Positions 1 to 64,000 of a stretch of DNA of 64,000 bases are shown here, piece after piece. The position numbers were made by a program, and so were the translations under genes. How positions within the stretch are numbered: the first letter of the stretch is position 1; every line of letters starts with the position of its first letter. Below the pieces are notes generated by a model. It was not told the origin of the DNA. It searched no databases and saw only the letters and a list, made by a program, of their open reading frames with translations. The stretch is from Patescibacteria group bacterium (lineage in GTDB: Bacteria; Patescibacteriota; Dojkabacteria; J137), in contig BOLA01000001.1 in NCBI GenBank assembly GCA_016861265.1, forward strand, positions 598,229 through 662,228. The letters run 5' to 3'.

Positions 1-761
1 TACTACTTTCTGACTTAAAAGAAAAATCCCAAAAGTTAGACCTAGTAGAATTTATTAATTACGTACTAGAGAAAACAGGATATGTTGAGATGCTTAAAGA
101 CGGTACCCTAGAAAATGAATCAAGAATAGAGAACATTAAAGAGTTAATTTCGGTTGCAAGTAAATATCAAAATGATCCTGCTCCTGAAGGTTTAGAAAAT
201 TTCCTAAACGAAGTAACCTTACTTGAAGGTTTTACAGAAACAAAGGAATCTTCCAACTATGTAACTCTAATGACCATTCATGCGGCCAAGGGTTTAGAGT
301 TTGACTATGTATTTGTAGTAGGTATGGAGGAAAACCTGTTTCCGCATACAAATTCCATGACTGATATTAAAGAGATGGAAGAAGAACGTAGACTGGCATA
401 TGTGGCAATCACAAGAGCAAAGAAGAAATTATTCCTAACACATGCCTCAAAAAGAAAGTATTTTGGAATTATCCAAATGAATCCTGTCTCCAGATTTGTG
501 AGTGATATAAATACAGATGTAGTTGACTTCGAATCTAACTATTCCGATGGATATTCAAGCGTTAATCTTGATCCATGGGAAGAGAAGGAGGAGTACGTTC
601 CAGAAATAAATTTAAAAATAGGGGATAAAGTTAAACACGAATACTTTGGTAAGGGTGTAGTAAAGTCGGTGTTCGGTACCAACATAGAAATTGATTTTGG
701 GCCAATATATGGCGTTAAGGAGTTAATGTTGGAATATGCAAGGCTAGAGAAATTGAGCTAA
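1..761 (+). CDS. UvrD/PcrA-family superfamily-1 DNA helicase, C-terminal fragment (5' end lies outside the window)
   Basis: Frame of ORF 90..761 is open back to the window start. Translation carries the C-terminal UvrD-type helicase motifs (TIHAAKGLEFDYVFVVGMEEN, LAYVAITRAKKKLFLTHA) and the characteristic C-terminal tail. Confidence 0.8.
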   Translation, partial: LLSDLKEKSQKLDLVEFINYVLEKTGYVEMLKDGTLENESRIENIKELISVASKYQNDPAPEGLENFLNEVTLLEGFTETKESSNYVTLMTIHAAKGLEFDYVFVVGMEENLFPHTNSMTDIKEMEEERRLAYVAITRAKKKLFLTHASKRKYFGIIQMNPVSRFVSDINTDVVDFESNYSDGYSSVNLDPWEEKEEYVPEINLKIGDKVKHEYFGKGVVKSVFGTNIEIDFGPIYGVKELMLEYARLEKLS

Positions 762-1163
762 TTACAGTATTTTCTTTACACAAGCATTGTTCTCACAAAC
801 AGAGTATTGGTTGCTGTCACAACCTATAAGAGTTGCCGAGCATGAATTAGCTTTACAGTAATACTTGTTATGTGTGCCAATATTGCAGTCTTGAAGGTAT
901 TCGGGCCTTTCTCTGCAGTCATCATTTTCAAAACAAAGAGTTTTATTAACTTCCATTTGCCTAATCTCATCATCAGTTGCAGGGTTGCTTTTTCTATATT
1001 CGGCGTCTCCTTGTTGAACTTGAATTTGTTGCTGAGCTCTAATGCTGGTTGAAATACCTTTAGATACCGATTCTACACTAAGACCTTTCGATATTAATAA
1101 AAGCAACAGAATGAAAGCAATAAAAATAAAGGTTGATATAATTAGTAAAAGTCTTTTATTCAT
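762..1163 (-). CDS. hypothetical Cys-rich secreted or membrane-anchored protein
   Basis: 133-aa ORF with an N-terminal hydrophobic segment (LLLIISTFIFIAFILLLLLI) followed by a domain with about 10 Cys. No recognisable family. Confidence 0.4.
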   Translation of the reverse strand: MNKRLLLIISTFIFIAFILLLLLISKGLSVESVSKGISTSIRAQQQIQVQQGDAEYRKSNPATDDEIRQMEVNKTLCFENDDCRERPEYLQDCNIGTHNKYYCKANSCSATLIGCDSNQYSVCENNACVKKIL

Positions 1164-1199
1164 AATCTAATTCTAAAGTTTCCTTTTTTATAATTCAAT

Positions 1200-2099
1200 A
1201 TGAAGTTTGGAAAAGTAGAATCACTAATCGAGTTAGAAAATTTAGATCTGTCTTTGCCTCTTGAACCACATGAGAATGAAGCCTACCCATCTTCAATCGA
1301 TAGAAATGCTCAGATTAAGGTTTTTATAGGTGCCCCTGCGTGGGGTGTTAAAGATTGGAAAGGTAAAATATACCCTGAAAAACTAAAATCCGAAGAATAT
1401 TTAAATTATTACGCTAAGTCATTTAACTCTATAGAACTAAATACAACCCACTACAGGCTGCCCGAACAATCTGATATCTATAACTGGCTTAAGCAAGTGC
1501 CGTCAGATTTTTTATTTTGTCCTAAAGTTACTCAATCAATAAGTCATTTTAGCGGCCTTACAAATAAATTAAAGGTAGAGGAGTACTTTAATAGGATGAA
1601 TTCATTTGGTACGAATCTAGGACTCCATTTTTTGCAGCTGCATGAAAATTTTTCTCCTAAAAGATTTGCAGACCTGTCTAAGTTTATTAACTACATACCA
1701 AAAGGAACTAAGCTTGCAATTGAACTTAGGCACCCAGACTGGTTTAGGGATCAGGGAATATTCAATTACTTAAGATCAAAAGGCATTGGCACTGTAATTT
1801 CGGATACAGCAGGACGAGGAGATGTCTTGCATATGAATATTACCGCACCGTTTACAGTTATTCGATTTGTGGGTAATAATTTGCACCAAACGGATTATCA
1901 AAGAATAGATGATTGGGTAGAAAAAATAAAACAATGGAATGATAAAGGGTTAGAAGAAATATTCTTTTTTGTACACGAGCCACAAGAATTAGCCTGTCCC
2001 GAGATCTCAGATTATTTTATTCAGACCCTCAACAAGAATGAATTAACAACATCGGCAAGTATTAAATTTGTGCAACAACAGGATCTGTCGCTTTTCTAG
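1200..2099 (+). CDS. DUF72 (YecE-like) family protein
   Basis: N-terminal pattern FIGAPAWGVKDWKGKIYP...YAKSFNSIELNTTHYRLP...W....P.DFLFCPKVTQSISH matches the conserved DUF72 core. Confidence 0.75.
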   Translation: MKFGKVESLIELENLDLSLPLEPHENEAYPSSIDRNAQIKVFIGAPAWGVKDWKGKIYPEKLKSEEYLNYYAKSFNSIELNTTHYRLPEQSDIYNWLKQVPSDFLFCPKVTQSISHFSGLTNKLKVEEYFNRMNSFGTNLGLHFLQLHENFSPKRFADLSKFINYIPKGTKLAIELRHPDWFRDQGIFNYLRSKGIGTVISDTAGRGDVLHMNITAPFTVIRFVGNNLHQTDYQRIDDWVEKIKQWNDKGLEEIFFFVHEPQELACPEISDYFIQTLNKNELTTSASIKFVQQQDLSLF

Positions 2100-2100
2100 T

Positions 2101-2121
2101 GGTCACCAGTCAAGGGTGACC
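2101..2121. terminator. perfect 7-bp inverted repeat (GGTCACC-N7-GGTGACC) between convergent genes, with no U-tract
   Basis: Seen directly in the sequence. No T-run on either side, so it is only a weak terminator candidate. Confidence 0.3.
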
Positions 2122-2128
2122 TTCTGGA

Positions 2129-2335
2129 CTAGGAATTGTCATCCCCGGTTTTTTCTTCGGGAAGAAATCTGAATACTTTACTTATTCCTCCCCCGAGATG
2201 GACAGTTACATATTTAGTAACGGAACTAGGATTTTGTTCCTCCTGTTTTTCATCAAAATCTTCTTTAGGTTTGCCTTTTCTAGCTCTCCTTCGAAGTGCT
2301 TCCCTTATCTCTTCGATCTCCTTTGATGTTGGCAT
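2129..2335 (-). CDS. small (68 aa) charged hypothetical protein
   Basis: An internal ATG is preceded by a strong Shine-Dalgarno (GGAGGTG, 5-nt spacer) on the minus strand. The track ORF 2129..2374 starts 13 codons further upstream without an RBS. Confidence 0.45.
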   Translation of the reverse strand: MPTSKEIEEIREALRRRARKGKPKEDFDEKQEEQNPSSVTKYVTVHLGGGISKVFRFLPEEKTGDDNS

Positions 2336-2419
2336 CTTGACACCTCCATTGACTGGCCAAGAATTATGCAACAATAACTATAATTGATCAATAGAATCTA
2401 CAATACTTTAGTAGTATAA

Positions 2420-3112
2420 TTGCCCCATAGTTTTTATATTGTAGGTGTGAAATTTGATATTCTTACAACATTCCCTGAATCTTTTTCAGCAATACAGCAG
2501 AGTATTGTAAAACGAGCTGAGAACAAAGGATTGATTGAGATAAAGATACATAATTTAAGAGACTTTACACTTGATAAGCATAAAACTACCGATGACTCTC
2601 CGTTTAGCGGGGGAGCAGGTATGCTTATGAAAATAGAGCCCATTTACGCAGCCCTAAAATCTCTAGGCGTTTATCCGAATAGGGATTCTAGAACTAAGGT
2701 AATTCTAACAAGTGCAAAAGGTATGCTTTGGAAACAATCAATAGCGCAAGACTGGTCACAAAATTTGGATCGAATTGTAATTATCTGCGGACATTACGAA
2801 GGGGTGGATCACAGAGTGGTGGAGCATTTAATTGATGGAGAAATAAGTATTGGTGGTTATGTACTTTCAGGGGGTGAGATTCCTGCAATGATCGTTGTAG
2901 ATAGTATAACCAGGCTAATCGATGGAGCTTTAGGTAACACCCTGTCTTTATTAGATGAAAGTCATAATGAGCAGATGGATGCTGAGTATCCGCAATATAC
3001 AAGGCCCGCAATTTTTAAAACTGAAGAAGGTCAAGAATGGGGAATTCCTGAGATTTTGCTATCGGGGGATCACAAAAAGATTGAGGATTGGAAAAAACGA
3101 AACTCGAAGTAA
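2420..3112 (+). CDS. trmD: tRNA (guanine37-N1)-methyltransferase TrmD
   Basis: KFDILTTFPESF, ICGHYEGVDHRV, SIGGYVLSGGEIPAMIVVDSITRLI and YPQYTRPAIF are classic TrmD (SPOUT) motifs. Alternative start GTG at 2447 (VKFDIL...). A TATAAT lies at 2415-2420. Confidence 0.9.
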   Translation: MPHSFYIVGVKFDILTTFPESFSAIQQSIVKRAENKGLIEIKIHNLRDFTLDKHKTTDDSPFSGGAGMLMKIEPIYAALKSLGVYPNRDSRTKVILTSAKGMLWKQSIAQDWSQNLDRIVIICGHYEGVDHRVVEHLIDGEISIGGYVLSGGEIPAMIVVDSITRLIDGALGNTLSLLDESHNEQMDAEYPQYTRPAIFKTEEGQEWGIPEILLSGDHKKIEDWKKRNSK

Positions 3113-3256
3113 ACCTAAAGTAGATACTAGCTGTTTTATTGTATGTAGTCCACAAATGAGTCCACTTGTTACACAAACTTGCGTAACACAGAAAGTCTGT
3201 TGTAGTTTATTTTCTTCTTACTGGGTGATAATATTAGTATTATTACCACTTCAAAT

Positions 3257-3763
3257 ATGTATAATTTTGCATCTTTATTGTCTGGAGGTGATTTAAGGTC
3301 TATTGGAGAGTCAGATAAGGTAGTTGCGATAGTTTTGAAGAATCAAAGTCTTTTCGGTGATTTATTTAAGTGTTTATATTCTTCGGATTCTGTAGTCAGA
3401 ATGCGTGCAGCTGACGCGATAGAGAAGGTTACAAGAAGGCATCCCCAATTGCTTCAGCAATACAAAGTTAACCTAGTTGATGATATCTCTAGGATAAATC
3501 AAAAAGAAGTTCAGTGGCATTTTGCAGAGCTAATAACCAGGGTAAATTTAACCGCTTCTGATTTGTCTCATGTAGTAAAGGTTCTGGAAGAAAATATCGA
3601 AGCCTCCAAAAGTAATATTGTAAGAATATTCTCAATACAAGCAATCTATGACCTTTCTTTAAAACATAAATATTTAATTGACACAATTAAGTTAATACTT
3701 GAAAAGTATAAAGATGATGAAAGTCCTGCGGTAAAAGCCAGGGTGAATAAGTTGCGAAAGTAG
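3257..3763 (+). CDS. hypothetical all-helical protein (HEAT/ARM-like?)
   Basis: 168-aa ORF with no TM segment and a helical, repeat-like composition. No confident family assignment. Confidence 0.4.
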   Translation: MYNFASLLSGGDLRSIGESDKVVAIVLKNQSLFGDLFKCLYSSDSVVRMRAADAIEKVTRRHPQLLQQYKVNLVDDISRINQKEVQWHFAELITRVNLTASDLSHVVKVLEENIEASKSNIVRIFSIQAIYDLSLKHKYLIDTIKLILEKYKDDESPAVKARVNKLRK

Positions 3764-3774
3764 GGATTAAAAAA

Positions 3775-3848
3775 TCGGAGTGGCGGGGCTCGAACCCACA
3801 ACCCCACGCTCCCAAAGCGTGTATTCTAGCCAATTGAACTACACTCCG
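3775..3848 (-). tRNA. tRNA-Pro (anticodon TGG)
   Basis: The reverse complement folds as a cloverleaf: acceptor CGGAGTG/CACTCCG, D-stem GTTC/GAAT, anticodon stem CACGC/GCGTG with loop TTTGGGA (anticodon UGG, G37), T-stem GTGGG/CCCGC with loop TTCGAGC, discriminator A. No CCA is encoded. Confidence 0.85.
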
Positions 3849-3905
3849 ATGAATGCAGGAAATTATAACGAATTGTAGGACTTCTGTCTAATGGGAAAAC
3901 ATATT

Positions 3906-3933
3906 AAAAAAGACACCCCCTGGTGTCTTTTTC
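3906..3933. terminator. rho-independent terminator hairpin (AAAAAGACACC-CCCT-GGTGTCTTTTT), bidirectional
   Basis: GC-rich stem flanked by A-run and T-run, 3' of the minus-strand PIN gene. Confidence 0.6.
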
Positions 3934-3949
3934 TTGTTTGCAAGTTGTA

Positions 3950-4324
3950 TTATATTTCAACAAAGTTTAGGCCCTTTATTCCACTAAAGTTTCCTTTATC
4001 TTCGGTTAATACGGAATATCCTTTTTGCATTGCAGTTGCTGCTACGTAGCTAACAGCAAGACTAACTTCAGTATTTCTTATAACCTTTGCAGCCTCATCC
4101 GCTAGGGTTTTATTGACCTCTACAACATTAAAATACTTATCAACGAAGTCCTTTACTTCCTTTTCTAGATTTGCATCCTCAAAGGTTCTGCTGGCAAGTA
4201 ATTCTGTGTATGTCGCAATAGAAATTACCATGTTATATTTTTCATAGGCAATTGGAAGGACTCCCTTTCCTGTCTTTAGATATTGCACTATTACACTTGT
4301 ATCTACAATTATTGTTTCTTTCAT
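3950..4324 (-). CDS. PIN-domain ribonuclease (VapC-like toxin)
   Basis: N-terminus MKETIIVDTSVIVQYL has the typical PIN start with the first catalytic Asp. Size is about 124 aa, with conserved acidic residues downstream. Sits 13 bp downstream of the partner ORF. Confidence 0.75.
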   Translation of the reverse strand: MKETIIVDTSVIVQYLKTGKGVLPIAYEKYNMVISIATYTELLASRTFEDANLEKEVKDFVDKYFNVVEVNKTLADEAAKVIRNTEVSLAVSYVAATAMQKGYSVLTEDKGNFSGIKGLNFVEI

Positions 4325-4337
4325 ATTATTAATATAA

Positions 4338-4802
4338 TTAACTAATTAAAGGTCTAATTGCATTTAAGCTGAACTGTCTTTCTTCCTTTCCATCTCTGTT
4401 CCATTCTTGGATTTCGATTGTTCTTGGGAATAGTTTTACTTCTGCAGGTTCTTCAGGAACTTTTTCGGCTACGGGTTGTACTTCTTCTTGAGGGACTTCC
4501 TGTTCGACAATTTCATCGACGGTCTCTTCTGTAGTTTCTTCGATTGCTTCTACTTCTTCTCGTTCCTCTAATTTTGGTGTGGTGAGCCTCTTTTTCTCAG
4601 TTGTTGCTACTTTAACTTCTGGTCCATCGTTATTAATTTCAACACTGTTTTCAATGTCTACCTTTACAATCTTATATCTTACTTTGTTGTAAGAAGTTAG
4701 TGCTATTTCGCCGAATTCGTCCACTATGGCGAAAATATCACCAGTCTTATTTTTTACTTCTGTAAGGGAAGCGATTACTTTACCGTCTTTATTTTTATAC
4801 AT
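4338..4802 (-). CDS. putative PIN-partner (antitoxin-like) protein with a long acidic low-complexity linker
   Basis: 154-aa ORF immediately upstream of, and co-oriented with, the PIN gene. Small N-terminal domain, a Glu-rich tract (EEREEVEAIEETTEETVDEIVEQEVPQEEVQP) and a short C-terminal domain. No recognisable antitoxin fold, so the role is inferred from position only. Confidence 0.4.
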   Translation of the reverse strand: MYKNKDGKVIASLTEVKNKTGDIFAIVDEFGEIALTSYNKVRYKIVKVDIENSVEINNDGPEVKVATTEKKRLTTPKLEEREEVEAIEETTEETVDEIVEQEVPQEEVQPVAEKVPEEPAEVKLFPRTIEIQEWNRDGKEERQFSLNAIRPLIS

Positions 4803-4832
4803 ATGGAAAAATGTTTAACATTACTTATTAAA

Positions 4833-4860
4833 ATTATAGCTAATTTATATAAGTTGTCAA
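4833..4860 (-). promoter_or_regulatory. near-consensus sigma-70 promoter for the partner-PIN operon (TTGACA-N16-TATAAT on the minus strand)
   Basis: Minus-strand reading gives TTGACAACTTATATAAATTAGCTATAAT about 30 nt upstream of the ATG at 4802. Confidence 0.6.
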
Positions 4861-4864
4861 ACAA

Positions 4865-6583
4865 TTACTCTTGAGATCTTAGCGAGTTTAAAATTTCTTC
4901 AGAATCAGCACCTTCTACGATAATTATATCGCCCGATTTTATAAGGGTTCTGGTAGTAAATAGCAATTCGTTAACATTCCTAGATTTTAGGCTAAGGATA
5001 TCAAGGTAGCTATGTGCAAGCAAAGTGTAAAGTAAGGGATCTGTAGTTACAACTATAGAAACTTTCTGTTTTAATTTTTCAGTTAATCTAGCATAGGATT
5101 TTCTTTTTAATTTCCCCAATTCGCTAACTCCATCGGTTAGCAATATTATTCGTCCATGTTTAAACTTTCTCTTAATATTGTTTGCGTAATCTACAGCAGC
5201 CAGAACTCCTTTTAGGTTGCTGTCTGGGTTACCTGTGGATATTAATAGAGTATGATCATCACCTTCTAGGGTGTATATATTAGTGAATTTATCGGATAAT
5301 TTGCCCACTTTTTCTCTAACTGTTTTTTCGTCAATACCTGTTCGTTTGGCAGCCAGTATTGCCGGTACTAGCTGATGTACTAGGCTTAGTCTGTGTATTG
5401 GTGTTGAGTATTCACTGATCTTGTCTTTGGATTTAAACATGAACTTATAACCTTCAACCGATCTTTTGTAGATCTCTATAAAAAATAGTTCATTAAGTTT
5501 GCTAGATTTTTTATCCAAAAACGAGAAACCAATTTTTTCTCCTGGAAATTTATTCAAATAATGTAGTATATATTTGTTATCAATTGGTGCGATTACGCTT
5601 CCATTGTGATTAGTTCCTTTTATAAGCTCTAATCTTGCTTCTATATATTCCTGTTTATTTTTGAATGAACCATAGTGCTGAACGTCAATGTCTGTGATAA
5701 TTGAAATATCCGGACTAATAATCCTGCAAATGCTTTCTACTTCGCCTTTCTTGAAAGGTTCAATTTCAACTAATAATATTTGGGTGCCAGCTGTAATTTG
5801 GGTAGTTATATCGTAACTTAGTTCTTCTATTGTAGTATAAACATCACCTGTTTTAACAATGGAGTAGTCGTCCTTCAGTAACTTGAATAAGAGTTCCTTA
5901 GTTACTGTTTTCCCTATGCTACCGGTAATGGCAATGACAATAATGTTGTTCCTATATCGAGATAACTTGTCATTCAATTGGTGTACCGCAACTTTATTTC
6001 TAAACCATCCAATAGGGCTGGTAATTAAGATTATTAAAGCTGTGATTATTGGAGAAGCGATATCTAAAAACAAAGCGATTATTGCTGAAAGACCTAGGTA
6101 TACATATACATCGTAGATGGTATACATATTGGCATTGCTTACCCCGGGTAATATCAAGTTTTCTCTTTGTAGAGAAGCAAACGGTAGCGACACAATTATT
6201 ATTAGAAAGCTTACTAGTATACTTAATAATGTTAATACAACTGTATTTCTGGTGTTAATTCTTATGGATTCTGATTTACCGGAAAATACTTTTTCTAGAA
6301 GCATAAAGATTTCCACGGCCCAAATTGTGTATGCAATTAAGACTCCTATACTTGAAGTGTAAACAGAAACAACTAGCGTACAAGTTAAACTGAATACAAT
6401 ATATTTAAGTAGCGTGAGTAGAAAATCCCTGTTGTTAGGAAGATGGTCCCACCTAATAAAATTATAAAAACGCTCAACTCTGTACTGCTTTTGCTGCCAT
6501 AAGTGTAGATTCCAAAGTACATTCTTGAATAGAATCACTACTGGAGGAAGCCAAAATAGGACTACTAAGACTAAAAATTCCAT
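4865..6583 (-). CDS. Mur ligase family protein (MurF-like central and C-terminal domains) fused to an N-terminal polytopic membrane domain
   Basis: About 190 N-terminal residues contain 4-5 hydrophobic helices. They are followed by the Mur ligase P-loop IVIAITGSIGKTVTKELL, a MurF-like ISIITDIDVQH motif and the C-terminal ISTGNPDSNLKGVLAAV region. Confidence 0.65.
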   Translation of the reverse strand: MEFLVLVVLFWLPPVVILFKNVLWNLHLWQQKQYRVERFYNFIRWDHLPNNRDFLLTLLKYIVFSLTCTLVVSVYTSSIGVLIAYTIWAVEIFMLLEKVFSGKSESIRINTRNTVVLTLLSILVSFLIIIVSLPFASLQRENLILPGVSNANMYTIYDVYVYLGLSAIIALFLDIASPIITALIILITSPIGWFRNKVAVHQLNDKLSRYRNNIIVIAITGSIGKTVTKELLFKLLKDDYSIVKTGDVYTTIEELSYDITTQITAGTQILLVEIEPFKKGEVESICRIISPDISIITDIDVQHYGSFKNKQEYIEARLELIKGTNHNGSVIAPIDNKYILHYLNKFPGEKIGFSFLDKKSSKLNELFFIEIYKRSVEGYKFMFKSKDKISEYSTPIHRLSLVHQLVPAILAAKRTGIDEKTVREKVGKLSDKFTNIYTLEGDDHTLLISTGNPDSNLKGVLAAVDYANNIKRKFKHGRIILLTDGVSELGKLKRKSYARLTEKLKQKVSIVVTTDPLLYTLLAHSYLDILSLKSRNVNELLFTTRTLIKSGDIIIVEGADSEEILNSLRSQE

Positions 6584-6699
6584 AAACCTTTTAAGTTAAC
6601 TTAATTTACATTCTTTCAAAAATTTGATCTAATTACAATCTTTTAACATTGAATAGTATTTTTTTAGCATATATACTGTTATCGAATTAGTGAGAATTT

Positions 6700-7026
6700 A
6701 TGAACGTAGATGATTTTACAAAGCTTTTATTGGCTATTGCAGTTTCCTTTGCAATAGTTATATTGGCTTGGGGTTTATTTAGAATCCTAAATAATTTGGC
6801 AGGATCTATACAAGATCTTCGAAAAGCACTTAAAAATACATCGACTCTATCGGATTATGTACTCGAGGACTATTTAAAAGGTAGAGAAGAGGTTTATTCG
6901 CTGCTGCGCAATTTGCACGACTTTAAATCCTCCTTTGTAGATCCAGTAAGGAATATAGCAAAAATTACCAATATGTTAGGTTCCTTAAGGAAGAGGAAGG
7001 GTGGATACGCCGATAGTCAAGAATAG
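6700..7026 (+). CDS. small membrane protein (DUF948-like: N-terminal TM plus helical domain)
   Basis: TM segment LLLAIAVSFAIVILAWGLF followed by a charged helical region. The family call is tentative. Confidence 0.4.
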   Translation: MNVDDFTKLLLAIAVSFAIVILAWGLFRILNNLAGSIQDLRKALKNTSTLSDYVLEDYLKGREEVYSLLRNLHDFKSSFVDPVRNIAKITNMLGSLRKRKGGYADSQE

Positions 7027-7093
7027 GCTTGCTTTAAACGAAAGTATAATATATAATCTATAACGAATAAATATCTATAAATTTTGTAAAAAT

Positions 7094-7387
7094 ATGTCAA
7101 GTAAGAAATCAAGATTCAACAAGGAAAAAACCGACAAAATGAAGGTAATTTCTAAGTTTGGTGCACATGAAAAAGATACTGGATCTCCAGCTGTACAAGT
7201 GGCTCTATTAACAGAAAGAATTAAATACCTAACAAATCATTTAAAATCACATAAAAAGGATAAGCATTCCAGAAGAGGTTTGCTTAAATTAGTAGGCGAA
7301 AGAAGAAAACTAATTTCCTACATGGAAAGATCTTCAGATGATAAAGTATCTGTAACAAAATTTCTAAAACAAGTTGGTTTAGATTGA
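7094..7387 (+). CDS. rpsO: 30S ribosomal protein S15
   Basis: [46 protein letters not shown] is the S15 signature. 97 aa. Confidence 0.9.
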
Positions 7388-7404
7388 TAATTCCTATAAA
7401 TTGT

Positions 7405-7428
7405 AAGCCCTCGAAAGAGGGCTTTTTT
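7405..7428 (+). terminator. rho-independent terminator after rpsO (AAGCCCTC-GAAA-GAGGGCTT-TTTTT)
   Basis: Perfect 8-bp stem, GNRA-like loop, U-tract. Confidence 0.75.
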
Positions 7429-7478
7429 ATTACCTTTGCTTTCTTTAAGTCTTTTTTCTATGTAATAATGTATGAACT

Positions 7479-8585
7479 ATGAAGTTTCCGTTATTCAAAA
7501 AGAAAAAAGAGTCATCAAAGTCTCGTCCGGCTTACGTAAATATGCGTCCTAGAATTGATAATTCTAATATTTTGGCGCAGGCAAAAAAAAGAAAGCAGAA
7601 GCAGTTATTAACTAAAAGGGCTGAATTTATATCACCTCAGATTAAAAGTTTGCCGTTGTCTAAAATTTTATTTACTTTCGTTCTGTTGACCCTATTAATT
7701 GGGGCATTTATTTTTCTAAGGAATACGACTATTTTTGATGTAAAAGTTGTTGAGGTTATTACTGATAAGTCGGAGAGTTATAGTCTTGTTAAGGAAATTG
7801 CTGATAAGTATATTTCTAAAAATATTATCTTTATATCTTCTTCTGAAATTGAAAATTCAATAAAATCAGAATTATCCTCTGTTCATACTGTATTCGTGAA
7901 TAAAACTTTGGATGGTAAATTAAAGGTTGAGATTATTGAGGATGCCCCTGTGTATTACGAAGCTAATAATTCTGGAATTTATTTAATTAATCAGAGTGGG
8001 GGAGTAATGGAAGTAATTGAGCCAGAAACAAAGCTTACTTTCAATGAAACAGAATTATTGTTAAGGGACAACAAGCTTCCTGCCGATTCAGATCAGGTTA
8101 GAATTAAATATTTGGAGGGTTTTAGCGAGGAAGAGCGCTCCAAGATAATATGGAAGGATGTTGAAAGGGAAGAAAAAGAGGCCGTTTTAAATCAAATGAA
8201 GCAGGATTTGGACAACAAGATAAATGATTTTACTAATAAACTTGCACAACAGCTAAAGGAAGATAAGTATAAGAACTTAATTGGAAGTTATATACCAAAT
8301 AACGAAAATTATTCCGTAGGGGATAAAGTTCCTTTGGAAAGATTAAATTTTTTATCCATTGTTTTGGATTTCTTTAAAAGTAAGAATCTGAATTCGACAA
8401 AAGTTGTCTGGGATTCTGATTATTCTCTGGAAGTGTTCTTACAAGACAATCCTAGCGTTTTGTTGTCAGTTAAAAGAAGTTATTCATCACAATTTATAGA
8501 TTTGAACACTCTTATTTACTATGGACAATTTAGTGGAGCAAGGGTGGTTGATGTGAGAAGCAATAACTATTCTGTGGTAAGATAA
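7479..8585 (+). CDS. ftsQ: cell-division protein FtsQ/DivIB-like (POTRA domain), with an extended C-terminal region
   Basis: Basic N-terminus, single TM (ILFTFVLLTLLIGAFIFL), then a POTRA-like segment (IFDVKVVEVITDKSE...KLKVEIIEDAPVYY). Lies immediately upstream of ftsA-ftsZ. Confidence 0.6.
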   Translation: MKFPLFKKKKESSKSRPAYVNMRPRIDNSNILAQAKKRKQKQLLTKRAEFISPQIKSLPLSKILFTFVLLTLLIGAFIFLRNTTIFDVKVVEVITDKSESYSLVKEIADKYISKNIIFISSSEIENSIKSELSSVHTVFVNKTLDGKLKVEIIEDAPVYYEANNSGIYLINQSGGVMEVIEPETKLTFNETELLLRDNKLPADSDQVRIKYLEGFSEEERSKIIWKDVEREEKEAVLNQMKQDLDNKINDFTNKLAQQLKEDKYKNLIGSYIPNNENYSVGDKVPLERLNFLSIVLDFFKSKNLNSTKVVWDSDYSLEVFLQDNPSVLLSVKRSYSSQFIDLNTLIYYGQFSGARVVDVRSNNYSVVR

Positions 8586-8700
8586 GATTAATTGAATTGC
8601 TTGAAATAACAAAATCGAAATTGTAAACTATACTAGCAAATAAAAACCCAAATACAATGGGGTAAAGTGAAATTTTTATTGATATTAAACTACTTAATGT

Positions 8701-9987
8701 ATGGCAAACATAATAACCGCTATTGATATTGGCTCCCATAAAGTCTGTGCAGTAATAGCTATCGTTGACGACGAAGGAAAAGCAAAGGTGATAGGTGAAT
8801 CTTCTTACCCGGCATACGGAATTAAAAAAGGAGAGATTACAGGAATTGATGAAGCTATTAACTCAATTGCTTCTGCATTAACAGGTGCTGAAAGAATGGC
8901 AGGTTTAACTGTTTCTTCTGCGTACGTAACCATTAATGGTAAGCAAATAATATCAAATAATAACAAAGGAGTAGTTGCTATATCAGACAGTGAGATTAGT
9001 GAAGATGATGTATTTAGAGCATTGGAACAAGCAAAGACTGTTGCGATTCCTCCTGCAAGAGAAATTATTCATTTAATACCGAGACAATTTATTGTTGATC
9101 AACAAAGTGGAATTAAGGTCCCAATAGGAATGACTGGTACAAGATTAGAAGTAGACGCACATATAATCTCTGCGCCTACAACTGCAATTCACAATTTACA
9201 AAAATGTATTCAGAGTATAGGGTTGCGAATAGACGGAATCGTATTTAGCGGTTGGGCTGCTGCACAATCCGTGTTAACCCAAACAGAAAAAGAGTTAGGG
9301 GTACTATTACTAGACTTCGGAGGAGGAACCGTCTCAATTACAACGTTCGTAGAGGATTCCATAACTTACTCAACTTCAATTCCCTTTGGTGGAAGTAATA
9401 TTACACGAGACCTTGCTGCAGGTTTAAGGTTATCTTTAGACGATGCAGAGAAAGTCAAAGTTAGAGCAGAGGAAGTTTTTAGATCTGCAGATATGGCAGG
9501 ATCGAAAGATAAAGATGACGATGATAAACCAAAGAAAACCGATATTCTTGATGTTAGTCAACTAGATATAGAAGGTGTTAAGACCATTTCTCGGAAATTA
9601 TTTACAGATATAATTGGAGCTAGGGTTGAAGAAGTCTTTGATCTAATAAAAGCAAATATTGAACAATCGGGTAATGATTTCAAATTGCCTGCGGGAATTG
9701 TTATAACCGGTGGTAGTGCTTTAGTTCCAGAAATTACTGCTCTTGCTAAAAAGAGTTTTGGAGTGCCAGCAAGAATCGGAAATCCAAAGGGTCTAGAAGG
9801 TCTCGTAGATGGAATTTCCTCTCCAGCTTACTCTGCGGCTCAAGGTTTAATACTGTATGCATTAGGTGACGAAGTATACCGAGGCGATAGTAAGTTCTCA
9901 TCTAATAGCGGTTCCAAAAAGAAGGGTGGTTCACAAGGTGGATTATTTGGAAAGTTAGGTGGAATTTTCAAGAATATTCTTCCCTGA
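8701..9987 (+). CDS. ftsA: cell-division protein FtsA
   Basis: MANIITAIDIGSHKVCAVIA..., LLLDFGGGTVSITTF and actin-fold motifs. Sits upstream of ftsZ. Confidence 0.9.
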   Translation: MANIITAIDIGSHKVCAVIAIVDDEGKAKVIGESSYPAYGIKKGEITGIDEAINSIASALTGAERMAGLTVSSAYVTINGKQIISNNNKGVVAISDSEISEDDVFRALEQAKTVAIPPAREIIHLIPRQFIVDQQSGIKVPIGMTGTRLEVDAHIISAPTTAIHNLQKCIQSIGLRIDGIVFSGWAAAQSVLTQTEKELGVLLLDFGGGTVSITTFVEDSITYSTSIPFGGSNITRDLAAGLRLSLDDAEKVKVRAEEVFRSADMAGSKDKDDDDKPKKTDILDVSQLDIEGVKTISRKLFTDIIGARVEEVFDLIKANIEQSGNDFKLPAGIVITGGSALVPEITALAKKSFGVPARIGNPKGLEGLVDGISSPAYSAAQGLILYALGDEVYRGDSKFSSNSGSKKKGGSQGGLFGKLGGIFKNILP

Positions 9988-10166
9988 TTAAAAAACTTGA
10001 ACAATAGCATAATGTTTTAAATACTTATTTTTAATCCGCTTGTTAGTAAATAGAATTGGTGTTTACTTTTTTTGAACGAAGTTTTTTTGTTTTTTACTAT
10101 CTGCTTGAAATATTAGAACTATTATCATAGTATATAAATACGAATTAAATTTTTAGACTTGGTTGT

Positions 10167-11336
10167 ATGTTAGTAAAACCACAGGCTGCACTTTCGGCTA
10201 AGATAAAGGTCGTAGGGGTAGGGGGAGGCGGAAACAATGCGTTAAACACAATGATCAATGAATATAACATCCAAGATGTAGAGTTCATTGCTATAAACAC
10301 AGATGCTCAAGCGTTAATGAATTCTAAGGCAGATATAAAGCTTAGAATAGGAGAGCAGATTACAAGAGGTCTGGGTAGTGGTGGAAATCCAATAATTGGA
10401 AGAAAAGCCGCCGAAGAAAGTGTAGATTTAATTCATGAAAACTTGGCAGGATCAGATATGGTTTTTATTACTGCTGGAATGGGTGGGGGAACAGGAACTG
10501 GTGCCTCTCCAATTGTGGCAGGAATAGCTAAGAACCTAGGAGCATTGACTGTTGGTGTTGTTACTAAGCCTTTCCATTTTGAGATGAAAAGAAGAATGGA
10601 TTCAGCATTAAAGGGGATTGAAGAACTTCGAGAAAAAGTTGATACCTTAATCGTTGTTCCCAATCAAAGGTTGTTGGAAACTATGGATAAGAATGTTCCA
10701 TTTTTGGATGCAATGAAAAAAGCCGACGATATTTTAGCTCAAGCTGTTAAGAGTATTGCTAATCTTATTACCCAAACAGGATTAATTAACGTTGACTTTG
10801 CTGACGTGAGAAGTGTTATGGACAATGGTGGTACTGCACTAATGGGTATTGGAACCGCTAATGGTGAAAACAGAGCAGCAGATGCTTCAAAAATGGCTAT
10901 TGAAAGTCCATTACTAGAAGTTTCTATCGACGGAGCAAAAGGTGTTCTCTTCAATGTGGTTGGAGGTAGAGATCTATCTATGACTGAAATTAGTGAGGCT
11001 GCTGAAATTGTTAAAGAAAAAATTAACCCTGATGCTATATTTATCTTTGGAGCAAGTATTGATCCTGCTTACGAAGACAAATTTGAAGTTACAGTTCTTG
11101 CAACTGGTTTTGAATCAGACTATATAAACTCAGAGCTAATGAATATGGGCATGAATCCCGTAAATTCAATGGGAAATAAACCAGCAAATAGACCACAGGC
11201 TGAACAACCAAAACCTCAAATGTCGAGCGGAATATTAGGTAGTTTAACAAGGCCTAAGCAAAATCAACCTTCCGATGAAGATGATTTAGACTCATTGCCA
11301 TCTTTCTTAAGAAGAAGAAATAACGATAACGAGTAA
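10167..11336 (+). CDS. ftsZ: cell-division GTPase FtsZ
   Basis: IKVVGVGGGGNNALNTMI, the tubulin signature GLGSGGNPIIGRKAAEE, GGGTGTGASPIVA and an acidic C-terminal tail ending in a conserved peptide. Confidence 0.95.
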   Translation: MLVKPQAALSAKIKVVGVGGGGNNALNTMINEYNIQDVEFIAINTDAQALMNSKADIKLRIGEQITRGLGSGGNPIIGRKAAEESVDLIHENLAGSDMVFITAGMGGGTGTGASPIVAGIAKNLGALTVGVVTKPFHFEMKRRMDSALKGIEELREKVDTLIVVPNQRLLETMDKNVPFLDAMKKADDILAQAVKSIANLITQTGLINVDFADVRSVMDNGGTALMGIGTANGENRAADASKMAIESPLLEVSIDGAKGVLFNVVGGRDLSMTEISEAAEIVKEKINPDAIFIFGASIDPAYEDKFEVTVLATGFESDYINSELMNMGMNPVNSMGNKPANRPQAEQPKPQMSSGILGSLTRPKQNQPSDEDDLDSLPSFLRRRNNDNE

Positions 11337-11365
11337 CGATTCTTTGAACTCTATTGTATGCAATT

Positions 11366-11391
11366 AAAAAGCTCCCTTCGGGAGCTTTTTT
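11366..11391. terminator. bidirectional rho-independent terminator (AAAAGCTCCC-TTCG-GGAGCTTTT) between ftsZ and the sortase gene
   Basis: Hairpin with a UUCG loop, flanked by A-run and T-run. Confidence 0.75.
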
Positions 11392-11411
11392 GGAAGCAAT
11401 CAATAAAGTAT

Positions 11412-12275
11412 TTATACAGGCCTTGCTACAGCAACAAACCTATTTTCGTTGCTACCTAATGGAAAGCATGTAACCAGAGTTAAGGTTTTTTTGCCCCTTG
11501 CTCCCGTAATCACCGAGGTATCTGTAGGCTTTACAATCTTGCTACTTGCCATTACATAATTGTAGTCCTTGCCTTCCATTGTAATCGTAATCTCATCACC
11601 TACCTTTAGATTAGGTAGAAAGGAGAAGGCTACTTCTGGATCTTTTGGGTTAGGGTTGTAATTTGGACTAGCGCTGTGTCCATAAATTAGCATATTATTT
11701 TTTATATCAGATATAGGAAGTCCTGTGCTTTTAAAATGCGCCAGTTTTGTAAGTAGAACCTGGTTATAGACACTCTCTGTGGTGCTATCTACATTTGCTT
11801 CTACAGGTAAGTGATCTATTCCAATAGAAGGGATGGTTATATAAAACACACCTGTATAGTCAAAACTTACAGAGTCATCTTCTAACGTGTGTTCATTTAA
11901 GGCTTCGATTGTTAGTTCCTTAAAGCCTTCAGGCTTGGAAATATAGCTGGTAATATCTAAGTACTGGTCTGCGACAGGTGAAACATTGCCCTGGGAAAGG
12001 TATCCACCTGAGGTCTGAAAAGCCGCTTGTATATCAGGGAAGAATTCTTTATAGATAAATACTCCTCCAATTACAATAAAGATTAGTGGTAGAGCAAGAT
12101 TCGCTGTCGAGGACTTTTGCATTACATTGGTTAAATCCTTGTATATTCCCTTGGGGATGTACAGAATATTGTCAATGAAACCCCGCTTTTCGGTATAATC
12201 CTGTATTAAGAATTCGTCCTCAGGGACCGAGAATTTTTTAGGAGTTTTTGTTTTTTGGTATTTATAAAGTGCCAT
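11412..12275 (-). CDS. sortase family transpeptidase
   Basis: N-terminal TM (LALPLIFIVIGGVFIY). Catalytic His in LIYGHS, the TLxTC motif (KTLTLVTCFP) and the C-terminal Arg (RFVAVARPV). Confidence 0.8.
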   Translation of the reverse strand: MALYKYQKTKTPKKFSVPEDEFLIQDYTEKRGFIDNILYIPKGIYKDLTNVMQKSSTANLALPLIFIVIGGVFIYKEFFPDIQAAFQTSGGYLSQGNVSPVADQYLDITSYISKPEGFKELTIEALNEHTLEDDSVSFDYTGVFYITIPSIGIDHLPVEANVDSTTESVYNQVLLTKLAHFKSTGLPISDIKNNMLIYGHSASPNYNPNPKDPEVAFSFLPNLKVGDEITITMEGKDYNYVMASSKIVKPTDTSVITGARGKKTLTLVTCFPLGSNENRFVAVARPV

Positions 12276-12377
12276 TTCTTAAACAAGTAATTGTTCCACT
12301 AATAAAATTTTGAAAAAGGTGTTAAAATAGAGAGCAAAAAATTGCCCCTATACTATGATATTTGTTAGCGCGTACTA

Positions 12378-13655
12378 ATGTCAATAATTTCAGAAGATAA
12401 GCAGAAAGTTCGAAACCTTGTTGATCAAGGTAAAAAGCAGGGTTACTTGACCCACGACGATATTTTGGATGTTTTCCCAGAGGTAGAAGATAATTTAAAT
12501 CTTCTTGAATACATAATAACTAGTCTTCAAGACCAAGATATAGAATTAATCGAGCCTTTAGAGGACTCCGACTTAAAGTTTGCAGCCGGTGCCGCAAGCA
12601 AAATGTCGTTCGAAGAGAAAATTAGAATTCTAAAGCAGATTAAATCCCATGTAAGTACTGACCCAATTAGGGCCTATTTACAGGAAATCGGTAAAATCCC
12701 ATTACTTAGTGCAGAAGAAGAAGTGATTTTAGCTAAAAGAATAGAGGATGCAGAAGCCGAATTCTTAAAGGCTATCCCAGAAATTGCAAAAAAGAATGTA
12801 GACCCAATTTACGAAAAGGCTGCAAAAGTAATTTCTAAGGGTACGAAAAAGAATCCAAGTATTGAAGCAAGTAAAAAAAGAATAGCAGAAAAGGATAAGA
12901 GATTCCTAAATGAGAAAATGAAGTTAGGAATGGAAGCAAAACATTTACTTACAACTGCAAACCTAAGACTTGTAGTTTCTATTGCCAAGAATTACCTAAA
13001 GAGAGGTTTAGATTTACTAGATTTAATTCAAGAAGGTAATTTAGGCTTAATGAGAGCGGTAGATAAGTTCGAATATAGAAAAGGATTTAAATTTTCTACT
13101 TATGCCACATGGTGGATTAGACAGGCTATTACAAGAGCTATTGCTGATCAGGCTAGAACAATTAGAGTTCCAGTTCATATGATTGAAACAATTAATAAGT
13201 TAAGTAAAGTTTCATCTCAGTTGGCAGCCAAATTAGGAAGAAAGCCAACTCCTAAAGAAATTGCAGATGAGATGGGATTATCAATTCAAAAAGTAAACGA
13301 AATTATTAAGATTGCTCAAAAGCCTCAATCATTAGAAGCACCTATAGGAGATGAGTCAGATGCAAGTAGTTTAAGTGATATTATTGCAGATGAATACACA
13401 GCTTCTCCACAGGAATTGGCTACATGGTCATACTTAAAGAAGCAGATTAACGAAATATTAGGCAATTTATCTGATAGAGAAAGAAAAGTTCTTGAACTAA
13501 GGTTTGGCCTAAGAGATGGTGTAGCACGAACATTAGAAGAAGTTGGGCATGAATTTAATGTTACGAGAGAACGAATTCGACAGATAGAAGCCAAGGCTTT
13601 AAGAAGAATTAAGAGTGATGAAATTGCTCAGGCCCTAAGAGATTATTTAAACTAA
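12378..13655 (+). CDS. rpoD: RNA polymerase primary sigma factor (sigma-70/RpoD)
   Basis: Regions 1.2 to 4 are present: [91 protein letters not shown], and C-terminal region 4 ([27 protein letters not shown]). Confidence 0.9.
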
Positions 13656-13706
13656 AAGTATATAGTGGTAGACTGAAAGAGTAATATTTCGTCTACCACT
13701 TTTTTA

Positions 13707-14594
13707 ATGTATACAGATTTAAGTAATAAAGCTTCGAATAAAAATACTTCAGAAAGATACAGAATTTGGTTATTACAATCCCAATACGATTTAAAAGCCG
13801 CAGAAGAATCCCTTAAAGATAGATACTATGAGTGGTCATGCTATCAATCAGTGCAATCGGTAGAGAAAGCTCTTAAGGCAGTTATTATTCATGCTGGTTG
13901 GAGATCTCCAATGACCCATAAACTTGGTGTGCTGCTAAGCATGTGCAACAGAGCAAATGATAGTTTTAGAACAGTAAAATTCAATTTTAGAAAGATTGAG
14001 GCCTACACCTTTATTACAAGATATCCATTTATTTATCCTGATCAAAATATTACACCTCATGACTTAATAACCGAGAATGACGCCAAAACTTGTTTGGATA
14101 TTGCAACTTCTATGATTAACAAGGTAGAGGAATTTCTTCATCAGAAAAAGCCGAATTCACAAGATAAAGGCGATATTGATCTTGAAAATTACTACTTCAC
14201 TCCGGAAGAAGTTGAAGCAAGGCTAGAATCAGTTATAAAAGAACTATCTTCTGATTCACAATTACATGTTTCCAAAATTGTACTATTTGGTTCTTTTTCA
14301 AGAGAAAAATTACACCCAAGATCAAGCACTATGGATATGTTAATAGTTGCCGAAACAGAATTGCCATTCATTGAGAGAATTCAATATGTAAGAGAATTAA
14401 CTAAAGATGAGGAGCCAATTATTGAACCATTGATCTATACATCAAAAGAATTCGACTTTATGCTTAAGGACGAAAGAGAAGGTTATGTTGAAAGTGCAAT
14501 TGATGAGGGAAAAGTTTTGTTTGATAGATCCATTTCTGATACTAATGCAGATCAGGTGGGTGTACAGGAAGCCGCCCCAAGAATCACGACCTAA
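13707..14594 (+). CDS. fused HEPN-domain / minimal-nucleotidyltransferase (MNT-like) protein
   Basis: N-terminal HEPN-like helical domain with an Rx4H motif (RSPMTH). C-terminal NTase-like segment VLFGSFSREKLHPRSSTMDMLIVAE: the GS motif is present but the DxD acidic pair is degenerate. Confidence 0.55.
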   Translation: MYTDLSNKASNKNTSERYRIWLLQSQYDLKAAEESLKDRYYEWSCYQSVQSVEKALKAVIIHAGWRSPMTHKLGVLLSMCNRANDSFRTVKFNFRKIEAYTFITRYPFIYPDQNITPHDLITENDAKTCLDIATSMINKVEEFLHQKKPNSQDKGDIDLENYYFTPEEVEARLESVIKELSSDSQLHVSKIVLFGSFSREKLHPRSSTMDMLIVAETELPFIERIQYVRELTKDEEPIIEPLIYTSKEFDFMLKDEREGYVESAIDEGKVLFDRSISDTNADQVGVQEAAPRITT

Positions 14595-14661
14595 TTTGTA
14601 TTGCCATACAAAGAAAATAATTAATCAAGCTGTAAGAATATTGTAAATATTTCCTAATAAA

Positions 14662-15696
14662 TTGGAAGTATTAATTTTTATAATTCTTTTTATGCGAGTT
14701 CGTAAAAAGCACATTCTTACAGTTCTTCTGTTGGGAACTCTAGGAGTTAATATCCCGATACTGGCTGCCGTAGGGCAGTGGTCTGTTTCGGGAAACAACA
14801 TGTATTATATTGATGGTTTGGTGGGCATCGGTAAAGATGTTCCATCTTCTCCATTGCACATTCAAAAGTCTTCAGTAATTGATACTGCCCAAAGAGTTGA
14901 ATTGGAGGGTAGTCTATCTGGTGCAGATTGGGAGGCAATTAGAATTAATGCCAATGCTAATTTCTCAAACTCAAATTCAATATCTTGGGAGTTTGATAGT
15001 ATAAATGGTGCAACCGGTCCTGCAATATCGGCGTATAGAACCTCCGGTGCAGATACGGATTTAACATTATCTGCGACAAAAAATGATTTGAGAAATGAAA
15101 TCATACGTTTGAAAGGTGCAACTGGAAATGTCGGAATTGGCAATAATGCACCCGGGGCTAAACTTGATGTAAAAGGGAATAATAATTTAGGCAATAGTCC
15201 AAATGTAGTAGCAGCTTTTAGAGCAAATAATCATGCCGGTGTAATTATAGGTAGTTTGAATGGTAATACACCATATATTGGTGATGATCCAGGTGCAAGT
15301 TCCTCTGTTGGGTTATCCTTTTTTACTAATGGACAAGAACGAATGAGGATTAAAAACGATAATGGGAATATTGGAATCGGCACAACAAATCCTAAACACA
15401 AATTATCGGTTAACGGAACTATTCTAGCCAAAGAAGTTATTGTTTCGATTGCTGGTTCAAATTGGCCTGACTATGTTTTTGAGGATGGATATAAACTTAG
15501 TCCTTTATCCGAAGTAGAAAATTATATAAAGGAAAATAATCATTTGCCAAATATACCTAGTGCAAAAGAAGTTGAAGAAAAGGGTATTTCCTTAGGAGAA
15601 ATGCAAAAAATGCAAATGGCAAAAATAGAGGAACTGACTTTGTATATTATTGAGCTTGAAGCAAGGATAAGTAAATTGGAAAATGGAGATAATTAA
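14662..15696 (+). CDS. secreted tail-fibre-like / head-repeat protein with a C-terminal coiled-coil domain
   Basis: Signal/TM at the N-terminus. Gly/Asn-rich repeats (GNVGIGNNAPGAKLDVKG..., NIGIGTTNPKHKLSVNG) of the type seen in phage tail-fibre and Hep_Hag-like proteins. Conserved-looking C-terminus (NWPDYVFEDGYKLSPLSEVENYIKENNHLPNIPSAKEV...EELTLYIIELEARISKLE). Confidence 0.5.
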   Translation: MEVLIFIILFMRVRKKHILTVLLLGTLGVNIPILAAVGQWSVSGNNMYYIDGLVGIGKDVPSSPLHIQKSSVIDTAQRVELEGSLSGADWEAIRINANANFSNSNSISWEFDSINGATGPAISAYRTSGADTDLTLSATKNDLRNEIIRLKGATGNVGIGNNAPGAKLDVKGNNNLGNSPNVVAAFRANNHAGVIIGSLNGNTPYIGDDPGASSSVGLSFFTNGQERMRIKNDNGNIGIGTTNPKHKLSVNGTILAKEVIVSIAGSNWPDYVFEDGYKLSPLSEVENYIKENNHLPNIPSAKEVEEKGISLGEMQKMQMAKIEELTLYIIELEARISKLENGDN

Positions 15697-15718
15697 TTTA
15701 ATTATTGATATTTGATAT

Positions 15719-16393
15719 ATGAGAAAATTTGTGATATTCGCAGGGGCTTTAGTGATATTTGGAATAGGTGCTGCCGTCTTCTTACTCACTAATAACAGCA
15801 GTAGTGATACTGAAAATTTTACCCATCCTTTAAATGAAAGTTGGACTATTAAAGATGGTTATAGTCAGATTGATAATCAAGAATCCAGCTATAGATTTCA
15901 ATATAGATCAAGTTTATTTGTCACCGATACTCCAAGAGATGACTTCGTACATATTTTAGATGGCAATACCATAGCACTAGCATCTAAACCTTCCAGAGGA
16001 TATCAATTACCCCAAGTGAGTATAATATCGTTAGATAGATCTATTATGGGAGGTATGTCTCTTGAGAATTGGGTTAAGTATGCGTCATCAATGAGCTCGG
16101 AAGATATTCAATCAGATCATGAAAGATATAGATACTTAACAAACGGTTACAAAGTAATTTCGGAAGGGAAGATCTTCTTTTTAGTGGATCTAACTGGGTT
16201 CTCCAATACCCCACCAATTTTATTGTTTGATAATGGCAACAAGCTGATAGAAGTAGCAAGCTATTGGGCTGATGATCTATACTTTGAAATTTTACAGGAC
16301 TTTCAAGTCAAGTTCGATGATGGTTATCTACAGTTAACCAATGAGGAAGTAAATATTATTAAGACATACTATGAAGAAAATGACGTTTATTAA
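15719..16393 (+). CDS. hypothetical membrane-anchored protein
   Basis: N-terminal TM (FVIFAGALVIFGIGAAVFLL), no recognisable domain. The 3' end overlaps the next ORF by 23 nt. Confidence 0.4.
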   Translation: MRKFVIFAGALVIFGIGAAVFLLTNNSSSDTENFTHPLNESWTIKDGYSQIDNQESSYRFQYRSSLFVTDTPRDDFVHILDGNTIALASKPSRGYQLPQVSIISLDRSIMGGMSLENWVKYASSMSSEDIQSDHERYRYLTNGYKVISEGKIFFLVDLTGFSNTPPILLFDNGNKLIEVASYWADDLYFEILQDFQVKFDDGYLQLTNEEVNIIKTYYEENDVY

Positions 16394-17759
16394 AGTATTT
16401 GCACTAATCTTAATATCTTTCACACTATTATCAGGTTTCGATATTAGAGCAATTAAAAATGATGATTTACCTACTTCATTTGAAGCAAATAAGCTCACAG
16501 GTGGGATTGTAAGCTATCCTGTTAGTTCGCCAAAACCTCCATCCATAAAATTTGGAGATAGTATAAGTATTGATACAGCTTCGCTAGATGAAGCCAGATT
16601 CTTTGATTCTACCGATAATATTGAATACAGTGGTATTCTTAAAATCAGAGATACTCCATTTGAAGTTACACTTTTTCGTAATAGTCAAAATTTAAAGCTT
16701 CGGGAATGGGTAAATACTTTTTATCCACTTAATACAGTAGATGAAGATGGCTTCCTGAGCGATTTTACCGCTAAGCAATCCAGGGAGTTAAGTGCCAATA
16801 CTATGAGTTTATTGAATAAATATGAAGGTACCTATTATATTAGCTATCTTAAGGAGTACGAAAGAAAAGTACTATCATTGACATTCTCTATTGAGTATTA
16901 CGATGCAAATGATATTGATGAAATACTCAGCATGGTAAAAGTTGCAGGGAAACAATTTGATGATAATATATTCTCAGGAAAACAAGAGTTCAATCGTCTA
17001 AAAGATAGATTGATAGAATACAACAAAGAGAAAAATAATGTAAATCATTATGAGATAAGAACTAGAAAACTTGGAGCGGATACAGTTTACTATTTACCTT
17101 GGACGAAAGACCAAACATATCCAATAACACAGGATTGGGGAATCAATGATAATCCTATTGATTATAATTTGTCTCATTCCACTCAACCGAATGGGTATGC
17201 ATACGATTTTGGACTACCCGAAGGAACTGATGTACTGGCATCTAGTGAGGGCACTGTAACATATGCTCGCTCAGGATCGACAAGTTGTGGTGGGCCAAGT
17301 TATATAAATAGTGCAAATTATGTAGTAATAGCACATGCAGATGGTAAGGCTACTAACTATTATCATCTTCAGTCTATAAATGTTTCGGTAGGAGATAATG
17401 TGCAACAAGGGCAGTTAATCGGGAAGTCAGGAAAAACTGGATTTACTGCTGAATTTGATGGTGGGTCCTGTGCACCTCATTTACATTTTCAAAAACAAAT
17501 TCAGGGAGCAAGTTATACAGACTCAGTTCCAGTTATCTTCGCTGAATATTCAAATCAACCCGGTGACGGAGAAATTCCTTATCCTATGTCCGTTACTTCG
17601 CAAAATGAACTTACTACTGGTGGAGGCTCAAATTGTTTAGTTAAAACCGATTGGATAACTAATGGCCCAAATACAATATCAAATTCGAATTGTATTACGA
17701 TTAGGTCCGAATCTACGATTAGATCAATAAATGGTACAACTCGTTTTTATATACAATAA
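16371..17759 (+). CDS. secreted M23-family (LytM-type) peptidoglycan metalloendopeptidase
   Basis: Signal peptide. GYAYDFGLPEGTDVLASSEGTV ... NYVVIAHADGKATNYYHLQSINVSVGDNVQQGQLIGKSGKTG ... APHLHFQ supplies the HxxxD and HxH zinc ligands of M23. Confidence 0.8.
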   Translation: MKKMTFIKVFALILISFTLLSGFDIRAIKNDDLPTSFEANKLTGGIVSYPVSSPKPPSIKFGDSISIDTASLDEARFFDSTDNIEYSGILKIRDTPFEVTLFRNSQNLKLREWVNTFYPLNTVDEDGFLSDFTAKQSRELSANTMSLLNKYEGTYYISYLKEYERKVLSLTFSIEYYDANDIDEILSMVKVAGKQFDDNIFSGKQEFNRLKDRLIEYNKEKNNVNHYEIRTRKLGADTVYYLPWTKDQTYPITQDWGINDNPIDYNLSHSTQPNGYAYDFGLPEGTDVLASSEGTVTYARSGSTSCGGPSYINSANYVVIAHADGKATNYYHLQSINVSVGDNVQQGQLIGKSGKTGFTAEFDGGSCAPHLHFQKQIQGASYTDSVPVIFAEYSNQPGDGEIPYPMSVTSQNELTTGGGSNCLVKTDWITNGPNTISNSNCITIRSESTIRSINGTTRFYIQ

Positions 17760-17771
17760 GTCAAAACCAAT

Positions 17772-18263
17772 ATGAGAATTAATAATAAATATACATACTT
17801 CATTATTCTTTTTATCTTGCTAGGTATTATCTTCTATCTCTATCAAGCGATGCAATCCAGTGTAACTTCGACTCCGTTAAATGATGATACATCAATAATT
17901 AACTCTAATGAAAGCGATACAAATACTGGAGATTATCAAAGTAATACTGATTCTGGAAATTTATCATCAGACGTGAATAAACCATACACATTCTTGTACT
18001 CCTCTGAATTAGTAAATAAAAAAGAAGATAAAGTTCCTGGCAATATAGATTACGCAGAGTTTGTGACAACAACCGAAGCGTACTCTCACTCACTATACCA
18101 GATGCCGGGAATTTATCTTTACTTCTATCCTTTTCAAAAAGATCTTGGTAGTTGGTTTAATGATAGAAGGGCAATTAATGTAGGTGAACTATCTCAAGAA
18201 AAGCTTTTTATAGCAGATAATCCACAGGGAATTCGATCGTATTTAGTAACAAAACTCCTATGA
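17772..18263 (+). CDS. hypothetical membrane-anchored protein
   Basis: N-terminal TM (YTYFIILFILLGIIFYLY), Ser/Asn/Asp-rich linker. Confidence 0.4.
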   Translation: MRINNKYTYFIILFILLGIIFYLYQAMQSSVTSTPLNDDTSIINSNESDTNTGDYQSNTDSGNLSSDVNKPYTFLYSSELVNKKEDKVPGNIDYAEFVTTTEAYSHSLYQMPGIYLYFYPFQKDLGSWFNDRRAINVGELSQEKLFIADNPQGIRSYLVTKLL

Positions 18264-18449
18264 TTGATTCTATTTCTGTTTTAGTAAAGTTGAACTCGGG
18301 GATACTAATGTTTCACAATCTGAACTACGGTTCAGATGCAATGTTTAATCCAATTCTTCTTAATGTGCTGGAGAGCCTTAAAGAAAATGGAAATTTAGTT
18401 CTATCAGAAAGAGACATAAAACAAATTAATGAATTTTTAAAATAATTAA

Positions 18450-19211
18450 ATGAAGACAATATTAATATATATGTTTATTTTCTCAATACTTGTAGGTAGT
18501 GTAGTTGCTGTAAATGCTGAGAGTAGATTTATCTCTTATCCAATACAAACAAATACAGAACTTCTTCAATACAATGTTTCCGAGAAAATGGAGTTAAATG
18601 AAGTTATGAAAGATCAAAAAGATATAAATCTACAGGATCTAGGTTTAGGGGTTCTTAATAAGAAAAGGGATCTGTACTACTACACCACAAAAGATCATAA
18701 TAGTTGGGGGGCTAATAAATTTATTAATGTATATTCATTAAAAGAGAAACGTATCATTCAAAGGATTCCTTTTGACAACACGGGATACTATAAATACCCT
18801 ATTTCAATTAGCCCAGATAATAAAAAGATTGTCCTAGCTGAAAGAGCGCAGAGCGTGGGCGAAGTTAATATCTTGGTAATAGATTCGGATACAGGTAATA
18901 CCTTAACCATATTTACAAAAGCTTATGCCCCTACCGCGGTATGGCTAGATTCTGATTCTGTAGTAACCATGTTTCCTCGCGTTAGTTGCTCAAGTAATAG
19001 ATACTGCGACCTCGATGGTATTAACTTAAAGCTAAGTAATCTGAAAATAAAAGAAGATAGACAGTTAGAGGTTAGTGGTAATGAAGTTTCACTGCAACTA
19101 GACCATCTAGAGTTAATTTCTGACAAAATAAATATTAGGTCGAAGCTACGAGAAGACAGCGAGCATGAGTCAAGGTTACAATTAAATGTTAAATTATTAA
19201 AGAATGAATAA
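18450..19211 (+). CDS. hypothetical secreted protein
   Basis: Signal peptide (ILIYMFIFSILVGSVVAVNA). No family recognised. Confidence 0.4.
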   Translation: MKTILIYMFIFSILVGSVVAVNAESRFISYPIQTNTELLQYNVSEKMELNEVMKDQKDINLQDLGLGVLNKKRDLYYYTTKDHNSWGANKFINVYSLKEKRIIQRIPFDNTGYYKYPISISPDNKKIVLAERAQSVGEVNILVIDSDTGNTLTIFTKAYAPTAVWLDSDSVVTMFPRVSCSSNRYCDLDGINLKLSNLKIKEDRQLEVSGNEVSLQLDHLELISDKINIRSKLREDSEHESRLQLNVKLLKNE

Positions 19212-19842
19212 ATGTGTTGCCTCCATATTTCTATTGATTATGATAATTTTTCCGTTACAAAAAACATTGGCTTGGGAATACCCTTCTAATGATAGTGGCT
19301 ACCCCTACAGAGATTCAGAGGAAGATTTAGTCGATCAATGGAATACATACACAAGAAATTGTACTTCATACGTAATGTGGAAGATAAATCAAACGGGTAT
19401 GAGTTTTAATAATAATCCCACGGGACCCAACGGTAATTCTACAACTATGGGGAATGCTGGTAACTGGGATGAACATGCTTCTAACATAGGCTATACTGTT
19501 GATAGCAATCCCGGTGCAGGGGATGTGATGAATTGGGAAGCTAATAGTGGTGGTGCAGGAAGTGCAGGTCATGTCGCATGGGTAGAAAAAGTTAACGATA
19601 ATGGAACAGTATTTTTATCGGAATGGAATTGGAATTATGGAGATGGGTTATATTCTGAAAGAAATGGCTATAGTGGAGATCACTACCTACACATTGCAAC
19701 TACTAGTGTCTTAAATTGTACACAAATTCAAAATATAACAATTAATTCAGGACAAAATCTAAACTGTTCAAGTAGTAATGTTAGAGTATTGCCTGAATCT
19801 CTATTTAGTAGTGGTAGTAGTATTAATTTAAAATCTATATAA
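19204..19842 (+). CDS. secreted CHAP-domain peptidoglycan hydrolase (amidase/peptidase)
   Basis: Signal peptide. CHAP catalytic Cys context (RNCTSYVMWKI) and His context (SAGHVAWVEKV), with aromatic Gly/Asn-rich spacing typical of CHAP. Confidence 0.7.
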   Translation: MNKCVASIFLLIMIIFPLQKTLAWEYPSNDSGYPYRDSEEDLVDQWNTYTRNCTSYVMWKINQTGMSFNNNPTGPNGNSTTMGNAGNWDEHASNIGYTVDSNPGAGDVMNWEANSGGAGSAGHVAWVEKVNDNGTVFLSEWNWNYGDGLYSERNGYSGDHYLHIATTSVLNCTQIQNITINSGQNLNCSSSNVRVLPESLFSSGSSINLKSI

Positions 19843-19845
19843 AGA

Positions 19846-20412
19846 ATGAAAAGGAGATTAATAATATTAGCTTTTTTAGTATTTACTATAACCTTGTTGG
19901 TATTGCATTCTGTTAGTCAAATTCAGACCAACAAAAGTGCTAGTAGTGAGAATATTAATAAAAGTAATGAAGTGAAGGAAATTAATCCTAATGTTGAGTA
20001 CACACATCCCAGTGGTAAATTCTCCTACACTTACCCTGCATCTTGGGAGTTTGTACCAAAAAGAGAAGATATAGGACTAAGACCCTTAGAATACAGCGGT
20101 CCGTTGAAAAATGAAATTGTAACCATAATATATTTTGAGGAAAAGGGTAAGGATTTAAAAGCTTGGGCCAAGACATTTGATGGTGGGTACGATGAAGATT
20201 GGATTGAGAAAACCGTTTTCAACAAAAAAGCCCTCTACTATAACTATAATAGTGATAAGTTAGACAACATGATCTACTACTTTAGCAACGGTACAGATGC
20301 GGTAAAAGTTATGTTCAGAAAGTATTATGCTTTAGGGGTAGAGGGGCAACGCGATAATTCAAGATTCTTAGAAGATTTTGAACTAATTCTAAAAAGTTTC
20401 AAATTCAATTGA
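19846..20412 (+). CDS. hypothetical secreted protein
   Basis: Signal/TM at the N-terminus (LIILAFLVFTITLLVL). No family recognised. Confidence 0.4.
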   Translation: MKRRLIILAFLVFTITLLVLHSVSQIQTNKSASSENINKSNEVKEINPNVEYTHPSGKFSYTYPASWEFVPKREDIGLRPLEYSGPLKNEIVTIIYFEEKGKDLKAWAKTFDGGYDEDWIEKTVFNKKALYYNYNSDKLDNMIYYFSNGTDAVKVMFRKYYALGVEGQRDNSRFLEDFELILKSFKFN

Positions 20413-20434
20413 AACGGAGCCTTTCGGCTCCGTT
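20413..20434. terminator. bidirectional terminator hairpin (AACGGAGCC-TTTC-GGCTCCGTT) between convergent genes
   Basis: Perfect 9-bp stem directly after the stop at 20412 and 3' of minus-strand rny. Confidence 0.65.
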
Positions 20435-20456
20435 TATCTTCAATCTAAAGTCATTC

Positions 20457-22034
20457 TTACTTAGCTTCTTCTGTCGCTCTTAATTCTCTAATAACGTTAA
20501 CCTTAATAACACCAGGGTAGTTTTGGGTTTCCTCGATTTCTTTTGCAATTTTAAATGCCATAACTCTAGTATCTTCATCAGTTACATCTTCAGGTTTTAC
20601 AATAACTCTAACTTCTCGGCCAGCATGAATAGCATAAGCTTCTTTAACTCCACCATGCTTTCTTGCAATATCTTCTAAGGCTCTAACCCTCTTAATGTAT
20701 TCTTCGTAAGAATCTCTTCTTGCACCTGGTCTAGCACCAGAAATTGCATCAGCAATTCTTACAATCTCGGCTTCAATAAATTTTGCATCAATGTCGTAGT
20801 GGTGTGCTTCAATTGCGTTATACAATCTGTCGTTATTTTTAAAGTATTTTCTAGCAACTTCCCCAGAAATATGGTGGTGCTGCTTTCCTTCTTCAGGTGC
20901 AACTTTACCAATGTCATGTAATAAGCAAGCTAGTTTTACTGTTTGAACATCAGCTCCCATTTCAAGGGCTAACGATTCTCCAATCTTTACCATTTCTAGA
21001 GTATGCTTTACTAAGTTCTGTCCAAAGCTGAATCTATATTTAAATCTACCTAAAAGCATAATTACTTCTGTAGGAAGATTATTAAAGCCTGTCTCGTAGG
21101 CCATGTCTTCTCCAGTCTTTTTTATTACTTTTAATAAGTCCTTTTTTACTTTTTCAACTGTTTCCTCAATTGCTCCTGGGTGAACTCTTCCATCATCTAA
21201 AAGTTTTTTAAGTGCTAAAGCTCCAACTTCTCTTCTAATTGGATCGAAACAAGATAGTGTGACTTGATTAGGAGCCTCATCTACAATTAAATCTACTCCT
21301 GTTAATTTCTCGAAGGTTCTAATATTCCTACCATCCTTACCGATGATTTTTCCTTTCATTGCTTCGTCATCAATGGTGAATGTAGTTGTAGTTGTTTCCA
21401 CAACATAATCAGTTGCAGCATTAACCATTGTTTCAACTAAGATCTCTCGGGAAATTTCGTCATTTCGTAAGTTTATTTGATCCTGGTTTTCTCTAATTTT
21501 CTTAGCGAACCAGTCTTGAAGATCTCTTTCTACTTGGGCCTTAAGCTGAACCTCAGCTTCTTGCTTGGTGAGTCCGGCAATTTGTTGTAATTTTAATCCT
21601 AGTTCCTCTCTAACTTTTGTAACGTCTTTTTTGGCTTGCTCAAGACTTCTTTCTTTTGCTTCGATTGAATTGGCCCTTTCGTCAATGCTTTTAGCTCTAG
21701 ACAAAAGACCTCTTTCCCTATCGTCAAGAATTCGCTCCTGTTCTTTTAATTTCTCTCGAATGTCTCTTGCAGCTGCTTGAGCTTTACTTTCAAGCTCTAA
21801 TACATTTTTCTCAGCCTCTAATAATTTGTTTTTTGCAATCTGGCTCGCTTTCTCTATGGCTTGCTCTTCAGTCAAATTAGCCATTGATTTGCCTTTTTCA
21901 ATCGCTGCTGCAACTTGTTTTGCAGCTTCTTCCTTAACTTTTTTATTCTGATTGTTAAGATAGAACGCAACTACTCCAAAAAGAGTGGCAAGAACCAGCA
22001 AAACTGCTAAAACAAGCAATAATGCTACGTCCAT
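20457..22034 (-). CDS. rny: ribonuclease Y
   Basis: N-terminal TM, coiled-coil region, KH domain (IIGKDGRNIRTFEKLTGVDLIVD) and HD domain (LLHDIGK). Length 525 aa. Confidence 0.9.
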   Translation of the reverse strand: MDVALLLVLAVLLVLATLFGVVAFYLNNQNKKVKEEAAKQVAAAIEKGKSMANLTEEQAIEKASQIAKNKLLEAEKNVLELESKAQAAARDIREKLKEQERILDDRERGLLSRAKSIDERANSIEAKERSLEQAKKDVTKVREELGLKLQQIAGLTKQEAEVQLKAQVERDLQDWFAKKIRENQDQINLRNDEISREILVETMVNAATDYVVETTTTTFTIDDEAMKGKIIGKDGRNIRTFEKLTGVDLIVDEAPNQVTLSCFDPIRREVGALALKKLLDDGRVHPGAIEETVEKVKKDLLKVIKKTGEDMAYETGFNNLPTEVIMLLGRFKYRFSFGQNLVKHTLEMVKIGESLALEMGADVQTVKLACLLHDIGKVAPEEGKQHHHISGEVARKYFKNNDRLYNAIEAHHYDIDAKFIEAEIVRIADAISGARPGARRDSYEEYIKRVRALEDIARKHGGVKEAYAIHAGREVRVIVKPEDVTDEDTRVMAFKIAKEIEETQNYPGVIKVNVIRELRATEEAK

Positions 22035-22242
22035 ACATTAAATATTAAAAATTTATGCTGTAGAGAATTGCCGAAGTATAGATCAGTACAAAGATATACC
22101 AGTATCTAGGTACGCGAATAGTATTTTTGAATTAATTAATTGTTTAATTTTTTCTATAAGACTAATGTTCATTTAGATCAGTACGTTCAGTAATTTATCT
22201 ACTGATAGCAATTATACCTTAAATCTAGCCAATTTTGGGGAT

Positions 22243-23466
22243 TTACAATTTGAATACATCCATTAAAAAGTCGGTAAATGTTCTCTTTTTCTTCACCTGT
22301 GGCAGCATAGTTTGAGACTGAGTCTGCAACTGTGTCTTCATAGAGTCAATGTGGCCTCCATGAACAATTATATTGTTTTTGGAAAGTTCCTGGTGTAATC
22401 GTGCAATAAGTAAGTTCTTATGTTCTAAAAGCTGGTTCATGCTGTTGTACATAGCCTTATTGTCCTGATTGTTGGCTTTAAGCTGGTCAATTTCTGCATT
22501 TAACCTGTTTACCTTATCGTTTAATTCCTTAAACTCCAGCGCTTCTTTTACTAATTTTGCATGGTCGTCTCCTTCTACAAGTTTCTTTAATAGTTCCATT
22601 TCGGCAACCCCAGTGTTTAAATGATAGTTTAAATCATTTTGACTTGGTTCCTTTCCTAAAACTTTTAGAAATACCTTTTTTATCATTTCTTTTCTTTCCT
22701 CACGATCCATTAGTATAGGTTTATTTGGAGTTGTGGAGTTGAATGGTGAGCTCGGATTGTTAAAAGATGATAATGGGGAGTTCCCAGCAAAACCAGGGGC
22801 TTTAGGAGCTTGGGGAGCGAAAGGGGATGGTGATGTAAAACTAGGCATTGGTGTTCTTCCTCCATTAAAGGCTGGTAAGGCTTTTGCTGTATATTTTAAC
22901 TTTGGCGCTACATTCACAATATACTCATTAACTGAGTCTGCGATTGCTTTTGCCAATTCATCAAGCTTGCTTTCGTCTTTTAGAATTTGAATATCATCCG
23001 AATTATCAATGTAAAGACATTCTATTGCTGTAGAAATAACATTTGATTGGTTCAGAATTATAAGTGAGCCCAATTCATGCTCGTATTCACTTTTTACTCC
23101 TTGATTTTGATACCCTGTAATTTTGCAGATTCCTTCAACTATTGAGTCTGCAAATATTTTGGAGTTATTGTCCGGAGATGCAGCTCCCTCAAACCAGCCT
23201 TCAATTCCTCTTTTTCCACCATCATTAACATGAATTTCAAGGAAAATGTCTCCAAGTTCTCTGGAATACCCTGTTTCTTTTATCCAATCAATTCTTTTTA
23301 ATAGTTGAAGATCTAAGGGTACGGCCTGGTACTCAATTTTGTGAGAATCTAAGTAGGGTAGAGTCTTCTTTAAAATTTTTCTTGTAATATCAGCTTCTCG
23401 TAAATCTCCGAAAACCTCACCGGGATTTTCTAATGTATGAGCAGCAGATATGAGTAACCTTGGCAT
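22243..23466 (-). CDS. N-acetylmuramoyl-L-alanine amidase family (Amidase_3-like) domain fused to a Pro-rich linker and a C-terminal coiled coil
   Basis: N-terminal 180 aa align block-for-block with Amidase_3 (SAAHT for AGHGG, EIHVND for SIHANA, GVKSE..LIILNQSNVISTAIECLYIDN for the C-terminal block). The rest is a P/S/N-rich linker plus heptad-rich helices. Confidence 0.6.
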   Translation of the reverse strand: MPRLLISAAHTLENPGEVFGDLREADITRKILKKTLPYLDSHKIEYQAVPLDLQLLKRIDWIKETGYSRELGDIFLEIHVNDGGKRGIEGWFEGAASPDNNSKIFADSIVEGICKITGYQNQGVKSEYEHELGSLIILNQSNVISTAIECLYIDNSDDIQILKDESKLDELAKAIADSVNEYIVNVAPKLKYTAKALPAFNGGRTPMPSFTSPSPFAPQAPKAPGFAGNSPLSSFNNPSSPFNSTTPNKPILMDREERKEMIKKVFLKVLGKEPSQNDLNYHLNTGVAEMELLKKLVEGDDHAKLVKEALEFKELNDKVNRLNAEIDQLKANNQDNKAMYNSMNQLLEHKNLLIARLHQELSKNNIIVHGGHIDSMKTQLQTQSQTMLPQVKKKRTFTDFLMDVFKL

Positions 23467-23517
23467 TTGAGTCCTTTAATTTCTAAATACACAAAGATTT
23501 TACTATTTTTTTTATAT

Positions 23518-24375
23518 TTACAGAAGCTTATCGACAATCTTATCTAGCTCGTTGTCGTTTTTGAAAGGAATTACGATTTTTCCACCCTTTTGAGATCGGG
23601 CAAGTGTTACAGTGTTCCCGAACTTGGTCCTTAAAGAACTTTCGAGTTCAGTTGTCTTTTCATCCAATATTCTCATGTCTTTTCTTTTTGTAACCTGTTT
23701 ACCTGTGTTTAATCTTCTTACTAATTCTTCAACTGCTCTTACCGAAAGATTGTCTCTAATTGTAATTTTGAATGCAGCAATTAATGTTTCTGGTTTGTGT
23801 AAACCTAGCAGGGCTCTTGCATGTCCTTCGGAAATCTTTTCTTCTAGAAGTGCTCTTTTTATTTCTTCAGGCAGACTTAAAAGTCTTATTTTATTTGCAA
23901 TTGCTGGTCTACTAAGTCCAATCTTCTTTGATATGACTTCGTGGGTCATGTTGAATGTTGTTACCAGTTGCTGAAATGCCAGTGCTTCTTCCAAAGGATT
24001 TAGATCCGCTCTTTGAACATTTTCTACAATAGCAAGTTCAAGCATTTCTTGTGGTGACGATTCCTTTATTACAACAGGAACAGTTTCCATTCCGGCTAGT
24101 TTAGCTGCTCTCCATCTTCTTTCTCCGGCAATTAACTCGTATTTGTTAGAATCTTTTTTTGTTACCAGCAAAGGCTCAATAACACCATGCTCCCTAATGG
24201 AATCTGCTAGTTCCACTAAGTTTTCAGGATTCATTTCAATTCTTGGTTGATAAGGATTTGGAACAATTAAATTTATTGGCAGATTAGGTATATACCCTTG
24301 TGAGATATCAGGTATAGAATTTGCGTTTATTAATGCTGAAAGTCCTTTTCCTAATCCGGATTTTTTCTCTGCCAT
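23518..24375 (-). CDS. parB: chromosome partitioning protein ParB/Spo0J
   Basis: GLGKGLSALI, ParB box (YELIAGERRWRAAKLAG), HTH region. Confidence 0.9.
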   Translation of the reverse strand: MAEKKSGLGKGLSALINANSIPDISQGYIPNLPINLIVPNPYQPRIEMNPENLVELADSIREHGVIEPLLVTKKDSNKYELIAGERRWRAAKLAGMETVPVVIKESSPQEMLELAIVENVQRADLNPLEEALAFQQLVTTFNMTHEVISKKIGLSRPAIANKIRLLSLPEEIKRALLEEKISEGHARALLGLHKPETLIAAFKITIRDNLSVRAVEELVRRLNTGKQVTKRKDMRILDEKTTELESSLRTKFGNTVTLARSQKGGKIVIPFKNDNELDKIVDKLL

Positions 24376-24429
24376 ATAAAAGTATGATTTCTAAGCTATT
24401 AATAATCTTGTCACAAAACACTCACCACT

Positions 24430-25251
24430 TCAAGAATTTTTACTGAAATTAGGCCTTTTCATAACCTTATCAAATCTTTTGATTATTTCATCTGTAAGGT
24501 TTTCGTATGCAAGCCCACCAGCAGATGTTCTAGCGTATTCATAAATTGAAAGTCCGTGAGAGGGAGCTTCGGATAATCTAATATTTCTTGGAATAACAGA
24601 TTTAAAGAGCTTGGTATTAAAGTATTTTTCAATTTCGCTTGCGACATCTTTACTTAAGTTTGTTCTATTGTCGTACATTGTAAGTACAACACCGCCGATT
24701 TCCATTGTAGGGTTCAAAGACCCTTTTATTAATGTGATTGTATTTACAAGTTGTCCTAAGCCTTCTAATGCAAAGTATTCAGACTGAACAGGAATTAAAA
24801 CTTTATCAGCTGCTACAAGGCTATTAATTGTTAATAACCCCAGTGATGGTGGGCAATCAATTAGTACATAGTCGTAATTGTCTTTAATTGGTTCTAGCGC
24901 TTTTTTTAGAATGTTTTCTCTAGATAGAGCACCAACAATTTCTACTTCTGCCCCTGCTAATTCAATCCCCGATGGGATGATGTCCAGATTTTCTATTCTT
25001 GTAGTTTGTACTACTTCGGTTACTGGTGTTTTATTTACCAGTAAATCGTAAACAGTTTTGTATTCTTTATTGTTTAACTCTTCAATATCGTTTGGCTGGT
25101 GTAATATTCCTAATCCTGAAGAGAGGTTAGCCTGTGGATCAATATCTATTAGTAGAACCTTTTTATCCTTTGTGGCTAGGAAAACTCCGAGGTTTAATAC
25201 AGTGGTAGTTTTCCCAACTCCACCTTTTTGATTAGTAACTGCAAATATCAT
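24430..25251 (-). CDS. parA: chromosome partitioning ATPase ParA/Soj
   Basis: Deviant Walker A (IFAVTNQKGGVGKTTT). Upstream of and co-oriented with parB. Confidence 0.9.
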   Translation of the reverse strand: MIFAVTNQKGGVGKTTTVLNLGVFLATKDKKVLLIDIDPQANLSSGLGILHQPNDIEELNNKEYKTVYDLLVNKTPVTEVVQTTRIENLDIIPSGIELAGAEVEIVGALSRENILKKALEPIKDNYDYVLIDCPPSLGLLTINSLVAADKVLIPVQSEYFALEGLGQLVNTITLIKGSLNPTMEIGGVVLTMYDNRTNLSKDVASEIEKYFNTKLFKSVIPRNIRLSEAPSHGLSIYEYARTSAGGLAYENLTDEIIKRFDKVMKRPNFSKNS

Positions 25252-25289
25252 ACTTACAAATTACAGGAATAATCGATTTTAGGCAACTT

Positions 25290-25913
25290 TCAAATATTGT
25301 AATTTGGCTTACTAAATAAAGAGAATCTTGTTATAGGCCAGTACCTGGCAATAACCCTACCTTTTATCCAGTCCTTATTTATAAGTCCAATCTCGGAATA
25401 TCTAGAATCCAGACTATCCATTCTATTATCACCTAGAACAAAATATCGTCCCTCAGGAATTAGGATTTCTTCACCACTATTTAATGCAAAATCCCCTCCC
25501 ACTGTGTAAACATTATTAATATATTCTTCTTCTAGTAGACTTCCATTAACAAAAATATGTCCATTGTGAATTGAAATTCTTTCTCCTGGCATACCTACTA
25601 TTCTTTTTACAAAATCTTTGTGACCTGGTTTTTGAAAAACCACAATATCTCCTCGTGAGTACTGCAGACCCAGCCTATCGCTTATTTGGTTAAGAATCTT
25701 ATCAATTTTATCTGTGATTATTAAATCGCTGTTTATTAGATTAGGAATCATGGAATCTCCTTCTATTTGGTTAGGAGCTGCAACGAAAATATAGAAGAAG
25801 GTACATAAAACTAATACAAATCCAGCAGTCCTAAAGAAGTCGTAAACTTCCAGCGGAAGTTTTAGTCCGTATATATTTACGACTTCTTCTGTTTTGTATT
25901 GTTCATTTTCCAT
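25290..25913 (-). CDS. lepB: signal peptidase I
   Basis: Catalytic Ser box (EGDSMIPNL), Lys box (KRIVGMPGE) and GDNRMDSLDSR. Confidence 0.85.
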   Translation of the reverse strand: MENEQYKTEEVVNIYGLKLPLEVYDFFRTAGFVLVLCTFFYIFVAAPNQIEGDSMIPNLINSDLIITDKIDKILNQISDRLGLQYSRGDIVVFQKPGHKDFVKRIVGMPGERISIHNGHIFVNGSLLEEEYINNVYTVGGDFALNSGEEILIPEGRYFVLGDNRMDSLDSRYSEIGLINKDWIKGRVIARYWPITRFSLFSKPNYNI

Positions 25914-28888
25914 TAACCAGCATTGATTTCCCCTTCGATCTCCCTTGACTCAACTTCCATTACAAAAGGAGTTTCAATTTCCTCTACAAATTCAATTGAT
26001 GTCGCACTTACAGTCTTTTTTATTGATTCTACATTTCTTTCGATTGTCTGTCTTAAGACTTGGTCACTAGGTTTAAGCTTTATACTAATAGTCTGACCCT
26101 GTTGTAATCCCATCTTCTTTCGCTGAGACTGCAGTGCCCTAGTTAGTTCCCGTACAAAACCTTCATCTTTTAGTTCATCAGTTAATTTGGTTTCTAAGCC
26201 GATTAATACTTTTATATTTGTATCTTCGTTAATTTTTAGTGTATCTGTTTCGTGGATTACAGCTTTATCTAATACATCTTTTACATTTAATTCATTTTTA
26301 ATCATTTCACTCATCCATTCAGTGATTACAGGCACAACTTCGTTTGTACTTTGAACCTGAAGTTCACTTAATGGCTGTCTCACTTTCATTTGATTGTTAA
26401 CTCTTAAGGTATGTCCCATTTCGCAAATCTTTCTTACAATCTGCATTTCATCTGCAAGTCTAGAATATTGCTCAATATAGGCTCTATCTACTTCAGGATA
26501 GTCAGTTAAGTGTATTGATTCTTTTGCTCCATCTAATTTACTTACTACCAATTCTCTATACATGTAATCAGTAATAAACGGTGTGAATGGGGCAAGTAGT
26601 TTTAATATCTCGATAAACACATAGTAAAGAGTCTCAATTGAATTCTGATTGCCTTCTGCGAAATTTTCCCTAGAGCTTCTAATAAACCATTTTGAGGTAT
26701 CATCAACCAGTTCTTTAATGGCTTTGGTAGCCTTAGGAATATCGTATGCAGTTAATGCTAACTCAGAATTGTGAATAGTTTCCTGTAGTCTATAGATTAT
26801 CCACGCATTTATCTCGTTTTCAATGTCATCAAATGGAATATGATCCCATGGGTGAGCATCATCAATATTCTTCCTTGAGTTATATGCAAGCTCTTCCCTT
26901 GGTGACCAATTATGAATATTTGCGTAGGTTGTAAGGTAGGCGAATATATTCCACAGCGGAAGAATGTATTCTTGCGTTTGAGTCTTTAATGTTTTACTAC
27001 TTATAGTTGTATCCTCTCCGGCACAAATTGGCGTTGTAAAAAAGTTGCTTCTAATTGCATCTGCACCAAAAGATTCAATCATTGTTTTAGGTTCAGTATA
27101 ATTTCCTTTAGATTTACTTAACTTAACACCATTATCGTCTAGAACAAATCCGCTCATTACAACATTTTCGTAGGCCTCTTTATTAAATAAGCTAGTAGAA
27201 ATTGCCAGAAGAGAGTAGAACCAACCTCTTGTTTGGTCAACACTCTCTGCAATGTATTGTGCAGGAAATTTCTTATCAAATTTTTCTTTATTTTCGAATG
27301 GATAGTGGAATCTAGCAAAAGGCATTGCTCCAGAATCGTACCAAACATCCAGAACGTCAGGAATTCTCTTGTAGGTTTCACCGTCTTTTTCAAATGTAAT
27401 ATCGTCAATGTATGGTCTGTGAGGATCGTTTACCTCAACCCCAGAGAACTCCTTGAGTTCTTGATAGGAACCTATAATTATTGTTTTTCCAGATTCGGAC
27501 TTCCATACAGGTATTGGTGTTCCCCAGTATCTAGTTCTAGAAATTCCCCAATCTTTGATTTCTGCTAACCAGTTACCGAATCTTCCATATTTAACATGTT
27601 TAGGTGTCCAGTTAATTTTTTCGTTGTTATCTACCAATTGCTGTCTTAAATTGCTCATGGCAATGTACCAAGATGTAATTGGCTTATAGATTAAAGGTGT
27701 GTTTGTTCGCCAGCACATTGGCATTTCGTGTTCATAATCTTCGTGCTTAAATAGAACATTTGTTGTTTTTAAATCTTCAATTATCTTTGGATTAGCATCT
27801 CTGTAATTTAATCCGGCATATGGAGCAATTTCAGATTTAAAATCCCCTTGATCATCTAAATAGTCAAAACTTTCAATTCCTACTTTTACAAAGATGTCAT
27901 TGTCTTCGGCACCATACGGAGCAAGATGAACAATTCCTGTACCTGAATCTGTAGTTACGTGATCTCCTGTATAAATTATGTGAGCATTTTTCCTACCCTT
28001 GTAAAATGCAAATGGAGGAATGTATTTCTTACCCAGCAAGTCATCAACTTTAACCTCTGCTAAAACTTCATGTTCAATATTTTTGAACACACTCTCTACC
28101 AAATCTTTGGCTACAATGTAATTTTTATCGCTTCCTACTTTCTTTACTTTTACGTAAATTATTTCTTTTCCTAAGGCTAAACCTAAGTTACCAGGAATTG
28201 TCCAAGGAGTAGTAGTCCAAGCCAATAGTACAGTCATTGGATCCTCTTCCAGCGGAAATTCCACAGTTATTGCTGGGTCTACAAATTTTTTATATCCCCC
28301 CAACGCAACTTCTGCATTAGATAAAGTAGTTCCTGCTCTGGTGGAGTATGGTACGACCTTGAATCCTTCGTAAAGCAAGCCTTTAGTATGTAATTCTTTT
28401 AAAGACCACCAGATAGATTCAATATAGGATTTATCCATTGTCTGATATTCTTCATCGGAGTTAGTTAGCCTTCCCATTAACTCTTCTAATTCAATAATCT
28501 TATCTTTGAACTCTAGTACAGACGCTTTACAAAGCTCATTAAACTTATCTATTCCAAATTTAACAATGTCCTTTTTTTCCTTAAAACCAAGTCTTTTTTC
28601 AATTTCATATTCAACAGGTAGTCCCTGACAATCCCAGCCTAGAGATCTGGCAACTTTATATCCCTTCATGGTCCAGTATCTAGGGTACAAGTCCTTCATG
28701 GCAAAAGTGAGCATGTGCCCATGATGAGGACTTCCATTTGCGGTTATTGGTCCATCGTAGAATGTTTTTGTTTTATCATCTGATCTTTGGTCAATAGATT
28801 TGTCTAGAATATTATTACTTTTCCAAAATTTTAATATCTCTTGTTCTAACTCGAAGAAGTTCTGCTTGGGATTGGGCTTGTTAAACAT
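25913..28888 (-). CDS. ileS: isoleucyl-tRNA synthetase
   Basis: HIGH-type motif (PHHGHMLTF), KMSKS (KLSKSKGN), the IleRS editing/CP1 signature TTPWTIPGNLGLA and about 990 aa. Confidence 0.95.
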   Translation of the reverse strand: MFNKPNPKQNFFELEQEILKFWKSNNILDKSIDQRSDDKTKTFYDGPITANGSPHHGHMLTFAMKDLYPRYWTMKGYKVARSLGWDCQGLPVEYEIEKRLGFKEKKDIVKFGIDKFNELCKASVLEFKDKIIELEELMGRLTNSDEEYQTMDKSYIESIWWSLKELHTKGLLYEGFKVVPYSTRAGTTLSNAEVALGGYKKFVDPAITVEFPLEEDPMTVLLAWTTTPWTIPGNLGLALGKEIIYVKVKKVGSDKNYIVAKDLVESVFKNIEHEVLAEVKVDDLLGKKYIPPFAFYKGRKNAHIIYTGDHVTTDSGTGIVHLAPYGAEDNDIFVKVGIESFDYLDDQGDFKSEIAPYAGLNYRDANPKIIEDLKTTNVLFKHEDYEHEMPMCWRTNTPLIYKPITSWYIAMSNLRQQLVDNNEKINWTPKHVKYGRFGNWLAEIKDWGISRTRYWGTPIPVWKSESGKTIIIGSYQELKEFSGVEVNDPHRPYIDDITFEKDGETYKRIPDVLDVWYDSGAMPFARFHYPFENKEKFDKKFPAQYIAESVDQTRGWFYSLLAISTSLFNKEAYENVVMSGFVLDDNGVKLSKSKGNYTEPKTMIESFGADAIRSNFFTTPICAGEDTTISSKTLKTQTQEYILPLWNIFAYLTTYANIHNWSPREELAYNSRKNIDDAHPWDHIPFDDIENEINAWIIYRLQETIHNSELALTAYDIPKATKAIKELVDDTSKWFIRSSRENFAEGNQNSIETLYYVFIEILKLLAPFTPFITDYMYRELVVSKLDGAKESIHLTDYPEVDRAYIEQYSRLADEMQIVRKICEMGHTLRVNNQMKVRQPLSELQVQSTNEVVPVITEWMSEMIKNELNVKDVLDKAVIHETDTLKINEDTNIKVLIGLETKLTDELKDEGFVRELTRALQSQRKKMGLQQGQTISIKLKPSDQVLRQTIERNVESIKKTVSATSIEFVEEIETPFVMEVESREIEGEINAG

Positions 28889-28986
28889 ATGTTAATTAAT
28901 AAATACTAGTTCCGTTAATTTTAACCTTAAAGCTCAACACAGGCAATAAAGTTCAATGTAGAATAAGAGAATGTTAAAATCAATTT

Positions 28987-29907
28987 ATGAAAATAAAAAC
29001 AATGTTTATGGGAAGTGGGGAATTTGCAGTTCCAATACTTGATTCACTCCTAAAAAATGACTTAATAGATTTAGTTTGTGTTATTACGCAGCCCGACAAG
29101 CCTGTTGGCAGAAAGCAGGTATTTACCCCAACACCAGTTGGCGAATTTTTGCAAAAGAATTCCATAAAAGTAGTCTGCGAAACTCCGGCAAAAATTCGCA
29201 TTGAAGCCGAAGATTTACTAAATAAGTATCAGCCCGAGTTAATAATAGTAGCATCCTATGCTCAAATAATTCCTGAAACCATATTAAATTATCCTAAATA
29301 CAAAGCACTAAATTTACACGGATCTTTGCTTCCTGAATTGCGAGGTGCCGTTCCTGTTCAAATGTCAATTTTAAACGGATTAGAAAGAACTGGAGTAACA
29401 ATTCAGAGAATGGTTTACGAAATGGATGCAGGTCCAATAGTTGGCAAAAAAGAGATTGAACTCGATAAAACCGAGACTACGGATATATTAATGGACAAAT
29501 TGGCACATCTGGGTGCAGCTTTGCTTACTGACATACTTCCGAAATGGATAAATGGCCAGATTCAAGAAATACCGCAAAATGAATCAGATTCTACTTATTG
29601 TTACAAAGACGATATCTCAAAAAACAAAGCCGAAATAACATTTGAAACTGACTTGGATACAGCAGAAAGAATGATTCGAGCATTTTATCCTTGGCCAGTA
29701 GCCTGGATAAAGTATCAAGGTAAAATGGTAAAAATCTTTTCAGGAATAGTAAGCGACCTTAAAGAAAACTCCTCAGAGTTAAAATTTATCAAAAAGGACA
29801 AGAAGTTATTCCTCGTATTGCAAACCGGATGCATAGAAGTTTTAGAGTTACAAATAGAAGGAAAGAACAGAGATAGTTTTAAAAATTATTTATTCTTATC
29901 TGCCTGA
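28987..29907 (+). CDS. fmt: methionyl-tRNA formyltransferase
   Basis: N-terminal formyltransferase fold (VFMGSGEFAVPILDSLL...VCVITQPDKPVGRKQ) and a C-terminal Fmt domain. Divergent from ileS. Confidence 0.9.
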   Translation: MKIKTMFMGSGEFAVPILDSLLKNDLIDLVCVITQPDKPVGRKQVFTPTPVGEFLQKNSIKVVCETPAKIRIEAEDLLNKYQPELIIVASYAQIIPETILNYPKYKALNLHGSLLPELRGAVPVQMSILNGLERTGVTIQRMVYEMDAGPIVGKKEIELDKTETTDILMDKLAHLGAALLTDILPKWINGQIQEIPQNESDSTYCYKDDISKNKAEITFETDLDTAERMIRAFYPWPVAWIKYQGKMVKIFSGIVSDLKENSSELKFIKKDKKLFLVLQTGCIEVLELQIEGKNRDSFKNYLFLSA

Positions 29908-30143
29908 AATTGGGCATATCTTTCTACTATGTAAGGTTCAGGAAAGCTTTCTATTGCTTTCTTATAATATTCATCGGCCTTTGCATATGCTCCTAAGCCC
30001 TCTTGGTCTGTGGCAAGTTTATAGTAACCAGCAGCCCTAGTTTTGGGAATTCCAATTAAAAGCATATAAATAATAAATGCAAAACCTAGTACCACAGAAA
30101 CAATTATTGGTTTTATAAGATTTTTAAGCGGTTGTAATCTCAT
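29886..30143 (-). CDS. small bitopic membrane protein with a TPR-like helical tail
   Basis: TM (IIVSVVLGFAFIIYMLLIGI) then an AGYYKLATDQEGLGAYAKADEYYKKAIESFPEPY helix pair. Overlaps both neighbouring genes by about 20 nt. Confidence 0.35.
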   Translation of the reverse strand: MRLQPLKNLIKPIIVSVVLGFAFIIYMLLIGIPKTRAAGYYKLATDQEGLGAYAKADEYYKKAIESFPEPYIVERYAQFQADKNK

Positions 30144-31230
30144 GGTTTCTATTGTTGCCTAGAAAATTTCTCCTATAAATATCTACCAGTGTTAGGGATA
30201 ATACAAATAACACCGGACCATATAATATTCCAAGGAAGCCAAACATGGCAATACCGCCAAGTACGCTAAACACAGCTGCTAATGGGTGTATATTTACAGC
30301 TCCTTTCATTAGTCTTGGTCTAAAGGTGGTATCGATTACATTAATAATAATTGCGCTGTAAATAATTAATAATGCACCAAGAACTATTTGTGTCGAATTT
30401 CCTGAGGAAATCCCCCCGATAATAATAGCAACTCCTACCGGAGCCCATACCAAACCTGAGCCTATAGGTACAATAGATAGTAAGACCATGATTAACCATA
30501 GTAGTACAGGTGCACCAACGCCCATCAACATTAAAGGAATAAGTACTGCAGTTGCTTGCAATATTGCTACAATAAGTGTTCCTTTTAGCACACCCTTTGT
30601 CGTCTGTCTTAATTTCTCAAATATTAATGTGTCTACTTCATCATCCAGTGGAGAAACTTTCTTGAATATCTGGGGCAATTTATCAAACATTGGGAATAAA
30701 TAGCTTAACGAAAGTACTAAGAGGAATAAATTAAATAAGATTTTTCCGCTTAAAGAAAGTATCTGGGAAGCTATCGGTAGTAATTGATTTCTTAAACTTG
30801 TTGCCAGATCAATTAGAATAACTCTAAGTTCTAATTGAGACAGTTCAAAGCCGGTTGATTTTAGAATATTGTTATTAATATTAATAATGGTATTGTTTAT
30901 TGAGCTTTCTAGGTTGCCCACAATGCTGAATAAATTTCCCGAGTCAGAAAGATTCTTAATTTCGTTAATTGTTAAAAGAAGAATTATTACCAAAGGGATA
31001 ATTACGCAAACAAGGGTAACTATAATCGACAGTAGTGTACTTAAACCCGCACTTTTTGTTTTTCTATAAATAAATCTGTAAAAAGGATGAAATATTTGAA
31101 CAATAATTAAAGAAATAATTATTATATTAAAATATGGCGAAAAAAGATTAAAAGTTATTAGTCCCAGTGCAACCATTAACAAGAGAAAAAATATTGTAGG
31201 GATTTCTAAATTTGAGATTGTTTTCTTCAT
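30124..31230 (-). CDS. AI-2E family transporter (UPF0118/PerM-like permease)
   Basis: Eight predicted TM segments and the characteristic C-terminal core (IVPIGSGLVWAPVGVAIIIGG...). Confidence 0.75.
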   Translation of the reverse strand: MKKTISNLEIPTIFFLLLMVALGLITFNLFSPYFNIIIISLIIVQIFHPFYRFIYRKTKSAGLSTLLSIIVTLVCVIIPLVIILLLTINEIKNLSDSGNLFSIVGNLESSINNTIININNNILKSTGFELSQLELRVILIDLATSLRNQLLPIASQILSLSGKILFNLFLLVLSLSYLFPMFDKLPQIFKKVSPLDDEVDTLIFEKLRQTTKGVLKGTLIVAILQATAVLIPLMLMGVGAPVLLWLIMVLLSIVPIGSGLVWAPVGVAIIIGGISSGNSTQIVLGALLIIYSAIIINVIDTTFRPRLMKGAVNIHPLAAVFSVLGGIAMFGFLGILYGPVLFVLSLTLVDIYRRNFLGNNRNHEITTA

Positions 31231-31335
31231 TTATTTTTTATAACAGAATTAAGCTAATGATAATGTAGAGTAGAGCAATAGTAAATAGCAATACCCTTAT
31301 TAAATGAGTAGCAAACAAGAAATAATTCTTGTATT

Positions 31336-34300
31336 ATGAAAAGTGTATCAATAATAGTTACTATAGTAATGAACTCACCCCTACTAAGTTATAAAAAAAG
31401 AAAAAAACGAAATCGAAATATTATTCTTTCTAGTATAGTAATCACTTTTCTTTCTATAGCTATTTTCTCAAGATTATTCGCGGCCACAAGTATAAGTTGG
31501 AATTTTGATGTCGCAGAAGATTATTTATCCTCAGATAACAACAAGGTTCAAATTAATAACGGAGATGTAACTTTAAAACAAGTCGTTACAAACCTATCTG
31601 AAGATACAGATATCGAATTTAATGATGGAGAACATATTAATACAATGTCTTCAAATAATAAATTGACATTAGGGGGAACTAAATCTCCCGTTCCCTCAAA
31701 TTCGTCTGGACTTGTTGCGCAATATAGGGCTGAGAACAATTGGGATAATGAAAAGGGTACCGGTAGTGTATCTGTTGTGGGATCACCAACCTTTGTGGCA
31801 GGGCAGATAGGTACAGGGGTAAGTTTTGACGGTACTGATGATCAGGCAATCGTTAATTCTAATTTTGGTCTTACCACCACAAATATTTCTGTTGAGTTAT
31901 GGGTTAACCTAGATTCAATCTCAGAAAACGGATCATTTGTGAAAATTGGTGGAACGGGAAATGGTGGAATTGCTGTCGGGGTAGGTTCAACTACATTCTT
32001 AGATGGTGGTAATAATCTGATTCTTTTATATGAGGGAGTTCGATGGATTAATACAAATGTAAGGATTGGAACAGGCTGGCACCATATTGTAATGGTGGTT
32101 AATAGCTCCGGAGTTCCTTCCGCATATATAGATGGACGTCTGATTGGAACCTTTGCCGGTACTAATGCAATTGCCCCTGTAAACAACAATGTTTATATTG
32201 GAGGTTATTTCGCTTCAGGTGCTAGGTTTGCTGATGCAATCATAGACGAAGTATCGATATATAATATTGATTTAAGTGGGTCGCAGATATTTCAAAATTA
32301 CCAGAAAGGAGCCGCACTCATAGGAGAGTATACTTCTAGTGTAATTGATTCCAATGCAACGGATGGAGTGCCGTGGGATTCCTTAAATTGGATACCTAGT
32401 GGCCCCTATGGAGTTGAACTCCCAAATAATATGCAAACTGAAACAACTTACCCAACCGGTAATGTAGATATGAGTGGAAATCTTGCTCTTTGGCATTTCA
32501 ATAATAACGGACAAGATAGTAGTGGTAATAATAGAAATGGGACTTTGGCAGGCAACGCTCAATATGTAACCACTTCTAAATTTGGTAGTCACTCAGCTTC
32601 TTTCGACGGAGCTGGAGATTATGTTTCTTTAGGCAATAATGCATTAGGTAATTTAGGGAATTTTACACTTTCTGCATGGATTAAAACTCCAGACACAAAT
32701 ACCTCCAGATATATTCTCACTGAATTCAGACCAAGCTGCGGTGATGCAATTTGGTATATTGATGCAAATGGTATTCCTACGTATATAGATGGTGCAGTAA
32801 CATTAAATAGTGGAGGTACGAGTGTAGAGGATAATAAATGGCATCATATTGTTTACGTATATGGTGGAACCTATGGGAAGCATTACATCGATGGAGTTCC
32901 TCAGCCAAACTCCACCGGAGCAATTTGGAGAAGCACTTGCAGTGCTGCTGACGTAAGAATAGGAATTGATGCGCAAGGAGCAGGATCATTTTTAGGTAAT
33001 ATTGATGAATTAGCAGTATTCAATAGGGCATTAACCCAAGAGGAAGTATCAGCGATATATAACCGTGGTGGGCAAACAGTTAAATACCAAGTGAGAAGCT
33101 GCAACGATAACCTATGCGATGGGGAAAATTTTATAGGTCCTGACGGATCACCAAATACTTACTACTCAATAGAAAAAAATCAGGTTACTTCAAATCCATC
33201 CATAGAATTCTCTAATTTAAACAACAACAGATATTTTCAATATAAAGTAACATTAGAGGCCCATACACAAAATGCGCTTCCGACTATAGGTTCAATAAAT
33301 TTATCTTACGAAAGTTATGCAACTGATAATCCGTATGTAAACCCTGTTTCCTCCATAGACTTGGGCGGCATTCCAAAAACAATTTCTAAATTTTGTGAAG
33401 GCACTCTTAATGGTTCAAATGAATGTACTACAACAAGTGTAAAGCCATTGGGTACGGAAATTCATTATCAAATTTGTAATGATTTAGTCTCTAACTGCGA
33501 TATAAACAATACATGGAAGTACTGGGACGGTGATAGTTGGGAAAACGCAGATAATACAGAATTCAATACTGCCTCTGACGTTTCAAGTAATATCGAGCAG
33601 TTCATTCCTTCTTCAAGATATTTATCGTTTAAATCATTCTTAAGTTCAGGAGGCAATTCTACACCAACACTAAAAGATGTTTCGGTCTCCGCTACTTTAG
33701 ATGGAATCCCACCAGTAACGAATGCATCAAATATTCATTCAAATGGTTACAACAGTAATGACTGGATAAGAAATAAACCCTTAATAGAATGGAGTGAAGG
33801 AGAAGATGATCAAGAAGGGGTAGGTCTTCTGGGTTACTGTGTGGCACTAGACGAATCTAACCTGGGAAGTAGTCAGAATTTAAACCCTTCAACAAGCGCT
33901 GGAGTTTTACAGAGTCTAGATGATGGAGTTTCTCAACAATATTGTCCATACATTGTTACGGGTACAAGCATTAATTTGAATTCAATTCAGGGGCTGAATC
34001 TAGTTACAAATAAACAATATAATTTTTCAATTAAGGCGGTTGATATTTCCGGCAATATTTGGAATGGAAGCAGCGAGGATTATCAAGACTTATTTACATT
34101 CCGATATGATGGTACTGCACCTAATAATCCTGCTTTTATTTCAATGCCAAGTAATTTTATACAAAGTAAGGATGTAACAATAACCTGGCCAACGGAAGGA
34201 GCAAATGGTGCAAGCGATGTAGGTTCGGGATTGGCCGGATTACAATATAGGATAGGGCAGAATGGTGTATGGTATGGAGATCTTCACAATGGCAATCAAG

Positions 34301-36312
34301 ATTTAACAGATTTACTTGTTAATGATGGTACATATACAACAAACCCGGAAGTAGATTACGAGAATTTAATAGACGGGTCGAACATAATTTACTTTAGAAC
34401 AGTGGATAATGCAGGAAACTATTCGATCTCTAATGTAACTGGTGTGTTAAAGATAAATACAACTGCCCCTAACCAGGTTCAGAATTTGCAAGTGAATCCA
34501 AGCGATAATATTGTTAATTCTTATTCCTTTAATTGGAGTGTTCCCGATACATTCATAGGTGAAGCCAGTGGATTAACCTATTGCTATACCGTAAATACAT
34601 TGCCAAACGGGAATAATTGCACATATACAGCAGCCGGAATAACAACTATTCCAAGCGATGCATTTGCAACTCAGCCTGGAACAAACAACTTTTATGTAGT
34701 GGCAAAAGATGAAGCGGGGAATATAAATTACGATACATATTCAAGCATCCAGTTTACGTATTCAGGGGAAGCTCCTGGAATACCATTGAATGTTGATGTT
34801 GCAGACATATCTACTAAAGAGACCCAAGACTGGAAGTTAGCAGTAACCTGGGCCGTACCTACAAATGCCGGAGCAGGAGTTAGTAGTTATAAAGTTTACA
34901 GATCATCAGTAGAAAATGCGGCTTGTAATTCAAACATGAATAACTTTAGTCAGGTAAGTAGTGTAGCAGGAACATCGTTTATCGATACAGGCTTAGAGCA
35001 GCAAGACTATTACTATTGTGTAAAAGCATGTGACAGTGCGAATAATTGTTCCGCTGTATCAAGTACTAAAGTAAAATATCCAACAGGTAAATATACTTCG
35101 CCGGCGAACCTAGTATCGGGTCCAGAACTGAATGCGGTAACAACAAAGAAGGCAGTAATTAGTTGGGTTACTGATAGAAGAAGTGATTCAAAAATACAGA
35201 TAGGGCTATCTAGTAACGACTACTTTGAGGCAGAAAGTGCAGTTTCAGCACAGGTAACATCACATACGGTGACCCTTGATAATCTAGCTGCAGGAACAAC
35301 ATATTATTATCGAGCTAAGTGGACTGACGAGGATGGCAACACCGGAATAAGTGAAGAGAAATCTTTCACTACAAACCCACCTCCAAGTATTGTTTCCACA
35401 AATGTGACTAATATTGGAATTAATAGCGCTTTACTTCAATTAAGAGTGAGTGGAGCAACAAAAGCAACAATACTATACGGCATTGAAAGTAATTTTAACC
35501 TAGTAAAGGAGGTCTTAACTTCTTTCACAGAGAGTAGTTATACAATTCCACTAGAAGATCTAAATGATAATTCTAGATATACATATAGAATAAGATTGTC
35601 AGATATCGAAGGCGCAGAATACTTAAATCTAGAGACTAATGAATTCACTACCTTACCAAGGCCTACGGTAAGTAATATTGAAATTGAGGAAATTAAAAAT
35701 GTTGCACAGCCTACTGTGAAGGTAAACTGGACCTCAAATACTGAGATTTCCTCCATAGTTACTTTCTATCCATCAAACTCAGAAGATCAGGCTAGAGATT
35801 CAATTAACTTAGATTTAGTAAAAGAGCATCAATTAGAATTATCCGGATTAATGGCAAACACTAGATATGTTTTGATTGTAAAAGGTATTGATAAATTCGG
35901 AAACGAAGCAATTTCTTCACCTCAGTTGTTTAATACTGCTACAGATACAAGACCGCCAAGAATATTTAATGTAAAGGTTGAAGCGGTAAATCCCGACAGC
36001 AGTGAAAATACATCACAAATAATTGTAAGTTGGGAAACTGACGAGTTATCTACCAGTCAAGTAGAGTACGGAGAAGGTACTAACGGAGGCTATTCTCAAT
36101 CCACCCAAATAGACAAAGGTTTAGGTTACAAGCACGTTGTAATAATTACGAATCTAAAGCCTGCAAGCGTGTACCATCTAAAGGCAATTAGTGAGGATAA
36201 TAGTAAGAATACGAGCGAGACGGGGAATATAGTAACAATAACTCCAAAGCAGCAAGAGAAGGCCTTTGACATTGTACTTAAGGGCTTAGGAGATATTTTT
36301 AGTTTCCTGTAA
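31336..36312 (+). CDS. giant (1658 aa) secreted surface protein with two LamG/concanavalin-A-like lectin domains and multiple fibronectin-III / purple-acid-phosphatase-N-like beta-sandwich repeats
   Basis: Signal peptide with a basic n-region (KKRKKRNRN) and an LFA|AT cleavage-like site. LamG_3-like blocks (DGTDDQAIVNS...ISVELWVNLD...GWHHIVMVVN; FDGAGDYVSLGNNALGNLGNFTLSAWIK...KWHHIVYVYGG). FN3/PAP-N-like blocks (WVTDRRSDSKIQIGL...TTYYYRAKWTDEDGN). A possible alternative start lies 11 codons downstream. Confidence 0.7.
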   Translation: MKSVSIIVTIVMNSPLLSYKKRKKRNRNIILSSIVITFLSIAIFSRLFAATSISWNFDVAEDYLSSDNNKVQINNGDVTLKQVVTNLSEDTDIEFNDGEHINTMSSNNKLTLGGTKSPVPSNSSGLVAQYRAENNWDNEKGTGSVSVVGSPTFVAGQIGTGVSFDGTDDQAIVNSNFGLTTTNISVELWVNLDSISENGSFVKIGGTGNGGIAVGVGSTTFLDGGNNLILLYEGVRWINTNVRIGTGWHHIVMVVNSSGVPSAYIDGRLIGTFAGTNAIAPVNNNVYIGGYFASGARFADAIIDEVSIYNIDLSGSQIFQNYQKGAALIGEYTSSVIDSNATDGVPWDSLNWIPSGPYGVELPNNMQTETTYPTGNVDMSGNLALWHFNNNGQDSSGNNRNGTLAGNAQYVTTSKFGSHSASFDGAGDYVSLGNNALGNLGNFTLSAWIKTPDTNTSRYILTEFRPSCGDAIWYIDANGIPTYIDGAVTLNSGGTSVEDNKWHHIVYVYGGTYGKHYIDGVPQPNSTGAIWRSTCSAADVRIGIDAQGAGSFLGNIDELAVFNRALTQEEVSAIYNRGGQTVKYQVRSCNDNLCDGENFIGPDGSPNTYYSIEKNQVTSNPSIEFSNLNNNRYFQYKVTLEAHTQNALPTIGSINLSYESYATDNPYVNPVSSIDLGGIPKTISKFCEGTLNGSNECTTTSVKPLGTEIHYQICNDLVSNCDINNTWKYWDGDSWENADNTEFNTASDVSSNIEQFIPSSRYLSFKSFLSSGGNSTPTLKDVSVSATLDGIPPVTNASNIHSNGYNSNDWIRNKPLIEWSEGEDDQEGVGLLGYCVALDESNLGSSQNLNPSTSAGVLQSLDDGVSQQYCPYIVTGTSINLNSIQGLNLVTNKQYNFSIKAVDISGNIWNGSSEDYQDLFTFRYDGTAPNNPAFISMPSNFIQSKDVTITWPTEGANGASDVGSGLAGLQYRIGQNGVWYGDLHNGNQDLTDLLVNDGTYTTNPEVDYENLIDGSNIIYFRTVDNAGNYSISNVTGVLKINTTAPNQVQNLQVNPSDNIVNSYSFNWSVPDTFIGEASGLTYCYTVNTLPNGNNCTYTAAGITTIPSDAFATQPGTNNFYVVAKDEAGNINYDTYSSIQFTYSGEAPGIPLNVDVADISTKETQDWKLAVTWAVPTNAGAGVSSYKVYRSSVENAACNSNMNNFSQVSSVAGTSFIDTGLEQQDYYYCVKACDSANNCSAVSSTKVKYPTGKYTSPANLVSGPELNAVTTKKAVISWVTDRRSDSKIQIGLSSNDYFEAESAVSAQVTSHTVTLDNLAAGTTYYYRAKWTDEDGNTGISEEKSFTTNPPPSIVSTNVTNIGINSALLQLRVSGATKATILYGIESNFNLVKEVLTSFTESSYTIPLEDLNDNSRYTYRIRLSDIEGAEYLNLETNEFTTLPRPTVSNIEIEEIKNVAQPTVKVNWTSNTEISSIVTFYPSNSEDQARDSINLDLVKEHQLELSGLMANTRYVLIVKGIDKFGNEAISSPQLFNTATDTRPPRIFNVKVEAVNPDSSENTSQIIVSWETDELSTSQVEYGEGTNGGYSQSTQIDKGLGYKHVVIITNLKPASVYHLKAISEDNSKNTSETGNIVTITPKQQEKAFDIVLKGLGDIFSFL

Positions 36313-36354
36313 ATTTTAATGAAATATATTTCTAATTTTATAGAATAGTTGGTA

Positions 36355-38643
36355 ATGAATAATCCAATCATAGAAGTAAAAAATGTTTTTAAAGGATATA
36401 GAGTAACGCCTAGCGATGTTCTAGTTCTAAAGGATGTTAGTTTACAGATTAATAAGGGAGAATTCATTGTAATCTTTGGACCCTCAGGGAGCGGCAAATC
36501 CACCTTATTGAATATAGTAATGGGATTAGAAAAACCTACTAAGGGTAAGATAACTTTTAAAGGTGTCGAAATCTCCACTTCTACCGAAGATGAGCTTGCG
36601 GAATTTAGGAAGAGAAATATTGGTATCGTTTATCAGCAATCCTATTGGGTAAAATCATTAAATGTAGTTGAAAATGTTGCGTTACCGTTAATTCTAAGAG
36701 GAATAGAGAAGCAGACTGCAGAAGCAAGTGCACTTACTTTATTGAATTCACTCGGAATGAAGGAATGGGCTACTTATCACCCACACGAGCTTTCTTCGGG
36801 CCAACAGCAAAAGGTATCCTTGGCCAGAGCTTTAATTACAAATCCTGAAATTATTATTGCGGATGAACCTACAGGAAATCTTGACTATAGAAGCGGACAG
36901 CTTATTACTTCTTATTTAAAAAAACTGGCTGAATCAGGAAAGACTGTTATTATGGTTACTCATAATCTGGATAATTTAGATTATGCAGAAAGAGTAATAA
37001 ATATTTTTGATGGAAGAATCGCAGACGATTTTAAATTAAATACTAGTAATCTAGATGAAGTTAAAAAAGCCCTAATCACTGAAAAAGCTCATGGAAGTGT
37101 CCAAGATGACTATGGAGTTAAAAAAGAGTTGGATGTTCTAATAACAGGGCAAACAAAGCTATACGAGGATATAAATAGGGACAAAGGTTTAGGTAGAGTA
37201 CTTAGAAATTTAAAACATATAATTACTTCTATCTTTTTAGGAGTTTTGCTAGTAATTTATAAATTTATAGATGCCTTCCTTGGTATAAGGTTAATGCCTT
37301 CTTTTATACAGAGTCTAAGATCCCCGATTTCAAATCTTTTTAGAGGGGTTGTTAATTCCATTGATCAAAATAAAGAAAGTATAAGTTACTTTGATATTTT
37401 TAATTTGTCGCTTAAAACTTTATTCTCAAAAAAGAATAGAACGGCTGTTACCATAGGAGGAATTGCATTCGGAATAGGGTTTACTGCGTTCTTAATATCA
37501 ATTGGGTATGGTTTGGAGCAACTTGTGATATCTAGATCGGCCCAACTCGAGCAACTAAGACAGATTGAAGTTTATCCACCCTTAGGTGAAAGTATTACAA
37601 TTAATGATGCCTCTATAGCAACAATTAAATCAATTAACCAAGTTGAGAAGGTCCTTCCAGTTATTAATGCAGCAGGAAAGGTGAATTATCAAAATTCTAA
37701 CATTGATGTTGTTGTTTATGGAGTTCAATCTGATTACCTCCGATTATCAGACTCTGTACTGGTATCGGGAGATTACTTTAAGAGTAATTCGAATACCAAG
37801 TTAGATATTCCAGTATCTGCACCAGTTTCCATGCCCGTAGGCGCGGAATCCAGTTCTTCACTTGAACGCAAGGCCGTTGTTAATATTGCATTCTTAAATT
37901 TAATTGGATTAGACTTTAATTCTGCTGTGGGCAAACAGTTTAAGTTAGGCTATATTCCCGTTAATAATCTAGAAGGATCAAATTCAAATGTATTATTCAA
38001 TTATGATTATGAAATTTCTGGAGTATTATCCACAGATGAATCTCCCGTGATATATACACCAATCGACGAAATTAAAAAGGCGGGCATAAATAACTATTCT
38101 CAAATTAGGATTGTGACTTCTGATCAATCTCAAGTCTTTTCAATAAGACAACAACTGAATGTGCTGGGTTATAGAACAACCTCGGTTCAAGATACTATTG
38201 CACAAATTGAAGGCTTTTTTAGTACAGCCAGAATTATTTTTGCGGCGGTTGGACTTGTGGCTTTATTTGTGGGTTCGTTGGGAATGTTTAACACACTAAC
38301 AGTTTCATTACTGGAACGAACTAGAGAAGTAGGCCTGTTAAAGACAATGGGTATGAAATCAAAAGAAATTAGAGAAGTGTTCTTATCGGAGGCAATAATT
38401 ATGGGAGTTTATGGAGGAATAGTAGGTATTATTATCGGAATTGTGGGAGGGTATGTAATTTCATTTATAATCTCTACAATATCCATATTGAGGGGCTATG
38501 AAGGGTTAGTAATTACCTATCTTCCTTTTACAACGGCAGTAGGAATAATCTTGGTTTCGGCATTCACTGGTATTGCAACAGGATTCTATCCATCAAGAAG
38601 GGCAACAAAGATTTCTGCACTAGATGCATTAAGATATGAATAA
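36355..38643 (+). CDS. MacB-type ABC transporter with fused ATPase and FtsX-family permease
   Basis: Walker A ([16 protein letters not shown]), ABC signature ([15 protein letters not shown]), Walker B ([12 protein letters not shown]). A TM then a large extracytoplasmic domain, and C-terminal FtsX-type helices. A TTG at 36349 is an alternative start. Confidence 0.85.
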
Positions 38644-38704
38644 TAAGTATCGTGAGTTAGTAAACTCAGATGTTATAATCATATAAATATATCTTGGAGG
38701 ACAC

Positions 38705-38815
38705 ATGAGATTCCTTAAGCGTCTGCTGAGATACATTAGTGCTGTGGGGAATTGGGTTTTCATTGAACTCGATGATAACCGTTGGTCAGAAACAAGACCA
38801 TTTCCTAAGTTCTAA
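38705..38815 (+). CDS. candidate small protein (36 aa, MRFLKRLLRYISAVGNWVFIELDDNRWSETRPFPKF)
   Basis: Strong SD (GGAGG, 4-nt spacer) before the ATG, a TATAAT about 25 nt upstream and a terminator hairpin directly after. Below the ORF-track size cutoff. Confidence 0.35.
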   Translation: MRFLKRLLRYISAVGNWVFIELDDNRWSETRPFPKF

Positions 38816-38816
38816 T

Positions 38817-38850
38817 GGAAAAGGCAGCTGCAAAAAACAGCTGCCTTTTT
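38817..38850. terminator. rho-independent terminator (AAGGCAGCTG-CAAAAAA-CAGCTGCCTTTTT)
   Basis: Perfect 10-bp stem plus U-tract. Sits between the small ORF and tRNA-Asn. Confidence 0.7.
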
Positions 38851-38863
38851 AGTATTTAATAAA

Positions 38864-38935
38864 CTCCGATTGCTGGATTCGAACCAGCGACCAATCGCTT
38901 AACAGGCGAGCGCTCTACCGCTGAGCTAAATCGGA
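38864..38935 (-). tRNA. tRNA-Asn (anticodon GTT)
   Basis: The reverse complement folds as a cloverleaf: acceptor TCCGATT/AATCGGA, D-stem GCTC/GAGC, anticodon loop CTGTTAA (GUU), T-stem GCTGG/CCAGC with loop TTCGAAT, discriminator G. No CCA encoded. Confidence 0.85.
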
Positions 38936-39009
38936 ATGTGCTTTAAATTGCGTAGAATTATATCGAATACAAACATTCCTGTCTACGTTAATTGTAAACG
39001 GTGCGAGTA

Positions 39010-39354
39010 TTAATCGATGGACTTTTGTGCAGCTTTTTTGAAAGCCTTTAAAAGTTCAGTGGAGTTTTCTTTTAAAATATCTAATTGTTTAAGTATTTCC
39101 CTACTTGCTTTAGACACATCATCAACACGTTGTTTATATTCTTTCGATTTACTGTATTTATTCAAATTCTCATCAAGTTCTTGATAGTCTTCTTCTAGTT
39201 CACGAACAAATGCGTTTGCCTTTTTTGACAGATCCTCTGCTGTTGATCTTACCTTTTTCCTATTTTGTTCATCGGAAAGCATTGCAGCAATTCCTGCCGA
39301 TGCAGCTGCAAGGGTGCCTAAGATTACTGTCGCTTTTAGAATGTTTTTACTCAT
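39010..39354 (-). CDS. secreted or membrane-anchored coiled-coil protein (YtxH-like?)
   Basis: N-terminal signal/anchor (ILKATVILGTLAAASAGIAAM) then charged helical repeats. Confidence 0.45.
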   Translation of the reverse strand: MSKNILKATVILGTLAAASAGIAAMLSDEQNRKKVRSTAEDLSKKANAFVRELEEDYQELDENLNKYSKSKEYKQRVDDVSKASREILKQLDILKENSTELLKAFKKAAQKSID

Positions 39355-39429
39355 AATAATATTTTACGCAGTAATTTTTGTAAGCACAACAATAATAATG
39401 GGAATTTAATAAAATATTTGACAAGAGTA

Positions 39430-39477
39430 GGTATACCACGTATACCATAATAGTACTATTATTTAACTTGGTATACC
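39430..39477 (+). promoter_or_regulatory. putative LexA operators: a perfect palindrome GGTATAC-CAC-GTATACC (39430-39446) overlapping the lexA promoter, plus a GGTATACC half/second site abutting the start codon (39470-39477)
   Basis: Inverted repeat seen directly. TTGACA at 39417-39422 and a TATACC -10 lie inside the palindrome. This location is typical of autoregulated lexA. Confidence 0.5.
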
Positions 39478-40113
39478 ATGTTAACTCAAAAACAACAAAA
39501 AGTGCTGGAATCAATACAATTCTATATCAGAGAAAATGACCAGCCACCAACATTATCAGAACTAGGTGATATGTTAGGAATAAAGACAAAAAGAGGTGTC
39601 GTAAAACATCTCGATGCTTTAGAAAAGAAAGGCTTCTTATATAGAACCAGCAAGCCAAGAGGGATTGTTCTGACCAGCGGGGATTCAAGTCAAATGGATA
39701 CCTTAAGTATACCTGTTTTGGGGTATGCAAACGCAGGTAGACCTCTGGTATTTGCAGAAGAAGATATTATTGGTTCTATAAAAATAGATAGAGATTTAAT
39801 TAAAGATAGTAGAAAAACCTTTGCATTAGTAGTAAAGGGCGATTCAATGAATTTAAGACAGGTGAACAGAGTTCCAATCTTAGATAGGAATTATGTGGTT
39901 GTGGAAAAAGATAGCTCGTATTCAGATGGTGATGTTGTCCTCGCTGTAGTCGATAATGCTGCAACCATTAAGACTTTCAAAAGAAGTCAGAATTCTGTGA
40001 TCCTTTATCCGGAAAGTAACAATCCGGTACACACACCAATTTATCTAAAGGATAATGTAGCCGGATTTATAAATGGTAAGGTCATCGCAGTGCTAGAGAA
40101 CCCGGTTTTTTAA
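39478..40113 (+). CDS. lexA: LexA repressor (S24 peptidase family)
   Basis: N-terminal winged HTH (PPTLSELGDMLGIKTKRGVVKHLDALEKKGFL), cleavage-site region (VLGYANAG), Ser box (VKGDSMN) and Lys box (ATIKTFKR). Confidence 0.85.
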   Translation: MLTQKQQKVLESIQFYIRENDQPPTLSELGDMLGIKTKRGVVKHLDALEKKGFLYRTSKPRGIVLTSGDSSQMDTLSIPVLGYANAGRPLVFAEEDIIGSIKIDRDLIKDSRKTFALVVKGDSMNLRQVNRVPILDRNYVVVEKDSSYSDGDVVLAVVDNAATIKTFKRSQNSVILYPESNNPVHTPIYLKDNVAGFINGKVIAVLENPVF

Positions 40114-40341
40114 CAAATTATTTACAAACCTGATACGCAACTGTTAAGTTACTTATCTATCATTCAGATAGTAAGAATTAATTAATATTTTAATTTTTAT
40201 TTTAATAAATATGACTAACGTAGATTACAAAAGAGCTGTTGATTTAAGAAAGAAACCCTTAAAAGAGCACTTGGCTTCATTTGCCGCTAGAATATTAGGT
40301 GTTCAGTATGCTTAATTCCCGCTCTTTTAACTGTATTTACT

Positions 40342-40372
40342 AAAGTCCCGTTTTGCCAACGGGACTTTTTTT
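40342..40372. terminator. bidirectional terminator (AGTCCCGTT-TTGCC-AACGGGACT-TTTTTT) shared by lexA and the downstream minus-strand dsbB-like gene
   Basis: 9-bp stem plus T-run, with an A-run on the other side. Confidence 0.7.
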
Positions 40373-40823
40373 ATTTCTTCCAAAATTGCAATCTAGATCT
40401 CTTTGTTGATGCAACAATAATTACAATGATTGTTGTAAAAGCAAGCAGGGATAAAAATGGAATAGTTATAAAACCGAGATAGTTGATGTCTATTACGTCG
40501 CAAGGTTTAGCAGTAGAGGTGCAGGCAGAGAACTCCTTAAATAGCCCAAAAGTTTGCAATAGATAGTGATAAATCGCAAATATAAATCCTGGCACAGCTA
40601 TTGCTAATACATGGAGTTTTTGTAGTCTAGTTTTGAAAACAAGGCTAATTAAAGTTAATGCGAATAGTGGGTACATAAATATTCTTTGCCACCAACACAA
40701 ATAACAAGGCTCTATCAATAGAATATCGCTAAAATATAGACTTCCTAGTACAGCTGAGAAGGAAATTAAAAAGATAAAAACTATATAGTTTTTATCTAGA
40801 AACCTTTGGATTTTACTAATCAT
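40371..40823 (-). CDS. disulfide-bond formation protein B-like (DsbB/BdbC family)
   Basis: Four TM segments. CxxC in the first loop (EPCYLCWWQRI) and a second Cys pair in the second loop (ACTSTAKPCD). Confidence 0.7.
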   Translation of the reverse strand: MISKIQRFLDKNYIVFIFLISFSAVLGSLYFSDILLIEPCYLCWWQRIFMYPLFALTLISLVFKTRLQKLHVLAIAVPGFIFAIYHYLLQTFGLFKEFSACTSTAKPCDVIDINYLGFITIPFLSLLAFTTIIVIIVASTKRSRLQFWKK

Positions 40824-40840
40824 AAAAATAAGGTAATTAA

Positions 40841-41191
40841 TTAAAGTTTTTTCTTCTTAATTGAATCCGCCGTAAGTACGCCTACTATTACAAAACTTAG
40901 TAATATAAGTAGTATTCCAATTATAATTAACATACCGCTTTGCCCTTCTAATTTTACCTGTTGGTTTATTATAGGCAGAGTAATTCTAGCTGTTTCCTGT
41001 TTCTCGGTGCTAACACCCATTACTTGCGGACCCGATACTACCTCCTCAATATTATTACTTTGTTTTGAATTTTCTATTAAGGCTATCGGGATTATAAACG
41101 CGAAGATAGTAATAAGTACAGCTGCAACTAGTGTAGTTAAATTAAGCTCAATCTTTAATTTTGGTAACTGACTGTAGATATTTTCCTCCAT
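40841..41191 (-). CDS. hypothetical bitopic membrane protein
   Basis: Two hydrophobic segments. No domain recognised. Confidence 0.4.
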   Translation of the reverse strand: MEENIYSQLPKLKIELNLTTLVAAVLITIFAFIIPIALIENSKQSNNIEEVVSGPQVMGVSTEKQETARITLPIINQQVKLEGQSGMLIIIGILLILLSFVIVGVLTADSIKKKKL

Positions 41192-41193
41192 TT

Positions 41194-42249
41194 TTATGGA
41201 TATAAATAAATACTTTCTTGATGTTCTGCGTATGTCTCCGAAAAGTATATATTTGCCTGTGCATCGTGCCTAAAATAGTAGTAACTTGACTGCTTAGGGT
41301 AAATTGCTGCAAAAATTGATAATACTCCTGGACTATTTATTGGTGTTGGCATTAGTCCTGCATACATATATGTATTATATGGATTATCAATCTGGGTCTC
41401 TTGTATAGTAGATCTAGGATCGTCTCTTCTAGTAAAGAAATTTATTGTTGCATCTGATTGGAGAGGCATACCATCTGCAATCCTATTATGGAACACACTT
41501 GAAATTAATCTTCTATCATCACTCCCTCCCGATTCTTTTTCGATTACCGAAGCTAGGATTAGTGCGTCATAAAAAGTGGGAGTTTCTGGGGTTGTATCTT
41601 TAGTATTAATTTCGTTTTCTTCTAATCTATTAATTAAGTTTCTAATCTGAGTATTAATAAATATTAGTGCGGTGGTATCGGCATCTAAATTGTATGTATC
41701 TGGAAACAAAAAACCTATCAGAGGTTTGTCAGAGGGTTTATTCAGGCTTAAGAATGTTTGAACGTCTTCATCGAAAGTATAGTTGGCCGGATTTTCGCTA
41801 ATCGCCAAGTACTCATTAGCTGAAAATTTTGAATCATCGCCTAATGCAGCAATTGCAGTATTAATAATGTCTGCGGCTTGATCAGGTCTCAATGCTTCCC
41901 GTAGTGTTACAGTGATTGAGGACTTGAATACTCCCGTTTCTAATTTTTGTATTAGTTCGGAAAATGTAAGATTTTTAGGAACAACGTATGTCCCAACCTT
42001 AATATTAGGGGAAAGATCGTTAACTCTTAGATAAATCTTTAGAGCCAATTCGCTTTTTATAAGACCCTTTTCTTCGAGCTCCTTAGAAATTGTATTTAGG
42101 TTATCACCTTCTTCTACAGTAATTTCTTCCGTTGCGGTGCTATCAGATGCAGGTGTATTTTCCATTCCTTTATACCAGCTATACGCCACAAATATTCCTC
42201 CTCCACAAAGTAGAATTACTATTAATACAACGGCTAAACAATTTTTCAT
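41194..42249 (-). CDS. mltG: endolytic murein transglycosylase MltG (YceG family)
   Basis: N-terminal TM and the YceG core with the catalytic Glu context (ILASVIEKESGG...RLISSVFHNRIADGMPLQSDATINF). Confidence 0.8.
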   Translation of the reverse strand: MKNCLAVVLIVILLCGGGIFVAYSWYKGMENTPASDSTATEEITVEEGDNLNTISKELEEKGLIKSELALKIYLRVNDLSPNIKVGTYVVPKNLTFSELIQKLETGVFKSSITVTLREALRPDQAADIINTAIAALGDDSKFSANEYLAISENPANYTFDEDVQTFLSLNKPSDKPLIGFLFPDTYNLDADTTALIFINTQIRNLINRLEENEINTKDTTPETPTFYDALILASVIEKESGGSDDRRLISSVFHNRIADGMPLQSDATINFFTRRDDPRSTIQETQIDNPYNTYMYAGLMPTPINSPGVLSIFAAIYPKQSSYYYFRHDAQANIYFSETYAEHQESIYLYP

Positions 42250-42641
42250 TATAAATTCTTAAAATCTAAATATTCCTGGAGTATTATTCTAGCAGATTCA
42301 CTGTCTAGTTTCCCCGATTTATCCTTCTTCACAAACTGTGATGCAGCAATGCTTGTCATTACCTCATTCCATAAAACGACTTCCTTGTTAAATTGAGTCT
42401 TTATTGAATTAGCAAACTTCTTAACATTTTCTGACATTTGAGTTGGCTTATCGTCGTACCCCAGTGGAATACCAATTATTATAAAACTGGGATTGTACTT
42501 GTTAAAAAGCGCAGCTATATTCCCGAATAATTCATTCTCTTCTTTGTATACTATGGGGCTTGTAGCAACTGCGATCTTTTCTGTATCGTCGCTTAAGGCT
42601 ACACCTAATCTTTTTGTCCCGTAATCAAAGCCAATTATCAT
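42249..42641 (-). CDS. ruvX: putative pre-16S rRNA nuclease / Holliday-junction-resolvase-like YqgF (RuvX)
   Basis: MIIGFDYGTKRLGVALSD is the RNase H-like YqgF start. 130 aa. Confidence 0.85.
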   Translation of the reverse strand: MIIGFDYGTKRLGVALSDDTEKIAVATSPIVYKEENELFGNIAALFNKYNPSFIIIGIPLGYDDKPTQMSENVKKFANSIKTQFNKEVVLWNEVMTSIAASQFVKKDKSGKLDSESARIILQEYLDFKNL

Positions 42642-42702
42642 GTAATAAATATGTAAGAAAATGGGTCTAATATATTAATAATAATATAACACAAATACTA
42701 TA

Positions 42703-43422
42703 TTGAGCCTTGCTATTTTTGATTTCATAAACACAGCTTTTTTGCCTGAATACTGTATAACTTGCAACAAGTTTGGGAGCTATATTTGCAAAAATTGTCT
42801 TAAGACAAAGTATAGAGTTAATTTTAGAAATGTCTGTCATGTGTGTGGCCGAAATAGCTTTAAACTCCGTTTACACAAAGACTGTATTGACTATTCTAAT
42901 CTCGACAACTTATATTTCTTTTGTGAATATAACTTTGCAGCGAAAGAATTAATTGAGACTATAAAATACAGTGGTAATTATGCTATTTTGAATACTTTAT
43001 CGTGGCATATGGCAAAATATATAAAAATGGTTTGCCCTGAGTACAAAAAGTTCCAGTTTACTTATGTTCCATCGCATTGGACAAAACAGAATATTCGAGG
43101 TTTTAACCAATCGCAGCTATTAGCAAAGGATATAGCTAAGCTATTAGAAGTAGAACTATGTGATGTACTTATAAAAAACAAAGCGACAAGTAAGCAAGCC
43201 GGAACAAACAAAAGTCAAAGAAGTAGAAACCTTAAAGGTAAGTTTGCAATAAAAAAAGATATCGTATCAAGAAATGTTATGATTATAGATGATGTTCATA
43301 CTACAGGGGCAACTCTTAATGAATGTGCGGCAATTCTCAAGTCAAATGGTGCCGAAATTGTTTATGGATATGCGTTTTCTAAGTCTTTGAATTACTCTCA
43401 AAACACCATAGAATACCGTTAA
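42703..43422 (+). CDS. comFC: ComF family phosphoribosyltransferase (ComFC-like)
   Basis: N-terminal Cys4 zinc finger (CITCNKFGSYICKNC...CHVCG) and a C-terminal PRTase motif (VMIIDDVHTTGATL). Confidence 0.8.
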   Translation: MSLAIFDFINTAFLPEYCITCNKFGSYICKNCLKTKYRVNFRNVCHVCGRNSFKLRLHKDCIDYSNLDNLYFFCEYNFAAKELIETIKYSGNYAILNTLSWHMAKYIKMVCPEYKKFQFTYVPSHWTKQNIRGFNQSQLLAKDIAKLLEVELCDVLIKNKATSKQAGTNKSQRSRNLKGKFAIKKDIVSRNVMIIDDVHTTGATLNECAAILKSNGAEIVYGYAFSKSLNYSQNTIEYR

Positions 43423-43425
43423 CTG

Positions 43426-43434
43426 TGGTATAAT
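43426..43434 (+). promoter_or_regulatory. extended -10 element (TGG-TATAAT) about 40 nt upstream of the proposed tmRNA 5' end
   Basis: TGnTATAAT seen directly, overlapping the comFC stop region. Confidence 0.4.
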
Positions 43435-43476
43435 ATTATTAGGCATTCGCTAATAGTACAAAACTTTGTGTTGTAA

Positions 43477-43928
43477 GGGGATGCTTTTTAGACAGTAAAC
43501 CTGCATATTAAAAATCAAGTCGGAATTTAGATTATTTGTTCCGTAAAAATAAGTAATCACCAGTAATGGTAAATGACTATAAACGTCAATCAAATTAAAA
43601 CAGCTGTATCAAACGCAGTTGCTAATGTAAAGGCAGCTTTTGCTCCTCAATACAACCTAGCATTTGCTTAATTTGAGCAGTCGTTAATCGAAAAAAAGAG
43701 TAGATTAACCGTTTTTTAATTTCTCTTCCAGTGGAAATTACTAAACGACACTTAGCTGGAACGCAAAATTTATTCTTAGTTTACGAATAGATTCCAAGTT
43801 TAGGTAGACTAGAGTATTTGGTGTTTTGCTAGTTTTAAGCCTTTTACTCTTAAACAAAAACTTGTCTAAGCTTGTAAGAACTTTTAATGTGAGATTTGTT
43901 GGACAGGGATTATCCCTCATCTCCACCA
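43477..43928 (+). ncRNA. ssrA: transfer-messenger RNA (tmRNA, SsrA), about 450 nt
   Basis: 5' GGGGATG pairs with 3' CATCTCC-A-CCA to give a 7-bp acceptor stem with the G3:U70 alanine identity pair and an encoded CCA. An internal tag-like reading frame (...GCA GTT GCT AAT GTA AAG GCA GCT TTT GCT CCT CAA TAC AAC CTA GCA TTT GCT TAA) would give (AV)ANVKAAFAPQYNLAFA*. A hairpin terminator follows at 43929-43960. No protein-coding signal beyond a spurious antisense ORF. Confidence 0.55.
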
Positions 43929-44002
43929 AAAGGGCATCTTTAATTTTATTAAAGGTGCCCTTTTTTGTTATCATTGATGTGCATCTAAATTTAATACAAC
44001 AT

Positions 44003-44887
44003 ATGGACATAACTATCACCCTTTTATATCAGCCAATTTTCAACTTAATAGTCGTTTTTTATAGATTCTTTGGAGAGAACTTGGGTGTCGCAATTATCCT
44101 AATTGCCTTACTTTCCAGACTAATAACTGTACCAATTCTTGTAAAGCAACGAAAATCAATGGTTAAAAACCGTGAATTTACAGAAAAAAGAAAAGAATTA
44201 GAGAAAAAACACAAAAATAATAAAGAAGTATTAGATAAAGAAATGATGGCTTTGAATTCTGAATATCTGCCCGGACAATTAGCAGGTTGTCTTCCTATTA
44301 TTCTGCAGCTAATCTTCTTTATTAATGTTTACCAGGTTATTACTAACCTAATTATGCATGGAGCAGAGGCATTTAATAGTTTAGCCTATCCTGCAGTCGG
44401 CCAATTTCCAAGCGGATATCAGTTAAATTATTCATTCTTAGGAATCTTCGATTTAGGTAAAGCTCCTGCAAATTTCTCTAGCGATGGATTAGTCTTCTTG
44501 CCTTATTTAATTCTAATGATTCTAGTAGGTATTACACAGTATTACTCAATGAAGATTACAATGAACATGAGTAAAACAAGTACTACAGAGAATAAGACTA
44601 AGTCAAAGGAAGATAAGAAGAAGGACAAAAGTAAATCTAATCCTGCCTCTGAGGACTTTGCTGAGATTTTGCAGCAATCAACACAACAAACAATGCTATT
44701 ATTTCCTGTTCTTTATACATTCCTTTCGTATAACTTCCAAGCTGGGTTGGCAATATACTGGATTGTTCAGAGTGGTTTTGTTATAATCCAACAGTTCTAT
44801 ATTTCGTGGTTAGATAGGCGTGCAAAGGCAAAGGAGCAAGACTTGGTTCAGCCTGAAGCAATAACTGTAAATGTAAGACCAAAGTAA
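44003..44887 (+). CDS. yidC: membrane protein insertase YidC/Oxa1 family (short, monoderm-type core)
   Basis: The core begins LLYQPIFNLIVVFYRFFGENLGVAIILIALLSRLITVPI, followed by a charged loop and C-terminal TM helices with a basic tail. The track ORF begins at a TTG at 43826 but runs through the tmRNA terminator hairpin, so I favour ATG 44003. Confidence 0.75.
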   Translation: MDITITLLYQPIFNLIVVFYRFFGENLGVAIILIALLSRLITVPILVKQRKSMVKNREFTEKRKELEKKHKNNKEVLDKEMMALNSEYLPGQLAGCLPIILQLIFFINVYQVITNLIMHGAEAFNSLAYPAVGQFPSGYQLNYSFLGIFDLGKAPANFSSDGLVFLPYLILMILVGITQYYSMKITMNMSKTSTTENKTKSKEDKKKDKSKSNPASEDFAEILQQSTQQTMLLFPVLYTFLSYNFQAGLAIYWIVQSGFVIIQQFYISWLDRRAKAKEQDLVQPEAITVNVRPK

Positions 44888-44906
44888 TATTTTTATTCAA
44901 TAATTT

Positions 44907-45581
44907 ATGAAGCTACAAGCAAATAAAAGGGAGATAACCGGGAAAAAGGTGAAAAACCTAAGAAGCGAAGGCTTAACCCCAGCATCAGTTTTCGGCCCTA
45001 CAAAAAAATCCGAAAACATACAGATTAACAAAAAAGATTTCATTAAACTTTTCAAGAATGTTGGTTACAACAAATTCTTTGACTTAGTTATTGATGAAGA
45101 AAAACCCGTAAAAGTATTAGTAAAAGAAATTCAAAAACACCCTGTAAACGACAATCTAATTTCAGTTGGTCTATACCAGGTTGATGAAAATAGAAAGATT
45201 ACTGTAGAAGTTCCAGTTACATTTACTGGCGAAGCTCCAGCAGTGAAGTTAAACCTAGGATTCTTAATTACAAACATGGACTCAATTGCAGTTCACTGTT
45301 TCCCAAAAGACTTGCCATCCGGATTCGATGTTGATATTTCTACACTTGAAAATCCAGGTGATGCAATAACTGTGGGTGATATCAAATTACCTGAAGATGT
45401 TGAATTAGACAGCGATATGGATGCAACTTCAGCAGTTGTATACATTGGTACAGCACAAAAAGAAGAAGAAGTTAAACCTGAGGAACCAGCAGAAGGTGAG
45501 CCAGCAGTAACACCAGAAGCAGCAGCAAAGGCAGCAGCAGAAGCTGAAAAAGAAAAAGAGAAAGCAGCTGCAAATAGTTAA
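44907..45581 (+). CDS. rplY: 50S ribosomal protein L25 / general stress protein Ctc, with an Ala/Glu/Lys-rich C-terminal extension
   Basis: MKLQANKREITGKKVKNLRSEGLTPASVFG is the L25 N-terminus. Two-domain Ctc length (224 aa). Confidence 0.85.
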   Translation: MKLQANKREITGKKVKNLRSEGLTPASVFGPTKKSENIQINKKDFIKLFKNVGYNKFFDLVIDEEKPVKVLVKEIQKHPVNDNLISVGLYQVDENRKITVEVPVTFTGEAPAVKLNLGFLITNMDSIAVHCFPKDLPSGFDVDISTLENPGDAITVGDIKLPEDVELDSDMDATSAVVYIGTAQKEEEVKPEEPAEGEPAVTPEAAAKAAAEAEKEKEKAAANS

Positions 45582-45597
45582 TTCTATGTAAAAGTTT

Positions 45598-45628
45598 AAA
45601 AGCCCTCCGTAAGGAGGGCTTTTTCTTT
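45598..45628 (+). terminator. rho-independent terminator (AGCCCTCC-GTAA-GGAGGGCT-TTTT)
   Basis: Perfect 8-bp stem, GNRA loop, U-tract after rplY. Confidence 0.75.
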
Positions 45629-45646
45629 GCAATTTGCTATGCAATA

Positions 45647-47002
45647 ATGCTAAAAGATTATTATGAATTGTTTATGGATCAGAATTTAACTCCTACACAG
45701 CCAAATACTAACCCTGTTAGTGATATACAGCCACATTTGCCGTTGGCATCTGCACCTTCTCCTGTGCAGCCTGCTGCACAAGCTCAACAGTCCGCAGTAA
45801 TACCGAGTACAGAGCCAATAACGGTTTCGAATAAGCCAACACAGAATCAATTAGATGAGGCGGCGCAGGGGGCCGATGCTTACGATATGAATGTATTCGA
45901 TGAAATTACACTTTTAAAGAAAAAAGTGGCAGAGGCAAACTTACCTCAAGCATTAAGAGAGAAGGCACAAGGTATGATTTTAAGATTGGTAAAAATGTCT
46001 CAAAAGGGAAATTTTTCCGCTGAATTTGAACCTGTCTCTGAATACATTAATTGGATAATTAAAATTCCCTTTGGACAATACACCCAAGACAACATTGAGA
46101 TTGATACTGTAAAAGCTACACTTGATAAGTACAATTATGGTCTTGAGCCGGTGAAAAATAGAATACTAGAGTATTTAGCGGTATTAAAGTTACAAAATAA
46201 AACTAATATTCAGGTCGAAACTAGCGAATTAAGTATATCCGATGAAATGAAGAGACTCCAGGGTAATTCTTCTCATGCACCAATTCTTTGTTTTGTGGGA
46301 ATTCAAGGGGTAGGTAAAACGTCTATAGCTAAGGCTATTGCCACAGCATTGGATAGAAAGTTTATGAGATTGGCTTTAGGAGGAATGGGTAATGTAACAG
46401 AAATTAGAGGAATTCCCAGGGGTAGCGAAGGAGCAGAGCCAGGTCAAATAATAAAATCATTAGTGCGAACTGGAGTAATGAATCCTTTGATTCTACTGGA
46501 CGAAATTGACAAAACAAGTTCTCAGAGTGGCGTTAGGACAGATGTCATGGCAGCTTTGCTTGAAATTTTAGATCCGGAGCAGAACTCGACATTCTCTGAT
46601 AAATATTTAGATTACCCAATAGATCTATCTAAATGTATATTTATTTGTACGGCAAATAACTTAGGAGGAATCACGGCTGCTTTGCTAGACCGTCTTGAAG
46701 TTATACGTTTCGGCAGTTATACCGACAGTGATAAAGTTATGATCGCTAAAAATTATCTACTGCCAAAAGTTCGTGAGGCTACAGGGTTGGGAGAAGATCA
46801 GTTAGCCTTTGCAGATGACGTATGGCCTACAGTAATTAGACCTCTGGGCTTTGACGCGGGAGTTAGACAACTGGAAAGAACTTTAACAGAACTAGCAAGA
46901 AAAGTGGCATTGCAAATTGTTAGGGGCACAGCTAAAAGTGTAACAATTACGAAGGAAAATTTTAGAGAGTTTATTCCAGAAGATATTGGAGTTTATTCAT
47001 AA
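45647..47002 (+). CDS. Lon-like AAA+ ATPase lacking both the LON N-terminal substrate domain and the S16 protease domain
   Basis: The AAA+ module is collinear with Lon: the N-terminal helical end, Walker A (ILCFVGIQGVGKTSIAKAIA), MRLALGGMGNVTEIRGIPRGSEGAEPGQIIKSL, Walker B (LILLDEIDK), ALLEILDPEQNSTFSDKYLDYPIDLS, LLDRLEVIRFGSYTD and GVRQLER. The ORF stops exactly where the protease domain would begin and is followed by its own terminator. The N-terminus is a Pro/Gln-rich low-complexity region. Confidence 0.7.
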   Translation: MLKDYYELFMDQNLTPTQPNTNPVSDIQPHLPLASAPSPVQPAAQAQQSAVIPSTEPITVSNKPTQNQLDEAAQGADAYDMNVFDEITLLKKKVAEANLPQALREKAQGMILRLVKMSQKGNFSAEFEPVSEYINWIIKIPFGQYTQDNIEIDTVKATLDKYNYGLEPVKNRILEYLAVLKLQNKTNIQVETSELSISDEMKRLQGNSSHAPILCFVGIQGVGKTSIAKAIATALDRKFMRLALGGMGNVTEIRGIPRGSEGAEPGQIIKSLVRTGVMNPLILLDEIDKTSSQSGVRTDVMAALLEILDPEQNSTFSDKYLDYPIDLSKCIFICTANNLGGITAALLDRLEVIRFGSYTDSDKVMIAKNYLLPKVREATGLGEDQLAFADDVWPTVIRPLGFDAGVRQLERTLTELARKVALQIVRGTAKSVTITKENFREFIPEDIGVYS

Positions 47003-47027
47003 AAAAAGAGCCTTTCGGCTCTTTTTT
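47003..47027. terminator. bidirectional terminator (AAAGAGCC-TTTC-GGCTCTTT-TTT)
   Basis: Hairpin between convergent genes. Confidence 0.7.
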
Positions 47028-47041
47028 ATAGGTCTTGCTTA

Positions 47042-47623
47042 TTAAGCACTTAAATAGTTTTTATAATCCTTGTCCTTTTTCATCATTTGTTCTAATGCAT
47101 TTCTAACAATCTGAGCCTTATGCATTCTCTTTGTTGTAGAAGACCAATCTAGGTATCTATCAATTTCAGGAGAAATGATTAAGATGAATTTAGAGTCTAG
47201 TCTCTTAGCGGCTTCTTTAACAGATTCTTCAATTACTGCAGTTATATTGTCCTTATGATATTTAGTGTGTAACAAGTTCTTAGATTTATTTCCATGAACA
47301 ATAGGGTTTACTTTATCAACTGCATGTTCACTTTCAAGGGCTATAACAAACTTCTTTTCGTTGAATGCTTTTGCAATTTCATAACCAACTTTGCTGTCGG
47401 ATTTTGAAACCTCTGCAATAACTATGTCAGTATCTTTTAAAGATTTGTCTGAATGAGAAAATAATTTTTCTGCATTTTCCTTAGATTTTGCATTATGCCC
47501 AGTTGTATCAACAACATTGTGACCTAGTTTTTTTAGATGGCCTACGCCGTCCATGAATGCCTTCATGTCCTTTTCATCAAAGTCCAATGGCAATGACACA
47601 TATATTTTCATTAAATTCTTCAA
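47042..47623 (-). CDS. nucleoside 2-deoxyribosyltransferase-like family protein
   Basis: KIYVSLPL start and the DIVIAEVSKSDSKVGYEIAKAFNEKKFVIAL block match the Rossmann-like NDT-fold signature (Asp ... Glu-x-Gly). Confidence 0.5.
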   Translation of the reverse strand: MKNLMKIYVSLPLDFDEKDMKAFMDGVGHLKKLGHNVVDTTGHNAKSKENAEKLFSHSDKSLKDTDIVIAEVSKSDSKVGYEIAKAFNEKKFVIALESEHAVDKVNPIVHGNKSKNLLHTKYHKDNITAVIEESVKEAAKRLDSKFILIISPEIDRYLDWSSTTKRMHKAQIVRNALEQMMKKDKDYKNYLSA

Positions 47624-47762
47624 TAAAATTTATATATAGGAATTATATCATCACTTTGTTACATATGTAAACACTTTCCTTATAAAATAAGGCTAGTAGC
47701 CTCTAATGTACAATGTAAGGATTTCTGGTATATTGTTATAGAATTATTCAAAATTATCAAAA

Positions 47763-48986
47763 ATGTTTGGAAATAATAGAAATAAGAAAATAGTGAGCAG
47801 AAGCTCAAACTATCATTTGGCCATCGATATCGGTACTGAATTCGTTAAATCTGCTGTATTTAAAGAAGAGGATAACGAAGTTATTATATTGGGCTACAGT
47901 AGAATAAAACAAAGAGAGTCATCAATGTATGCGGCATTTATAATTAATTTGCAGGCGGTTATTGAGGCATGCGACAGAGGAGTTGGGGAAGCAGTTGCTC
48001 AGGCAATGGAAAAAGAGGGAGATAAATTTGTAATTCCTAACGATGTAATTATAGGTATTGCCGGTGAGTTGGTTCACGGAGTAACAATTATGGTTAATGT
48101 GGAAAGAGACAATCACGAAGCTAAGATTACACAAAAGGAGATCGACAAATTCGTAGAAAAAGTAAAAAAGTATACATTTTCTAGTACAGTGGAAGAAATC
48201 TCGCGAGAAATGGGGTTAAAAGCAAGTCAAGTTATAGAAGTAAATACAACCATTAACAGTGTTTATATTGATGGAATGAAGGTTATAAACCCATTAGGTT
48301 ATTCCGGTAACGAATTAGTTTATAAGGTATTTTCAACATTTGCACCCAAGATTCATTTAGATTCAATTAACCAAGTAGCCGATGCTTTAAATTTAAGATT
48401 AAGCAAGATTGTAGTAGAGCCCTATTCACTAGCGGTAGGCTTAAGAAATATGAAAGATCAAGATGCAAATGCCATAATTATTGATGTCGGAGGTGGTACT
48501 ACCGACGTTGCGTTGGTGAGCAATGGAGATATTATAGGTACAAAAATGTTTGCCATTGGCGGTAAGGTTTTTACAAAGAGAGTGCAGAGGGAGCTTGGCG
48601 TTGATTATGAAGAAGCTGAAAAAATAAAAATAGATTACTCGAATGGTGCTGTTTCCAAAGATGTCGACCTTAAATTAAGTAAAGCTTTTGAGATGGATAT
48701 TTCAACCTGGTTAACCGGAGTTGAAATAGCTTTAGAAAGTTTTAACGATGTAAAAGAGTATCCAAGTCAGATTTATATTTGCGGTGGTGGAGCATTGCTG
48801 CCTGAAATTCAGGAGGGTCTAATGACTTACCCATGGCTACAGACCTTGAATTTTAAAAAGTTTCCAAAAGTGAGCTTTATATTCCCTAATGCGTTGAGTA
48901 GTGTTTTGGATAAAACTAAGAGTGCTACTTTACCTATGGATGTAACTCCGCTAGCATTAGCTAGAATGCATTTAGAAAATTTATAA
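47763..48986 (+). CDS. second actin-fold ATPase of the FtsA/PilM family (not the ftsA at 8701)
   Basis: YHLAIDIGTEFVKSAVF (phosphate-1), IIDVGGGTTDVALVSNGDIIGTKMFAIGGKVFT (phosphate-2/adenosine) and the C-terminal actin-fold blocks. 407 aa. Confidence 0.7.
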   Translation: MFGNNRNKKIVSRSSNYHLAIDIGTEFVKSAVFKEEDNEVIILGYSRIKQRESSMYAAFIINLQAVIEACDRGVGEAVAQAMEKEGDKFVIPNDVIIGIAGELVHGVTIMVNVERDNHEAKITQKEIDKFVEKVKKYTFSSTVEEISREMGLKASQVIEVNTTINSVYIDGMKVINPLGYSGNELVYKVFSTFAPKIHLDSINQVADALNLRLSKIVVEPYSLAVGLRNMKDQDANAIIIDVGGGTTDVALVSNGDIIGTKMFAIGGKVFTKRVQRELGVDYEEAEKIKIDYSNGAVSKDVDLKLSKAFEMDISTWLTGVEIALESFNDVKEYPSQIYICGGGALLPEIQEGLMTYPWLQTLNFKKFPKVSFIFPNALSSVLDKTKSATLPMDVTPLALARMHLENL

Positions 48987-49001
48987 ATTAATTTTAATAA
49001 A

Positions 49002-51146
49002 GTGTCGATTTCGTCATCCGAAAAAATTTTTATTGACCCTAGGGAGGAAATAACCTTTATTGTTGAACGTCTTTTAAAGGCGGAAAAAGACAGGGTTATT
49101 CTTGTCGTTCCTCAAAATTCCTTGCTACTAAGTAGTTTAGTTAGTATAGATATTCTTTTTAGAAAATTAGTTAGAACAAAGAAACTTGCGATTATTGTCA
49201 CAGAAGATGAATATGGTAAGTCTATTGCCTCTAAAGCAGGATTTGTAGTAGTAGATAAAGTAAGTCAGATTACAAATGAGCAGTGGAACCTAGGAAATAA
49301 CCGAAAAATTTCCATAAAAGAAATCTTAGACGAGAGAAAGAAGGCTTTGTTGGCCAATATTAGTGGTGAAAGTCATGACATAGAAGAGCTGCCTGAAATT
49401 CCAGGTACCGAAGATATAGAAGAGTATCAGGTTACGGAGCAGGAAATGGACGAAGTTGTAACGAAAAGTGTGGGATTGCCATACGAAGAGGTTTTAGAGA
49501 AGAAAGAAGAGATTCTTGATGAAGTAGAAGATGCAGTGGAGTTGGTTAATAATCAAACTGATGTAATAGAAGAATCACCTGTGGTACCTGAGGTGCCAAC
49601 TGCGGAAGATTTAGAAAAACAGGAACTAGAATCTTCTCTAAAAAAGTACGCAAAGCCAAGAAGAGAGGTTAAGGAAGTTGAATTAGACGGTATAAAGCTT
49701 GTGTCTGGCGGTGATATAAAGAGTTACATTGATTCTAAAGAAAGTGCTAAAATGGCAGATAGTAACAATTCTTTCACTCAAATGACAGACATAAATATAG
49801 ATAGAAAAATTAAAAAGGTGGGCTCTTCGTCCTTTACAGGAAAAGACTTTACAAAAAAAGTAACAGACAAAGGTGGTCTCGGGGCTCTGTTTTCGAGATT
49901 TAGCTTGAAACGAAGAAACCCGGATTTTAGAGACGAAAATGACTTTATAAAAAAAAAGAATAGAAAAAAAATTCTAATTACTACTTTTGTATTATTTATT
50001 CTATTGTTCGCTGTAGGAGGCTATGTGTTAGCGTTTCAGGTATCAACAGTAGATATTACTTTAACATTAAGAGCGCAAGATGTAAGCACATCTGCAACTG
50101 TATTGTTAAGCACTAGTGCGGAAGAACTCAGTCTGGAGAGTCCAATTACAATTCCTGCAAAGGAATATTCAATACCAGCCGATAATTTAAGTATTTCTAA
50201 GACCGGGACTGCTGATGGCAATAGTAAGAGAGGCGCTAAAGCAAAAGGGGTCGTAACAATTTATAATCTTACAGCTGAAAGTGTTACATTGGGAGCGGGA
50301 ACAAAGTTTAAAAATGTTACAAATGGATTAATTTATGTTTCCACAACTGAAGTTGTATTAGATCCGGCTACTGTCAGTTCAAATATTAAAACTCCAAGCA
50401 CTAAAGATAATGTTGCACTAGAGGCTGAAAATTTTGGACCTCAATTTAACATCGAAGTTTCTGATAAAACAAGATTCAGCATTGAAAGTTATAGTACAGA
50501 GGAAGAAATGAGTGCAACTGCATTCCAATCATTTCAGGGGGGAACTGAAGAGGCATTTACATCTGTCTCGCAAGAGAATTACGATAAATTAAAAGAAACA
50601 ATTGTACCGGATTTAAAGAAACAAGGGTTAGACAGGTTAAAATCCCTAACCGAGAGTGGATACCAGTTAATTGAAGGTACAGTTACATACGATGAAACAA
50701 AAACCCCTGAGTCTTTGCCAAAGGTTGGAGAAGAGGCAAAAGATAAGACTTTTAATTTAACAGTTCAGATAGGTATTAAGGGACTTGCAGTTAAAACGAG
50801 TGATCTAACAGAAGCTGTCAGTGCTGTTTTAAAGAATAATGCTCAGAATACGAATGGTGGAAATCTTCAGATTGATGACATAATGAATCCGCAAATCGAT
50901 AAGGTAGAAAAGAATGGAGATGATTATGTAGTAACTGTTTCTTCTAAAGGTTCGGTTAAAACCCAAATTACTCCTGAGCAAATGAAGAAAGATATATCTG
51001 GATTGACTATTCAACAGGCAAATGATTACTTTAGATTAATCGATTATATTCAGGATTATAGAGTGAATTTTAATCCAGGATTTGTACCTGACAGTATAAA
51101 ACGTGTCCCTTCCGATACATCACGAATTAATATTAAAACAAAATAA
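49002..51146 (+). CDS. bitopic membrane protein (714 aa): cytoplasmic N-terminal domain plus acidic linker, single TM, large extracytoplasmic C-terminal domain
   Basis: GTG start 16 nt after the FtsA/PilM-like gene. TM at about residues 330-352 (ILITTFVLFILLFAVGGYVLAF). No recognisable family. Confidence 0.5.
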   Translation: MSISSSEKIFIDPREEITFIVERLLKAEKDRVILVVPQNSLLLSSLVSIDILFRKLVRTKKLAIIVTEDEYGKSIASKAGFVVVDKVSQITNEQWNLGNNRKISIKEILDERKKALLANISGESHDIEELPEIPGTEDIEEYQVTEQEMDEVVTKSVGLPYEEVLEKKEEILDEVEDAVELVNNQTDVIEESPVVPEVPTAEDLEKQELESSLKKYAKPRREVKEVELDGIKLVSGGDIKSYIDSKESAKMADSNNSFTQMTDINIDRKIKKVGSSSFTGKDFTKKVTDKGGLGALFSRFSLKRRNPDFRDENDFIKKKNRKKILITTFVLFILLFAVGGYVLAFQVSTVDITLTLRAQDVSTSATVLLSTSAEELSLESPITIPAKEYSIPADNLSISKTGTADGNSKRGAKAKGVVTIYNLTAESVTLGAGTKFKNVTNGLIYVSTTEVVLDPATVSSNIKTPSTKDNVALEAENFGPQFNIEVSDKTRFSIESYSTEEEMSATAFQSFQGGTEEAFTSVSQENYDKLKETIVPDLKKQGLDRLKSLTESGYQLIEGTVTYDETKTPESLPKVGEEAKDKTFNLTVQIGIKGLAVKTSDLTEAVSAVLKNNAQNTNGGNLQIDDIMNPQIDKVEKNGDDYVVTVSSKGSVKTQITPEQMKKDISGLTIQQANDYFRLIDYIQDYRVNFNPGFVPDSIKRVPSDTSRINIKTK

Positions 51147-51166
51147 TAGTTCTGAAATCAAAATAC

Positions 51167-51190
51167 AAACCTCCCTTTGGGAGGTTTTCT
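51167..51190 (+). terminator. rho-independent terminator (AAACCTCCC-TTTG-GGAGGTTT)
   Basis: Stem-loop directly after the stop at 51146. Confidence 0.65.
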
Positions 51191-51271
51191 ATTGCTGATT
51201 TTAAATCACCTATTCTAATGGACTTTAAGTCTTGTTGAACGCTAAATATTATATATGGTAGAATTCAAAGG

Positions 51272-51298
51272 TTAGCAATTAAAGCATTAATCTGCTAA
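51272..51298 (+). promoter_or_regulatory. degenerate CIRCE-like inverted repeat (TTAGCAATT-N9-ATCTGCTAA) upstream of groES
   Basis: 9-9-9 architecture. The outer TTAGCA/TGCTAA arms are perfect while the inner arm positions diverge from the consensus TTAGCACTC-N9-GAGTGCTAA. About 35 nt upstream of the groES ATG. Confidence 0.45.
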
Positions 51299-51331
51299 CT
51301 ATTTTTATCATTAATTTTTTAATTATTTATT

Positions 51332-51634
51332 ATGTCCAAAATCACTATAAAGCCTATAGGCGAATATATTTTGGTTGAACCTCTAGAAGAGGAAGAAAAG
51401 ACTGCATCTGGTCTTCTTATTCAAACTTCTTCAAAAGGAGAAAGACCACAGAGAGGAAAAATTAGTGCTTTAGGCACAGGCAAAAGAGATGAAAATGGAA
51501 AACTTATTGAATTTAACGTAGAAGTGGGTCAAGAAGTTTTGTTCAAAAAATATTCACCTGAGGATATCGAAATTGATGGAAAATCTTACCTTCTAATGAA
51601 GGAAGCAGATATTCTAGCAGTTATTACTGAATAA
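51332..51634 (+). CDS. groES: co-chaperonin GroES
   Basis: 100 aa. IKPIGEYILVEP...ASGLLI...GKISALG...EVGQEVLFKKY. Confidence 0.9.
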   Translation: MSKITIKPIGEYILVEPLEEEEKTASGLLIQTSSKGERPQRGKISALGTGKRDENGKLIEFNVEVGQEVLFKKYSPEDIEIDGKSYLLMKEADILAVITE

Positions 51635-51641
51635 TTAATAA

Positions 51642-53282
<1,641 letters not shown>

Positions 53283-53294
53283 TAGACGCTTATT

Positions 53295-53323
53295 AAAGCC
53301 AGCCGTAAGGCTGGCTTTTTTTA
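53295..53323 (+). terminator. rho-independent terminator (AAAGCCAGCC-GTAA-GGCTGGCTTT-TTTTT)
   Basis: Perfect 10-bp stem, GNRA loop, long U-tract after groEL. Confidence 0.8.
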
Positions 53324-53382
53324 GCTCTTAATTTACAGGGATTAATAATATATACTATGAAAAGTTAAAGAACGCATTTTTT

Positions 53383-53709
53383 ATGAGTAACTTACTTTTT
53401 GTCTTTTACTGGTGGTACGTAATACTAGTAAAAGAATTCTGGCGAAGCTATGTATTGGGTAGATTAGTTTATAACTTGAATCTAACAAATACTTTGCCCA
53501 TGGCAAAGCATATATCGGATCCATTGTTCCAGGACGATTCCGGTATCGGCAAATCTTTCGGTTTTATTATTAGATTTATTTGGATAGGAATTGGATCTTC
53601 TATTAGTGTAATCGTAACAGTTCCCTTCTTCATTTTTGGAATATTTTTATTGGTATTGCCCTTATTACCGTTAATACAATTAGTTACATACTTAAATACA
53701 TTATTATGA
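53383..53709 (+). CDS. small polytopic membrane protein, 4-nt overlap with (likely translationally coupled to) the Clp-like ATPase
   Basis: Three hydrophobic helices. ATGA overlap with the next start. Confidence 0.4.
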   Translation: MSNLLFVFYWWYVILVKEFWRSYVLGRLVYNLNLTNTLPMAKHISDPLFQDDSGIGKSFGFIIRFIWIGIGSSISVIVTVPFFIFGIFLLVLPLLPLIQLVTYLNTLL

Positions 53710-56285
53710 ACGGTAAGGTACTACTAGCAAAATACAAAAATTCAAGAATATTCGTAGACTTTGGTTCACTTACATTCTTTAAGGGAGATAAACATGCTCT
53801 TTACAAACTTGAACAGAATACAGGAACCTTATTAGAAATATTTACAGCACTTCTTTTTGGAATACCCATTGTTATTCAAATCTTGAATGGAGAACTTAAT
53901 CTCTTGAATTTTTTGATACCCGATAATCTACTAAACTATTTGCCGTATATAGGTATCTACACATTTATTTTTGCAAGATTTTTAAAGCGAGATAGGAATA
54001 AATTCGATGAGGCGGTGAAAAACTATAATTTGCTTGCTGTAAATAAGAAAATTGAAGCGGGTGCTGACATGGAACTTACTGTAAATCACTACATTGACTT
54101 TGAAACACTTACAATATTAGATAAAGCTTTGGCAGATAAGGAAAGAGCTTTTATAGTTACATTATGTAAACTACTAACAGAAGATACAGAAATTGAACAC
54201 TTCTTAGCAAACAGATTAGGTATTAATAGAGATAAGTTTATAGAAGTTGTAAACCATAATAGTCACAATGCAAATTTCACACTAAATAATGCTTATAGAA
54301 CTTTATTTCTTTACTTGTTCGATGAAGCCCTAAAGCTTGAATCTAATACTATTAATAAGTTCGTATTATTCTTTGTTTTAAATAAATACTTTTTGAAAAA
54401 TATTTATTTTGACCTAGGTGTAGCAGAATTGGAATTAGAGGGTTTGAGAATTTGGTTTAAGAATGAAACAAAACAAAGAGAGTACTATATTAAGTGGGAA
54501 AGACTATCAAAATTCAAACCAAAAGGAGATGTTAATAGGGCATACACATCTAGACCTACACCAGTATTAGATGAGTATGCGGAAGATTTAACAAGTCAGG
54601 CTGCACTTGGTTTATTCATGTTGTCCGTGGGCAAGGATCAAGAATTGAATAGGGTTGTAGAAATTATGGAAAGAGACAAGGCGAGTGCATGTATGATTCT
54701 CGGAGATCCGGGCGTTGGAAAAACCAGATTCTTAAGGCATTTAGCAACAAGAATGGTTGTGGAAGATATTCCAGGTAGACTCTATGATCACAGATTGTTA
54801 TCCATTGATTTAAATAAAATCCTTACTAAAATTGGTACAGTTGATTCGTTTAAGCAGGTTCTTCAGAGAATTTTTGAAGAGGTTCGTTACTCAGGAAATG
54901 TGATTCTAGTACTTGAAGAATTTAGTCAAATACTTAACATAAGAGAAGAATCGAAACTGGAGGTTGTTAATTTGATTGTAAATGCAATAAATAATTTAAA
55001 CCTAAGATTAATTGCTACTTCTAATAATTCAAGTTATTCAAAATATGTTAAACCGTTAAAATCACTTTCCGCGTTGTTCGATGTTGTAGAGCTTAAGGAG
55101 CCATCTTCAAATGTAGCTCTACAAATTCTAATCGATGAGGTTCCAAGAATTGAGAAAAAATACAAAGTGAGTGTAAGGATTAATTCTTTAAAAAGAATTG
55201 TAGAATTTGCACCAAAGTTCGATCAGGACAGAGTAATGCCCGATAAAGGTATAGATCTATTTGAAGAGGCCTGTTTAGCAGCAAAGAATAGAGGGTTAAC
55301 ATTCCTAGATGTGTCAACGGTTGATGAAATTCTTTCTGAAAAAGTAGGTGTAAAAGTAGGTAATTTATCTGAAGGGGAAAGTCATACATTAATGGCTATG
55401 TCGGAACGAATGCATGACAGAGTTATTGGGCAGAATGAGGCTGTAGATGCTGTCGCATCTGCAATTAAAAGATCTCGTTCAGGACTGACAAATACTAAAA
55501 AACCAATTGCGTCATTTTTATTTTATGGACCTACTGGTGTTGGGAAAACAGAAGTGGCTAAAACTTTGGCCGATGTCTACTATGGCAGTGAAAACTTATT
55601 GATCAGACTAGACATGTCGGAATATCAGGAAGATCAAAATCTTAATAGAATTATTGGATATACCGATGACAAAGGCAATTTTATAGGCGGATACTTGACT
55701 GAGTCAGTCAGATCAAGACCTTTCTCGTTGGTGTTGTTGGACGAAATAGAGAAGGCTAATAAAAAGGTCTTAGATCTATTCCTACAAGTTTTAGATGAAG
55801 GTACTTTAACTGATGGTTTAGGTCGAAAGGTAGATTTTACTAATACCATAATAATTATGACTTCAAATGTAGGTTCTGACTTAATTGCGAAAGAAATCTA
55901 CGAAGGTAAAAAATACCACGATGTGGAAAAAGATGTGACAAATAAACTAAGGGAATCTTACAGGATTGAATTTTTAAACAGATTTGATAAATTAATAATG
56001 TTTAGACCGTTATCAAAAATTGAGATTGAGCAGATTGTGATGCTGATGTTGAAAAAAATAGATGATAATTTAATGCAAAAAGGAATTGGTATTTCCTGGA
56101 ATGAGGCAACTTTGGTAGAATTAGCAAACCTTGGTTATAGCGAGATGTTTGGTGCAAGAGAATTAAAAAGAATTGTGCAGGAAAACATAGAGAATAAATT
56201 AGCAGATTTAATAATTCAGGGTAAACTACGAAGCGGTACAGAAGCAGTTTTTAATGGATTAACTGTACAACAAGTGGTAAATTAA
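53706..56285 (+). CDS. Hsp100/Clp-family double AAA+ ATPase (ClpA/ClpC-type, no long M-domain) with an unusual N-terminal region containing hydrophobic segments and Clp_N-like repeats
   Basis: D1: Walker A (MILGDPGVGKTRFLRHLA), EDIPGRLYDHRLLSIDL, NVILVLEEF, PDKGIDLFEEAC. Linker: HDRVIGQNEAVDAVASAIKRSRSGL. D2: FLFYGPTGVGKTEVAKTLA, LIRLDMSEYQED, SLVLLDEIEKANKKVLDLFLQVLDEGTLTDGLGRKVDFTNTIIIMTSNVGS, C-terminal GARELKRIVQ. The N-terminal 280 aa hold two hydrophobic helices and ELTVNHYIDFETLTILDKAL-type Clp_N repeats. No [LIV]G[FL] ClpP-docking tripeptide is visible after the TSNVGS block. Confidence 0.75.
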   Translation: MNGKVLLAKYKNSRIFVDFGSLTFFKGDKHALYKLEQNTGTLLEIFTALLFGIPIVIQILNGELNLLNFLIPDNLLNYLPYIGIYTFIFARFLKRDRNKFDEAVKNYNLLAVNKKIEAGADMELTVNHYIDFETLTILDKALADKERAFIVTLCKLLTEDTEIEHFLANRLGINRDKFIEVVNHNSHNANFTLNNAYRTLFLYLFDEALKLESNTINKFVLFFVLNKYFLKNIYFDLGVAELELEGLRIWFKNETKQREYYIKWERLSKFKPKGDVNRAYTSRPTPVLDEYAEDLTSQAALGLFMLSVGKDQELNRVVEIMERDKASACMILGDPGVGKTRFLRHLATRMVVEDIPGRLYDHRLLSIDLNKILTKIGTVDSFKQVLQRIFEEVRYSGNVILVLEEFSQILNIREESKLEVVNLIVNAINNLNLRLIATSNNSSYSKYVKPLKSLSALFDVVELKEPSSNVALQILIDEVPRIEKKYKVSVRINSLKRIVEFAPKFDQDRVMPDKGIDLFEEACLAAKNRGLTFLDVSTVDEILSEKVGVKVGNLSEGESHTLMAMSERMHDRVIGQNEAVDAVASAIKRSRSGLTNTKKPIASFLFYGPTGVGKTEVAKTLADVYYGSENLLIRLDMSEYQEDQNLNRIIGYTDDKGNFIGGYLTESVRSRPFSLVLLDEIEKANKKVLDLFLQVLDEGTLTDGLGRKVDFTNTIIIMTSNVGSDLIAKEIYEGKKYHDVEKDVTNKLRESYRIEFLNRFDKLIMFRPLSKIEIEQIVMLMLKKIDDNLMQKGIGISWNEATLVELANLGYSEMFGARELKRIVQENIENKLADLIIQGKLRSGTEAVFNGLTVQQVVN

Positions 56286-56304
56286 ATTAAATAATCAAAT
56301 TTAT

Positions 56305-56685
56305 ATGAATAAAAAAAAGTTGATCTCAATAATTGTCTTAGCCCAGAGTGTTTTAATGGCATTGCCAGTAGCAGCTCAAGGACTGACTAATGTTAGTCAG
56401 AATTATGCAATTCCTAACCCTACAAGATACAGTAGTCTGGAAGACATAATTAATGCATTGACTTCGCTAATTAGACCTGTCTTTATTATTACATTTGGTG
56501 CAATGATACTTTATGGAGGATGGGTTAGATTAACATCTCAAGGTAATCCGGATAAAGTTAAGTCAAGCTCGCAAATCATAGTTGCAGCAATTGTAGGTTT
56601 TGCAATTGCAGTGTTTGCACCTACAATTGTTGACTTTGCGGGTAAATTGCTAGGTATTCAAGGTGGATTAATACAGAATCAATAA
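56305..56685 (+). CDS. pilin-like protein paralog 1 (VirB2/TrbC-like topology: signal peptide, two hydrophobic helices joined by a short polar loop)
   Basis: Signal (LISIIVLAQSVLMALPVAAQG). Helix-1 (VFIITFGAMILYGGWVRL), loop (TSQGNPDKVKSSSQ), helix-2 (IIVAAIVGFAIAVFAPTIV). Confidence 0.55.
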   Translation: MNKKKLISIIVLAQSVLMALPVAAQGLTNVSQNYAIPNPTRYSSLEDIINALTSLIRPVFIITFGAMILYGGWVRLTSQGNPDKVKSSSQIIVAAIVGFAIAVFAPTIVDFAGKLLGIQGGLIQNQ

Positions 56686-56686
56686 T

Positions 56687-57298
56687 ATGAAACTAAAAGC
56701 TTTATTATTCATAGTAATTACAATAATCCTTAGTTCGGGTATTAAGTTATCGGCACAGTCTACAGACTGTATAGCCCCATATTTTATCCCTGATGATTGT
56801 AGTGTGCCTTATGTACCTGGTAAATCAGGGGGTTATACTGCAGATTTAAATTGTCAGATCGTTCGAATTACTAAACCTGGAACCGAGGAGGCTAAATGTT
56901 GTCCCAATATTTGTGTAAATGAAAATGGTGATAGGGTAAGTGCCCAGCTTCCGTCCGAAATTACGCAGACCGAGGTATTTGGAACTACTATTAGAATTAA
57001 TCCGGATAATTCAGGGACGATTATAAATATACTGTTTACAACAATATTGGGTCTTGTTTCTGTTTACGCAATTGTGAGAGGTATTTATGTTACTGGAGTA
57101 AAAAGACCAATGGCTATTACACCCGACCAAATCGCGGAAATTAATAAAGAACTTACAAATTTAATAATAGGTGTAGTTATTTGCTGGGGCTTTATAATCT
57201 TAATTCAAGTAGTCGCCAACCTATTAGGAGTAGGTCAGTTAAATAATCTAGATATTTCCGGCGGAGAATCTGGAGGAACAATTATTACTATTAAATAA
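56687..57298 (+). CDS. pilin-like protein paralog 2 with an N-terminal Cys-rich extracytoplasmic module
   Basis: Signal, 7 Cys in the first 80 mature residues, then helix-1 / KRPMAITPDQIAEINKELTN loop / helix-2. Confidence 0.5.
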   Translation: MKLKALLFIVITIILSSGIKLSAQSTDCIAPYFIPDDCSVPYVPGKSGGYTADLNCQIVRITKPGTEEAKCCPNICVNENGDRVSAQLPSEITQTEVFGTTIRINPDNSGTIINILFTTILGLVSVYAIVRGIYVTGVKRPMAITPDQIAEINKELTNLIIGVVICWGFIILIQVVANLLGVGQLNNLDISGGESGGTIITIK

Positions 57299-57858
57299 TG
57301 AAGACTTTATTGCTAACAATAATATTAAGCATATTCTTCTTTGCTCCTGTGTATGCACAAGAAAATTCAGGCGGATTAGCAAATCAGACGGTCACATGCG
57401 TTAACTGTACAATAGATAACAATATTGGGCTAGAGGAAATTAGAGTTCCTGTTTTTGCTAGCTTTATTGATTTCAATACTGAAAATGCGAGCATATTTAG
57501 CTGGGTATCGTTCATCGGAGCTTTAGCTACCGTAGGATTGGTTATTTTCTGGATTTTTCTTCTGGTTAAAGCTGGTGTAAGAGGATTGCAGAGCCAGGGC
57601 AACGCAGATACATTGGCTGAGGCATTTAAACAGGTTCAATCGGTACTTATTGGAGCTGCAATCTCACTGTTCTTCCCCCTAGTACTAAGTATTATAGGTG
57701 TATTCTTTGGAATTGGCACTATCTTTAGTTGGCCTAAAATGTTTCAGTTTTGCGATGAGTCGTCTGGTGTTCAATTTTATTATCAGGCTCTGTTAGCTGA
57801 CGATGTAAAAGGAGATAAGTCAGCCGCAGAGGCTAAATGTAACCCAATAGGAGAATAA
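57298..57858 (+). CDS. pilin-like protein paralog 3 with a Cys-containing C-terminal tail
   Basis: Signal. Helix-1 (VGLVIFWIFLLVKAGVRGL), loop (QSQGNADTLAEAFKQ), helix-2, then a C-terminal tail with 2 Cys. Confidence 0.5.
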   Translation: MKTLLLTIILSIFFFAPVYAQENSGGLANQTVTCVNCTIDNNIGLEEIRVPVFASFIDFNTENASIFSWVSFIGALATVGLVIFWIFLLVKAGVRGLQSQGNADTLAEAFKQVQSVLIGAAISLFFPLVLSIIGVFFGIGTIFSWPKMFQFCDESSGVQFYYQALLADDVKGDKSAAEAKCNPIGE

Positions 57859-57859
57859 T

Positions 57860-58291
57860 ATGAAAAAATTAATATTGCTAACTTTTATAATCGCTTTTTC
57901 GGTATTGCCTTTCAGCATTAAGGCTGCTACTGCTTCAGATGTCTTGCCATGCGATCAGTACGATACATCGGCCTTTGATGCGTGTGGGGATGTTAACGGA
58001 CAAGTTACTGATCTTATAAAGTTCGCTTTGGCAGCAGCTTTCGGAGCAATTATATTATATGGCATTTTCTTGATAATTAAGGCTGCACTTACTATAATTA
58101 GGAGTAATGGTGATCCGGGCCAAGTAGAGGCCGGTACAAATATTATAAGAGGTGTTTATATTGGCATAGGAATCATCTTTATAGGAATAGTAGGGCTTAT
58201 TATTGTTATTGCATTCTTTGGTGCAGGTGGTATATTGAATACAGCAGTAAATACACCAGGTAATACTGTAATACCAATAATTACAAATTAA
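57860..58291 (+). CDS. pilin-like protein paralog 4
   Basis: Signal. Helix-1 (AIILYGIFLIIKAALTIIRS), loop (NGDPGQVEAGTN), helix-2 ending AFFGAGG. Confidence 0.55.
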   Translation: MKKLILLTFIIAFSVLPFSIKAATASDVLPCDQYDTSAFDACGDVNGQVTDLIKFALAAAFGAIILYGIFLIIKAALTIIRSNGDPGQVEAGTNIIRGVYIGIGIIFIGIVGLIIVIAFFGAGGILNTAVNTPGNTVIPIITN

Positions 58292-58317
58292 ATTATTTAT
58301 TTTATTAAAATACTCTT

Positions 58318-58806
58318 ATGTTTAGAAATAAGAAACTTGCAGGAATCATGGTAGGAGCATTTTTATTAGTTGCACCATTGGTTTCTCCATTGTTAACAGT
58401 TCAAGCTCAATCAAGAAACTTGATTTGTACTGTTTTCCCATTTATTAATAGTGTTGGAGCATTTGGAATCAGCTCATTGTGCGGTGATGTTAATGCAACA
58501 AGTACATCTGATACAATCAAAAGTACTTTTAACTTAATTGTGTCTTTAATATTTGTAGCAATAATCATTTTCTCAATCTACGTGATTATTAGAGCTGCAA
58601 TTAAATACATTAGATCAGAAGGAGATCCAGCAAAAATTGAAGAGGCTCAAAAGGCTATCAAGTCGGTGTTTATCGGTATTGCTGCATTATTTGTAGGCTT
58701 AATCGGTATTATCATTATTATTGCATTCTTTGGTGCAGGTGGTGCATTAACTACAAATCAGGTTAATAACCAGGTAAACCCACTATTGAATTCAATCTTG
58801 AATTAA
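58318..58806 (+). CDS. pilin-like protein paralog 5 (closest paralog of no. 4; shares IRSxGDP...AFFGAGG)
   Basis: Signal. Helix-1, loop (IRSEGDPAKIEEAQKAIKS), helix-2 ending AFFGAGGAL. Confidence 0.55.
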   Translation: MFRNKKLAGIMVGAFLLVAPLVSPLLTVQAQSRNLICTVFPFINSVGAFGISSLCGDVNATSTSDTIKSTFNLIVSLIFVAIIIFSIYVIIRAAIKYIRSEGDPAKIEEAQKAIKSVFIGIAALFVGLIGIIIIIAFFGAGGALTTNQVNNQVNPLLNSILN

Positions 58807-58824
58807 GTTAATTAGAATTTTATA

Positions 58825-58851
58825 AAGCCCAGGCCAAGCCTGGGCTTTTCA
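58825..58851 (+). terminator. rho-independent terminator (AAAGCCCAGGC-CAA-GCCTGGGCTTT) closing the five-gene pilin-like operon
   Basis: Perfect 11-bp stem plus a T-rich tail. Confidence 0.7.
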
Positions 58852-58916
58852 TTTCTTCTTGATTAGCCTTAACCTTTAATCTATAGTGTAATAAGTATTA
58901 ATATTAATAATTTCTC

Positions 58917-59810
58917 ATGGGAAAGAATAAAAAACTCCTTTATCTGCTACTCATACTTAATCTGATTTTTGGTCACGTAGCGATTGTTAGTGCACAATTA
59001 CAGTCTTTCGATTTTTCAGGGAATAATGCTGAAAGTTATCAATGTTTTGATAAGGAAACAGGAGAGAACCTAACAGATGAAGATACTGAGCCAAGTGGTG
59101 TTAAATTAAATGTGCAAGGTCCTGATGATTTTGGTAATTTCTATTGTTGTGGGGGCACTAATTCGGGTTATACACCAGTAGGGTTAGATTGCGCTGCGGG
59201 TCAAACAAAGATCATTGCTCAACTAAAACCACCTGCGCTACAGCAAATAGAAGTTTGGTTCGTAAGAATTTTATATGCAATTTGGGGACTTGTAGCATCT
59301 CTATCTTTTCTATTTCTAGTAAAACTTGGTTATGAATATATTATCTCAAGAGGAGATCCTACCAAGATTACTGAAGTTAGAAAGAAGATTGTGAATTACA
59401 TTATTGGTTTTGCACTGGTTTTCCTGGCTGTTCCTATTTTGACTACAGTATTCCGTCTTTTAGGAATAAATACAAATGCGCAATGTTACAACGTAAATAT
59501 GCCAGGGTTTCAATTCTTTTATAGCTCTCTATGTACCGATCCTAAAGGGGTAATTGCAGCAAAATTTGCCTCCAACCCATGTACGGCATTTAATGACGGA
59601 TCAGATCCTGAAGGCATAATCTGTAAAGGAACTGGCTATGAAGGTGTTACGAGAGGTTGTGGAGTTATTAGGGGTATTTATAATATTTCATTAACTTGCG
59701 ATGTTCAAACAGGTGACACTGCAGCAACATGGTGCAAAACCAGAGAACTTACTTTGCCGCTGTTGGGACTCGTTTACTGTGATTCATCCTGTAACCCTAC
59801 AAGGTGTTAA
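58917..59810 (+). CDS. pilin-like protein paralog 6 with Cys-rich N- and C-terminal extracytoplasmic modules
   Basis: Signal. Cys-rich N-module, helix-1 (ILYAIWGLVASLSFLFLVKLGY), loop (ISRGDPTKITEVRKK), helix-2, and a C-terminal domain with about 12 Cys. Confidence 0.5.
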   Translation: MGKNKKLLYLLLILNLIFGHVAIVSAQLQSFDFSGNNAESYQCFDKETGENLTDEDTEPSGVKLNVQGPDDFGNFYCCGGTNSGYTPVGLDCAAGQTKIIAQLKPPALQQIEVWFVRILYAIWGLVASLSFLFLVKLGYEYIISRGDPTKITEVRKKIVNYIIGFALVFLAVPILTTVFRLLGINTNAQCYNVNMPGFQFFYSSLCTDPKGVIAAKFASNPCTAFNDGSDPEGIICKGTGYEGVTRGCGVIRGIYNISLTCDVQTGDTAATWCKTRELTLPLLGLVYCDSSCNPTRC

Positions 59811-59819
59811 AAGTTATAA

Positions 59820-61316
59820 ATGTTTAGATTTAAATCATTTAAAACTAACGGTTCTGTGATTAACTTTAAGGACTCAAGTCTTAGTCTGGAGTCCTTAAAC
59901 TCATTTCTTGCGAATCTAGAAAATCTATCATTAAATTCAGAAATTGAGTTTAATGTTGAAAATTTAGACGGCACAATTGCAAATTATAAGTTGATTAACG
60001 ATGGAACTATAAAGGCGTATAAAGACAATAAAAGTATTGTTGAAAATGATTTTTATAGGTTAGTCAAAAATAATTTTCATCTTGAATTGACTCCCCAAAT
60101 TATGCAGGCACGAATAGTGCAATACAATTCTCAGATAAGGGAAACGATTAGTAAATTATCTATACCAATTTCGCCTGACTTGGTAAATAAAATCGCCGAG
60201 GCAAAAAATACTATTGAATCTGTAAAAAATTCAATCGAATCCAGCCTAAGTGAGGAACAAAAAGATAAATACTCGAGGCTCACAGAGCTAAATTCAAGAT
60301 TGAATTCGATTCAGAATCAGATAGATTCTTTTCAAGGAAGTAAAAAGAGTAAAGAGGATATTACCACTAATATTAAAAAATATAATACCGATAAATCCAC
60401 TATAAAACAGATGATGGAATCTGTGGGTCTACTTATTAAAACAAGAGATGAATTAAAGCAGAAAGTGCTAAGTTATAACCATTTAATACAAGATGCTGAC
60501 AAGGTTAATCAGCTAAAACAGCAAAAAATGCAATTTCAGAATTCTCAACTCTTTACAAAATCACAGTCTGCAATTAATAGTTCCGAAGATGATTCTGCTA
60601 GCTCAAACTCAAAATTCAAACTTAAACTTAGCATAATTCCTATTTTGTTATTCCTAAATATTGCAATTTCTATTGTAGGCTTTCTTTACTCTTACGATTT
60701 TAACGTTCTAGTCGTAGCGGTAGTATCAACTGTTATCTTAATGACAGCTTATATTGTCTCTAAATTCTTTAGCGATTCATTGGAAGACCTGAATGAAGAT
60801 TCAAGTAGAGCAGAGGTAATTGATATTAAGCAAGAATCAAATCCATTGGCTAAAGAAGACCCAAATGCCCAATTATTCATAAATTCTGCCTGGGTTAATG
60901 CATTAAACAACGAACTGAATGCAGTAGAACAGAATATTCAAAAAAACCTTAATGGAAAAGACTACGAGTCAATAAAGAATGAATTACAACAAATTGAAAA
61001 TTTAATAGTGCAGGAAGAAAAGAAATTAACGGATTTATCCGCTAATTCAATTACTTCGGATGAATACTATAAAAAGAGAAGGGAGGCAGATATTCTTAAA
61101 ATAGAGCGAGAAAATCTTGAATTTGGACTTAAGATTGATTCAAGCCTAAACGACCAGAGAATATCTGCCGAAAAAACATTAAAAGAACTCTTGGACAAGC
61201 AAGCATTTGCCAGTAAGTTGTCTATGAGTTTCCCAGTATTTTTAGTAAAAACGAGTGAAATTCAGCACACAAACATTGATTTATTGAATCAGATAGTACT
61301 AGTTCTGTCCAATTAA
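59820..61316 (+). CDS. bitopic coiled-coil membrane protein (498 aa; TM near residue 280)
   Basis: Long heptad-rich N- and C-terminal regions flanking LSIIPILLFLNIAISIVGFLY...VVAVVSTVILMTAYIV. Confidence 0.45.
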   Translation: MFRFKSFKTNGSVINFKDSSLSLESLNSFLANLENLSLNSEIEFNVENLDGTIANYKLINDGTIKAYKDNKSIVENDFYRLVKNNFHLELTPQIMQARIVQYNSQIRETISKLSIPISPDLVNKIAEAKNTIESVKNSIESSLSEEQKDKYSRLTELNSRLNSIQNQIDSFQGSKKSKEDITTNIKKYNTDKSTIKQMMESVGLLIKTRDELKQKVLSYNHLIQDADKVNQLKQQKMQFQNSQLFTKSQSAINSSEDDSASSNSKFKLKLSIIPILLFLNIAISIVGFLYSYDFNVLVVAVVSTVILMTAYIVSKFFSDSLEDLNEDSSRAEVIDIKQESNPLAKEDPNAQLFINSAWVNALNNELNAVEQNIQKNLNGKDYESIKNELQQIENLIVQEEKKLTDLSANSITSDEYYKKRREADILKIERENLEFGLKIDSSLNDQRISAEKTLKELLDKQAFASKLSMSFPVFLVKTSEIQHTNIDLLNQIVLVLSN

Positions 61317-61330
61317 CGTTATAATTAGAT

Positions 61331-62107
61331 ATGTCTAATAACGCCAATGCAAGCAATAATCAGGAAACTTCAAAGAAAGAGGCGGTATTTCCACAGCCAG
61401 TTTATCCAGGAAGTATGTCAAACCCGTTTAATGGTTATTACTACTATCCCACGAACATGCAACCTCCCAAAAACAATAGAGACTATGTTTCGAAGATGAG
61501 GCTGCAGGAAGCTGATAAGATTGTACCTAAACAATCAGGGCTGCCTTGGTCCTCAATAATACTAAAGCCCAATATCGTTTTCGAAACTCAAGATGCAAAT
61601 GAGAAAGTCTATGTATTGGTAAGAGCACATTGGATAACAAATCTAGGATGGTTTCTAAGGAATTTGTTCATGGCACTTTTGCCGTTTATTGTACTATCTC
61701 TGTTAGAAAATTTTGGAATCAGAATCGATATAAGCTTTATAAGTAATAAGGCATTAACCATTGTAGGACTGTTGTATTATTCGTTTATATTTACAAGTAT
61801 TGTAAGTAACTTCATTGATTGGTATTTTGATCCCTTTATAGTTACTGACCAGCGTATAATGGACTACGACTATAAACCATTCGGTAATTACAGTGTTTCT
61901 GAAGTCTCTCTACAAGATATTCAAGATGTAAAGGAAAGATCTGCGGGGTTACTTGGTGACATTTTTAATTATGGCAATGTATACGTGTACAGTGCAAGCG
62001 ACGCATCTGAAATGATTTGCAAACATGTTCCATCTCCAACAAGAGTTAGAGATATTATTACAGATTTATCTAATGTAGCAAAAACTTATAAATATGATAG
62101 TGTCTGA
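61331..62107 (+). CDS. membrane protein with a bacterial PH-like (bPH_2/YdbS-like) domain
   Basis: Pro/Asn/Tyr-rich N-terminus, two TM helices (LFMALLPFIVLSLL; LTIVGLLYYSFIFTSIV) and a C-terminal region (DWYFDPFIVTDQRIMDYDYKPFG...) typical of the YdbS/DUF304 arrangement. Confidence 0.45.
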   Translation: MSNNANASNNQETSKKEAVFPQPVYPGSMSNPFNGYYYYPTNMQPPKNNRDYVSKMRLQEADKIVPKQSGLPWSSIILKPNIVFETQDANEKVYVLVRAHWITNLGWFLRNLFMALLPFIVLSLLENFGIRIDISFISNKALTIVGLLYYSFIFTSIVSNFIDWYFDPFIVTDQRIMDYDYKPFGNYSVSEVSLQDIQDVKERSAGLLGDIFNYGNVYVYSASDASEMICKHVPSPTRVRDIITDLSNVAKTYKYDSV

Positions 62108-62315
62108 ATTTTTTACACCAGAAATAATAGAATTTATAAAAATAATAGTCATTATTATTGGTTTGGTTCATCTTTTAGCAGGCTTTATATTAGTTTTTCA
62201 GACCTTTAGAATGAACCGAATTATTAAGACTTCAGGCTTTCCTGTATTTAACCTTATTGCAATCGCTTATATTGCAGTTCTTCTAGCTACACTTATTTTG
62301 ATAATTACAGCATAA
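62094..62315 (+). CDS. small two-helix membrane protein, 14-nt overlap with the upstream gene
   Basis: 73 aa, two hydrophobic helices. Confidence 0.3.
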   Translation: MIVSEFFTPEIIEFIKIIVIIIGLVHLLAGFILVFQTFRMNRIIKTSGFPVFNLIAIAYIAVLLATLILIITA

Positions 62316-62371
62316 TTTAGATTTTCTTTTTTGATATACTGTTAAAAAGATAGTTAATCTAATATTTTTGT

Positions 62372-64000
62372 ATGCAATTAAGAGCTGATTTTTTGGTAGG
62401 AAAACAAACCCCTAATTCCTGGTCAGGAGTTTATGGCTTTAAGCCCGATGATTCAATTGAACCACTAGAATTGTTCGCAATTATTAAACTTGCATCGCAA
62501 AGTGATGAAACGGGCCTAGAACCACTTGCGAAAATGTTCCTAGACGAACTTCAGAATTACTTATTTTCAGAGGGTAAAGAAGGTGATTACATAATTAGAT
62601 TAGAGAATGCTGTGTGGAAAATGAAGTCCAAAATGGAGGTTCTTCTATCTTCTGATGAAAGATATTCACAAAATGGTTTAGATATTGAAGTTGCGCTAAC
62701 ACTATTTGACCGAAATTTTTTATACGTAGGAGTTGTAGGCGAAAGCAAAATTTATATTCAAAGAGGAGACAGATTTGTAGAGCTATCAAAGGGTCTAACT
62801 GATGGGAATATGATGGGCTTTCTGAAGACAGGTAGCTTAGAGTTAGAACCTGGTGATAGACTAGCCTTATCCACTAGTTCGGCAGCAGTGGCCGGGGAAG
62901 CCAGTATTGAATCTGCAATAGGTAATCTAAATGTAGACAATTTATCGTCCTTATCAAATTCTGAAGGTGTAGGTATTCTTCTACTTGCCGATGAGAAAGA
63001 TACATGGGCCGAAAAAGCCTTACCAACCCAAGAAGAATTCGTAGAAGAAACTACTGCACAGGAAAATGATGGTTCTGCAAAATATATACCAATTCAAGAA
63101 GAAGATTTTGATGATACACTAGAAACACCTACCGAGGTTGTAGATGAAGGATTAGAGCTTGAGCCTCAAGAAGAGCATTTACCTGTTAATCAAGAAGATA
63201 CTCTTGCAGAAATAGAATCTGTACAGGAGCTAAATACAAATTTAGATAACCCAGAGACTCGGTCTGAATTGCCAGTAGGGAGACAATTTATAAATAACTT
63301 CAGAAACAAACTGGTGACAGGCTTTAACACTGGAAAAACACATATGGGAAATCTAAAGGTTAAAGTTCAAGAAAAAAGAAATGCCCAGGAAAATGAAGAT
63401 ACAGATAATGAACAAAATATTGAAGAAGCCTATGCGAATTCCAAATATGAACAACCTGATGCCTCTGAGCAAAATAAAGCAGTTACAATAATTAAAAATT
63501 TTATTGGCAGTATTAGAAATTTCGCTAACAGCAAGCTAATTCCTTTTTTTAAAAAAAGTAATAAGACTTATATAAAATATCTAAGAGACTTTGTTCTATT
63601 AATTGCGGGTCTACTGAAAAAACTGCTGATTTGGTTTAAAAAAGAATTTATTGGAGGTGGAGTAGACGATAGAAGGGATATTTTTGCAAAGGCTAAAAAA
63701 AGAAAAAGAAACAGGCTAATTCTTGTGGCTCTGGTTGTGGTACTGGGAGTATTAATAATTTCTGCAATAAACAATAGAAATGCGCAGCTGGCAGAAGAAG
63801 CAAGAATTGAAGAAATAAGAACTTCCGTAGATAGTTATAAATCTCAGCTTGATAATCTTGTTAAACAAGCAAACGCCAATCTGGATGACGCTAAAAAGAC
63901 AACTTTATTAGATCAGCTGGACAAATTAAATAATTCTTTAGAAGCTCAGAAGAAGGATGGTATGTATTTAGATAGTATTGCTTCGCAGCAGGACCAGATT
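62372..64000 (+). CDS. PP2C/SpoIIE-like (likely degenerate phosphatase-fold) domain protein with a single TM and an extracytoplasmic coiled-coil region; 3' end beyond the window
   Basis: Uninterrupted reading frame from ATG 62372 to the window end (over 540 codons), absent from the ORF track because no stop lies inside the window. The N-terminal domain has PP2C-like blocks (ALTLFDRNFLYVGVVGESKIYIQRGDRFVELS; GDRLALSTSSAA). An acidic linker, a TM (LILVALVVVLGVLIISAI) and then heptad repeats follow. Confidence 0.5.
   Translation, partial: MQLRADFLVGKQTPNSWSGVYGFKPDDSIEPLELFAIIKLASQSDETGLEPLAKMFLDELQNYLFSEGKEGDYIIRLENAVWKMKSKMEVLLSSDERYSQNGLDIEVALTLFDRNFLYVGVVGESKIYIQRGDRFVELSKGLTDGNMMGFLKTGSLELEPGDRLALSTSSAAVAGEASIESAIGNLNVDNLSSLSNSEGVGILLLADEKDTWAEKALPTQEEFVEETTAQENDGSAKYIPIQEEDFDDTLETPTEVVDEGLELEPQEEHLPVNQEDTLAEIESVQELNTNLDNPETRSELPVGRQFINNFRNKLVTGFNTGKTHMGNLKVKVQEKRNAQENEDTDNEQNIEEAYANSKYEQPDASEQNKAVTIIKNFIGSIRNFANSKLIPFFKKSNKTYIKYLRDFVLLIAGLLKKLLIWFKKEFIGGGVDDRRDIFAKAKKRKRNRLILVALVVVLGVLIISAINNRNAQLAEEARIEEIRTSVDSYKSQLDNLVKQANANLDDAKKTTLLDQLDKLNNSLEAQKKDGMYLDSIASQQDQI

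Follow-up and report, generated by a model that had tools for sequence, protein, structure and literature searches.

Does the gap between comFC and yidC in this Dojkabacteria genome encode a protein or an RNA, and if it is an RNA, is the molecule functional? The gap lies in the window, i.e. the whole stretch of 64,000 nucleotides that was analysed. The initial annotation had placed an ssrA gene here and had dismissed an antisense ORF overlapping it. ssrA is present in nearly all bacteria, and its product, tmRNA, is the RNA that rescues stalled ribosomes. The results described below support the RNA reading: with a probability of about 0.9, segment 43477-43928 of the plus strand is the ssrA gene of a Dojkabacteria bacterium and encodes a standard one-piece tmRNA acting in trans-translation. 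In protein comparisons of GroEL and YidC, the best named hits belong to Ca. Dojkabacteria, a candidate class within the CPR/Patescibacteria.

The ssrA gene and its neighbours

A search of the window with the covariance model RF00023 of Rfam yielded a match at 43477..43928 (model positions 1-374) with 64.0 bits and E=1.1e-22, which is above the gathering score of 47. The refuting outcome named in the initial annotation, lack of a covariance-model match, did not occur. The ends of the match are those that had been proposed from reading the sequence, and the naming of both neighbouring genes was confirmed by Pfam matches. The features of the locus are as follows:

42703..43422, plus strand: ComFC-like phosphoribosyltransferase, upstream neighbour (Pfam Pribosyltran 6.9e-08; DZR_2, double-zinc-ribbon, 1.1e-04); synteny kept
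43426..43434, plus strand: extended -10 promoter element TGGTATAAT (sequence reading, exact match)
43477..43928, plus strand: mature tmRNA (SsrA), one-piece, 452 nt (RF00023; covariation in 15 sequences; fold z=-4.05)
43477..43483, plus strand: 5' strand of the acceptor stem, GGGGAUG, with G3 in the G·U identity pair; pairs with 43918-43924
43918..43928, plus strand: 3' strand of the acceptor stem, CAUCUCC, with discriminator A (43925) and encoded CCA (43926-43928) (sequence, RF00023, covariation)
43928..43970, plus strand: intrinsic terminator, a 17-pair hairpin directly after CCA, then a U-run
43741..44019, minus strand: spurious antisense ORF of 92 aa, extending over the tmRNA's 3' half, its terminator and the start of yidC
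44003..44887, plus strand: YidC membrane insertase of 294 aa, downstream neighbour (Pfam 60KD_IMP 4.9e-35)

The same gene sequence was found without differences in four independent metagenome assemblies, which excludes an assembly artefact. The organism itself is present in SRR25083410, SRR14787577-79, DRR258780 and SRR10052522. Fifteen relatives were fetched, most of them by means of the conserved order comFC-ssrA-yidC. Homologues of the YidC protein of the window share 98-30% identity with it, and the synteny of ssrA with these housekeeping genes holds down to 52% YidC identity. When 13 relatives were scanned with RF00023, 11 scored 48-92 bits and two remained under the gathering score.

The signals that had been noted around the gene could be retraced. 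The 7-bp acceptor stem, formed by GGGGATG and the CATCTCC that precedes A-CCA, has all seven pairs in each of 15 sequences, and its G3·U pair is invariant. Of 14 relatives, 8 also have the promoter element TGnTATAAT, at a distance of 51-57 nt before the mature 5' end; judged from its position in the window, transcription would start at about 43441-43443 and leave a leader of about 35 nt. The terminator (hairpin plus T-run, 43928-43964) has an equivalent of hairpin and U-run after CCA in most relatives; a scan for terminators yielded one terminator-like site compared to 0.6 expected in shuffles.

Fold, miniature T-arm and D-loop analogue

The secondary structure was assessed by a covariation test comprising 100 pairs and 15 sequences in a MAFFT alignment, with slid partners and 500 shuffles serving as controls. 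In total, 82.7% of the cells were paired, compared to 39-50% in the slid controls, and 69 pairs had changed on both sides; none of the 500 shuffles matched any of these measures. The minimum-free-energy fold has z=-4.05 with respect to shuffled sequences and recovers the acceptor stem, the T hairpin and helix P2 unaided. The structural elements within the RNA are listed here:

43484..43493, plus strand: D-loop analogue, shortened to CUUUUUA (the 7 nt that separate G7 from the conserved GAC), no GG
43493..43520, plus strand: 5' strand of helix P2; pairs with 43870-43901 (20+5 pairs, also in the minimum-free-energy fold)
43521..43558, plus strand: pseudoknot PK1 with stem 1 CGGAA/UUCCG and stem 2 GAUUAUU/AAGUAAUC (covariation)
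43683..43709, plus strand: extra hairpin GUUAAUC/GAUUAAC between the tag and PK2 (covariation; an insertion in the Rfam alignment)
43710-43761, plus strand: PK2, stems 89-96% paired
43767-43811, plus strand: PK3, stems 67-82% paired
about 43812-43861, plus strand: PK4, first stem 67% paired; second stem proposed by eye and outside the count
43905..43917, plus strand: miniature T-arm AGGGA-UUA-UCCCU with a 5-bp stem and a 3-nt loop, no TΨC motif; 13 nt instead of 17

For P2, 82-100% of the cells are paired and 13 pairs show changes on both sides. Stem 1 of PK1 is paired to 100% with compensatory changes at all five pairs; the corresponding values for stem 2 are 69% and five pairs changed on both sides. 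The extra hairpin is paired in 87% of the cells, again with both-side changes in five pairs. Almost every tested pair in the stems of PK2 to PK4 shows both-side changes. In the MAFFT alignment, support is poor for the first stem of PK4 and for the H5 stem (35-67% paired). The region downstream of the tag contains the pseudoknots PK2, PK3 and probably PK4.

The unusual part of the molecule is its tRNA-like domain. The initial annotation had recognized the atypical T-arm (AGGGA/TCCCT with a short loop) and had lowered its confidence for this reason. The arm, AGGGA-TTA-TCCCT at 43905-43917, is indeed present, and a short arm is common to all sampled members of the clade; the doubt attached to it was not upheld. 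The T-loops of the clade consist of 3-6 nt and contain no T-loop motif (UUA, AUAA, GAAA, GGAA, GUAA, UUCG and others). Among the arms of the relatives are AGGGG-AUAA/GAAA/GGAA-CCCCU, AGGG-GUUA/GUAA/UUCG-CCCU and AGGGGC-GACC-GCCCCU; the closing pair of the T-stem alternates between A-U and G-C, i.e. it changes in a compensatory manner. Because the short T-arm is conserved in the clade with compensatory changes, it is no argument against a tmRNA.

The D-loop analogue of E. coli tmRNA has 11 nt between G7 and GAC and contains GG. In all clade members, the analogue is 6-7 nt long and the GG doublet is absent. As the place of the T-loop is taken by a tri- or tetraloop that simply caps the T-stem, and as the D-loop analogue has lost 4 nt, the GG among them, the elbow contact between D-loop and T-loop cannot form. 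Furthermore, since the T-loop lacks the UUCRA motif, it offers no sites for m5U54 and Ψ55. Retained in the clade are the acceptor and T-stems, which constitute the EF-Tu surface, and the UU(C/A)GAC segment adjoining P2. The two tRNA genes of the window have normal T-arms, GGUUCGA(A/G)(U/C)CC.

A TΨC loop of 7 nt in the T-arm has been described as a "highly conserved", near-universal feature of tmRNA (PMC1168896), which lies outside the functional definition. As the T-loop found here is not of this kind, the gene is filed as a variant and not as a typical tmRNA. Judged from its sequence, the function of the Dojkabacteria tmRNA is ordinary, and it is the tRNA-like domain and the long tag that set the variant apart. 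The literature searched, the coverage of which was incomplete, contained no description of T-loop-less tmRNAs; the clade sequences may already be part of the tmRNA database or of Rfam.

The two altered loops also determine how the gene is detected. ARAGORN, the second program named in the initial annotation, reported no tmRNA in the window, and none in the 18 further clade loci tested. The edited gene of the window was found only if its T-arm and its D-loop analogue had both been restored to canonical form; restoring either alone failed, and the tag of the doubly restored gene was still mis-called. Among control tmRNAs with canonical loops, seven of eight were detected. Because restoration of both elements in silico makes the gene detectable, the miss is a limitation of the tool and not counter-evidence. 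Pipelines based on ARAGORN would therefore miss the ssrA gene of the window. Given these misses and the two of 13 relatives below the gathering score, tmRNA is expected to be missing often from annotations of Dojkabacteria, and where it goes unannotated the spurious antisense ORF is called.

Genome contigs were scanned with the pattern GGACNGGGN{2,8}CCCNCNNCTCCACCA, which gave at least 119 loci and is not a census. Most of the matches listed occurred by chance in high-GC genomes or were arms 1 nt short of canonical; the scan also yielded at least seven further clade members and an outgroup. A scan of metagenome contigs that allowed a gap of 9 returned at least 120 matches with canonical 17-nt T-arms and is uninformative on the short class.

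The tag reading frame and competing interpretations

43585..43671, plus strand: tag frame with resume codon GUC (43585-43587), 28 codons VNQIKTAVSNAVANVKAAFAPQYNLAFA and stop codon UAA (43669-43671); conserved frame

The frame that had been recognized by its end YNLAFA-TAA is the conserved one. It closes with CAA TAC AAC CTA GCA TTT GCT TAA (YNLAFA and stop) at 43671, and a corresponding frame of 26-31 codons is open in all 16 clade sequences. The tags begin with a conserved VN and have conserved ends of the type (L/Y/F)A(F/L)A; the C-termini observed are LAFA, YAFA, LALA, NFAA and ALAA. Variable sites are distributed over the three codon positions as 7/4/13, i.e. most are at third positions, and the tags of the window and of its relative L007 differ by four synonymous codons and one non-synonymous codon. 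The resume context, UAAAC preceding the G of the resume codon, is likewise conserved, with A at -4, A at -2 and C at -1 each reaching at least 90%.

The Rfam alignment sets the consensus resume codon elsewhere, namely at GUA 43569. It is conceivable that the RNA is a real tmRNA that uses this short frame, (A)VNDYKRQSN with its stop at 43596-43598, and that the long frame ending in YNLAFA is coincidental. The context UAAUG before GUA is plausible and resembles that of E. coli tmRNA, which is UAGUC before GCA; moreover, the short tag with its N-D-...-Y is loosely similar to ANDENY, and the second frame (VNDYKRQSN and stop) is present in the window's own subclade. However, in L012, L014, L016 and more distant relatives the sequence up to and including 43569 is replaced, whereas all of them have preserved UAAAC, GUC AAY and the long frame. 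With QSN at its end, the short tag offers no hydrophobic/Ala degron, and the third-position bias agrees with the long frame. A resume site of the same kind as GUC 43585 is also seen in a Nealsonbacteria tag identified by ARAGORN, which starts with GUC AAC (VNLFEKEPALALA). GUA 43569 (tag VNDYKRQSN) was therefore rejected as resume codon because the site is not conserved among the relatives, and use of the short frame is considered highly improbable. Even less can be said for the proposal of a gene for a 92-aa antisense protein in this region (43741-44019, minus strand), which would make the tmRNA-like signal incidental. Among the ORFs between comFC and yidC this frame is the longest, and a 77-aa form of it is called by gene callers, albeit only in contigs of the identical strain. 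Pfam gave no match for it, nor for a second antisense ORF at 43450-43593, and in the closest relatives L007, L009 and L011 antisense ORFs in the corresponding stretch reach at most 45, 35 and 27 aa, respectively; an ORF of this kind is absent from the relatives. With no Pfam match and a frame broken up into pieces of at most 45 aa, the ORF is spurious, as had been supposed; it also overlaps an RNA supported by covariation, the terminator of this RNA and the start of yidC. A protein-coding origin of the signal is thus extremely improbable.

A more serious objection to a functional tmRNA is that the locus could be a decaying, non-functional relic in a reduced CPR genome, in which ribosomes are rescued by other means. 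For E. coli, the contact between T-loop and D-loop has been reported to be necessary for SmpB binding and function (PMC3968760), and a tmRNA lacking this contact might be impaired. In addition, smpB was not seen near ssrA in the clade, though other CPR loci have the two genes side by side, and ARAGORN rejects the gene of the window. Yet a relic would not retain 69 covarying pairs, four pseudoknot regions, the invariant G3·U, promoter and terminator, nor an open frame of 26-31 codons with a third-position bias, and these features are kept across lineages as distant as 72% GroEL and 52% YidC identity. Furthermore, many of the short loops belong to the stable GNRA or UNCG tetraloops, which argues for selection of a capped helix and not for drift. 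A decaying relic is therefore very improbable, and a functional tmRNA with the long tag remains the preferred reading.

Proposed mechanism, implications and comparison with known systems

SmpB, the obligatory partner of the tmRNA, is assumed to be encoded in the same genome. In the structures of Gutmann 2003 and Bessho 2007, residues on the face of SmpB that binds the tRNA-like domain touch the D-loop. A phmmer search with SmpB of E. coli, B. subtilis and T. thermophilus gave no candidate among the ORFs of the 64-kb window and of the clade loci (all E>0.8). With a profile of six CPR SmpBs, the best 120 hits listed comprised only Parcubacteria-type proteins, and no Dojkabacteria SmpB was singled out. 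On the basis of what is established for tmRNA with regard to RNase P, AlaRS, SmpB/EF-Tu and the degron, the following course of events can be proposed. RNase P would remove the leader of about 35 nt from the precursor, and AlaRS would charge the tmRNA with alanine. Where a ribosome has stalled with an empty A site, SmpB and EF-Tu would then deliver the charged tmRNA to this site, and translation would resume at GUC (43585) and stop at UAA (43669), such that the nascent chain would end with A-VNQIKTAVSNAVANVKAAFAPQYNLAFA. The hydrophobic/Ala C-terminus (LAFA) would serve as degron for an AAA+ protease. The elbow contact may be dispensable in the clade or may be replaced by contacts of SmpB or the ribosome, and the unusually long tag may reflect a different protease preference, in analogy to Mycoplasma.

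Whether every sampled member of this broad Dojkabacteria clade runs trans-translation with an elbow-deleted tmRNA, having a bare tri- or tetraloop and no GG in the D-loop, is judged to be an evenly balanced matter. If true, SmpB, RNase P and the ribosome do not need the elbow of tmRNA or have co-evolved in the clade. The clade tmRNA would then be systematically absent from ARAGORN-based annotations, and some of the reported "absences" of tmRNA in CPR genomes would consequently be artefacts. The clade can be seen as a natural experiment, in which tmRNA apparently manages without T-loop motif and D/T-loop contact; it bears on how the tRNA-like domain is recognized by SmpB, RNase P, the T-loop modification enzymes and the ribosome. 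The 28-codon tag, which parallels the tag of Mycoplasma that is recognised mainly by Lon, hints that protease specificity also differs in a further lineage with a reduced genome. The gene itself was to be expected; the variant with its elbow-less tRNA-like domain and a tag of threefold length is of modest specialist value.

Like the E. coli-type tmRNA (the 363-nt prototype), the 452-nt molecule has a 7-bp acceptor stem with G3·U70, A73 and CCA, tandem G·A pairs and a long P2, with PK1 preceding the resume codon; also shared are an internal tag that ends with hydrophobic-Ala-X-Ala and UAA, and three downstream pseudoknot regions. It differs in its T-loop, which has 3 nt (3-6 nt in the clade) instead of 7 nt, and in its D-loop analogue, which has 7 nt without GG instead of 11 nt with GG. 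The extra hairpin between tag and PK2 and the lack of an adjacent smpB are further deviations from the standard.

The other CPR tmRNAs used for comparison were those of Nealsonbacteria (L025/L086), Ryanbacteria (L107), Wolfebacteria (L110) and Patescibacteria (L121), and additionally L087/L091, two MAGs labelled Saccharibacteria. They are also one-piece molecules whose acceptor stem is GGGGAUG/CAUCUCC or resembles it; a GUC AAC resume site occurs in some of them, and their tags comprise 10-27 aa. In contrast to the clade, they keep a T-loop of the UUCRAU type and a D-loop analogue of 8-9 nt, mostly with GG, and in six of seven cases smpB directly adjoins ssrA. ARAGORN found five of the six that were tested.

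Mollicute tmRNAs are not known to have lost the normal T-loop and belong to the phylum Mycoplasmatota, which is unrelated to Patescibacteria. They nevertheless resemble the clade in stemming from low-GC reduced genomes and in having a tag of about three times the usual length that ends in AFA. The usual tag has 10 codons (PMC11915505), compared to 28 codons here; that of M. pneumoniae has 27 aa and is degraded mainly by Lon, in an organism without ClpXP (PMC8403727). Compared to this Mycoplasma type, the tag of the window consists of 28 codons plus the charged Ala and ends in NLAFA. This parallel may mean that the tag is recognised by a protease different from ClpXP. The window contains a single Lon-like gene, which encodes an AAA+ module (45647-47002) without a protease domain.

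A loss of the T-loop/D-loop elbow in molecules that must still be aminoacylated, bound by EF-Tu and used by the ribosome has a counterpart in those metazoan mitochondrial tRNAs that have reduced T-arms. The similarity is limited to the elbow: in the Dojkabacteria tmRNA the T-stem is whole and only the loop is miniaturised, the ordinary tRNAs are canonical, and no specialised EF-Tu is implied.

Identity, ends and neighbourhood of the tmRNA gene

Within the 64-kb window, the Rfam tmRNA model RF00023 gave a single match, which is full-length and located at 43477..43928 (+) (64.0 bits, gathering score 47, E=1.1e-22). The match begins and stops precisely at the tmRNA ends proposed in the initial annotation, whose observation and interpretation are both correct. 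ARAGORN, the second program suggested there, called no tmRNA, only two tRNAs. Four independent metagenome assemblies contain the locus without a single base difference, and an assembly artefact is therefore ruled out. The features of the region are as follows.

Features of the tmRNA locus and its surroundings
42703-43422, +, upstream ORF, ComFC-like because of its phosphoribosyltransferase domain and double zinc ribbon
43426-43434, +, extended -10, exact match to TGGTATAAT, read from sequence
43477-43483 and 43918-43928, +, acceptor stem, GGGGATG with CATCTCC-A-CCA, 7 bp including G3·U, read from sequence
43905-43917, +, T-arm, AGGGA-TTA-TCCCT, read from sequence
43928-43964, +, terminator, 17-pair hairpin followed by a T-run, read from sequence
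43741-44019, minus, antisense ORF of 92 aa, judged spurious
44003-44887, +, downstream ORF, YidC (60KD_IMP, 4.9e-35)
45647-47002, +, Lon-like protein of 451 aa, AAA+ module and Lon lid

The flanking genes, the acceptor stem, the promoter element and the terminator directly after CCA had all been named initially and were found as described. TGnTATAAT lies 51-57 nt 5' of the mature end in eight of 14 relatives, and in most of the 14 CCA is followed by a hairpin and a U-run. The point at which transcription starts is a predicted one, as are processing by RNase P and trimming of the 3' end. The antisense ORF, already dismissed in the initial annotation, is spurious: it has no Pfam match, overlaps the tmRNA, the terminator and the yidC start, and has no counterpart in relatives; in the related loci L007, L009 and L011 no antisense ORF there exceeds 45, 35 and 27 aa, respectively. 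In the identical metagenome contigs, gene callers put a 77-aa ORF antisense to the tmRNA.

The best named GroEL matches (up to 88% identity) and YidC matches belong to Candidatus Dojkabacteria of the CPR/Patescibacteria lineage. Eight related loci were found via contigs encoding YidC homologues at 78-52% identity. They share an arrangement in which ruvX/yceG and comFC are followed by 500-700 nt without genes and then by yidC, rplY and a Lon-like AAA+ gene, and all eight carry a tmRNA in the comFC-yidC gap. Six reach the Rfam gathering score of 47. The exceptions, L017 (3394-3850, 46.9 bits) and L014 (3482-3923, 27.3 bits), are also ARAGORN-negative, so that default pipelines would report these genomes without a tmRNA. 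At least seven further clade members, all Patescibacteria MAGs, came from scanning species-representative genomes with a pattern; the matches listed also include several tmRNAs of other CPR lineages and the outgroup L069. The NCBI records of L016/L120, L023, L032, L069, L108, L116 and L130 are titled 'uncultured Candidatus Saccharibacteria bacterium'; GroEL or YidC of these MAGs groups with Ca. Dojkabacteria. For assignment to a class, such titles cannot be relied upon.

Secondary structure and the miniature T-arm

A hand-derived structure was projected onto a MAFFT alignment of 15 sequences. The 100 pairs counted belong to the acceptor stem, P2, H5, an additional hairpin, pseudoknots PK1, PK2 and PK3, and stem 1 of PK4; the second PK4 stem, a by-eye proposal, was left out of the count. 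Standard pairs occupy 82.7% of cells, compared to 39-50% with the 3' partners slid by 1-3 columns. Both sides change in 69 of the 100 pairs, and none of 500 shuffles reached any of these measures. Pairing is complete (100%) in stem 1 of PK1, where each of the five pairs shows compensatory changes; it amounts to 89-96% in the PK2 stems, and G3·U is invariant. Support is lowest for H5 and for stem 1 of PK4, where 35-67% of cells are paired and the alignment is poor. Unaided, the MFE structure of the window's RNA (-114.1 kcal/mol, z=-4.05) reproduces the acceptor stem, the T hairpin, P2 and several hairpins.

The T-arm had been flagged as atypical. It is indeed short in every sampled clade member, and is thus a feature they share rather than a defect.

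T-arms of sampled clade members
Window, L007: AGGGA-UUA-UCCCU
L009, L011, L012, L130: AGGGG-AUAA-CCCCU
L015, L017: AGGGG-GAAA-CCCCU
L032, L098: AGGGG-GGAA-CCCCU
L108: AGGG-GUAA-CCCU
L016 (L120 is the same genome): AGGG-GUUA-CCCU
L116: AGGG-UUCG-CCCU
L023: AGGGGC-GACC-GCCCCU
L014: AGGG-GUCACA-CCCU

The arms measure 12-16 nt instead of the usual 17. None of the sampled clade loops contains the UUCRA motif, many are GNRA or UNCG tetraloops, and the closing pair alternates between A-U and G-C. The D-loop analogue, which in E. coli tmRNA comprises 11 nt including GG, has 6-7 nt from GGGGAUG to a conserved GAC and no GG doublet; the segment UU(C/A)GAC is retained. Other CPR tmRNAs differ in having UUCRAU-type T-loops and D-loop analogues of 8-9 nt, mostly with GG; in the outgroup L069 the T-loop is UUCAAU (6 nt) and the D-loop analogue is 8 nt long. 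Taken together, the sequences suggest a stepwise, coupled erosion of both loops. The tRNA-like domain is predicted to be elbow-less in every sampled clade member. The T-arms of tRNA-Asn and tRNA-Pro in the window are normal. Reviews describe the T-loop and its helix as highly conserved in tmRNA (PMC1168896), and no description of a tmRNA lacking the T-loop was found in the literature searched.

Edited versions of the window's gene were rerun in silico through ARAGORN. The native sequence, a canonical T-arm alone and a canonical D-loop analogue alone yielded no tmRNA; with both restored, a tmRNA was found with correct ends and a mis-called tag. ARAGORN detected none of 18 clade loci and seven of eight control tmRNAs with canonical loops. 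The annotation failure for clade tmRNAs is systematic. A paper of 2025 on a tmRNA database, with a main pipeline based on ARAGORN and BLASTN, counts 5,275 tmRNAs of Patescibacteria in 6,765 genomes.

A separate tmRNA of 86 bits, L122 (CAZDEH010000009.1, 3327-3727, +), has a 5-nt T-loop (AGGGC-UCAAU-GCCCU), and short T-loops may therefore extend beyond Dojkabacteria. It is ARAGORN-negative, is adjoined by smpB, and its tag, read by eye, has 28 aa (ANLKSFASQMQARALGVFGNGYAPAYAA). The MAG is labelled Gammaproteobacteria, which looks doubtful; the locus has 36% GC.

SmpB, AAA+ proteins and the tag

No smpB was found within the window or any clade locus, including about 4 kb around ssrA in L007-L017, L023, L032, L098, L108 and L116, where the neighbours are comFC and yidC instead. 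In six other CPR loci (L025, L087, L091, L107, L110, L121) smpB adjoins ssrA. A CPR SmpB profile search singled out no Dojkabacteria protein among the matches listed. The ssrA of the window belongs to the ordinary machinery by which bacteria control the quality of translation.

The only Lon-like gene near the tmRNA encodes a protein with neither a Lon protease domain nor a LON N-domain; a low-complexity stretch rich in P, Q and A lies within the first ~200 residues. In relatives whose contigs reach that far, the gene is kept two genes 3' of ssrA (401-448 aa). The protein may be relevant to the handling of tagged proteins. A ClpB/ClpC-like AAA+ protein of 859 aa is encoded at 53706-56285 (+); its first ~300 residues look hydrophobic and have no Pfam match.

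Two reading frames were considered for the tag. The RF00023 alignment puts the consensus resume codon at GUA 43569, giving VNDYKRQSN*; this short frame was rejected, since its stretch is replaced in L012, L014 and L016 as well as in more remote relatives. The long frame starts at GUC 43585 and contains the YNLAFA end recognized initially (TAC AAC CTA GCA TTT GCT TAA, ending at 43671). Its context UAAAC-GUC AAY (43580-43590) and the open frame are retained in 16 of 16 sequences, with tags of 26-31 codons that start VN and end LAFA, YAFA, LALA, NFAA or ALAA. In a set of six close relatives, codon positions 1, 2 and 3 have 7, 4 and 13 variable sites; the tag codons of the window and L007 show four synonymous differences and one non-synonymous difference. 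A Nealsonbacteria tmRNA tag, as called by ARAGORN, likewise opens with GUC AAC. Because of this conservation, the codon-position bias and the shared start, the predicted tag is (A)VNQIKTAVSNAVANVKAAFAPQYNLAFA, with its UAA stop at 43669-43671. It is about three times as long as the commonest tmRNA tag of 10 aa (PMC11915505). Its length is comparable to the 27 aa of the tag in M. pneumoniae, a species that has no ClpXP and degrades tagged proteins mainly by Lon (PMC8403727).

Follow-up and report, generated by a model that had tools for sequence, protein, structure and literature searches.

Lon proteases carry both an ATPase and a protease domain in all the subfamilies recognised in the classification literature (PMC9569914). 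LonB and LonBA are defined by a membrane anchor, lying either within the AAA+ module or at the N-terminus, together with the protease domain, and LonC, e.g. that of Meiothermus taiwanensis, is a Lon descendant minus one of the two enzymatic activities, keeping the protease with a dead ATPase (PMC9569914). In Lon, the pore-loop Tyr/Trp act in translocation, and LonA grips and moves its substrate with the Tyr of pore-loop 1 (PMC8503904). A role of LONP1 against aggregation was reported to be protease-independent and ATPase-dependent (PMC8368198); a 2026 preprint places a chaperone-like activity of LONP1 in its N-domain and describes it as ATPase-independent (10.64898/2026.05.06.723147). BrxL and the Lon-like ATPases of BREX defence are AAA+ proteins related to Lon whose role is not proteolytic (PMC10164562). 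Here, we describe a Lon-like ATPase gene of Candidatus Dojkabacteria and compare it with these systems.

Domain organization of the Lon-like ATPase

The gene is a complete ORF on the + strand at positions 45647-47002 of the window, i.e. the whole 64-kb stretch of DNA that was analysed, and encodes a LonA-derived AAA+ ATPase (451 aa plus stop) that is both protease-less and N-domain-less. Translation probably starts at the ATG at 45674-45676 on the + strand (Met10), because Met10 is where the majority of homologues start in the alignment. No entry for the exact 451-aa protein of the window was found in the contig index. The original prediction had matched the AAA+ core, including the helical segment before Walker A and the lid ending in GVRQLER, to Lon, and this was borne out by Pfam, TIGR00763, tblastn and LonA structures. 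Pfam detected AAA at residues 214-354 (8e-20) and Lon_lid at residues 377-431 (2.7e-11). The NCBIfam model for endopeptidase La (TIGR00763) gave a match of 3.7e-107 that was confined to model positions 254-572 of 795, and its score of 359.7 bits, against a cut-off of 608, is below the curated LonA family threshold; NF008053 was also below threshold (264.8 for a cut-off of 891). When E. coli Lon was used as the tblastn query, only its residues 249-579 were covered, with 41% identity. The best solved relatives were the LonA of B. subtilis, human and E. coli, aligned over residues 85-447 of the query, and residues ~85-447 correspond to the LonA helical bundle, AAA+ domain and lid. The fold of the predicted model matches LonA AAA+ modules, and the best whole-target structural match was the isolated E. 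coli Lon AAA+ domain (PDB 6n2i; target-normalised TM-score 0.87), which has nearly the same boundaries as the conserved core. While 6n2i is an engineered laboratory truncation of a protease, the present gene is naturally evolved, conserved and endowed with its own sequence signatures.

All the following parts lie on the + strand. Residues 1-80 (45647-45886) form a Pro/Gln/Ala-rich, acidic and predicted-disordered N-terminal region, in which Pro, Gln and Ala account for 31/80 residues and residues 1-78 have a pLDDT below 50 in the structure model. Among orthologues, this region ranges from ~0 to 150 aa, is not conserved in sequence and is missing in some of them. The Lon N-domain had been predicted to be replaced by a Pro/Gln-rich region; the N-domain is indeed gone and the composition was read correctly, but such a variable and dispensable stretch does not amount to a functional replacement. 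A helical bundle (residues 81-183, 45887-46195, equivalent to E. coli Lon ~249-340) precedes the AAA+ module and carries the conserved motif FEPVSEYINWIxxIPFG. Then comes an insertion before Walker A (residues 184-211, 46196-46279) in which the conserved motif EMxRLQGNSSHAP comes after a variable part. This insertion is missing from E. coli Lon and from most full-length LonA, and the site is prone to insertions within the Dojkabacteria clade. The inserted stretch is polar and, as regards a membrane anchor of the LonB/LonBA type, the sole insertion present. The AAA+ module contains Walker A, GIQGVGKTS (46298-46324), pore-loop 1, RGIPRGSEGAEPGQ (46406-46447), Walker B, ILLDEIDK (46490-46513), the pore-loop 2 region, TSSQSGVRTDV (46514-46546), and sensor-1 (CTANN, Asn337) with the trans-acting Arg finger (LLDRLE, Arg349) at 46634-46699. 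The Lon-type lid (alpha-helical subdomain) occupies positions 46712-46969, including sensor-2 GVRQLER at 46859-46879, and the C-terminal tail FIPEDIGVYS (46970-46999) corresponds to a stretch within the LonA lid-to-protease linker.

As had been noticed from the letters, the ORF ends where the S16 protease domain should start: the stop lies ~8 residues past the lid, inside the stretch equivalent to the LonA lid-to-protease linker, and Pfam detected no Lon_C. HMMs of the Lon protease domain and N-domain were built from 63 full-length Lons and searched on all stop-to-stop frames of the window and of 82 related loci (83 family members, 10 kb flanks, 1.44 Mb), and the positive control worked. In the window, no frame gave an S16 domain with the P-domain HMM or tblastn, nor a match with the N-domain HMM, and both domains were also absent from the 1.44 Mb around the 83 family members. 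A frameshifted S16 remnant downstream, named with the original prediction as an argument against it, was thus found in no window frame. The search for a separate S16 peptidase or a full-length Lon, also proposed there, was negative over the window and the 82 related loci.

Past the stop codon, a hairpin with an A-run and a T-run on either side (47001-47027, dG -14.1 kcal/mol, z -5.0) agrees with the terminator expected after the ORF. It is likely a bidirectional intrinsic terminator, since the flanking A-run and T-run allow it to also serve the convergent gene (47042-47623), which lies 39 bp past the stop of the Lon-like ATPase gene. Another hairpin with a T-run is located on the + strand 3' of the upstream L25 gene (45598-45624, dG -22.3, z -5.7). 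Both were obtained by direct folding, and a simple pattern scan for terminators flagged neither. Set apart by the hairpin at 45598-45624, the Lon-like gene is, as judged from these signals, its own transcription unit in the present genome.

ATPase site and pore loops

The Walker A Lys, Walker B Asp-Glu, sensor-1 Asn, Arg finger and sensor-2 Arg were present in all members of the Dojkabacteria clade (121/121) and of the broader family (89/89). Walker A itself follows a family signature, VG[LI][QVA]G[VTI]GKT, instead of the GPPGVGKT of LonA. The pore loops behaved differently. The pore-loop-1 Tyr is found in 64/64 LonA; an aromatic residue occupies the position in 23/89 proteins of the broader family and in 0/121 of the Dojkabacteria clade. 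In the query, G-S-E-G stands where Lon has T-Y-[IV]-G, with Ser-Glu at the aromatic-hydrophobic pair, and the two tip positions rank #3 and #1 in variability among the 195 positions of the AAA+ core. Beside the pore loop, the Met/Leu of Lon is changed to Glu ('AEPG') in 120/121 and 88/89 proteins, respectively. Pore-loop 2 carries a 2-residue insertion and a motif altered from the D[FWM]RGDP of LonA, and the AAA+ core is acidic relative to the LonA core (median pI 6.3 vs 8.2). These data indicate that, in the Dojkabacteria clade, degenerate pore loops lie beside an intact ATPase site. The protein had been proposed to be a stand-alone unfoldase: 'stand-alone' is supported by the sequences, while 'unfoldase' looks doubtful, given the loss of the aromatic residue at one of the most variable positions of the AAA+ core and the remodelled pore-loop 2. 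Threading unfoldases of the ClpX, HslU and ClpB type, in contrast, have a conserved aromatic residue in pore-loop 1.

Conservation and origin of the family

Over 120 close relatives from Candidatus Dojkabacteria encode the same short protein, and the best 120 homologues are 353-520 aa long with no Lon_C domain on record. Confirmed relatives were found in at least 464 species-representative genomes of the Microgenomates/Dojkabacteria/WWE3 branch. Conservation of the truncated form in relatives, which was to be checked, was confirmed: the 80 ORFs inspected are 341-472 aa long and every one stops 0-8 residues past the lid. This architecture is kept from 87% down to ~40% identity, and other short clusters (40-54% identity) end at the lid or have low-complexity C-terminal tails only. 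In an NJ tree, the family formed one clade apart from full-length LonA in 50/50 bootstraps, with the query grouping inside, and its mean identity to LonA was 39%. The features that define the family are a helical bundle, AAA+ domain and lid only, the Walker A signature given above, '[AS]E[PI]G' after pore-loop 1, and an end no more than 8 aa past the lid. The query shows all of them. Altogether, these results indicate that the protein belongs, as its Dojkabacteria orthologue, to a family of single origin present across the Microgenomates/Dojkabacteria/WWE3 branch of Patescibacteria, and that this family has permanently lost the protein-cutting and substrate-recognition domains of Lon. A search of the literature on Lon in CPR, Patescibacteria or Dojkabacteria, or on Lon lacking the protease domain, gave no relevant report, and no published description of this short Lon-like ATPase family of Patescibacteria was found.

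Gene neighbourhoods

In the core chromosome of Dojkabacteria, the gene (X) sits in synteny between L25 and FtsA-like/GroES/GroEL/ClpB-type genes. The order yidC, L25, X, FtsA-like, GroES/EL is restricted to Dojkabacteria, and on this ground the synteny of the window was rejected as a functional clue. Most Microgenomates have the conserved order pnp, X, rnj, within the string infB, DHH, rpsO, pnp, X, (UDG), rnj, ftsK. The gene is co-directional between pnp and the RNase J gene in 43-50/80 species-level loci, with a median gap to pnp of 65 bp. The 64-kb window contains no match to pnp or rnj, and no peptidase was found among the conserved neighbours of the family. We also considered a defence-system ATPase. 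PADLOC gave no BrxL match and generic AAA-level matches only (DolB 5e-13), the neighbours are housekeeping genes with no defence island, and the idea was rejected. A tmRNA is encoded in the window, and its tag ends in ...YNLAFA, which we take to resemble the Lon-specific Mycoplasma tag.

Discussion

The helical bundle, AAA+ alpha/beta domain and lid of the protein are homologous to those of LonA (E. coli Lon, B. subtilis LonA, human LONP1; MEROPS S16), and Walker A/B, sensor-1, Arg finger and sensor-2 are the same in kind. Contrary to LonA, the present protein has no N-terminal LON domain, long coiled coil or S16 protease domain. Its pore-loop-1 Tyr is lost, the neighbouring Met/Leu has become an invariant Glu, pore-loop 2 is two residues longer, Walker A reads VGIQG instead of GPPG, and an extra insertion precedes it. 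LonC is the mirror image of the present family, which keeps an intact ATPase site without the protease. LonB and LonBA differ by their protease domain, and where they would have a hydrophobic anchor the present protein has a polar insertion and a Pro/Gln-rich N-terminus. AAA+ motors that persist without a peptidase and carry out non-degradative remodelling are known in other AAA+ subfamilies, i.e. the yeast mitochondrial ClpX homologue Mcx1 and ClpB/Hsp104. The concept of a non-degradative AAA+ ring is the same, but these motors keep the aromatic pore loop and thread their substrates, while the present clade has lost this loop.

We favour, with a probability slightly above one half (about 0.55), a reading in which the gene encodes an intact, vertically inherited, stand-alone LonA-derived ATPase that would be oligomeric, ATP-hydrolysing, non-proteolytic and probably devoid of Lon-like threading. 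The protein would assemble into a ring or spiral oligomer, because the trans-acting Arg finger is invariant and makes sense only for an inter-subunit active site. The protease domain of LonA supplies much of the hexamer interface, and ring assembly without this domain is assumed here from the conservation of the Arg finger. The protein would bind and hydrolyse ATP, and would not degrade proteins by itself. In the Dojkabacteria clade, processive polypeptide threading as in Lon would most likely be absent, because pore-loop 1 has lost its Tyr and varies freely at its tip, next to which an invariant Glu has arisen. In the broader family, Phe or Tyr persists at the position of this Tyr in about one protein out of four, so that some members of that family may still translocate. 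More likely, ATP-driven conformational cycling would serve to bind specific client proteins or complexes, to hold them or to remodel them. The role would then be non-proteolytic, chaperone-like or in assembly/disassembly, and related to the protease-independent, ATPase-dependent activity of LONP1. The chaperone role named in the original prediction is a putative one. Against a chaperone-like reading stands the N-domain activity described for LONP1 in the preprint, since the present protein has no N-domain. The pnp, X, rnj order in most Microgenomates also counts against the main reading, as it would place the protein in another cellular setting, RNA decay.

Other explanations have to be weighed. 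The protein could be the ATPase half of a split two-component protease, like HslU/HslV or ClpX/ClpP, with a docking peptidase encoded elsewhere and perhaps contacted via the C-terminal aromatic tail. HslU and the proteasomal ATPases (HbYX) dock by C-terminal hydrophobic or aromatic tails. Here, FIPEDIGVYS is nearly invariant in the Dojkabacteria clade, with [VI]-Y-S in 90/120 proteins, 38/80 proteins of the broader family end in Trp or Tyr, and the tail is of low confidence in the monomer model, as expected for a segment packing against a partner. An HbYX-type docking tail was nevertheless rejected, [VI]YS being frequent but not universal and the tail differing in distant family members, and we keep the tail as weak support for a split protease. 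The terminal aromatic residue may also be a remnant of the LonA linker [FY]-L-G-x-x-[KR]-[FY]. Moreover, no S16 is encoded in the window or within 10 kb of the 82 other family members, the conserved neighbours include no peptidase, and a motor feeding a chamber needs gripping pore loops, whereas here the Tyr is lost and the tip unconstrained. A split protease therefore seems quite improbable. We consider just as improbable that the protein is a paralogue which joins or regulates a canonical full-length Lon of the same genome, by forming mixed rings or competing for substrates, as in the case of the inactive plastid FtsHi. The helical bundle, inter-subunit Arg finger and lid are all kept, which would suit such a partner, and a canonical Lon may exist elsewhere in these genomes, but none is present in the window or the 82 flanks. 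The family has, in addition, long diverged as a single clade with its own signatures and a mean identity to LonA of 39%, and the nearest named full-length Lons come from unrelated bacteria, e.g. Christensenella.

An accessory ATPase of RNA decay, acting with PNPase and RNase J, e.g. by remodelling ribonucleoprotein substrates or the nucleases, is another possible though unlikely role. It is favoured by the short distance to pnp and the position between pnp and an RNase J gene in more than half of the species-level loci, and by the known binding of nucleic acids by LonA (e.g. PMC11719849). However, the linkage is missing in the Dojkabacteria clade, where the window neighbours are yidC, L25 and FtsA-like genes, the 80 loci are phylogenetically non-independent, long co-directional strings are common in streamlined genomes, and the acidic AAA+ core and the invariant pore Glu disfavour nucleic-acid binding. 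As for a truncated pseudogene, an assembly artefact or a gene fragment, nothing but the unusual architecture itself speaks for it. Hundreds of assemblies made independently show the same boundaries, one of them on a 1.19-Mb contig (OZ246402.1 of GCA_965230975.1), the catalytic residues are all invariant, the C-terminus is nearly so across the Dojkabacteria clade, a terminator and then the convergent gene follow the stop, and no frame holds an S16 remnant. The conservation data refute this explanation, whose probability is close to nil, and the original view of a stand-alone Lon-derived AAA+ protein, neither fragment nor lineage-restricted pseudogene, stands, as the short form recurs with intact ATPase residues in hundreds of species-level genomes.

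A large, ancient, single-origin family made of the motor only shows that selection can act on the Lon motor for a function other than proteolysis. This family let the substrate-gripping Tyr decay, yet preserved every residue of ATP hydrolysis, and it may serve as a natural test case for the contested mechanism of the protease-independent "chaperone" activity of Lon. The linkage of X to pnp and rnj, like the tmRNA encoded nearby, provides leads for concrete hypotheses on function. In a speculative scenario, to which we give a low probability, Lon would have been converted once, at the base of Microgenomates/Dojkabacteria/WWE3, into a protease-free, non-threading ATPase with an acidic pore, the sole Lon descendant of these bacteria, devoted to a specific housekeeping target; candidates would be the RNA-decay enzymes encoded beside the gene or tmRNA-tagged proteins. 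Finally, public records name the proteins of the family "ATP-dependent Lon protease", "Lon protease 1" or "AAA family ATPase", and because of the Lon protease names, metabolic and proteostasis reconstructions of CPR may wrongly credit these bacteria with Lon proteolysis.

Gene boundaries and domain content

The Lon-like gene is listed as an ORF at 45647..47002 (+ strand, 451 aa), exactly as in the original prediction. That description was correct apart from the start of the gene: the start of most orthologues aligns with Met10, which makes the ATG at 45674 (+) the probable real start. Pfam placed an AAA domain at residues 214-354 and the Lon-specific lid at 377-431. The NCBIfam endopeptidase La model matched at 3.7e-107, spanning only model positions 254-572 of 795, and the 359.7 bits obtained are below its 608-bit cut-off. 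By tblastn, residues 249-579 of E. coli Lon matched the query with 41% identity, and no second match was found in the 64-kb window. The nearest solved structures are LonA from B. subtilis, human mitochondria, E. coli, Yersinia, Meiothermus and Thermus, which align to query residues ~85-447. The AlphaFold model (mean pLDDT 75.6, core mostly 80-94) superposed on LonA AAA+ modules in structure comparison, with a target-normalised TM-score of 0.87 against 6n2i, the isolated E. coli Lon AAA+ domain.

HMMs of the Ser-Lys protease domain (S16) and of the N-domain were built from 63 full-length Lons, E. coli Lon scoring 8.7e-91 as a positive control. All frames of the window were scanned and neither domain was detected, in agreement with the lack of both that had been proposed for the ORF. 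The low-complexity N-terminus was also recognized: residues 1-80 are acidic, rich in Pro, Gln and Ala, and modelled with a pLDDT <50. Directly past the stop codon, where a terminator had been claimed, we found a hairpin (47001-47027, dG -14.1 kcal/mol, z -5.0) with an A-run on one side and a T-run on the other, also able to stop transcription of the convergent gene (47042-47623, -). A stronger hairpin lies 3' of the upstream L25 gene (45598-45624, dG -22.3, z -5.7). In the Dojkabacteria clade, the Lon-like gene is its own transcription unit.

The short form is a conserved family

A homologue search with the query gave 7279 matches among 5.8 billion proteins. The best 120 of these are 58-87% identical to it and all 353-520 aa long, with no Lon_C domain recorded for any of them. 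When 23 of these 120 were aligned, the N-terminal low-complexity region varied from ~0 to ~150 residues, and all 23 ended with the tail FIPEDIGVYS or one of a few variants. Searched exhaustively with phmmer, 1.84 billion cluster representatives yielded more short clusters at 40-54% identity, ending with the lid or just low-complexity tails; full-length Lons (~780-830 aa) entered the list from about E = 1e-75. Two divergent short proteins, P0146 and P0147, have G[HF]PG, not AEPG, after pore-loop 1, and carry Ser/Asn-rich tails of 74 and 195 aa where the protease domain would be.

A one-genome-per-species scan of GTDB confirmed at least 464 relatives, with record titles of Dojkabacteria/WS6, WWE3, Microgenomates, Gottesman-, Ames-, Levy-, Shapiro-, Woese- and Roizmanbacteria or 'Patescibacteria group'. 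In all 80 loci retained from them, the ORF has 341-472 aa and stops 0-8 residues past the match end. When the AAA+ cores of 89 short and 64 full-length sequences were compared by neighbour joining, the short family formed one split in 50 of 50 bootstraps; mean identity was 52% inside each group and 39% between short and full-length sequences. The truncation was therefore a single, ancient event and has persisted since. The gene is thus not a fragment, as originally proposed, the same short form being found in the best 120 matches, in the species-level relatives and in one tree split.

Genomic surroundings

In the window, the upstream order is LexA, YceG, RuvX, ComF-like, tmRNA, YidC, L25 and the Lon-like gene. 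Downstream are the convergent gene, whose N-terminal half weakly matches nucleoside 2-deoxyribosyltransferase, an FtsA/PilM-like gene (47763-48986, +), a conserved, functionally uncharacterised 714-aa protein (49002-51146), GroES, GroEL and, just after them, a ClpB-type double-ring AAA+ ATPase (53706-56285, +). The same order recurs in a 1.19-Mb contig from Dojkabacteria and in a relative with 59% identity, which identifies the gene as a vertically inherited part of the core chromosome. In a more distant relative (locus L004), the Lon-like gene is followed by two deoxyribosyltransferase-like genes that alternate with methyltransferase genes. The FtsA/PilM-like gene is the second of its kind, a canonical FtsA with SHS2 insert being located at 8701-9987 (+). 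The 1658-aa product of the ORF at 31336-36312 (+), probably a giant surface protein, combines Laminin_G_3, purple-acid-phosphatase N-terminal and fibronectin type III domains.

The tmRNA gene (43477-43928, +) was detected by Rfam (64 bits, E 1e-22) and not reported by ARAGORN. The listed YidC ORF, with a TTG start (43826-44887, +), overlaps its 3' part, so the real yidC start must be further downstream. The tag reading frame ends ...AAFAPQYNLAFA-stop, an AFA-type ending which we take to resemble the Mycoplasma tag, degraded by Lon rather than ClpXP. Such an ending is curious, given that the Lon homologue of this genome lacks the protease domain.

In 43-50 of 80 species-level genomes from the wider family, PNPase and RNase J genes flank the Lon-like gene, which is co-directional with them in the order infB, DHH-family, rpsO, pnp, Lon-like gene, (UDG), RNase J, ftsK, with a median gap to pnp of 65 bp. 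This linkage was seen at loci L021-L084, around position 10000 of each (for example pnp at 6494-8734 of L035 and RNase J at 11062-12798 of L058). It is missing in the Dojkabacteria clade, and no PNPase or RNase J match was found in the 64-kb window, where S15 is at 7133-7381 and RNase Y at 20457-22034 (-).

ATPase site, pore loops and possible function

The Walker A Lys/Thr, Walker B Asp-Glu, sensor-1 Asn, trans-acting Arg finger and sensor-2 Arg are present in 121 of 121 members of the Dojkabacteria clade (the query and its close relatives), and these residues are kept in all 89 sequences of the broad short-family sample. A motif, FEPVSEYINWIxxIPFG, is strongly conserved in the helical bundle preceding the motor. 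The query is an ATPase module derived from LonA, its catalytic site intact, and is devoid of peptidase and N-domain. Walker A reads VG[LI]QG in the short family versus GPPG in Lon, and the AAA+ core, with a median pI of 6.3 versus 8.2 in LonA, is the more acidic of the two. An insertion hot-spot precedes Walker A in the Dojkabacteria clade and ends with a conserved EMxRLQGNSSHAP; at this site, as seen in the homologues P0121, P0139, P0114 and P0093, low-complexity inserts span ~15 to >110 residues, with a conserved ...M..L.G.S..AP motif after them in the Dojkabacteria clade.

In LonA, the pore-loop-1 Tyr and pore-loop-2 Trp grip the substrate and both are needed for degradation (PMC8503904). 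This Tyr is present in 64 of 64 full-length Lons, whereas its position is aromatic in 23 of 89 broad short-family sequences and in none of the 121 clade members, which have no aromatic pore loop. The query reads R-G-S-E-G-A-E-P-G where Lon has R-T-Y-I-G-S-M-P-G. Among 195 core columns in the clade, the Ile/Val position is the most variable and the Tyr position the third, and the Met/Leu/Ile of Lon two residues later is Glu in 120/121 clade and 88/89 broad-sample sequences. Pore-loop 2 has a two-residue insertion and an altered motif compared with LonA. Since the loop tip with which Lon pulls polypeptides, invariant there, has become the least constrained part of the core, beside a new invariant acidic residue, processive threading by the Dojkabacteria proteins looks unlikely, and the 'unfoldase' half of the original prediction is doubtful.

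The invariant trans-acting Arg finger implies that a neighbouring subunit would complete the active site, and an ATP-hydrolysing oligomer is predicted. The protein cannot act as a protease. We favour a putative ATP-driven, non-degradative role in binding or remodelling, which may be likened to the anti-aggregation activity of LONP1, protease-independent and ATPase-dependent (PMC8368198). Against this role, the N-domain, in which LONP1 chaperone-like activity lies according to a 2026 preprint (10.64898/2026.05.06.723147), is missing here; the predicted ring would have to form without the protease domain, and a quarter of the wider family retains Phe or Tyr in the pore loop.

Other explanations were considered. 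The pnp and RNase J linkage in the wider family suggests an accessory factor of RNA decay, a role that we hold unlikely given that the Dojkabacteria clade does not share it. That the protein is the ATPase half of a split two-component protease is quite improbable: the sole hint is the conserved aromatic C-terminal tail, which may be left over from the linker of LonA, and no peptidase was found among the conserved neighbours. We give a similarly low chance to a role alongside a canonical Lon encoded elsewhere in the genome, as its subunit or regulator; the HMMs detected no S16 or N-domain within 1.44 Mb around 83 family members. A pseudogene has virtually no likelihood and was rejected, being refuted by the conservation of the short form across the family.

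Classification and naming

The Lon A, B, BA and C subfamilies are described as always having ATPase and protease domains, LonC being that with a dead ATPase (PMC9569914); the short family, without protease, is its mirror image. The query falls outside LonA in four of five defining tests, having no protease domain, N-domain or pore-loop Tyr and scoring under the curated cut-off. It should therefore not carry a Lon protease annotation, though it is clearly Lon-descended. Among 8 million full texts, we found no relevant description of a Lon without protease domain or of a CPR, Patescibacteria or Dojkabacteria Lon. The sequences are already public under generic or misleading names, such as "AAA family ATPase [Candidatus Dojkabacteria bacterium]", "Lon protease 1 [Patescibacteria group bacterium]" and "ATP-dependent Lon protease". 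For defence systems, PADLOC returned only generic AAA similarity. Several homologues (P0004, P0012, P0023 and others) are protease-less, yet named 'ATP-dependent Lon protease', 'Lon protease 1' or 'endopeptidase La'. Such over-annotation could mislead reconstructions of CPR proteostasis. Finally, some MAGs with the gene are titled 'uncultured Gammaproteobacteria', 'Pseudomonadales' or 'Candidatus Bathyarchaeia' (loci L029, L031, L035, L037, L041, L046, L054 and others). Their proteins are 51-86% identical to labelled Microgenomates proteins, so these titles are probably wrong, and some 'Saccharibacteria' titles may be mislabelled too.

Follow-up and report, generated by a model that had tools for sequence, protein, structure and literature searches.

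Background

Several bacterial systems combine an actin-like ATPase with a bitopic membrane protein, and three of them provide the closest comparisons for the gene pair described here. In the FtsA–FtsN system, FtsN is a bitopic protein, and its cytoplasmic tail is bound by the 1C domain of FtsA (PMC7613929). Our pair likewise consists of an ATPase and a bitopic protein, and the cytoplasmic part of the latter could bind the former. The build of the partner differs, however: the short peptide of FtsN is replaced here by a folded STAS domain, and its SPOR domain by an ectodomain of the baseplate-J type. FtsA shares with the ATPase family the actin fold, an inserted 1C (SHS2-type) subdomain, the lack of subdomain 1B and intact nucleotide-binding motifs. 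The C-terminal amphipathic helix of FtsA is also common to most family members, but not to the ATPase in the window, that is, the whole 64,000-nucleotide stretch analysed (Patescibacteria group bacterium, GCA_016861265.1 BOLA01000001.1:598229-662228).

In the PilM–PilN system, too, the gene for an actin-like ATPase of the FtsA/PilM clade lies immediately upstream of a gene for a bitopic membrane protein. PilN, however, has a short INLLP-type N-terminal peptide in place of the ~323-aa cytoplasmic part, STAS domain included, of our partner, and the ferredoxin fold of PilN/PilO is not that of the partner ectodomain. In Saccharibacteria, bona fide pilM-pilN-pilO genes are found elsewhere, inside T4P loci (PMC12206443; PMC10633639 Table S1). 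MreB–RodZ shares the logic of a membrane-associated actin-like protein with a bitopic partner. RodZ and our partner are also laid out alike: an N-terminal cytoplasmic globular domain, a linker, a TM helix and a beta-rich extracytoplasmic domain. A further point of resemblance is that, in several phyla, the pair lies near a gene for a cell-wall enzyme, mltG. The cytoplasmic domain, however, is helix-turn-helix in RodZ and STAS-like in the partner. To our knowledge, actin-like ATPases are not known to pair with STAS domains. Finally, the ectodomain resembles the baseplate J/gp47/gp6 wedge (PF04865), but is instead membrane-anchored and extracytoplasmic.

Results

The two genes and the ATPase

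The original prediction paired a second FtsA/PilM-type ATPase with a large bitopic protein. Both ORFs (Table 1) are real: chance is argued against by ATPase homologues down to E = 1e-251 and by the 10,425 cluster representatives that a partner profile matches at E <= 1e-3. The GTG start of the partner is supported by 31 homologues beginning at the same residue. A 15-nt spacer separates the ATPase stop codon from this start, which is thus 16 nt past the last stop base. The candidate promoter upstream of the ATPase gene is a weak lead, since such matches in the region equal the shuffle expectation. The hairpin downstream was scored by the scan in its minus-strand reading; for the plus strand we infer that it probably marks the end of a bicistronic operon.

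Table 1. Coordinates of the ATPase and partner genes, their features and context genes (window numbering)
Feature	Position	Strand	Remarks
mltG (YceG)	41194-42249	-	Pfam; context gene
ruvX	42249-42641	-	Pfam; context gene
Candidate sigma-70-like promoter	47707..47734	+	TGTACA-16-TATATT, extended TG, 29 nt upstream of ATPase start
ATPase ORF	47763-48986	+	407 aa, ATG start, FtsA-type actin fold
Phosphate-1 motif DIGTE	47826..47840	+	res 22-26
1C (SHS2-like) subdomain, inserted	48075..48347	+	~res 105-195; from model secondary-structure order and FtsA structural alignment
Phosphate-2 motif DVGGGTTD	48483..48506	+	res 241-248
Adenosine-binding motif CGGGALLP	48780..48803	+	res 340-347
C-terminal helix DVTPLALARMHLENL	48939..48983	+	end of ATPase
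Partner ORF	49002-51146	+	714 aa, GTG start
Cytoplasmic STAS (SpoIIAA-like) domain	49017..49286	+	res 6-95
Acidic linker	49362..49652	+	res 121-217; disordered (low model confidence)
KPRxE…GIxIxxGGDI cytoplasmic motif	49653..49721	+	res 218-240; short beta-hairpin predicted
FTGKDFTK linear motif	49833..49856	+	res 278-285; lineage-specific, inside disordered stretch
Basic cluster KKKNRKK and TM helix	49950..50036	+	res 317-323, then 324-345
Extracytoplasmic beta-rich domain	50046..51143	+	res 349-714
GC-rich hairpin AAACCTCCC-TTT-GGGAGGTTT and T-rich tract	51167..51187		21 nt past partner stop

The phosphate-1 and phosphate-2 motifs are intact, as predicted, and contain residues that are invariant in the ATPase family alignment (D22, G24 and T25 in the former; D241, G243, G245, T246, T247 and D248 in the latter), and the same is true of the adenosine-binding motif (C340, G341-343, L346 and P347). 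The AF2 model of the protein (pLDDT 88) lacks subdomain 1B and has the order 1A-1C-2A-2B, a topology of the FtsA/PilM type; the Pfam SHS2_FTSA model finds no match in the window ATPase. Across phyla, subdomain 1C equals the 1A/2A core in conservation; the least conserved subdomain is 2B. The window ATPase stops 7 residues past the TPLALA helix, with a tail muH of 0.30. Most relatives from other phyla carry ~26 further residues, which form a basic amphipathic helix resembling the membrane-targeting sequence of FtsA (tail muH 0.65-1.0, vs a background of 0.48±0.13); this extension is missing in the window ATPase. ATPases without the membrane-targeting helix go with longer partners.

The bitopic partner

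From its N-terminus, the partner comprises a STAS-like domain, an acidic disordered linker, a TM helix and a baseplate-J-like ectodomain. The N-terminal 95 aa have a STAS-like fold and are the best-conserved part of the protein across phyla; Ser45, where their second long helix begins, is invariant. The acidic linker (32 D/E vs 6 K/R) varies in length among relatives, and the KPRxE…GIxIxxGGDI motif is kept in the Dojkabacteria-type alignment but not across phyla. The prediction of a bitopic protein with one TM helix and a large cytoplasmic domain agrees with our analysis: there is a single hydrophobic segment (res 324-345; hydropathy peak 2.5; model helix 312-345), and since KKKNRKK precedes it, an N-in/C-out topology is predicted, which leaves ~323 aa in the cytoplasm and ~368 aa outside. 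The INLLP-type motif that a PilN-like protein was expected to carry ([IVL]N[LIV][LIV]P) is absent from the partner.

The ectodomain combines a GlxA-type beta-barrel with a wedge fold of the baseplate-J/gp47/gp6 type, and it is, besides the STAS domain, the portion of the partner that is kept across phyla. Its conserved residues are mostly Gly and Pro, with no catalytic-looking set among the conserved positions. The similarity to baseplate J spans only ~135-155 residues and is uninformative as to a ligand. The window partner has no score with PF04865 (Baseplate_J) and reaches 21.9 bits with the GlxA beta-barrel model, under the cut-off of 27. The Natroniella orthologue does pass PF04865 (33 bits vs 21.1), the relative P0162 matches it weakly, and RefSeq names relatives of the partner 'baseplate J/gp47 family protein'.

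The ATPase family is distinct from FtsA, PilM and MreB

The genuine ftsA gene, placed near 8.7 kb by the original prediction, is indeed there (8701-9987, + strand, FtsA and SHS2_FTSA domains), followed by ftsZ (10167-11336, + strand). The second ATPase is no recent duplicate of it: the two proteins share 23% identity over 212 aa, and in the NJ tree the ATPase family and FtsA form separate clades with 100/100 bootstrap support. Identity to true FtsA proteins (n=30) is 17-27%, vs 28-81% inside the ATPase family. HMM scores are bimodal, with family members at 290-655 bits full-length and true FtsA at 66-96 bits. Reciprocally, the true FtsA of the window scores 168-279 bits against FtsA from other phyla and 30-60 against the ATPase family. 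In nearly every foreign true-FtsA locus that extends downstream, ftsZ comes directly after ftsA. By contrast, no ftsZ follows the second ATPase gene in the window, and in none of 39 related loci does the ATPase–partner pair adjoin ftsZ or ftsQ.

Among solved structures, FtsA is the top Foldseek match for the ATPase (E 1e-28, TM 0.75-0.80, full-length alignments), PilM is next (E 1e-25), and MreB is far behind (E 1e-12, TM ~0.5); FtsA is the closest match by HMM as well. Pfam PilM_2 (PF11104) is above its cut-off (42.8 vs 27 bits), but covers only res 194-354 and stays below the FtsA match. As to placement, the family does stand apart from FtsA in the tree; the PilM/PilN reading is not supported, and the fold is nearer to FtsA than to PilM. 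Identity with any of the named proteins was rejected by the respective models: FtsA (TIGR01174, 72.5 bits vs a cut-off of 175.85; PRK09472, 35.7 vs 409), PilM (TIGR01175, 38.1 vs 133) and MreB (28-31 bits vs cut-offs of 293-366). The ATPase is a member of a discrete family, neither FtsA nor PilM and paralogous to both. This family is an ancient, uncharacterised cousin of FtsA.

Conservation of the pair and its neighbourhood

A synteny check shows the bitopic partner to be conserved beside the ATPase in relatives. The two genes also lie side by side in Saccharibacteria, Peri-, Moran- and Dojkabacteria, Chloroflexota, Dormibacterota and Halanaerobiales, and a partner homologue (end-to-end profile match) lies immediately 3' of the ATPase in nearly every sufficiently extended locus. 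In at least four phyla the two genes are a conserved operon pair, as a rule adjacent and in many cases overlapping. The ORFs, taken from stop to stop, commonly share a few bases, suggesting translational coupling.

The usual gene order is alaS–ATPase–partner–ruvX–mltG, as in Saccharibacteria, Chloroflexota, Dormibacterota and the isolate genome of Natroniella sp. In the window, mltG and ruvX are 5 kb upstream of the pair on the opposite strand, whereas they directly follow the pair in four other phyla. However, alaS–ruvX–mltG is, as we understand it, a conserved cluster even in Firmicutes without the pair, so that the neighbourhood of the pair may reflect ancestry and not function. The two fully annotated neighbourhoods (window and Natroniella) contain no pilus or secretion genes on either side of the pair, and Pfam detects no pilB, pilC, pilN or pilO adjoining it among the window neighbours or in the Natroniella locus. 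Contractile tail or injection genes are likewise absent from the flanks in the window and in three related loci (L001, L003 and L036), and a search of 2.9 million viral contigs with lineage-specific patterns found no relative. The pilin-like genes that begin 5 kb past the pair (56305-59810) are a paralogous array of T4SS (VirB2/TrbC-type) pilins (PF18895). The groES/groEL genes and a ClpB-like gene lie between them and the pair, and these pilins are not syntenic with the pair in the other genomes examined.

Counterparts in Southlakia epibionticum

Southlakia epibionticum ML1 (Saccharibacteria) has the order alaS–'PilM'–'baseplate J/gp47'–ruvX–mltG, the same as the Saccharibacteria loci examined. 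Its SEML1_0656 ('PilM', KO K03590) and SEML1_0655 (baseplate J/gp47) are both core and Patescibacteria-enriched genes (PMC10633639 Table S1). The proteins have 427 and 556 aa, vs 418-445 and 529-607 aa in those loci, and their domain calls match ours: an FtsA-like ASKHA fold for the one, and a SpoIIaa-like domain, a beta-barrel and gp6 domain III for the other (PMC10633639, Tables S1-S2). From identical synteny, size and annotation they are apparent orthologues of the ATPase and the partner. The window partner is ~160 aa longer than SEML1_0655, in the cytoplasmic linker, and the window ATPase lacks the C-terminal amphipathic tail of its Saccharibacteria relatives.

Neither gene is discussed or characterised in Wang et al. 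2023, Cell (PMC10633639). In the Tn-seq data, both genes show fitness defects: SEML1_0655 is classed NE/ES/ES (reads 373→34→24) and SEML1_0656 NE/NE/GD (reads 2427→660→221) (PMC10633639 Table S1). Insertions are not tolerated in ftsA or ftsZ of this organism, but are in its ATPase gene SEML1_0656 (PMC10633639). The essentiality of SEML1_0655 could be partly a polar effect on downstream ruvX; however, the tolerated insertions in upstream SEML1_0656 argue against strong polarity. S. epibionticum has no annotated MreB or RodZ and, by annotation, keeps a canonical ftsA-ftsZ, as does the window genome.

Discussion

The original prediction offered two readings of the pair, a second cytoskeletal anchor and a divergent pilus or secretion inner-membrane platform, maybe serving the pilin-like genes downstream. 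The former is still the best. The platform, taken as a PilM/PilN-like alignment complex for T4P or secretion, has in its favour the PilM_2 and PilM fold matches, the name 'pilus assembly protein PilM' that some databases give to relatives, the pilin-like array itself and an actin-like ATPase with a bitopic partner, which is formally PilM/PilN-like. We nevertheless regard it as improbable, because the TIGR01175 model fails, FtsA is ahead both by HMM and by fold, the partner begins with a folded STAS domain in place of an INLLP peptide, and the neighbours are alaS, ruvX and mltG, with none of the four pil genes beside the pair in the window or Natroniella. Moreover, Saccharibacteria keep a separate, true pilM-N-O set. 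The link to the downstream genes also has to be given up: they encode VirB2-type T4SS pilins behind groESL and the ClpB-like gene, and do not co-occur with the pair elsewhere. A module of the cell envelope or cytoskeleton is more probable than a part of a pilus.

A somewhat better, though still unlikely, reading makes the ATPase a second FtsZ tether, an FtsA paralogue specialised in anchoring or regulating the Z-ring, with the partner as an FtsN-like divisome recruit. FtsA being the closest solved fold and HMM, the amphipathic helix shared by most members and the fitness defect in S. epibionticum, which is compatible with a role in growth or division, all suit such a tether. It fits poorly with the 39 loci in which ftsZ and ftsQ never adjoin the pair, with the canonical ftsA-ftsZ retained in both genomes and with the insertions that the S. 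epibionticum ATPase gene, and neither ftsA nor ftsZ, tolerates. Subdomain 2B is the FtsZ-binding surface of FtsA, and it is the least conserved globular part of the family. We consider about equally doubtful a non-cytoskeletal switch, in which a monomeric ATP-dependent regulator (ASKHA-like, of the Hsp70/sugar-kinase type) would act on the STAS domain of the partner; the latter would be a transmembrane sensor, possibly regulated via Ser45 as in SpoIIAA-type partner switching. The invariant Ser45 lies at the N-terminal end of helix 2, presumably the position that the phospho-serine takes in SpoIIAA. IreB is a phosphoprotein substrate in cell-wall stress signalling, and ireB adjoins the pair in Natroniella, but we take ireB–ruvX adjacency to be generic in Firmicutes. 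An ectodomain with no catalytic signature fits binding or sensing. On the other hand, the fold is nearest to FtsA and PilM, which form filaments, and not to Hsp70 or kinases, most family members have the FtsA-like C-terminal helix typical of membrane-bound filaments, and the loci examined show neither a sigma factor nor an anti-sigma kinase or PP2C phosphatase in linkage with the pair. By far the least probable reading takes the partner as a domesticated or remnant part of a phage or contractile-injection baseplate, or a phage-related surface protein, that lies by chance beside an actin-like gene. The baseplate J/gp47/gp6-like fold, the Baseplate_J matches of relatives and the RefSeq naming point this way. 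However, the vicinity (window and loci examined) has no genes for a sheath, tube, spike or other baseplate part, the chromosomal position is a housekeeping one kept across phyla, the domain follows a cytoplasmic STAS domain and a TM helix that anchors it, and the similarity is short, with the viral contigs yielding no relative by lineage-specific patterns.

Conclusions

On the best reading, and by analogy with the systems above, the pair may be an actin-like module that depends on ATP, spans the membrane and links the cytoplasm with the cell wall, a reading to which we give a probability of about 0.5. The ATPase would assemble on the cytoplasmic face of the membrane, and its ATP-dependent state, be it a polymer or a switch, would couple to the partner via the STAS domain; in the lineage of the window, the linker motifs may add to this contact. 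The partner would relay or anchor that state across the membrane to its wall-facing ectodomain, which may oligomerise. In most phyla the ATPase's own C-terminal amphipathic helix would bind the membrane. In the clade of the window, the loss of this helix together with a longer cytoplasmic region of the partner suggests that the membrane is probably tethered by the partner alone. With its state coupled through the STAS domain and relayed to the wall-facing ectodomain, the pair would thus serve as a housekeeping module of envelope growth, morphogenesis or division, following the logic of FtsA–FtsN, MreB–RodZ and PilM–PilN, but not as a pilus.

The gene pair and its surroundings

The genes for the FtsA-like ATPase and its bitopic partner are co-directional ORFs separated by a spacer of 15 nt, in an AT-rich window (GC ~35%). 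The GTG start of the partner is supported by 31 homologues that begin at the same residue. The partner stop is followed after 21 nt by a GC-rich hairpin with a T-rich tail, and groES, the gene after that, is preceded by an upstream region of its own; the pair therefore has the look of a bicistronic unit. As originally predicted, the ATPase is a second protein of the FtsA/PilM type besides a genuine FtsA. The named homologues, 46-56% identical, belong to Candidatus Dojkabacteria (WS6), and the window is therefore probably from a Patescibacteria genome of the Dojkabacteria type.

Features of the window (window coordinates)
Feature	Position	Strand	Remarks
Putative ftsQ, 368-aa ORF	7479-8585		Occupies the ftsQ place ahead of ftsA; Pfam finds nothing at E <= 1e-5
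Canonical ftsA	8701-9987		Pfam FtsA and SHS2_FTSA
ftsZ	10167-11336		After canonical ftsA
Cell-wall gene cluster	11412-23466		Near division genes; several ORFs without family match
Sortase	11412-12275
Fused HEPN–nucleotidyltransferase	13707-14594
M23 peptidase	16371-17759
CHAP-domain protein	19204-19842
Amidase_3 protein	22243-23466
1658-aa surface-type protein, then MacB-like ABC transporter	31336-38643		Two Laminin_G_3, Pur_ac_phosph_N and fn3 domains in the surface-type protein; the transporter fuses ABC_tran, MacB_PCD and FtsX in one polypeptide
mltG	41194-42249	Opposite to pair
ruvX	42249-42641	Opposite to pair	ruvX-mltG 5 kb upstream of pair
Lon-like AAA+ protein	45647-47002		AAA and Lon_lid; long low-complexity N-terminus; no detectable protease domain
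FtsA-like ATPase, 407 aa	47763-48986	+	ATG start; coordinates confirmed as first given
Partner, 714 aa	49002-51146	+	GTG start
108-aa membrane protein, then 859-aa ClpB-like double-AAA+ protein	53383-56285		AAA_2, ClpB_D2-small; N-terminal ~130 residues of the ClpB-like protein look hydrophobic and membrane-embedded, an uncommon feature in a ClpB-type disaggregase
Array of six small membrane proteins	56305-59810		4/6 match PF18895 T4SS_pilin (VirB2/TrbC-like); several with Cys-rich N-terminal ectodomains
Coiled-coil-looking protein, 498 aa	59820-61316		After the pilin array; central TM region

An ATPase family separate from FtsA

The window ATPase has only partial Pfam matches (FtsA, 50 bits; PilM_2, 43 bits; MreB, 33 bits), and it misses all the curated NCBIfam models by a wide margin: 72.5 bits against a cut-off of 175.85 for ftsA, 38.1 against 133 for pilM, and ~28-31 against 293-366 for the mreB models. 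AlphaFold2, given 25 sequences, models it with confidence (pLDDT 88, pTM 0.84). The best PDB matches of the model are full-length FtsA structures (E ~1e-28, TM 0.75-0.80), followed by PilM structures (E ~1e-25, TM 0.56-0.66 on the query), with MreB, EutJ and ParM far behind (E 1e-10 to 1e-12). The order of secondary-structure elements in the model, with a 1C (SHS2-like) subdomain inserted and no 1B, is that of the FtsA/PilM topology.

In the family alignment the nucleotide-binding motifs DIGTE, DVGGGTTD and CGGGALLP are invariant, while GIAGELV is a family-specific motif. The first two bear out the earlier claim of intact phosphate-1 and phosphate-2 motifs, and the protein looks ATPase-competent. 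Subdomain 1C matches the catalytic core in conservation; among the globular subdomains 2B is conserved least. In the FtsA–FtsN system 1C is the interaction surface (PMC7613929), and by analogy the conservation pattern fits a similar role for 1C in this family.

Within the window, the ATPase and the true FtsA are only 23% identical over 212 residues. The family alignment, searched against 185,579 species genomes, returned 80 loci. The family profile matches the ATPases of loci L005-L039, together with the earlier L001-L004, end to end at 290-655 bits; two family loci that are cut by a contig end or frameshifted score below this range. In contrast, the proteins of loci L040-L084 reach only 66-96 bits over part of their length, but score 168-279 bits with the true FtsA of the window, which gives the family only 30-60 bits. 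These proteins represent the FtsA of Bacteroidota, Proteobacteria, Dehalococcoidales and further groups; ftsZ is the next gene after almost every one of them where the locus reaches that far, whereas no family member in L001-L039 is followed by ftsZ. Identities are 28-81% within the family and 32-100% within true FtsA, but 17-27% between the two groups.

The original prediction had left room for a recently duplicated FtsA. In a neighbour-joining tree (capped distances) the family and true FtsA fall into separate groups in 100/100 bootstraps, and a recent ftsA duplication is ruled out by the pairwise identities, the reciprocal scores and the tree. PilM, MreB and ParM are not in the tree; placement relative to them comes from the curated HMM scores and the fold ranking. 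The window FtsA thus stands much nearer to the FtsA of Proteobacteria than to the paralogue in the same window, and the duplication that separated the two is ancient. Judged by their sequences, the ATPases are thus shown to form a discrete, ancient family of FtsA paralogues.

In most other phyla the ATPase runs ~26 residues past the TPLALA helix and its last part is a basic amphipathic helix (examples among the family C-termini of L005-L037 are ...KEKIDRILRV and ...LRRVLRAMKV), with a hydrophobic moment of 0.65-1.0 versus a background of 0.48±0.13. This tail resembles the membrane-targeting helix of FtsA. The ATPases of the window clade are without it, and their partners are 683-765 aa long versus 504-637 aa elsewhere. 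Where the tail has been lost, the partner is larger by 100-200 aa. This suggests that in the window clade the partner took over membrane tethering, and the change may be a compensatory shift in the ATPase's route to the membrane.

The membrane-spanning partner

No Pfam or NCBIfam model passes its threshold for the window partner (a GlxA beta-barrel match is sub-threshold), and a PDB sequence search with it came back empty. Hydropathy gives one TM segment, at residues 324-345. KKKNRKK lies just before it, and an N-in/C-out topology is therefore predicted. In an AlphaFold2 model built on 32 sequences, residues 1-120 form a confident alpha/beta domain (pLDDT ~90), acidic disordered stretches follow (32 D/E versus 6 K/R in residues 121-217), the TM helix is again present, and the ectodomain (349-714) is beta-rich and confident (pLDDT 82-91). 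The original description of a 714-aa bitopic protein, with one TM segment between cytoplasmic and extracytoplasmic parts, thus holds, but its PilN-like side does not: a regular-expression search of the partner found no INLLP-like motif, and a PilN-type partner was rejected.

What is conserved across phyla is the STAS domain together with the core of the ectodomain, while the linker motifs KPRxE…GGDI (218-240) and FTGKDFTK (278-285) are conserved in the Dojkabacteria-type clade only. Because the conserved ectodomain residues are mostly Gly and Pro, they fit a function in structure or binding better than one in catalysis. The partner profile finds 10,425 cluster-50 representatives at E <= 1e-3 and 2,915 at E <= 1e-30. 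None of 187 partner-family representatives (0/187) contains a fused FtsA-like domain; the extra length of the longer ones among them consists of longer linkers.

Conservation of the pair

In nearly every family locus of the genome scan that reaches downstream, a partner homologue lies immediately after the ATPase gene. These homologues match the partner profile over its whole length, and overlaps of a few bases between the stop-to-stop ORFs are frequent. The exceptions are two Nanosyncoccus loci, in which the partner is a few kb from the ATPase gene. Among the more distant homologues, an ATPase-like gene is directly upstream of the partner in L001 and L003/L004, and the L001 partner has a weak Baseplate_J match. 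A homologue of the Lon-like AAA+ protein is also upstream of the pair in L001. Among CPR taxa the pair is present in Saccharibacteria, Moranbacteria, Peribacteria and Dojkabacteria; outside CPR it is found in Chloroflexota (Limnocylindria and Chloroflexia), Dormibacterota and an isolate genome, Natroniella sp. ANB-PHB2 (Halanaerobiales). The partner is also present in Orenia and other Natroniella species under the RefSeq name 'baseplate J/gp47 family protein'. The adjacent pair therefore recurs, as the synteny check asked, in related genomes and in other phyla, and by sequence homology it is shown to be conserved across at least four phyla.

Neighbourhoods were probed with window and Natroniella proteins. 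The order alaS – ATPase – partner – ruvX – mltG is found in most Saccharibacteria loci and also in Limnocylindria, Chloroflexia, Dormibacterota and Natroniella. The cluster has been rearranged in the window, where ruvX and mltG are upstream of the pair and face the other way. Other neighbours in the window, the Lon-like AAA gene before the pair and groES/groEL after it, recur in closer Dojkabacteria-type relatives. As the alaS–ruvX–mltG cluster is conserved even in Firmicutes without the pair, the neighbourhood is better proof of ancestry than of function.

Three further loci deserve mention. L008, in a record labelled 'uncultured Bdellovibrionales', carries a CPR-type pair that scores like those of Patescibacteria relatives; the taxonomic label of this MAG may be a binning or labelling error. 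In the Natroniella sp. locus (L036, 3728-5887) ireB and the FtsA-like gene have between them a 719-aa ORF that has neither an informative Pfam match nor a counterpart elsewhere among the loci. Its product bears no relation to another protein of 719 aa, which is annotated 'PilM' and encoded on an Anoxybacillus amylolyticus megaplasmid (L085, 3569-5728), between aroA/ccpA and ytxJ-ytxH. The Anoxybacillus protein starts with an FtsA/PilM-like ATPase domain, which scores 78 bits with the family profile, and has a long, beta-rich C-terminal region but neither a TM helix nor a partner-like region; it is a further FtsA/PilM paralogue, uncharacterised and separate from the family of the pair.

Apparent orthologues in Southlakia epibionticum

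S. epibionticum is one of the few genetically tractable CPR bacteria. Its gene order is SEML1_0657 (alaS), SEML1_0656, SEML1_0655, SEML1_0654 (RuvX) and SEML1_0653 (MltG); SEML1_0655 is a 'baseplate J/gp47 family protein' of 1671 bp, and both it and SEML1_0656 are flagged as core, Patescibacteria-enriched families (PMC10633639, Table S1). SEML1_0656 is assigned an FtsA-like fold, and SEML1_0655 has the ECOD domains SpoIIaa-like (residues 6-105), beta-barrel and gp6 C-terminal domain III (PMC10633639, Table S2). Because synteny, size and domain calls are identical, we infer from these, rather than from sequence comparison, that SEML1_0656/0655 are orthologous to the pair.

These apparent orthologues carry a published fitness phenotype: in Tn-seq, SEML1_0655 is scored NE/ES/ES (normalised reads 373→34→24) and SEML1_0656 NE/NE/GD (2427→660→221) (PMC10633639). 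A purely polar effect on ruvX is unlikely to explain the depletion of SEML1_0655 mutants, because insertions in the upstream SEML1_0656 are tolerated. The two genes appear in the tables of that paper but are not discussed in its main text. The same genome has a canonical ftsA-ftsZ and a true pilM in its T4P locus (SEML1_0104), and MreB and RodZ are not annotated (PMC10633639). In TM7x, pilM-pilN-pilO are likewise inside T4P loci (PMC12206443).

Possible functions of the pair

The partner is thus shown to be built of a STAS domain, a TM helix and a baseplate-J-like ectodomain, and to be dedicated to the ATPase and encoded with its gene. Actin-like ATPases acting with bitopic membrane proteins organise division (FtsA), elongation (MreB–RodZ) and pilus assembly (PilM–PilN). 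The pair is similar in architecture to FtsA–FtsN, MreB–RodZ and PilM–PilN, but falls outside each of these families when its membership is tested. The reading we prefer, with a probability of about one half, is a membrane-spanning module: the actin-like protein would assemble ATP-dependently on the cytoplasmic face, the partner would couple this assembly across the membrane to a wall-facing domain, and the module would serve envelope growth, morphogenesis or division.

The FtsA-like fold would also suit a second FtsZ tether, but the poor conservation of 2B is mildly against FtsZ binding through that subdomain, and we regard this role as unlikely. The STAS domain of the partner could make the pair a STAS-based signalling switch; such a switch is improbable to a similar degree. 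A pilus or secretion platform, possibly serving the pilin-like system 5 kb downstream, had been proposed on the basis of the PilM/PilN-like arrangement. However, that system is, by its PF18895 matches, of the T4SS type and not of the type IV pilus type. It lies beyond groESL and the ClpB-like gene, which is just upstream of the array, and the pair is not linked to such genes in other genomes. The connection was therefore abandoned, and a platform of this kind is very unlikely. Finally, the partner shares its fold with baseplate J, but not its gene context: no relative was found in 2.9 million viral contigs with lineage-specific search patterns, and no phage genes are nearby, so a phage origin was rejected and a phage or CIS remnant is extremely improbable.

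The membrane-spanning module might, more tentatively, be an unrecognised third type of transmembrane actin-like system beside FtsA–FtsN and MreB–RodZ, a possibility that we would not bet on. The STAS partner would then read the ATP-dependent assembly of the FtsA-like filament, and the baseplate-J-like ectodomain, in an ordered extracytoplasmic assembly, would position or regulate either a surface structure or the remodelling of the wall by, for instance, MltG. Patescibacteria, Chloroflexota, Dormibacterota and some Bacillota would have such a system from their ancestors, and it could explain how envelope growth is organised in ultrasmall bacteria without MreB.

Full-text literature searches found no description of the pair, and database names for its members are inconsistent (PilM, 'FtsA domain-containing', 'rod shape-determining protein', 'baseplate J/gp47' and 'hypothetical'). 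The present result corrects such names as PilM, FtsA, 'rod shape-determining protein' and 'baseplate J'. The pair represents a distinct, ancient and very widespread branch of the theme of an actin-like ATPase with a bitopic protein, and the architecture of the partner is unusual. Because the apparent orthologues have fitness phenotypes in the tractable S. epibionticum, the question of function is directly testable, and the answer could show how the envelope is built and shaped in bacteria with reduced genomes, often without MreB.
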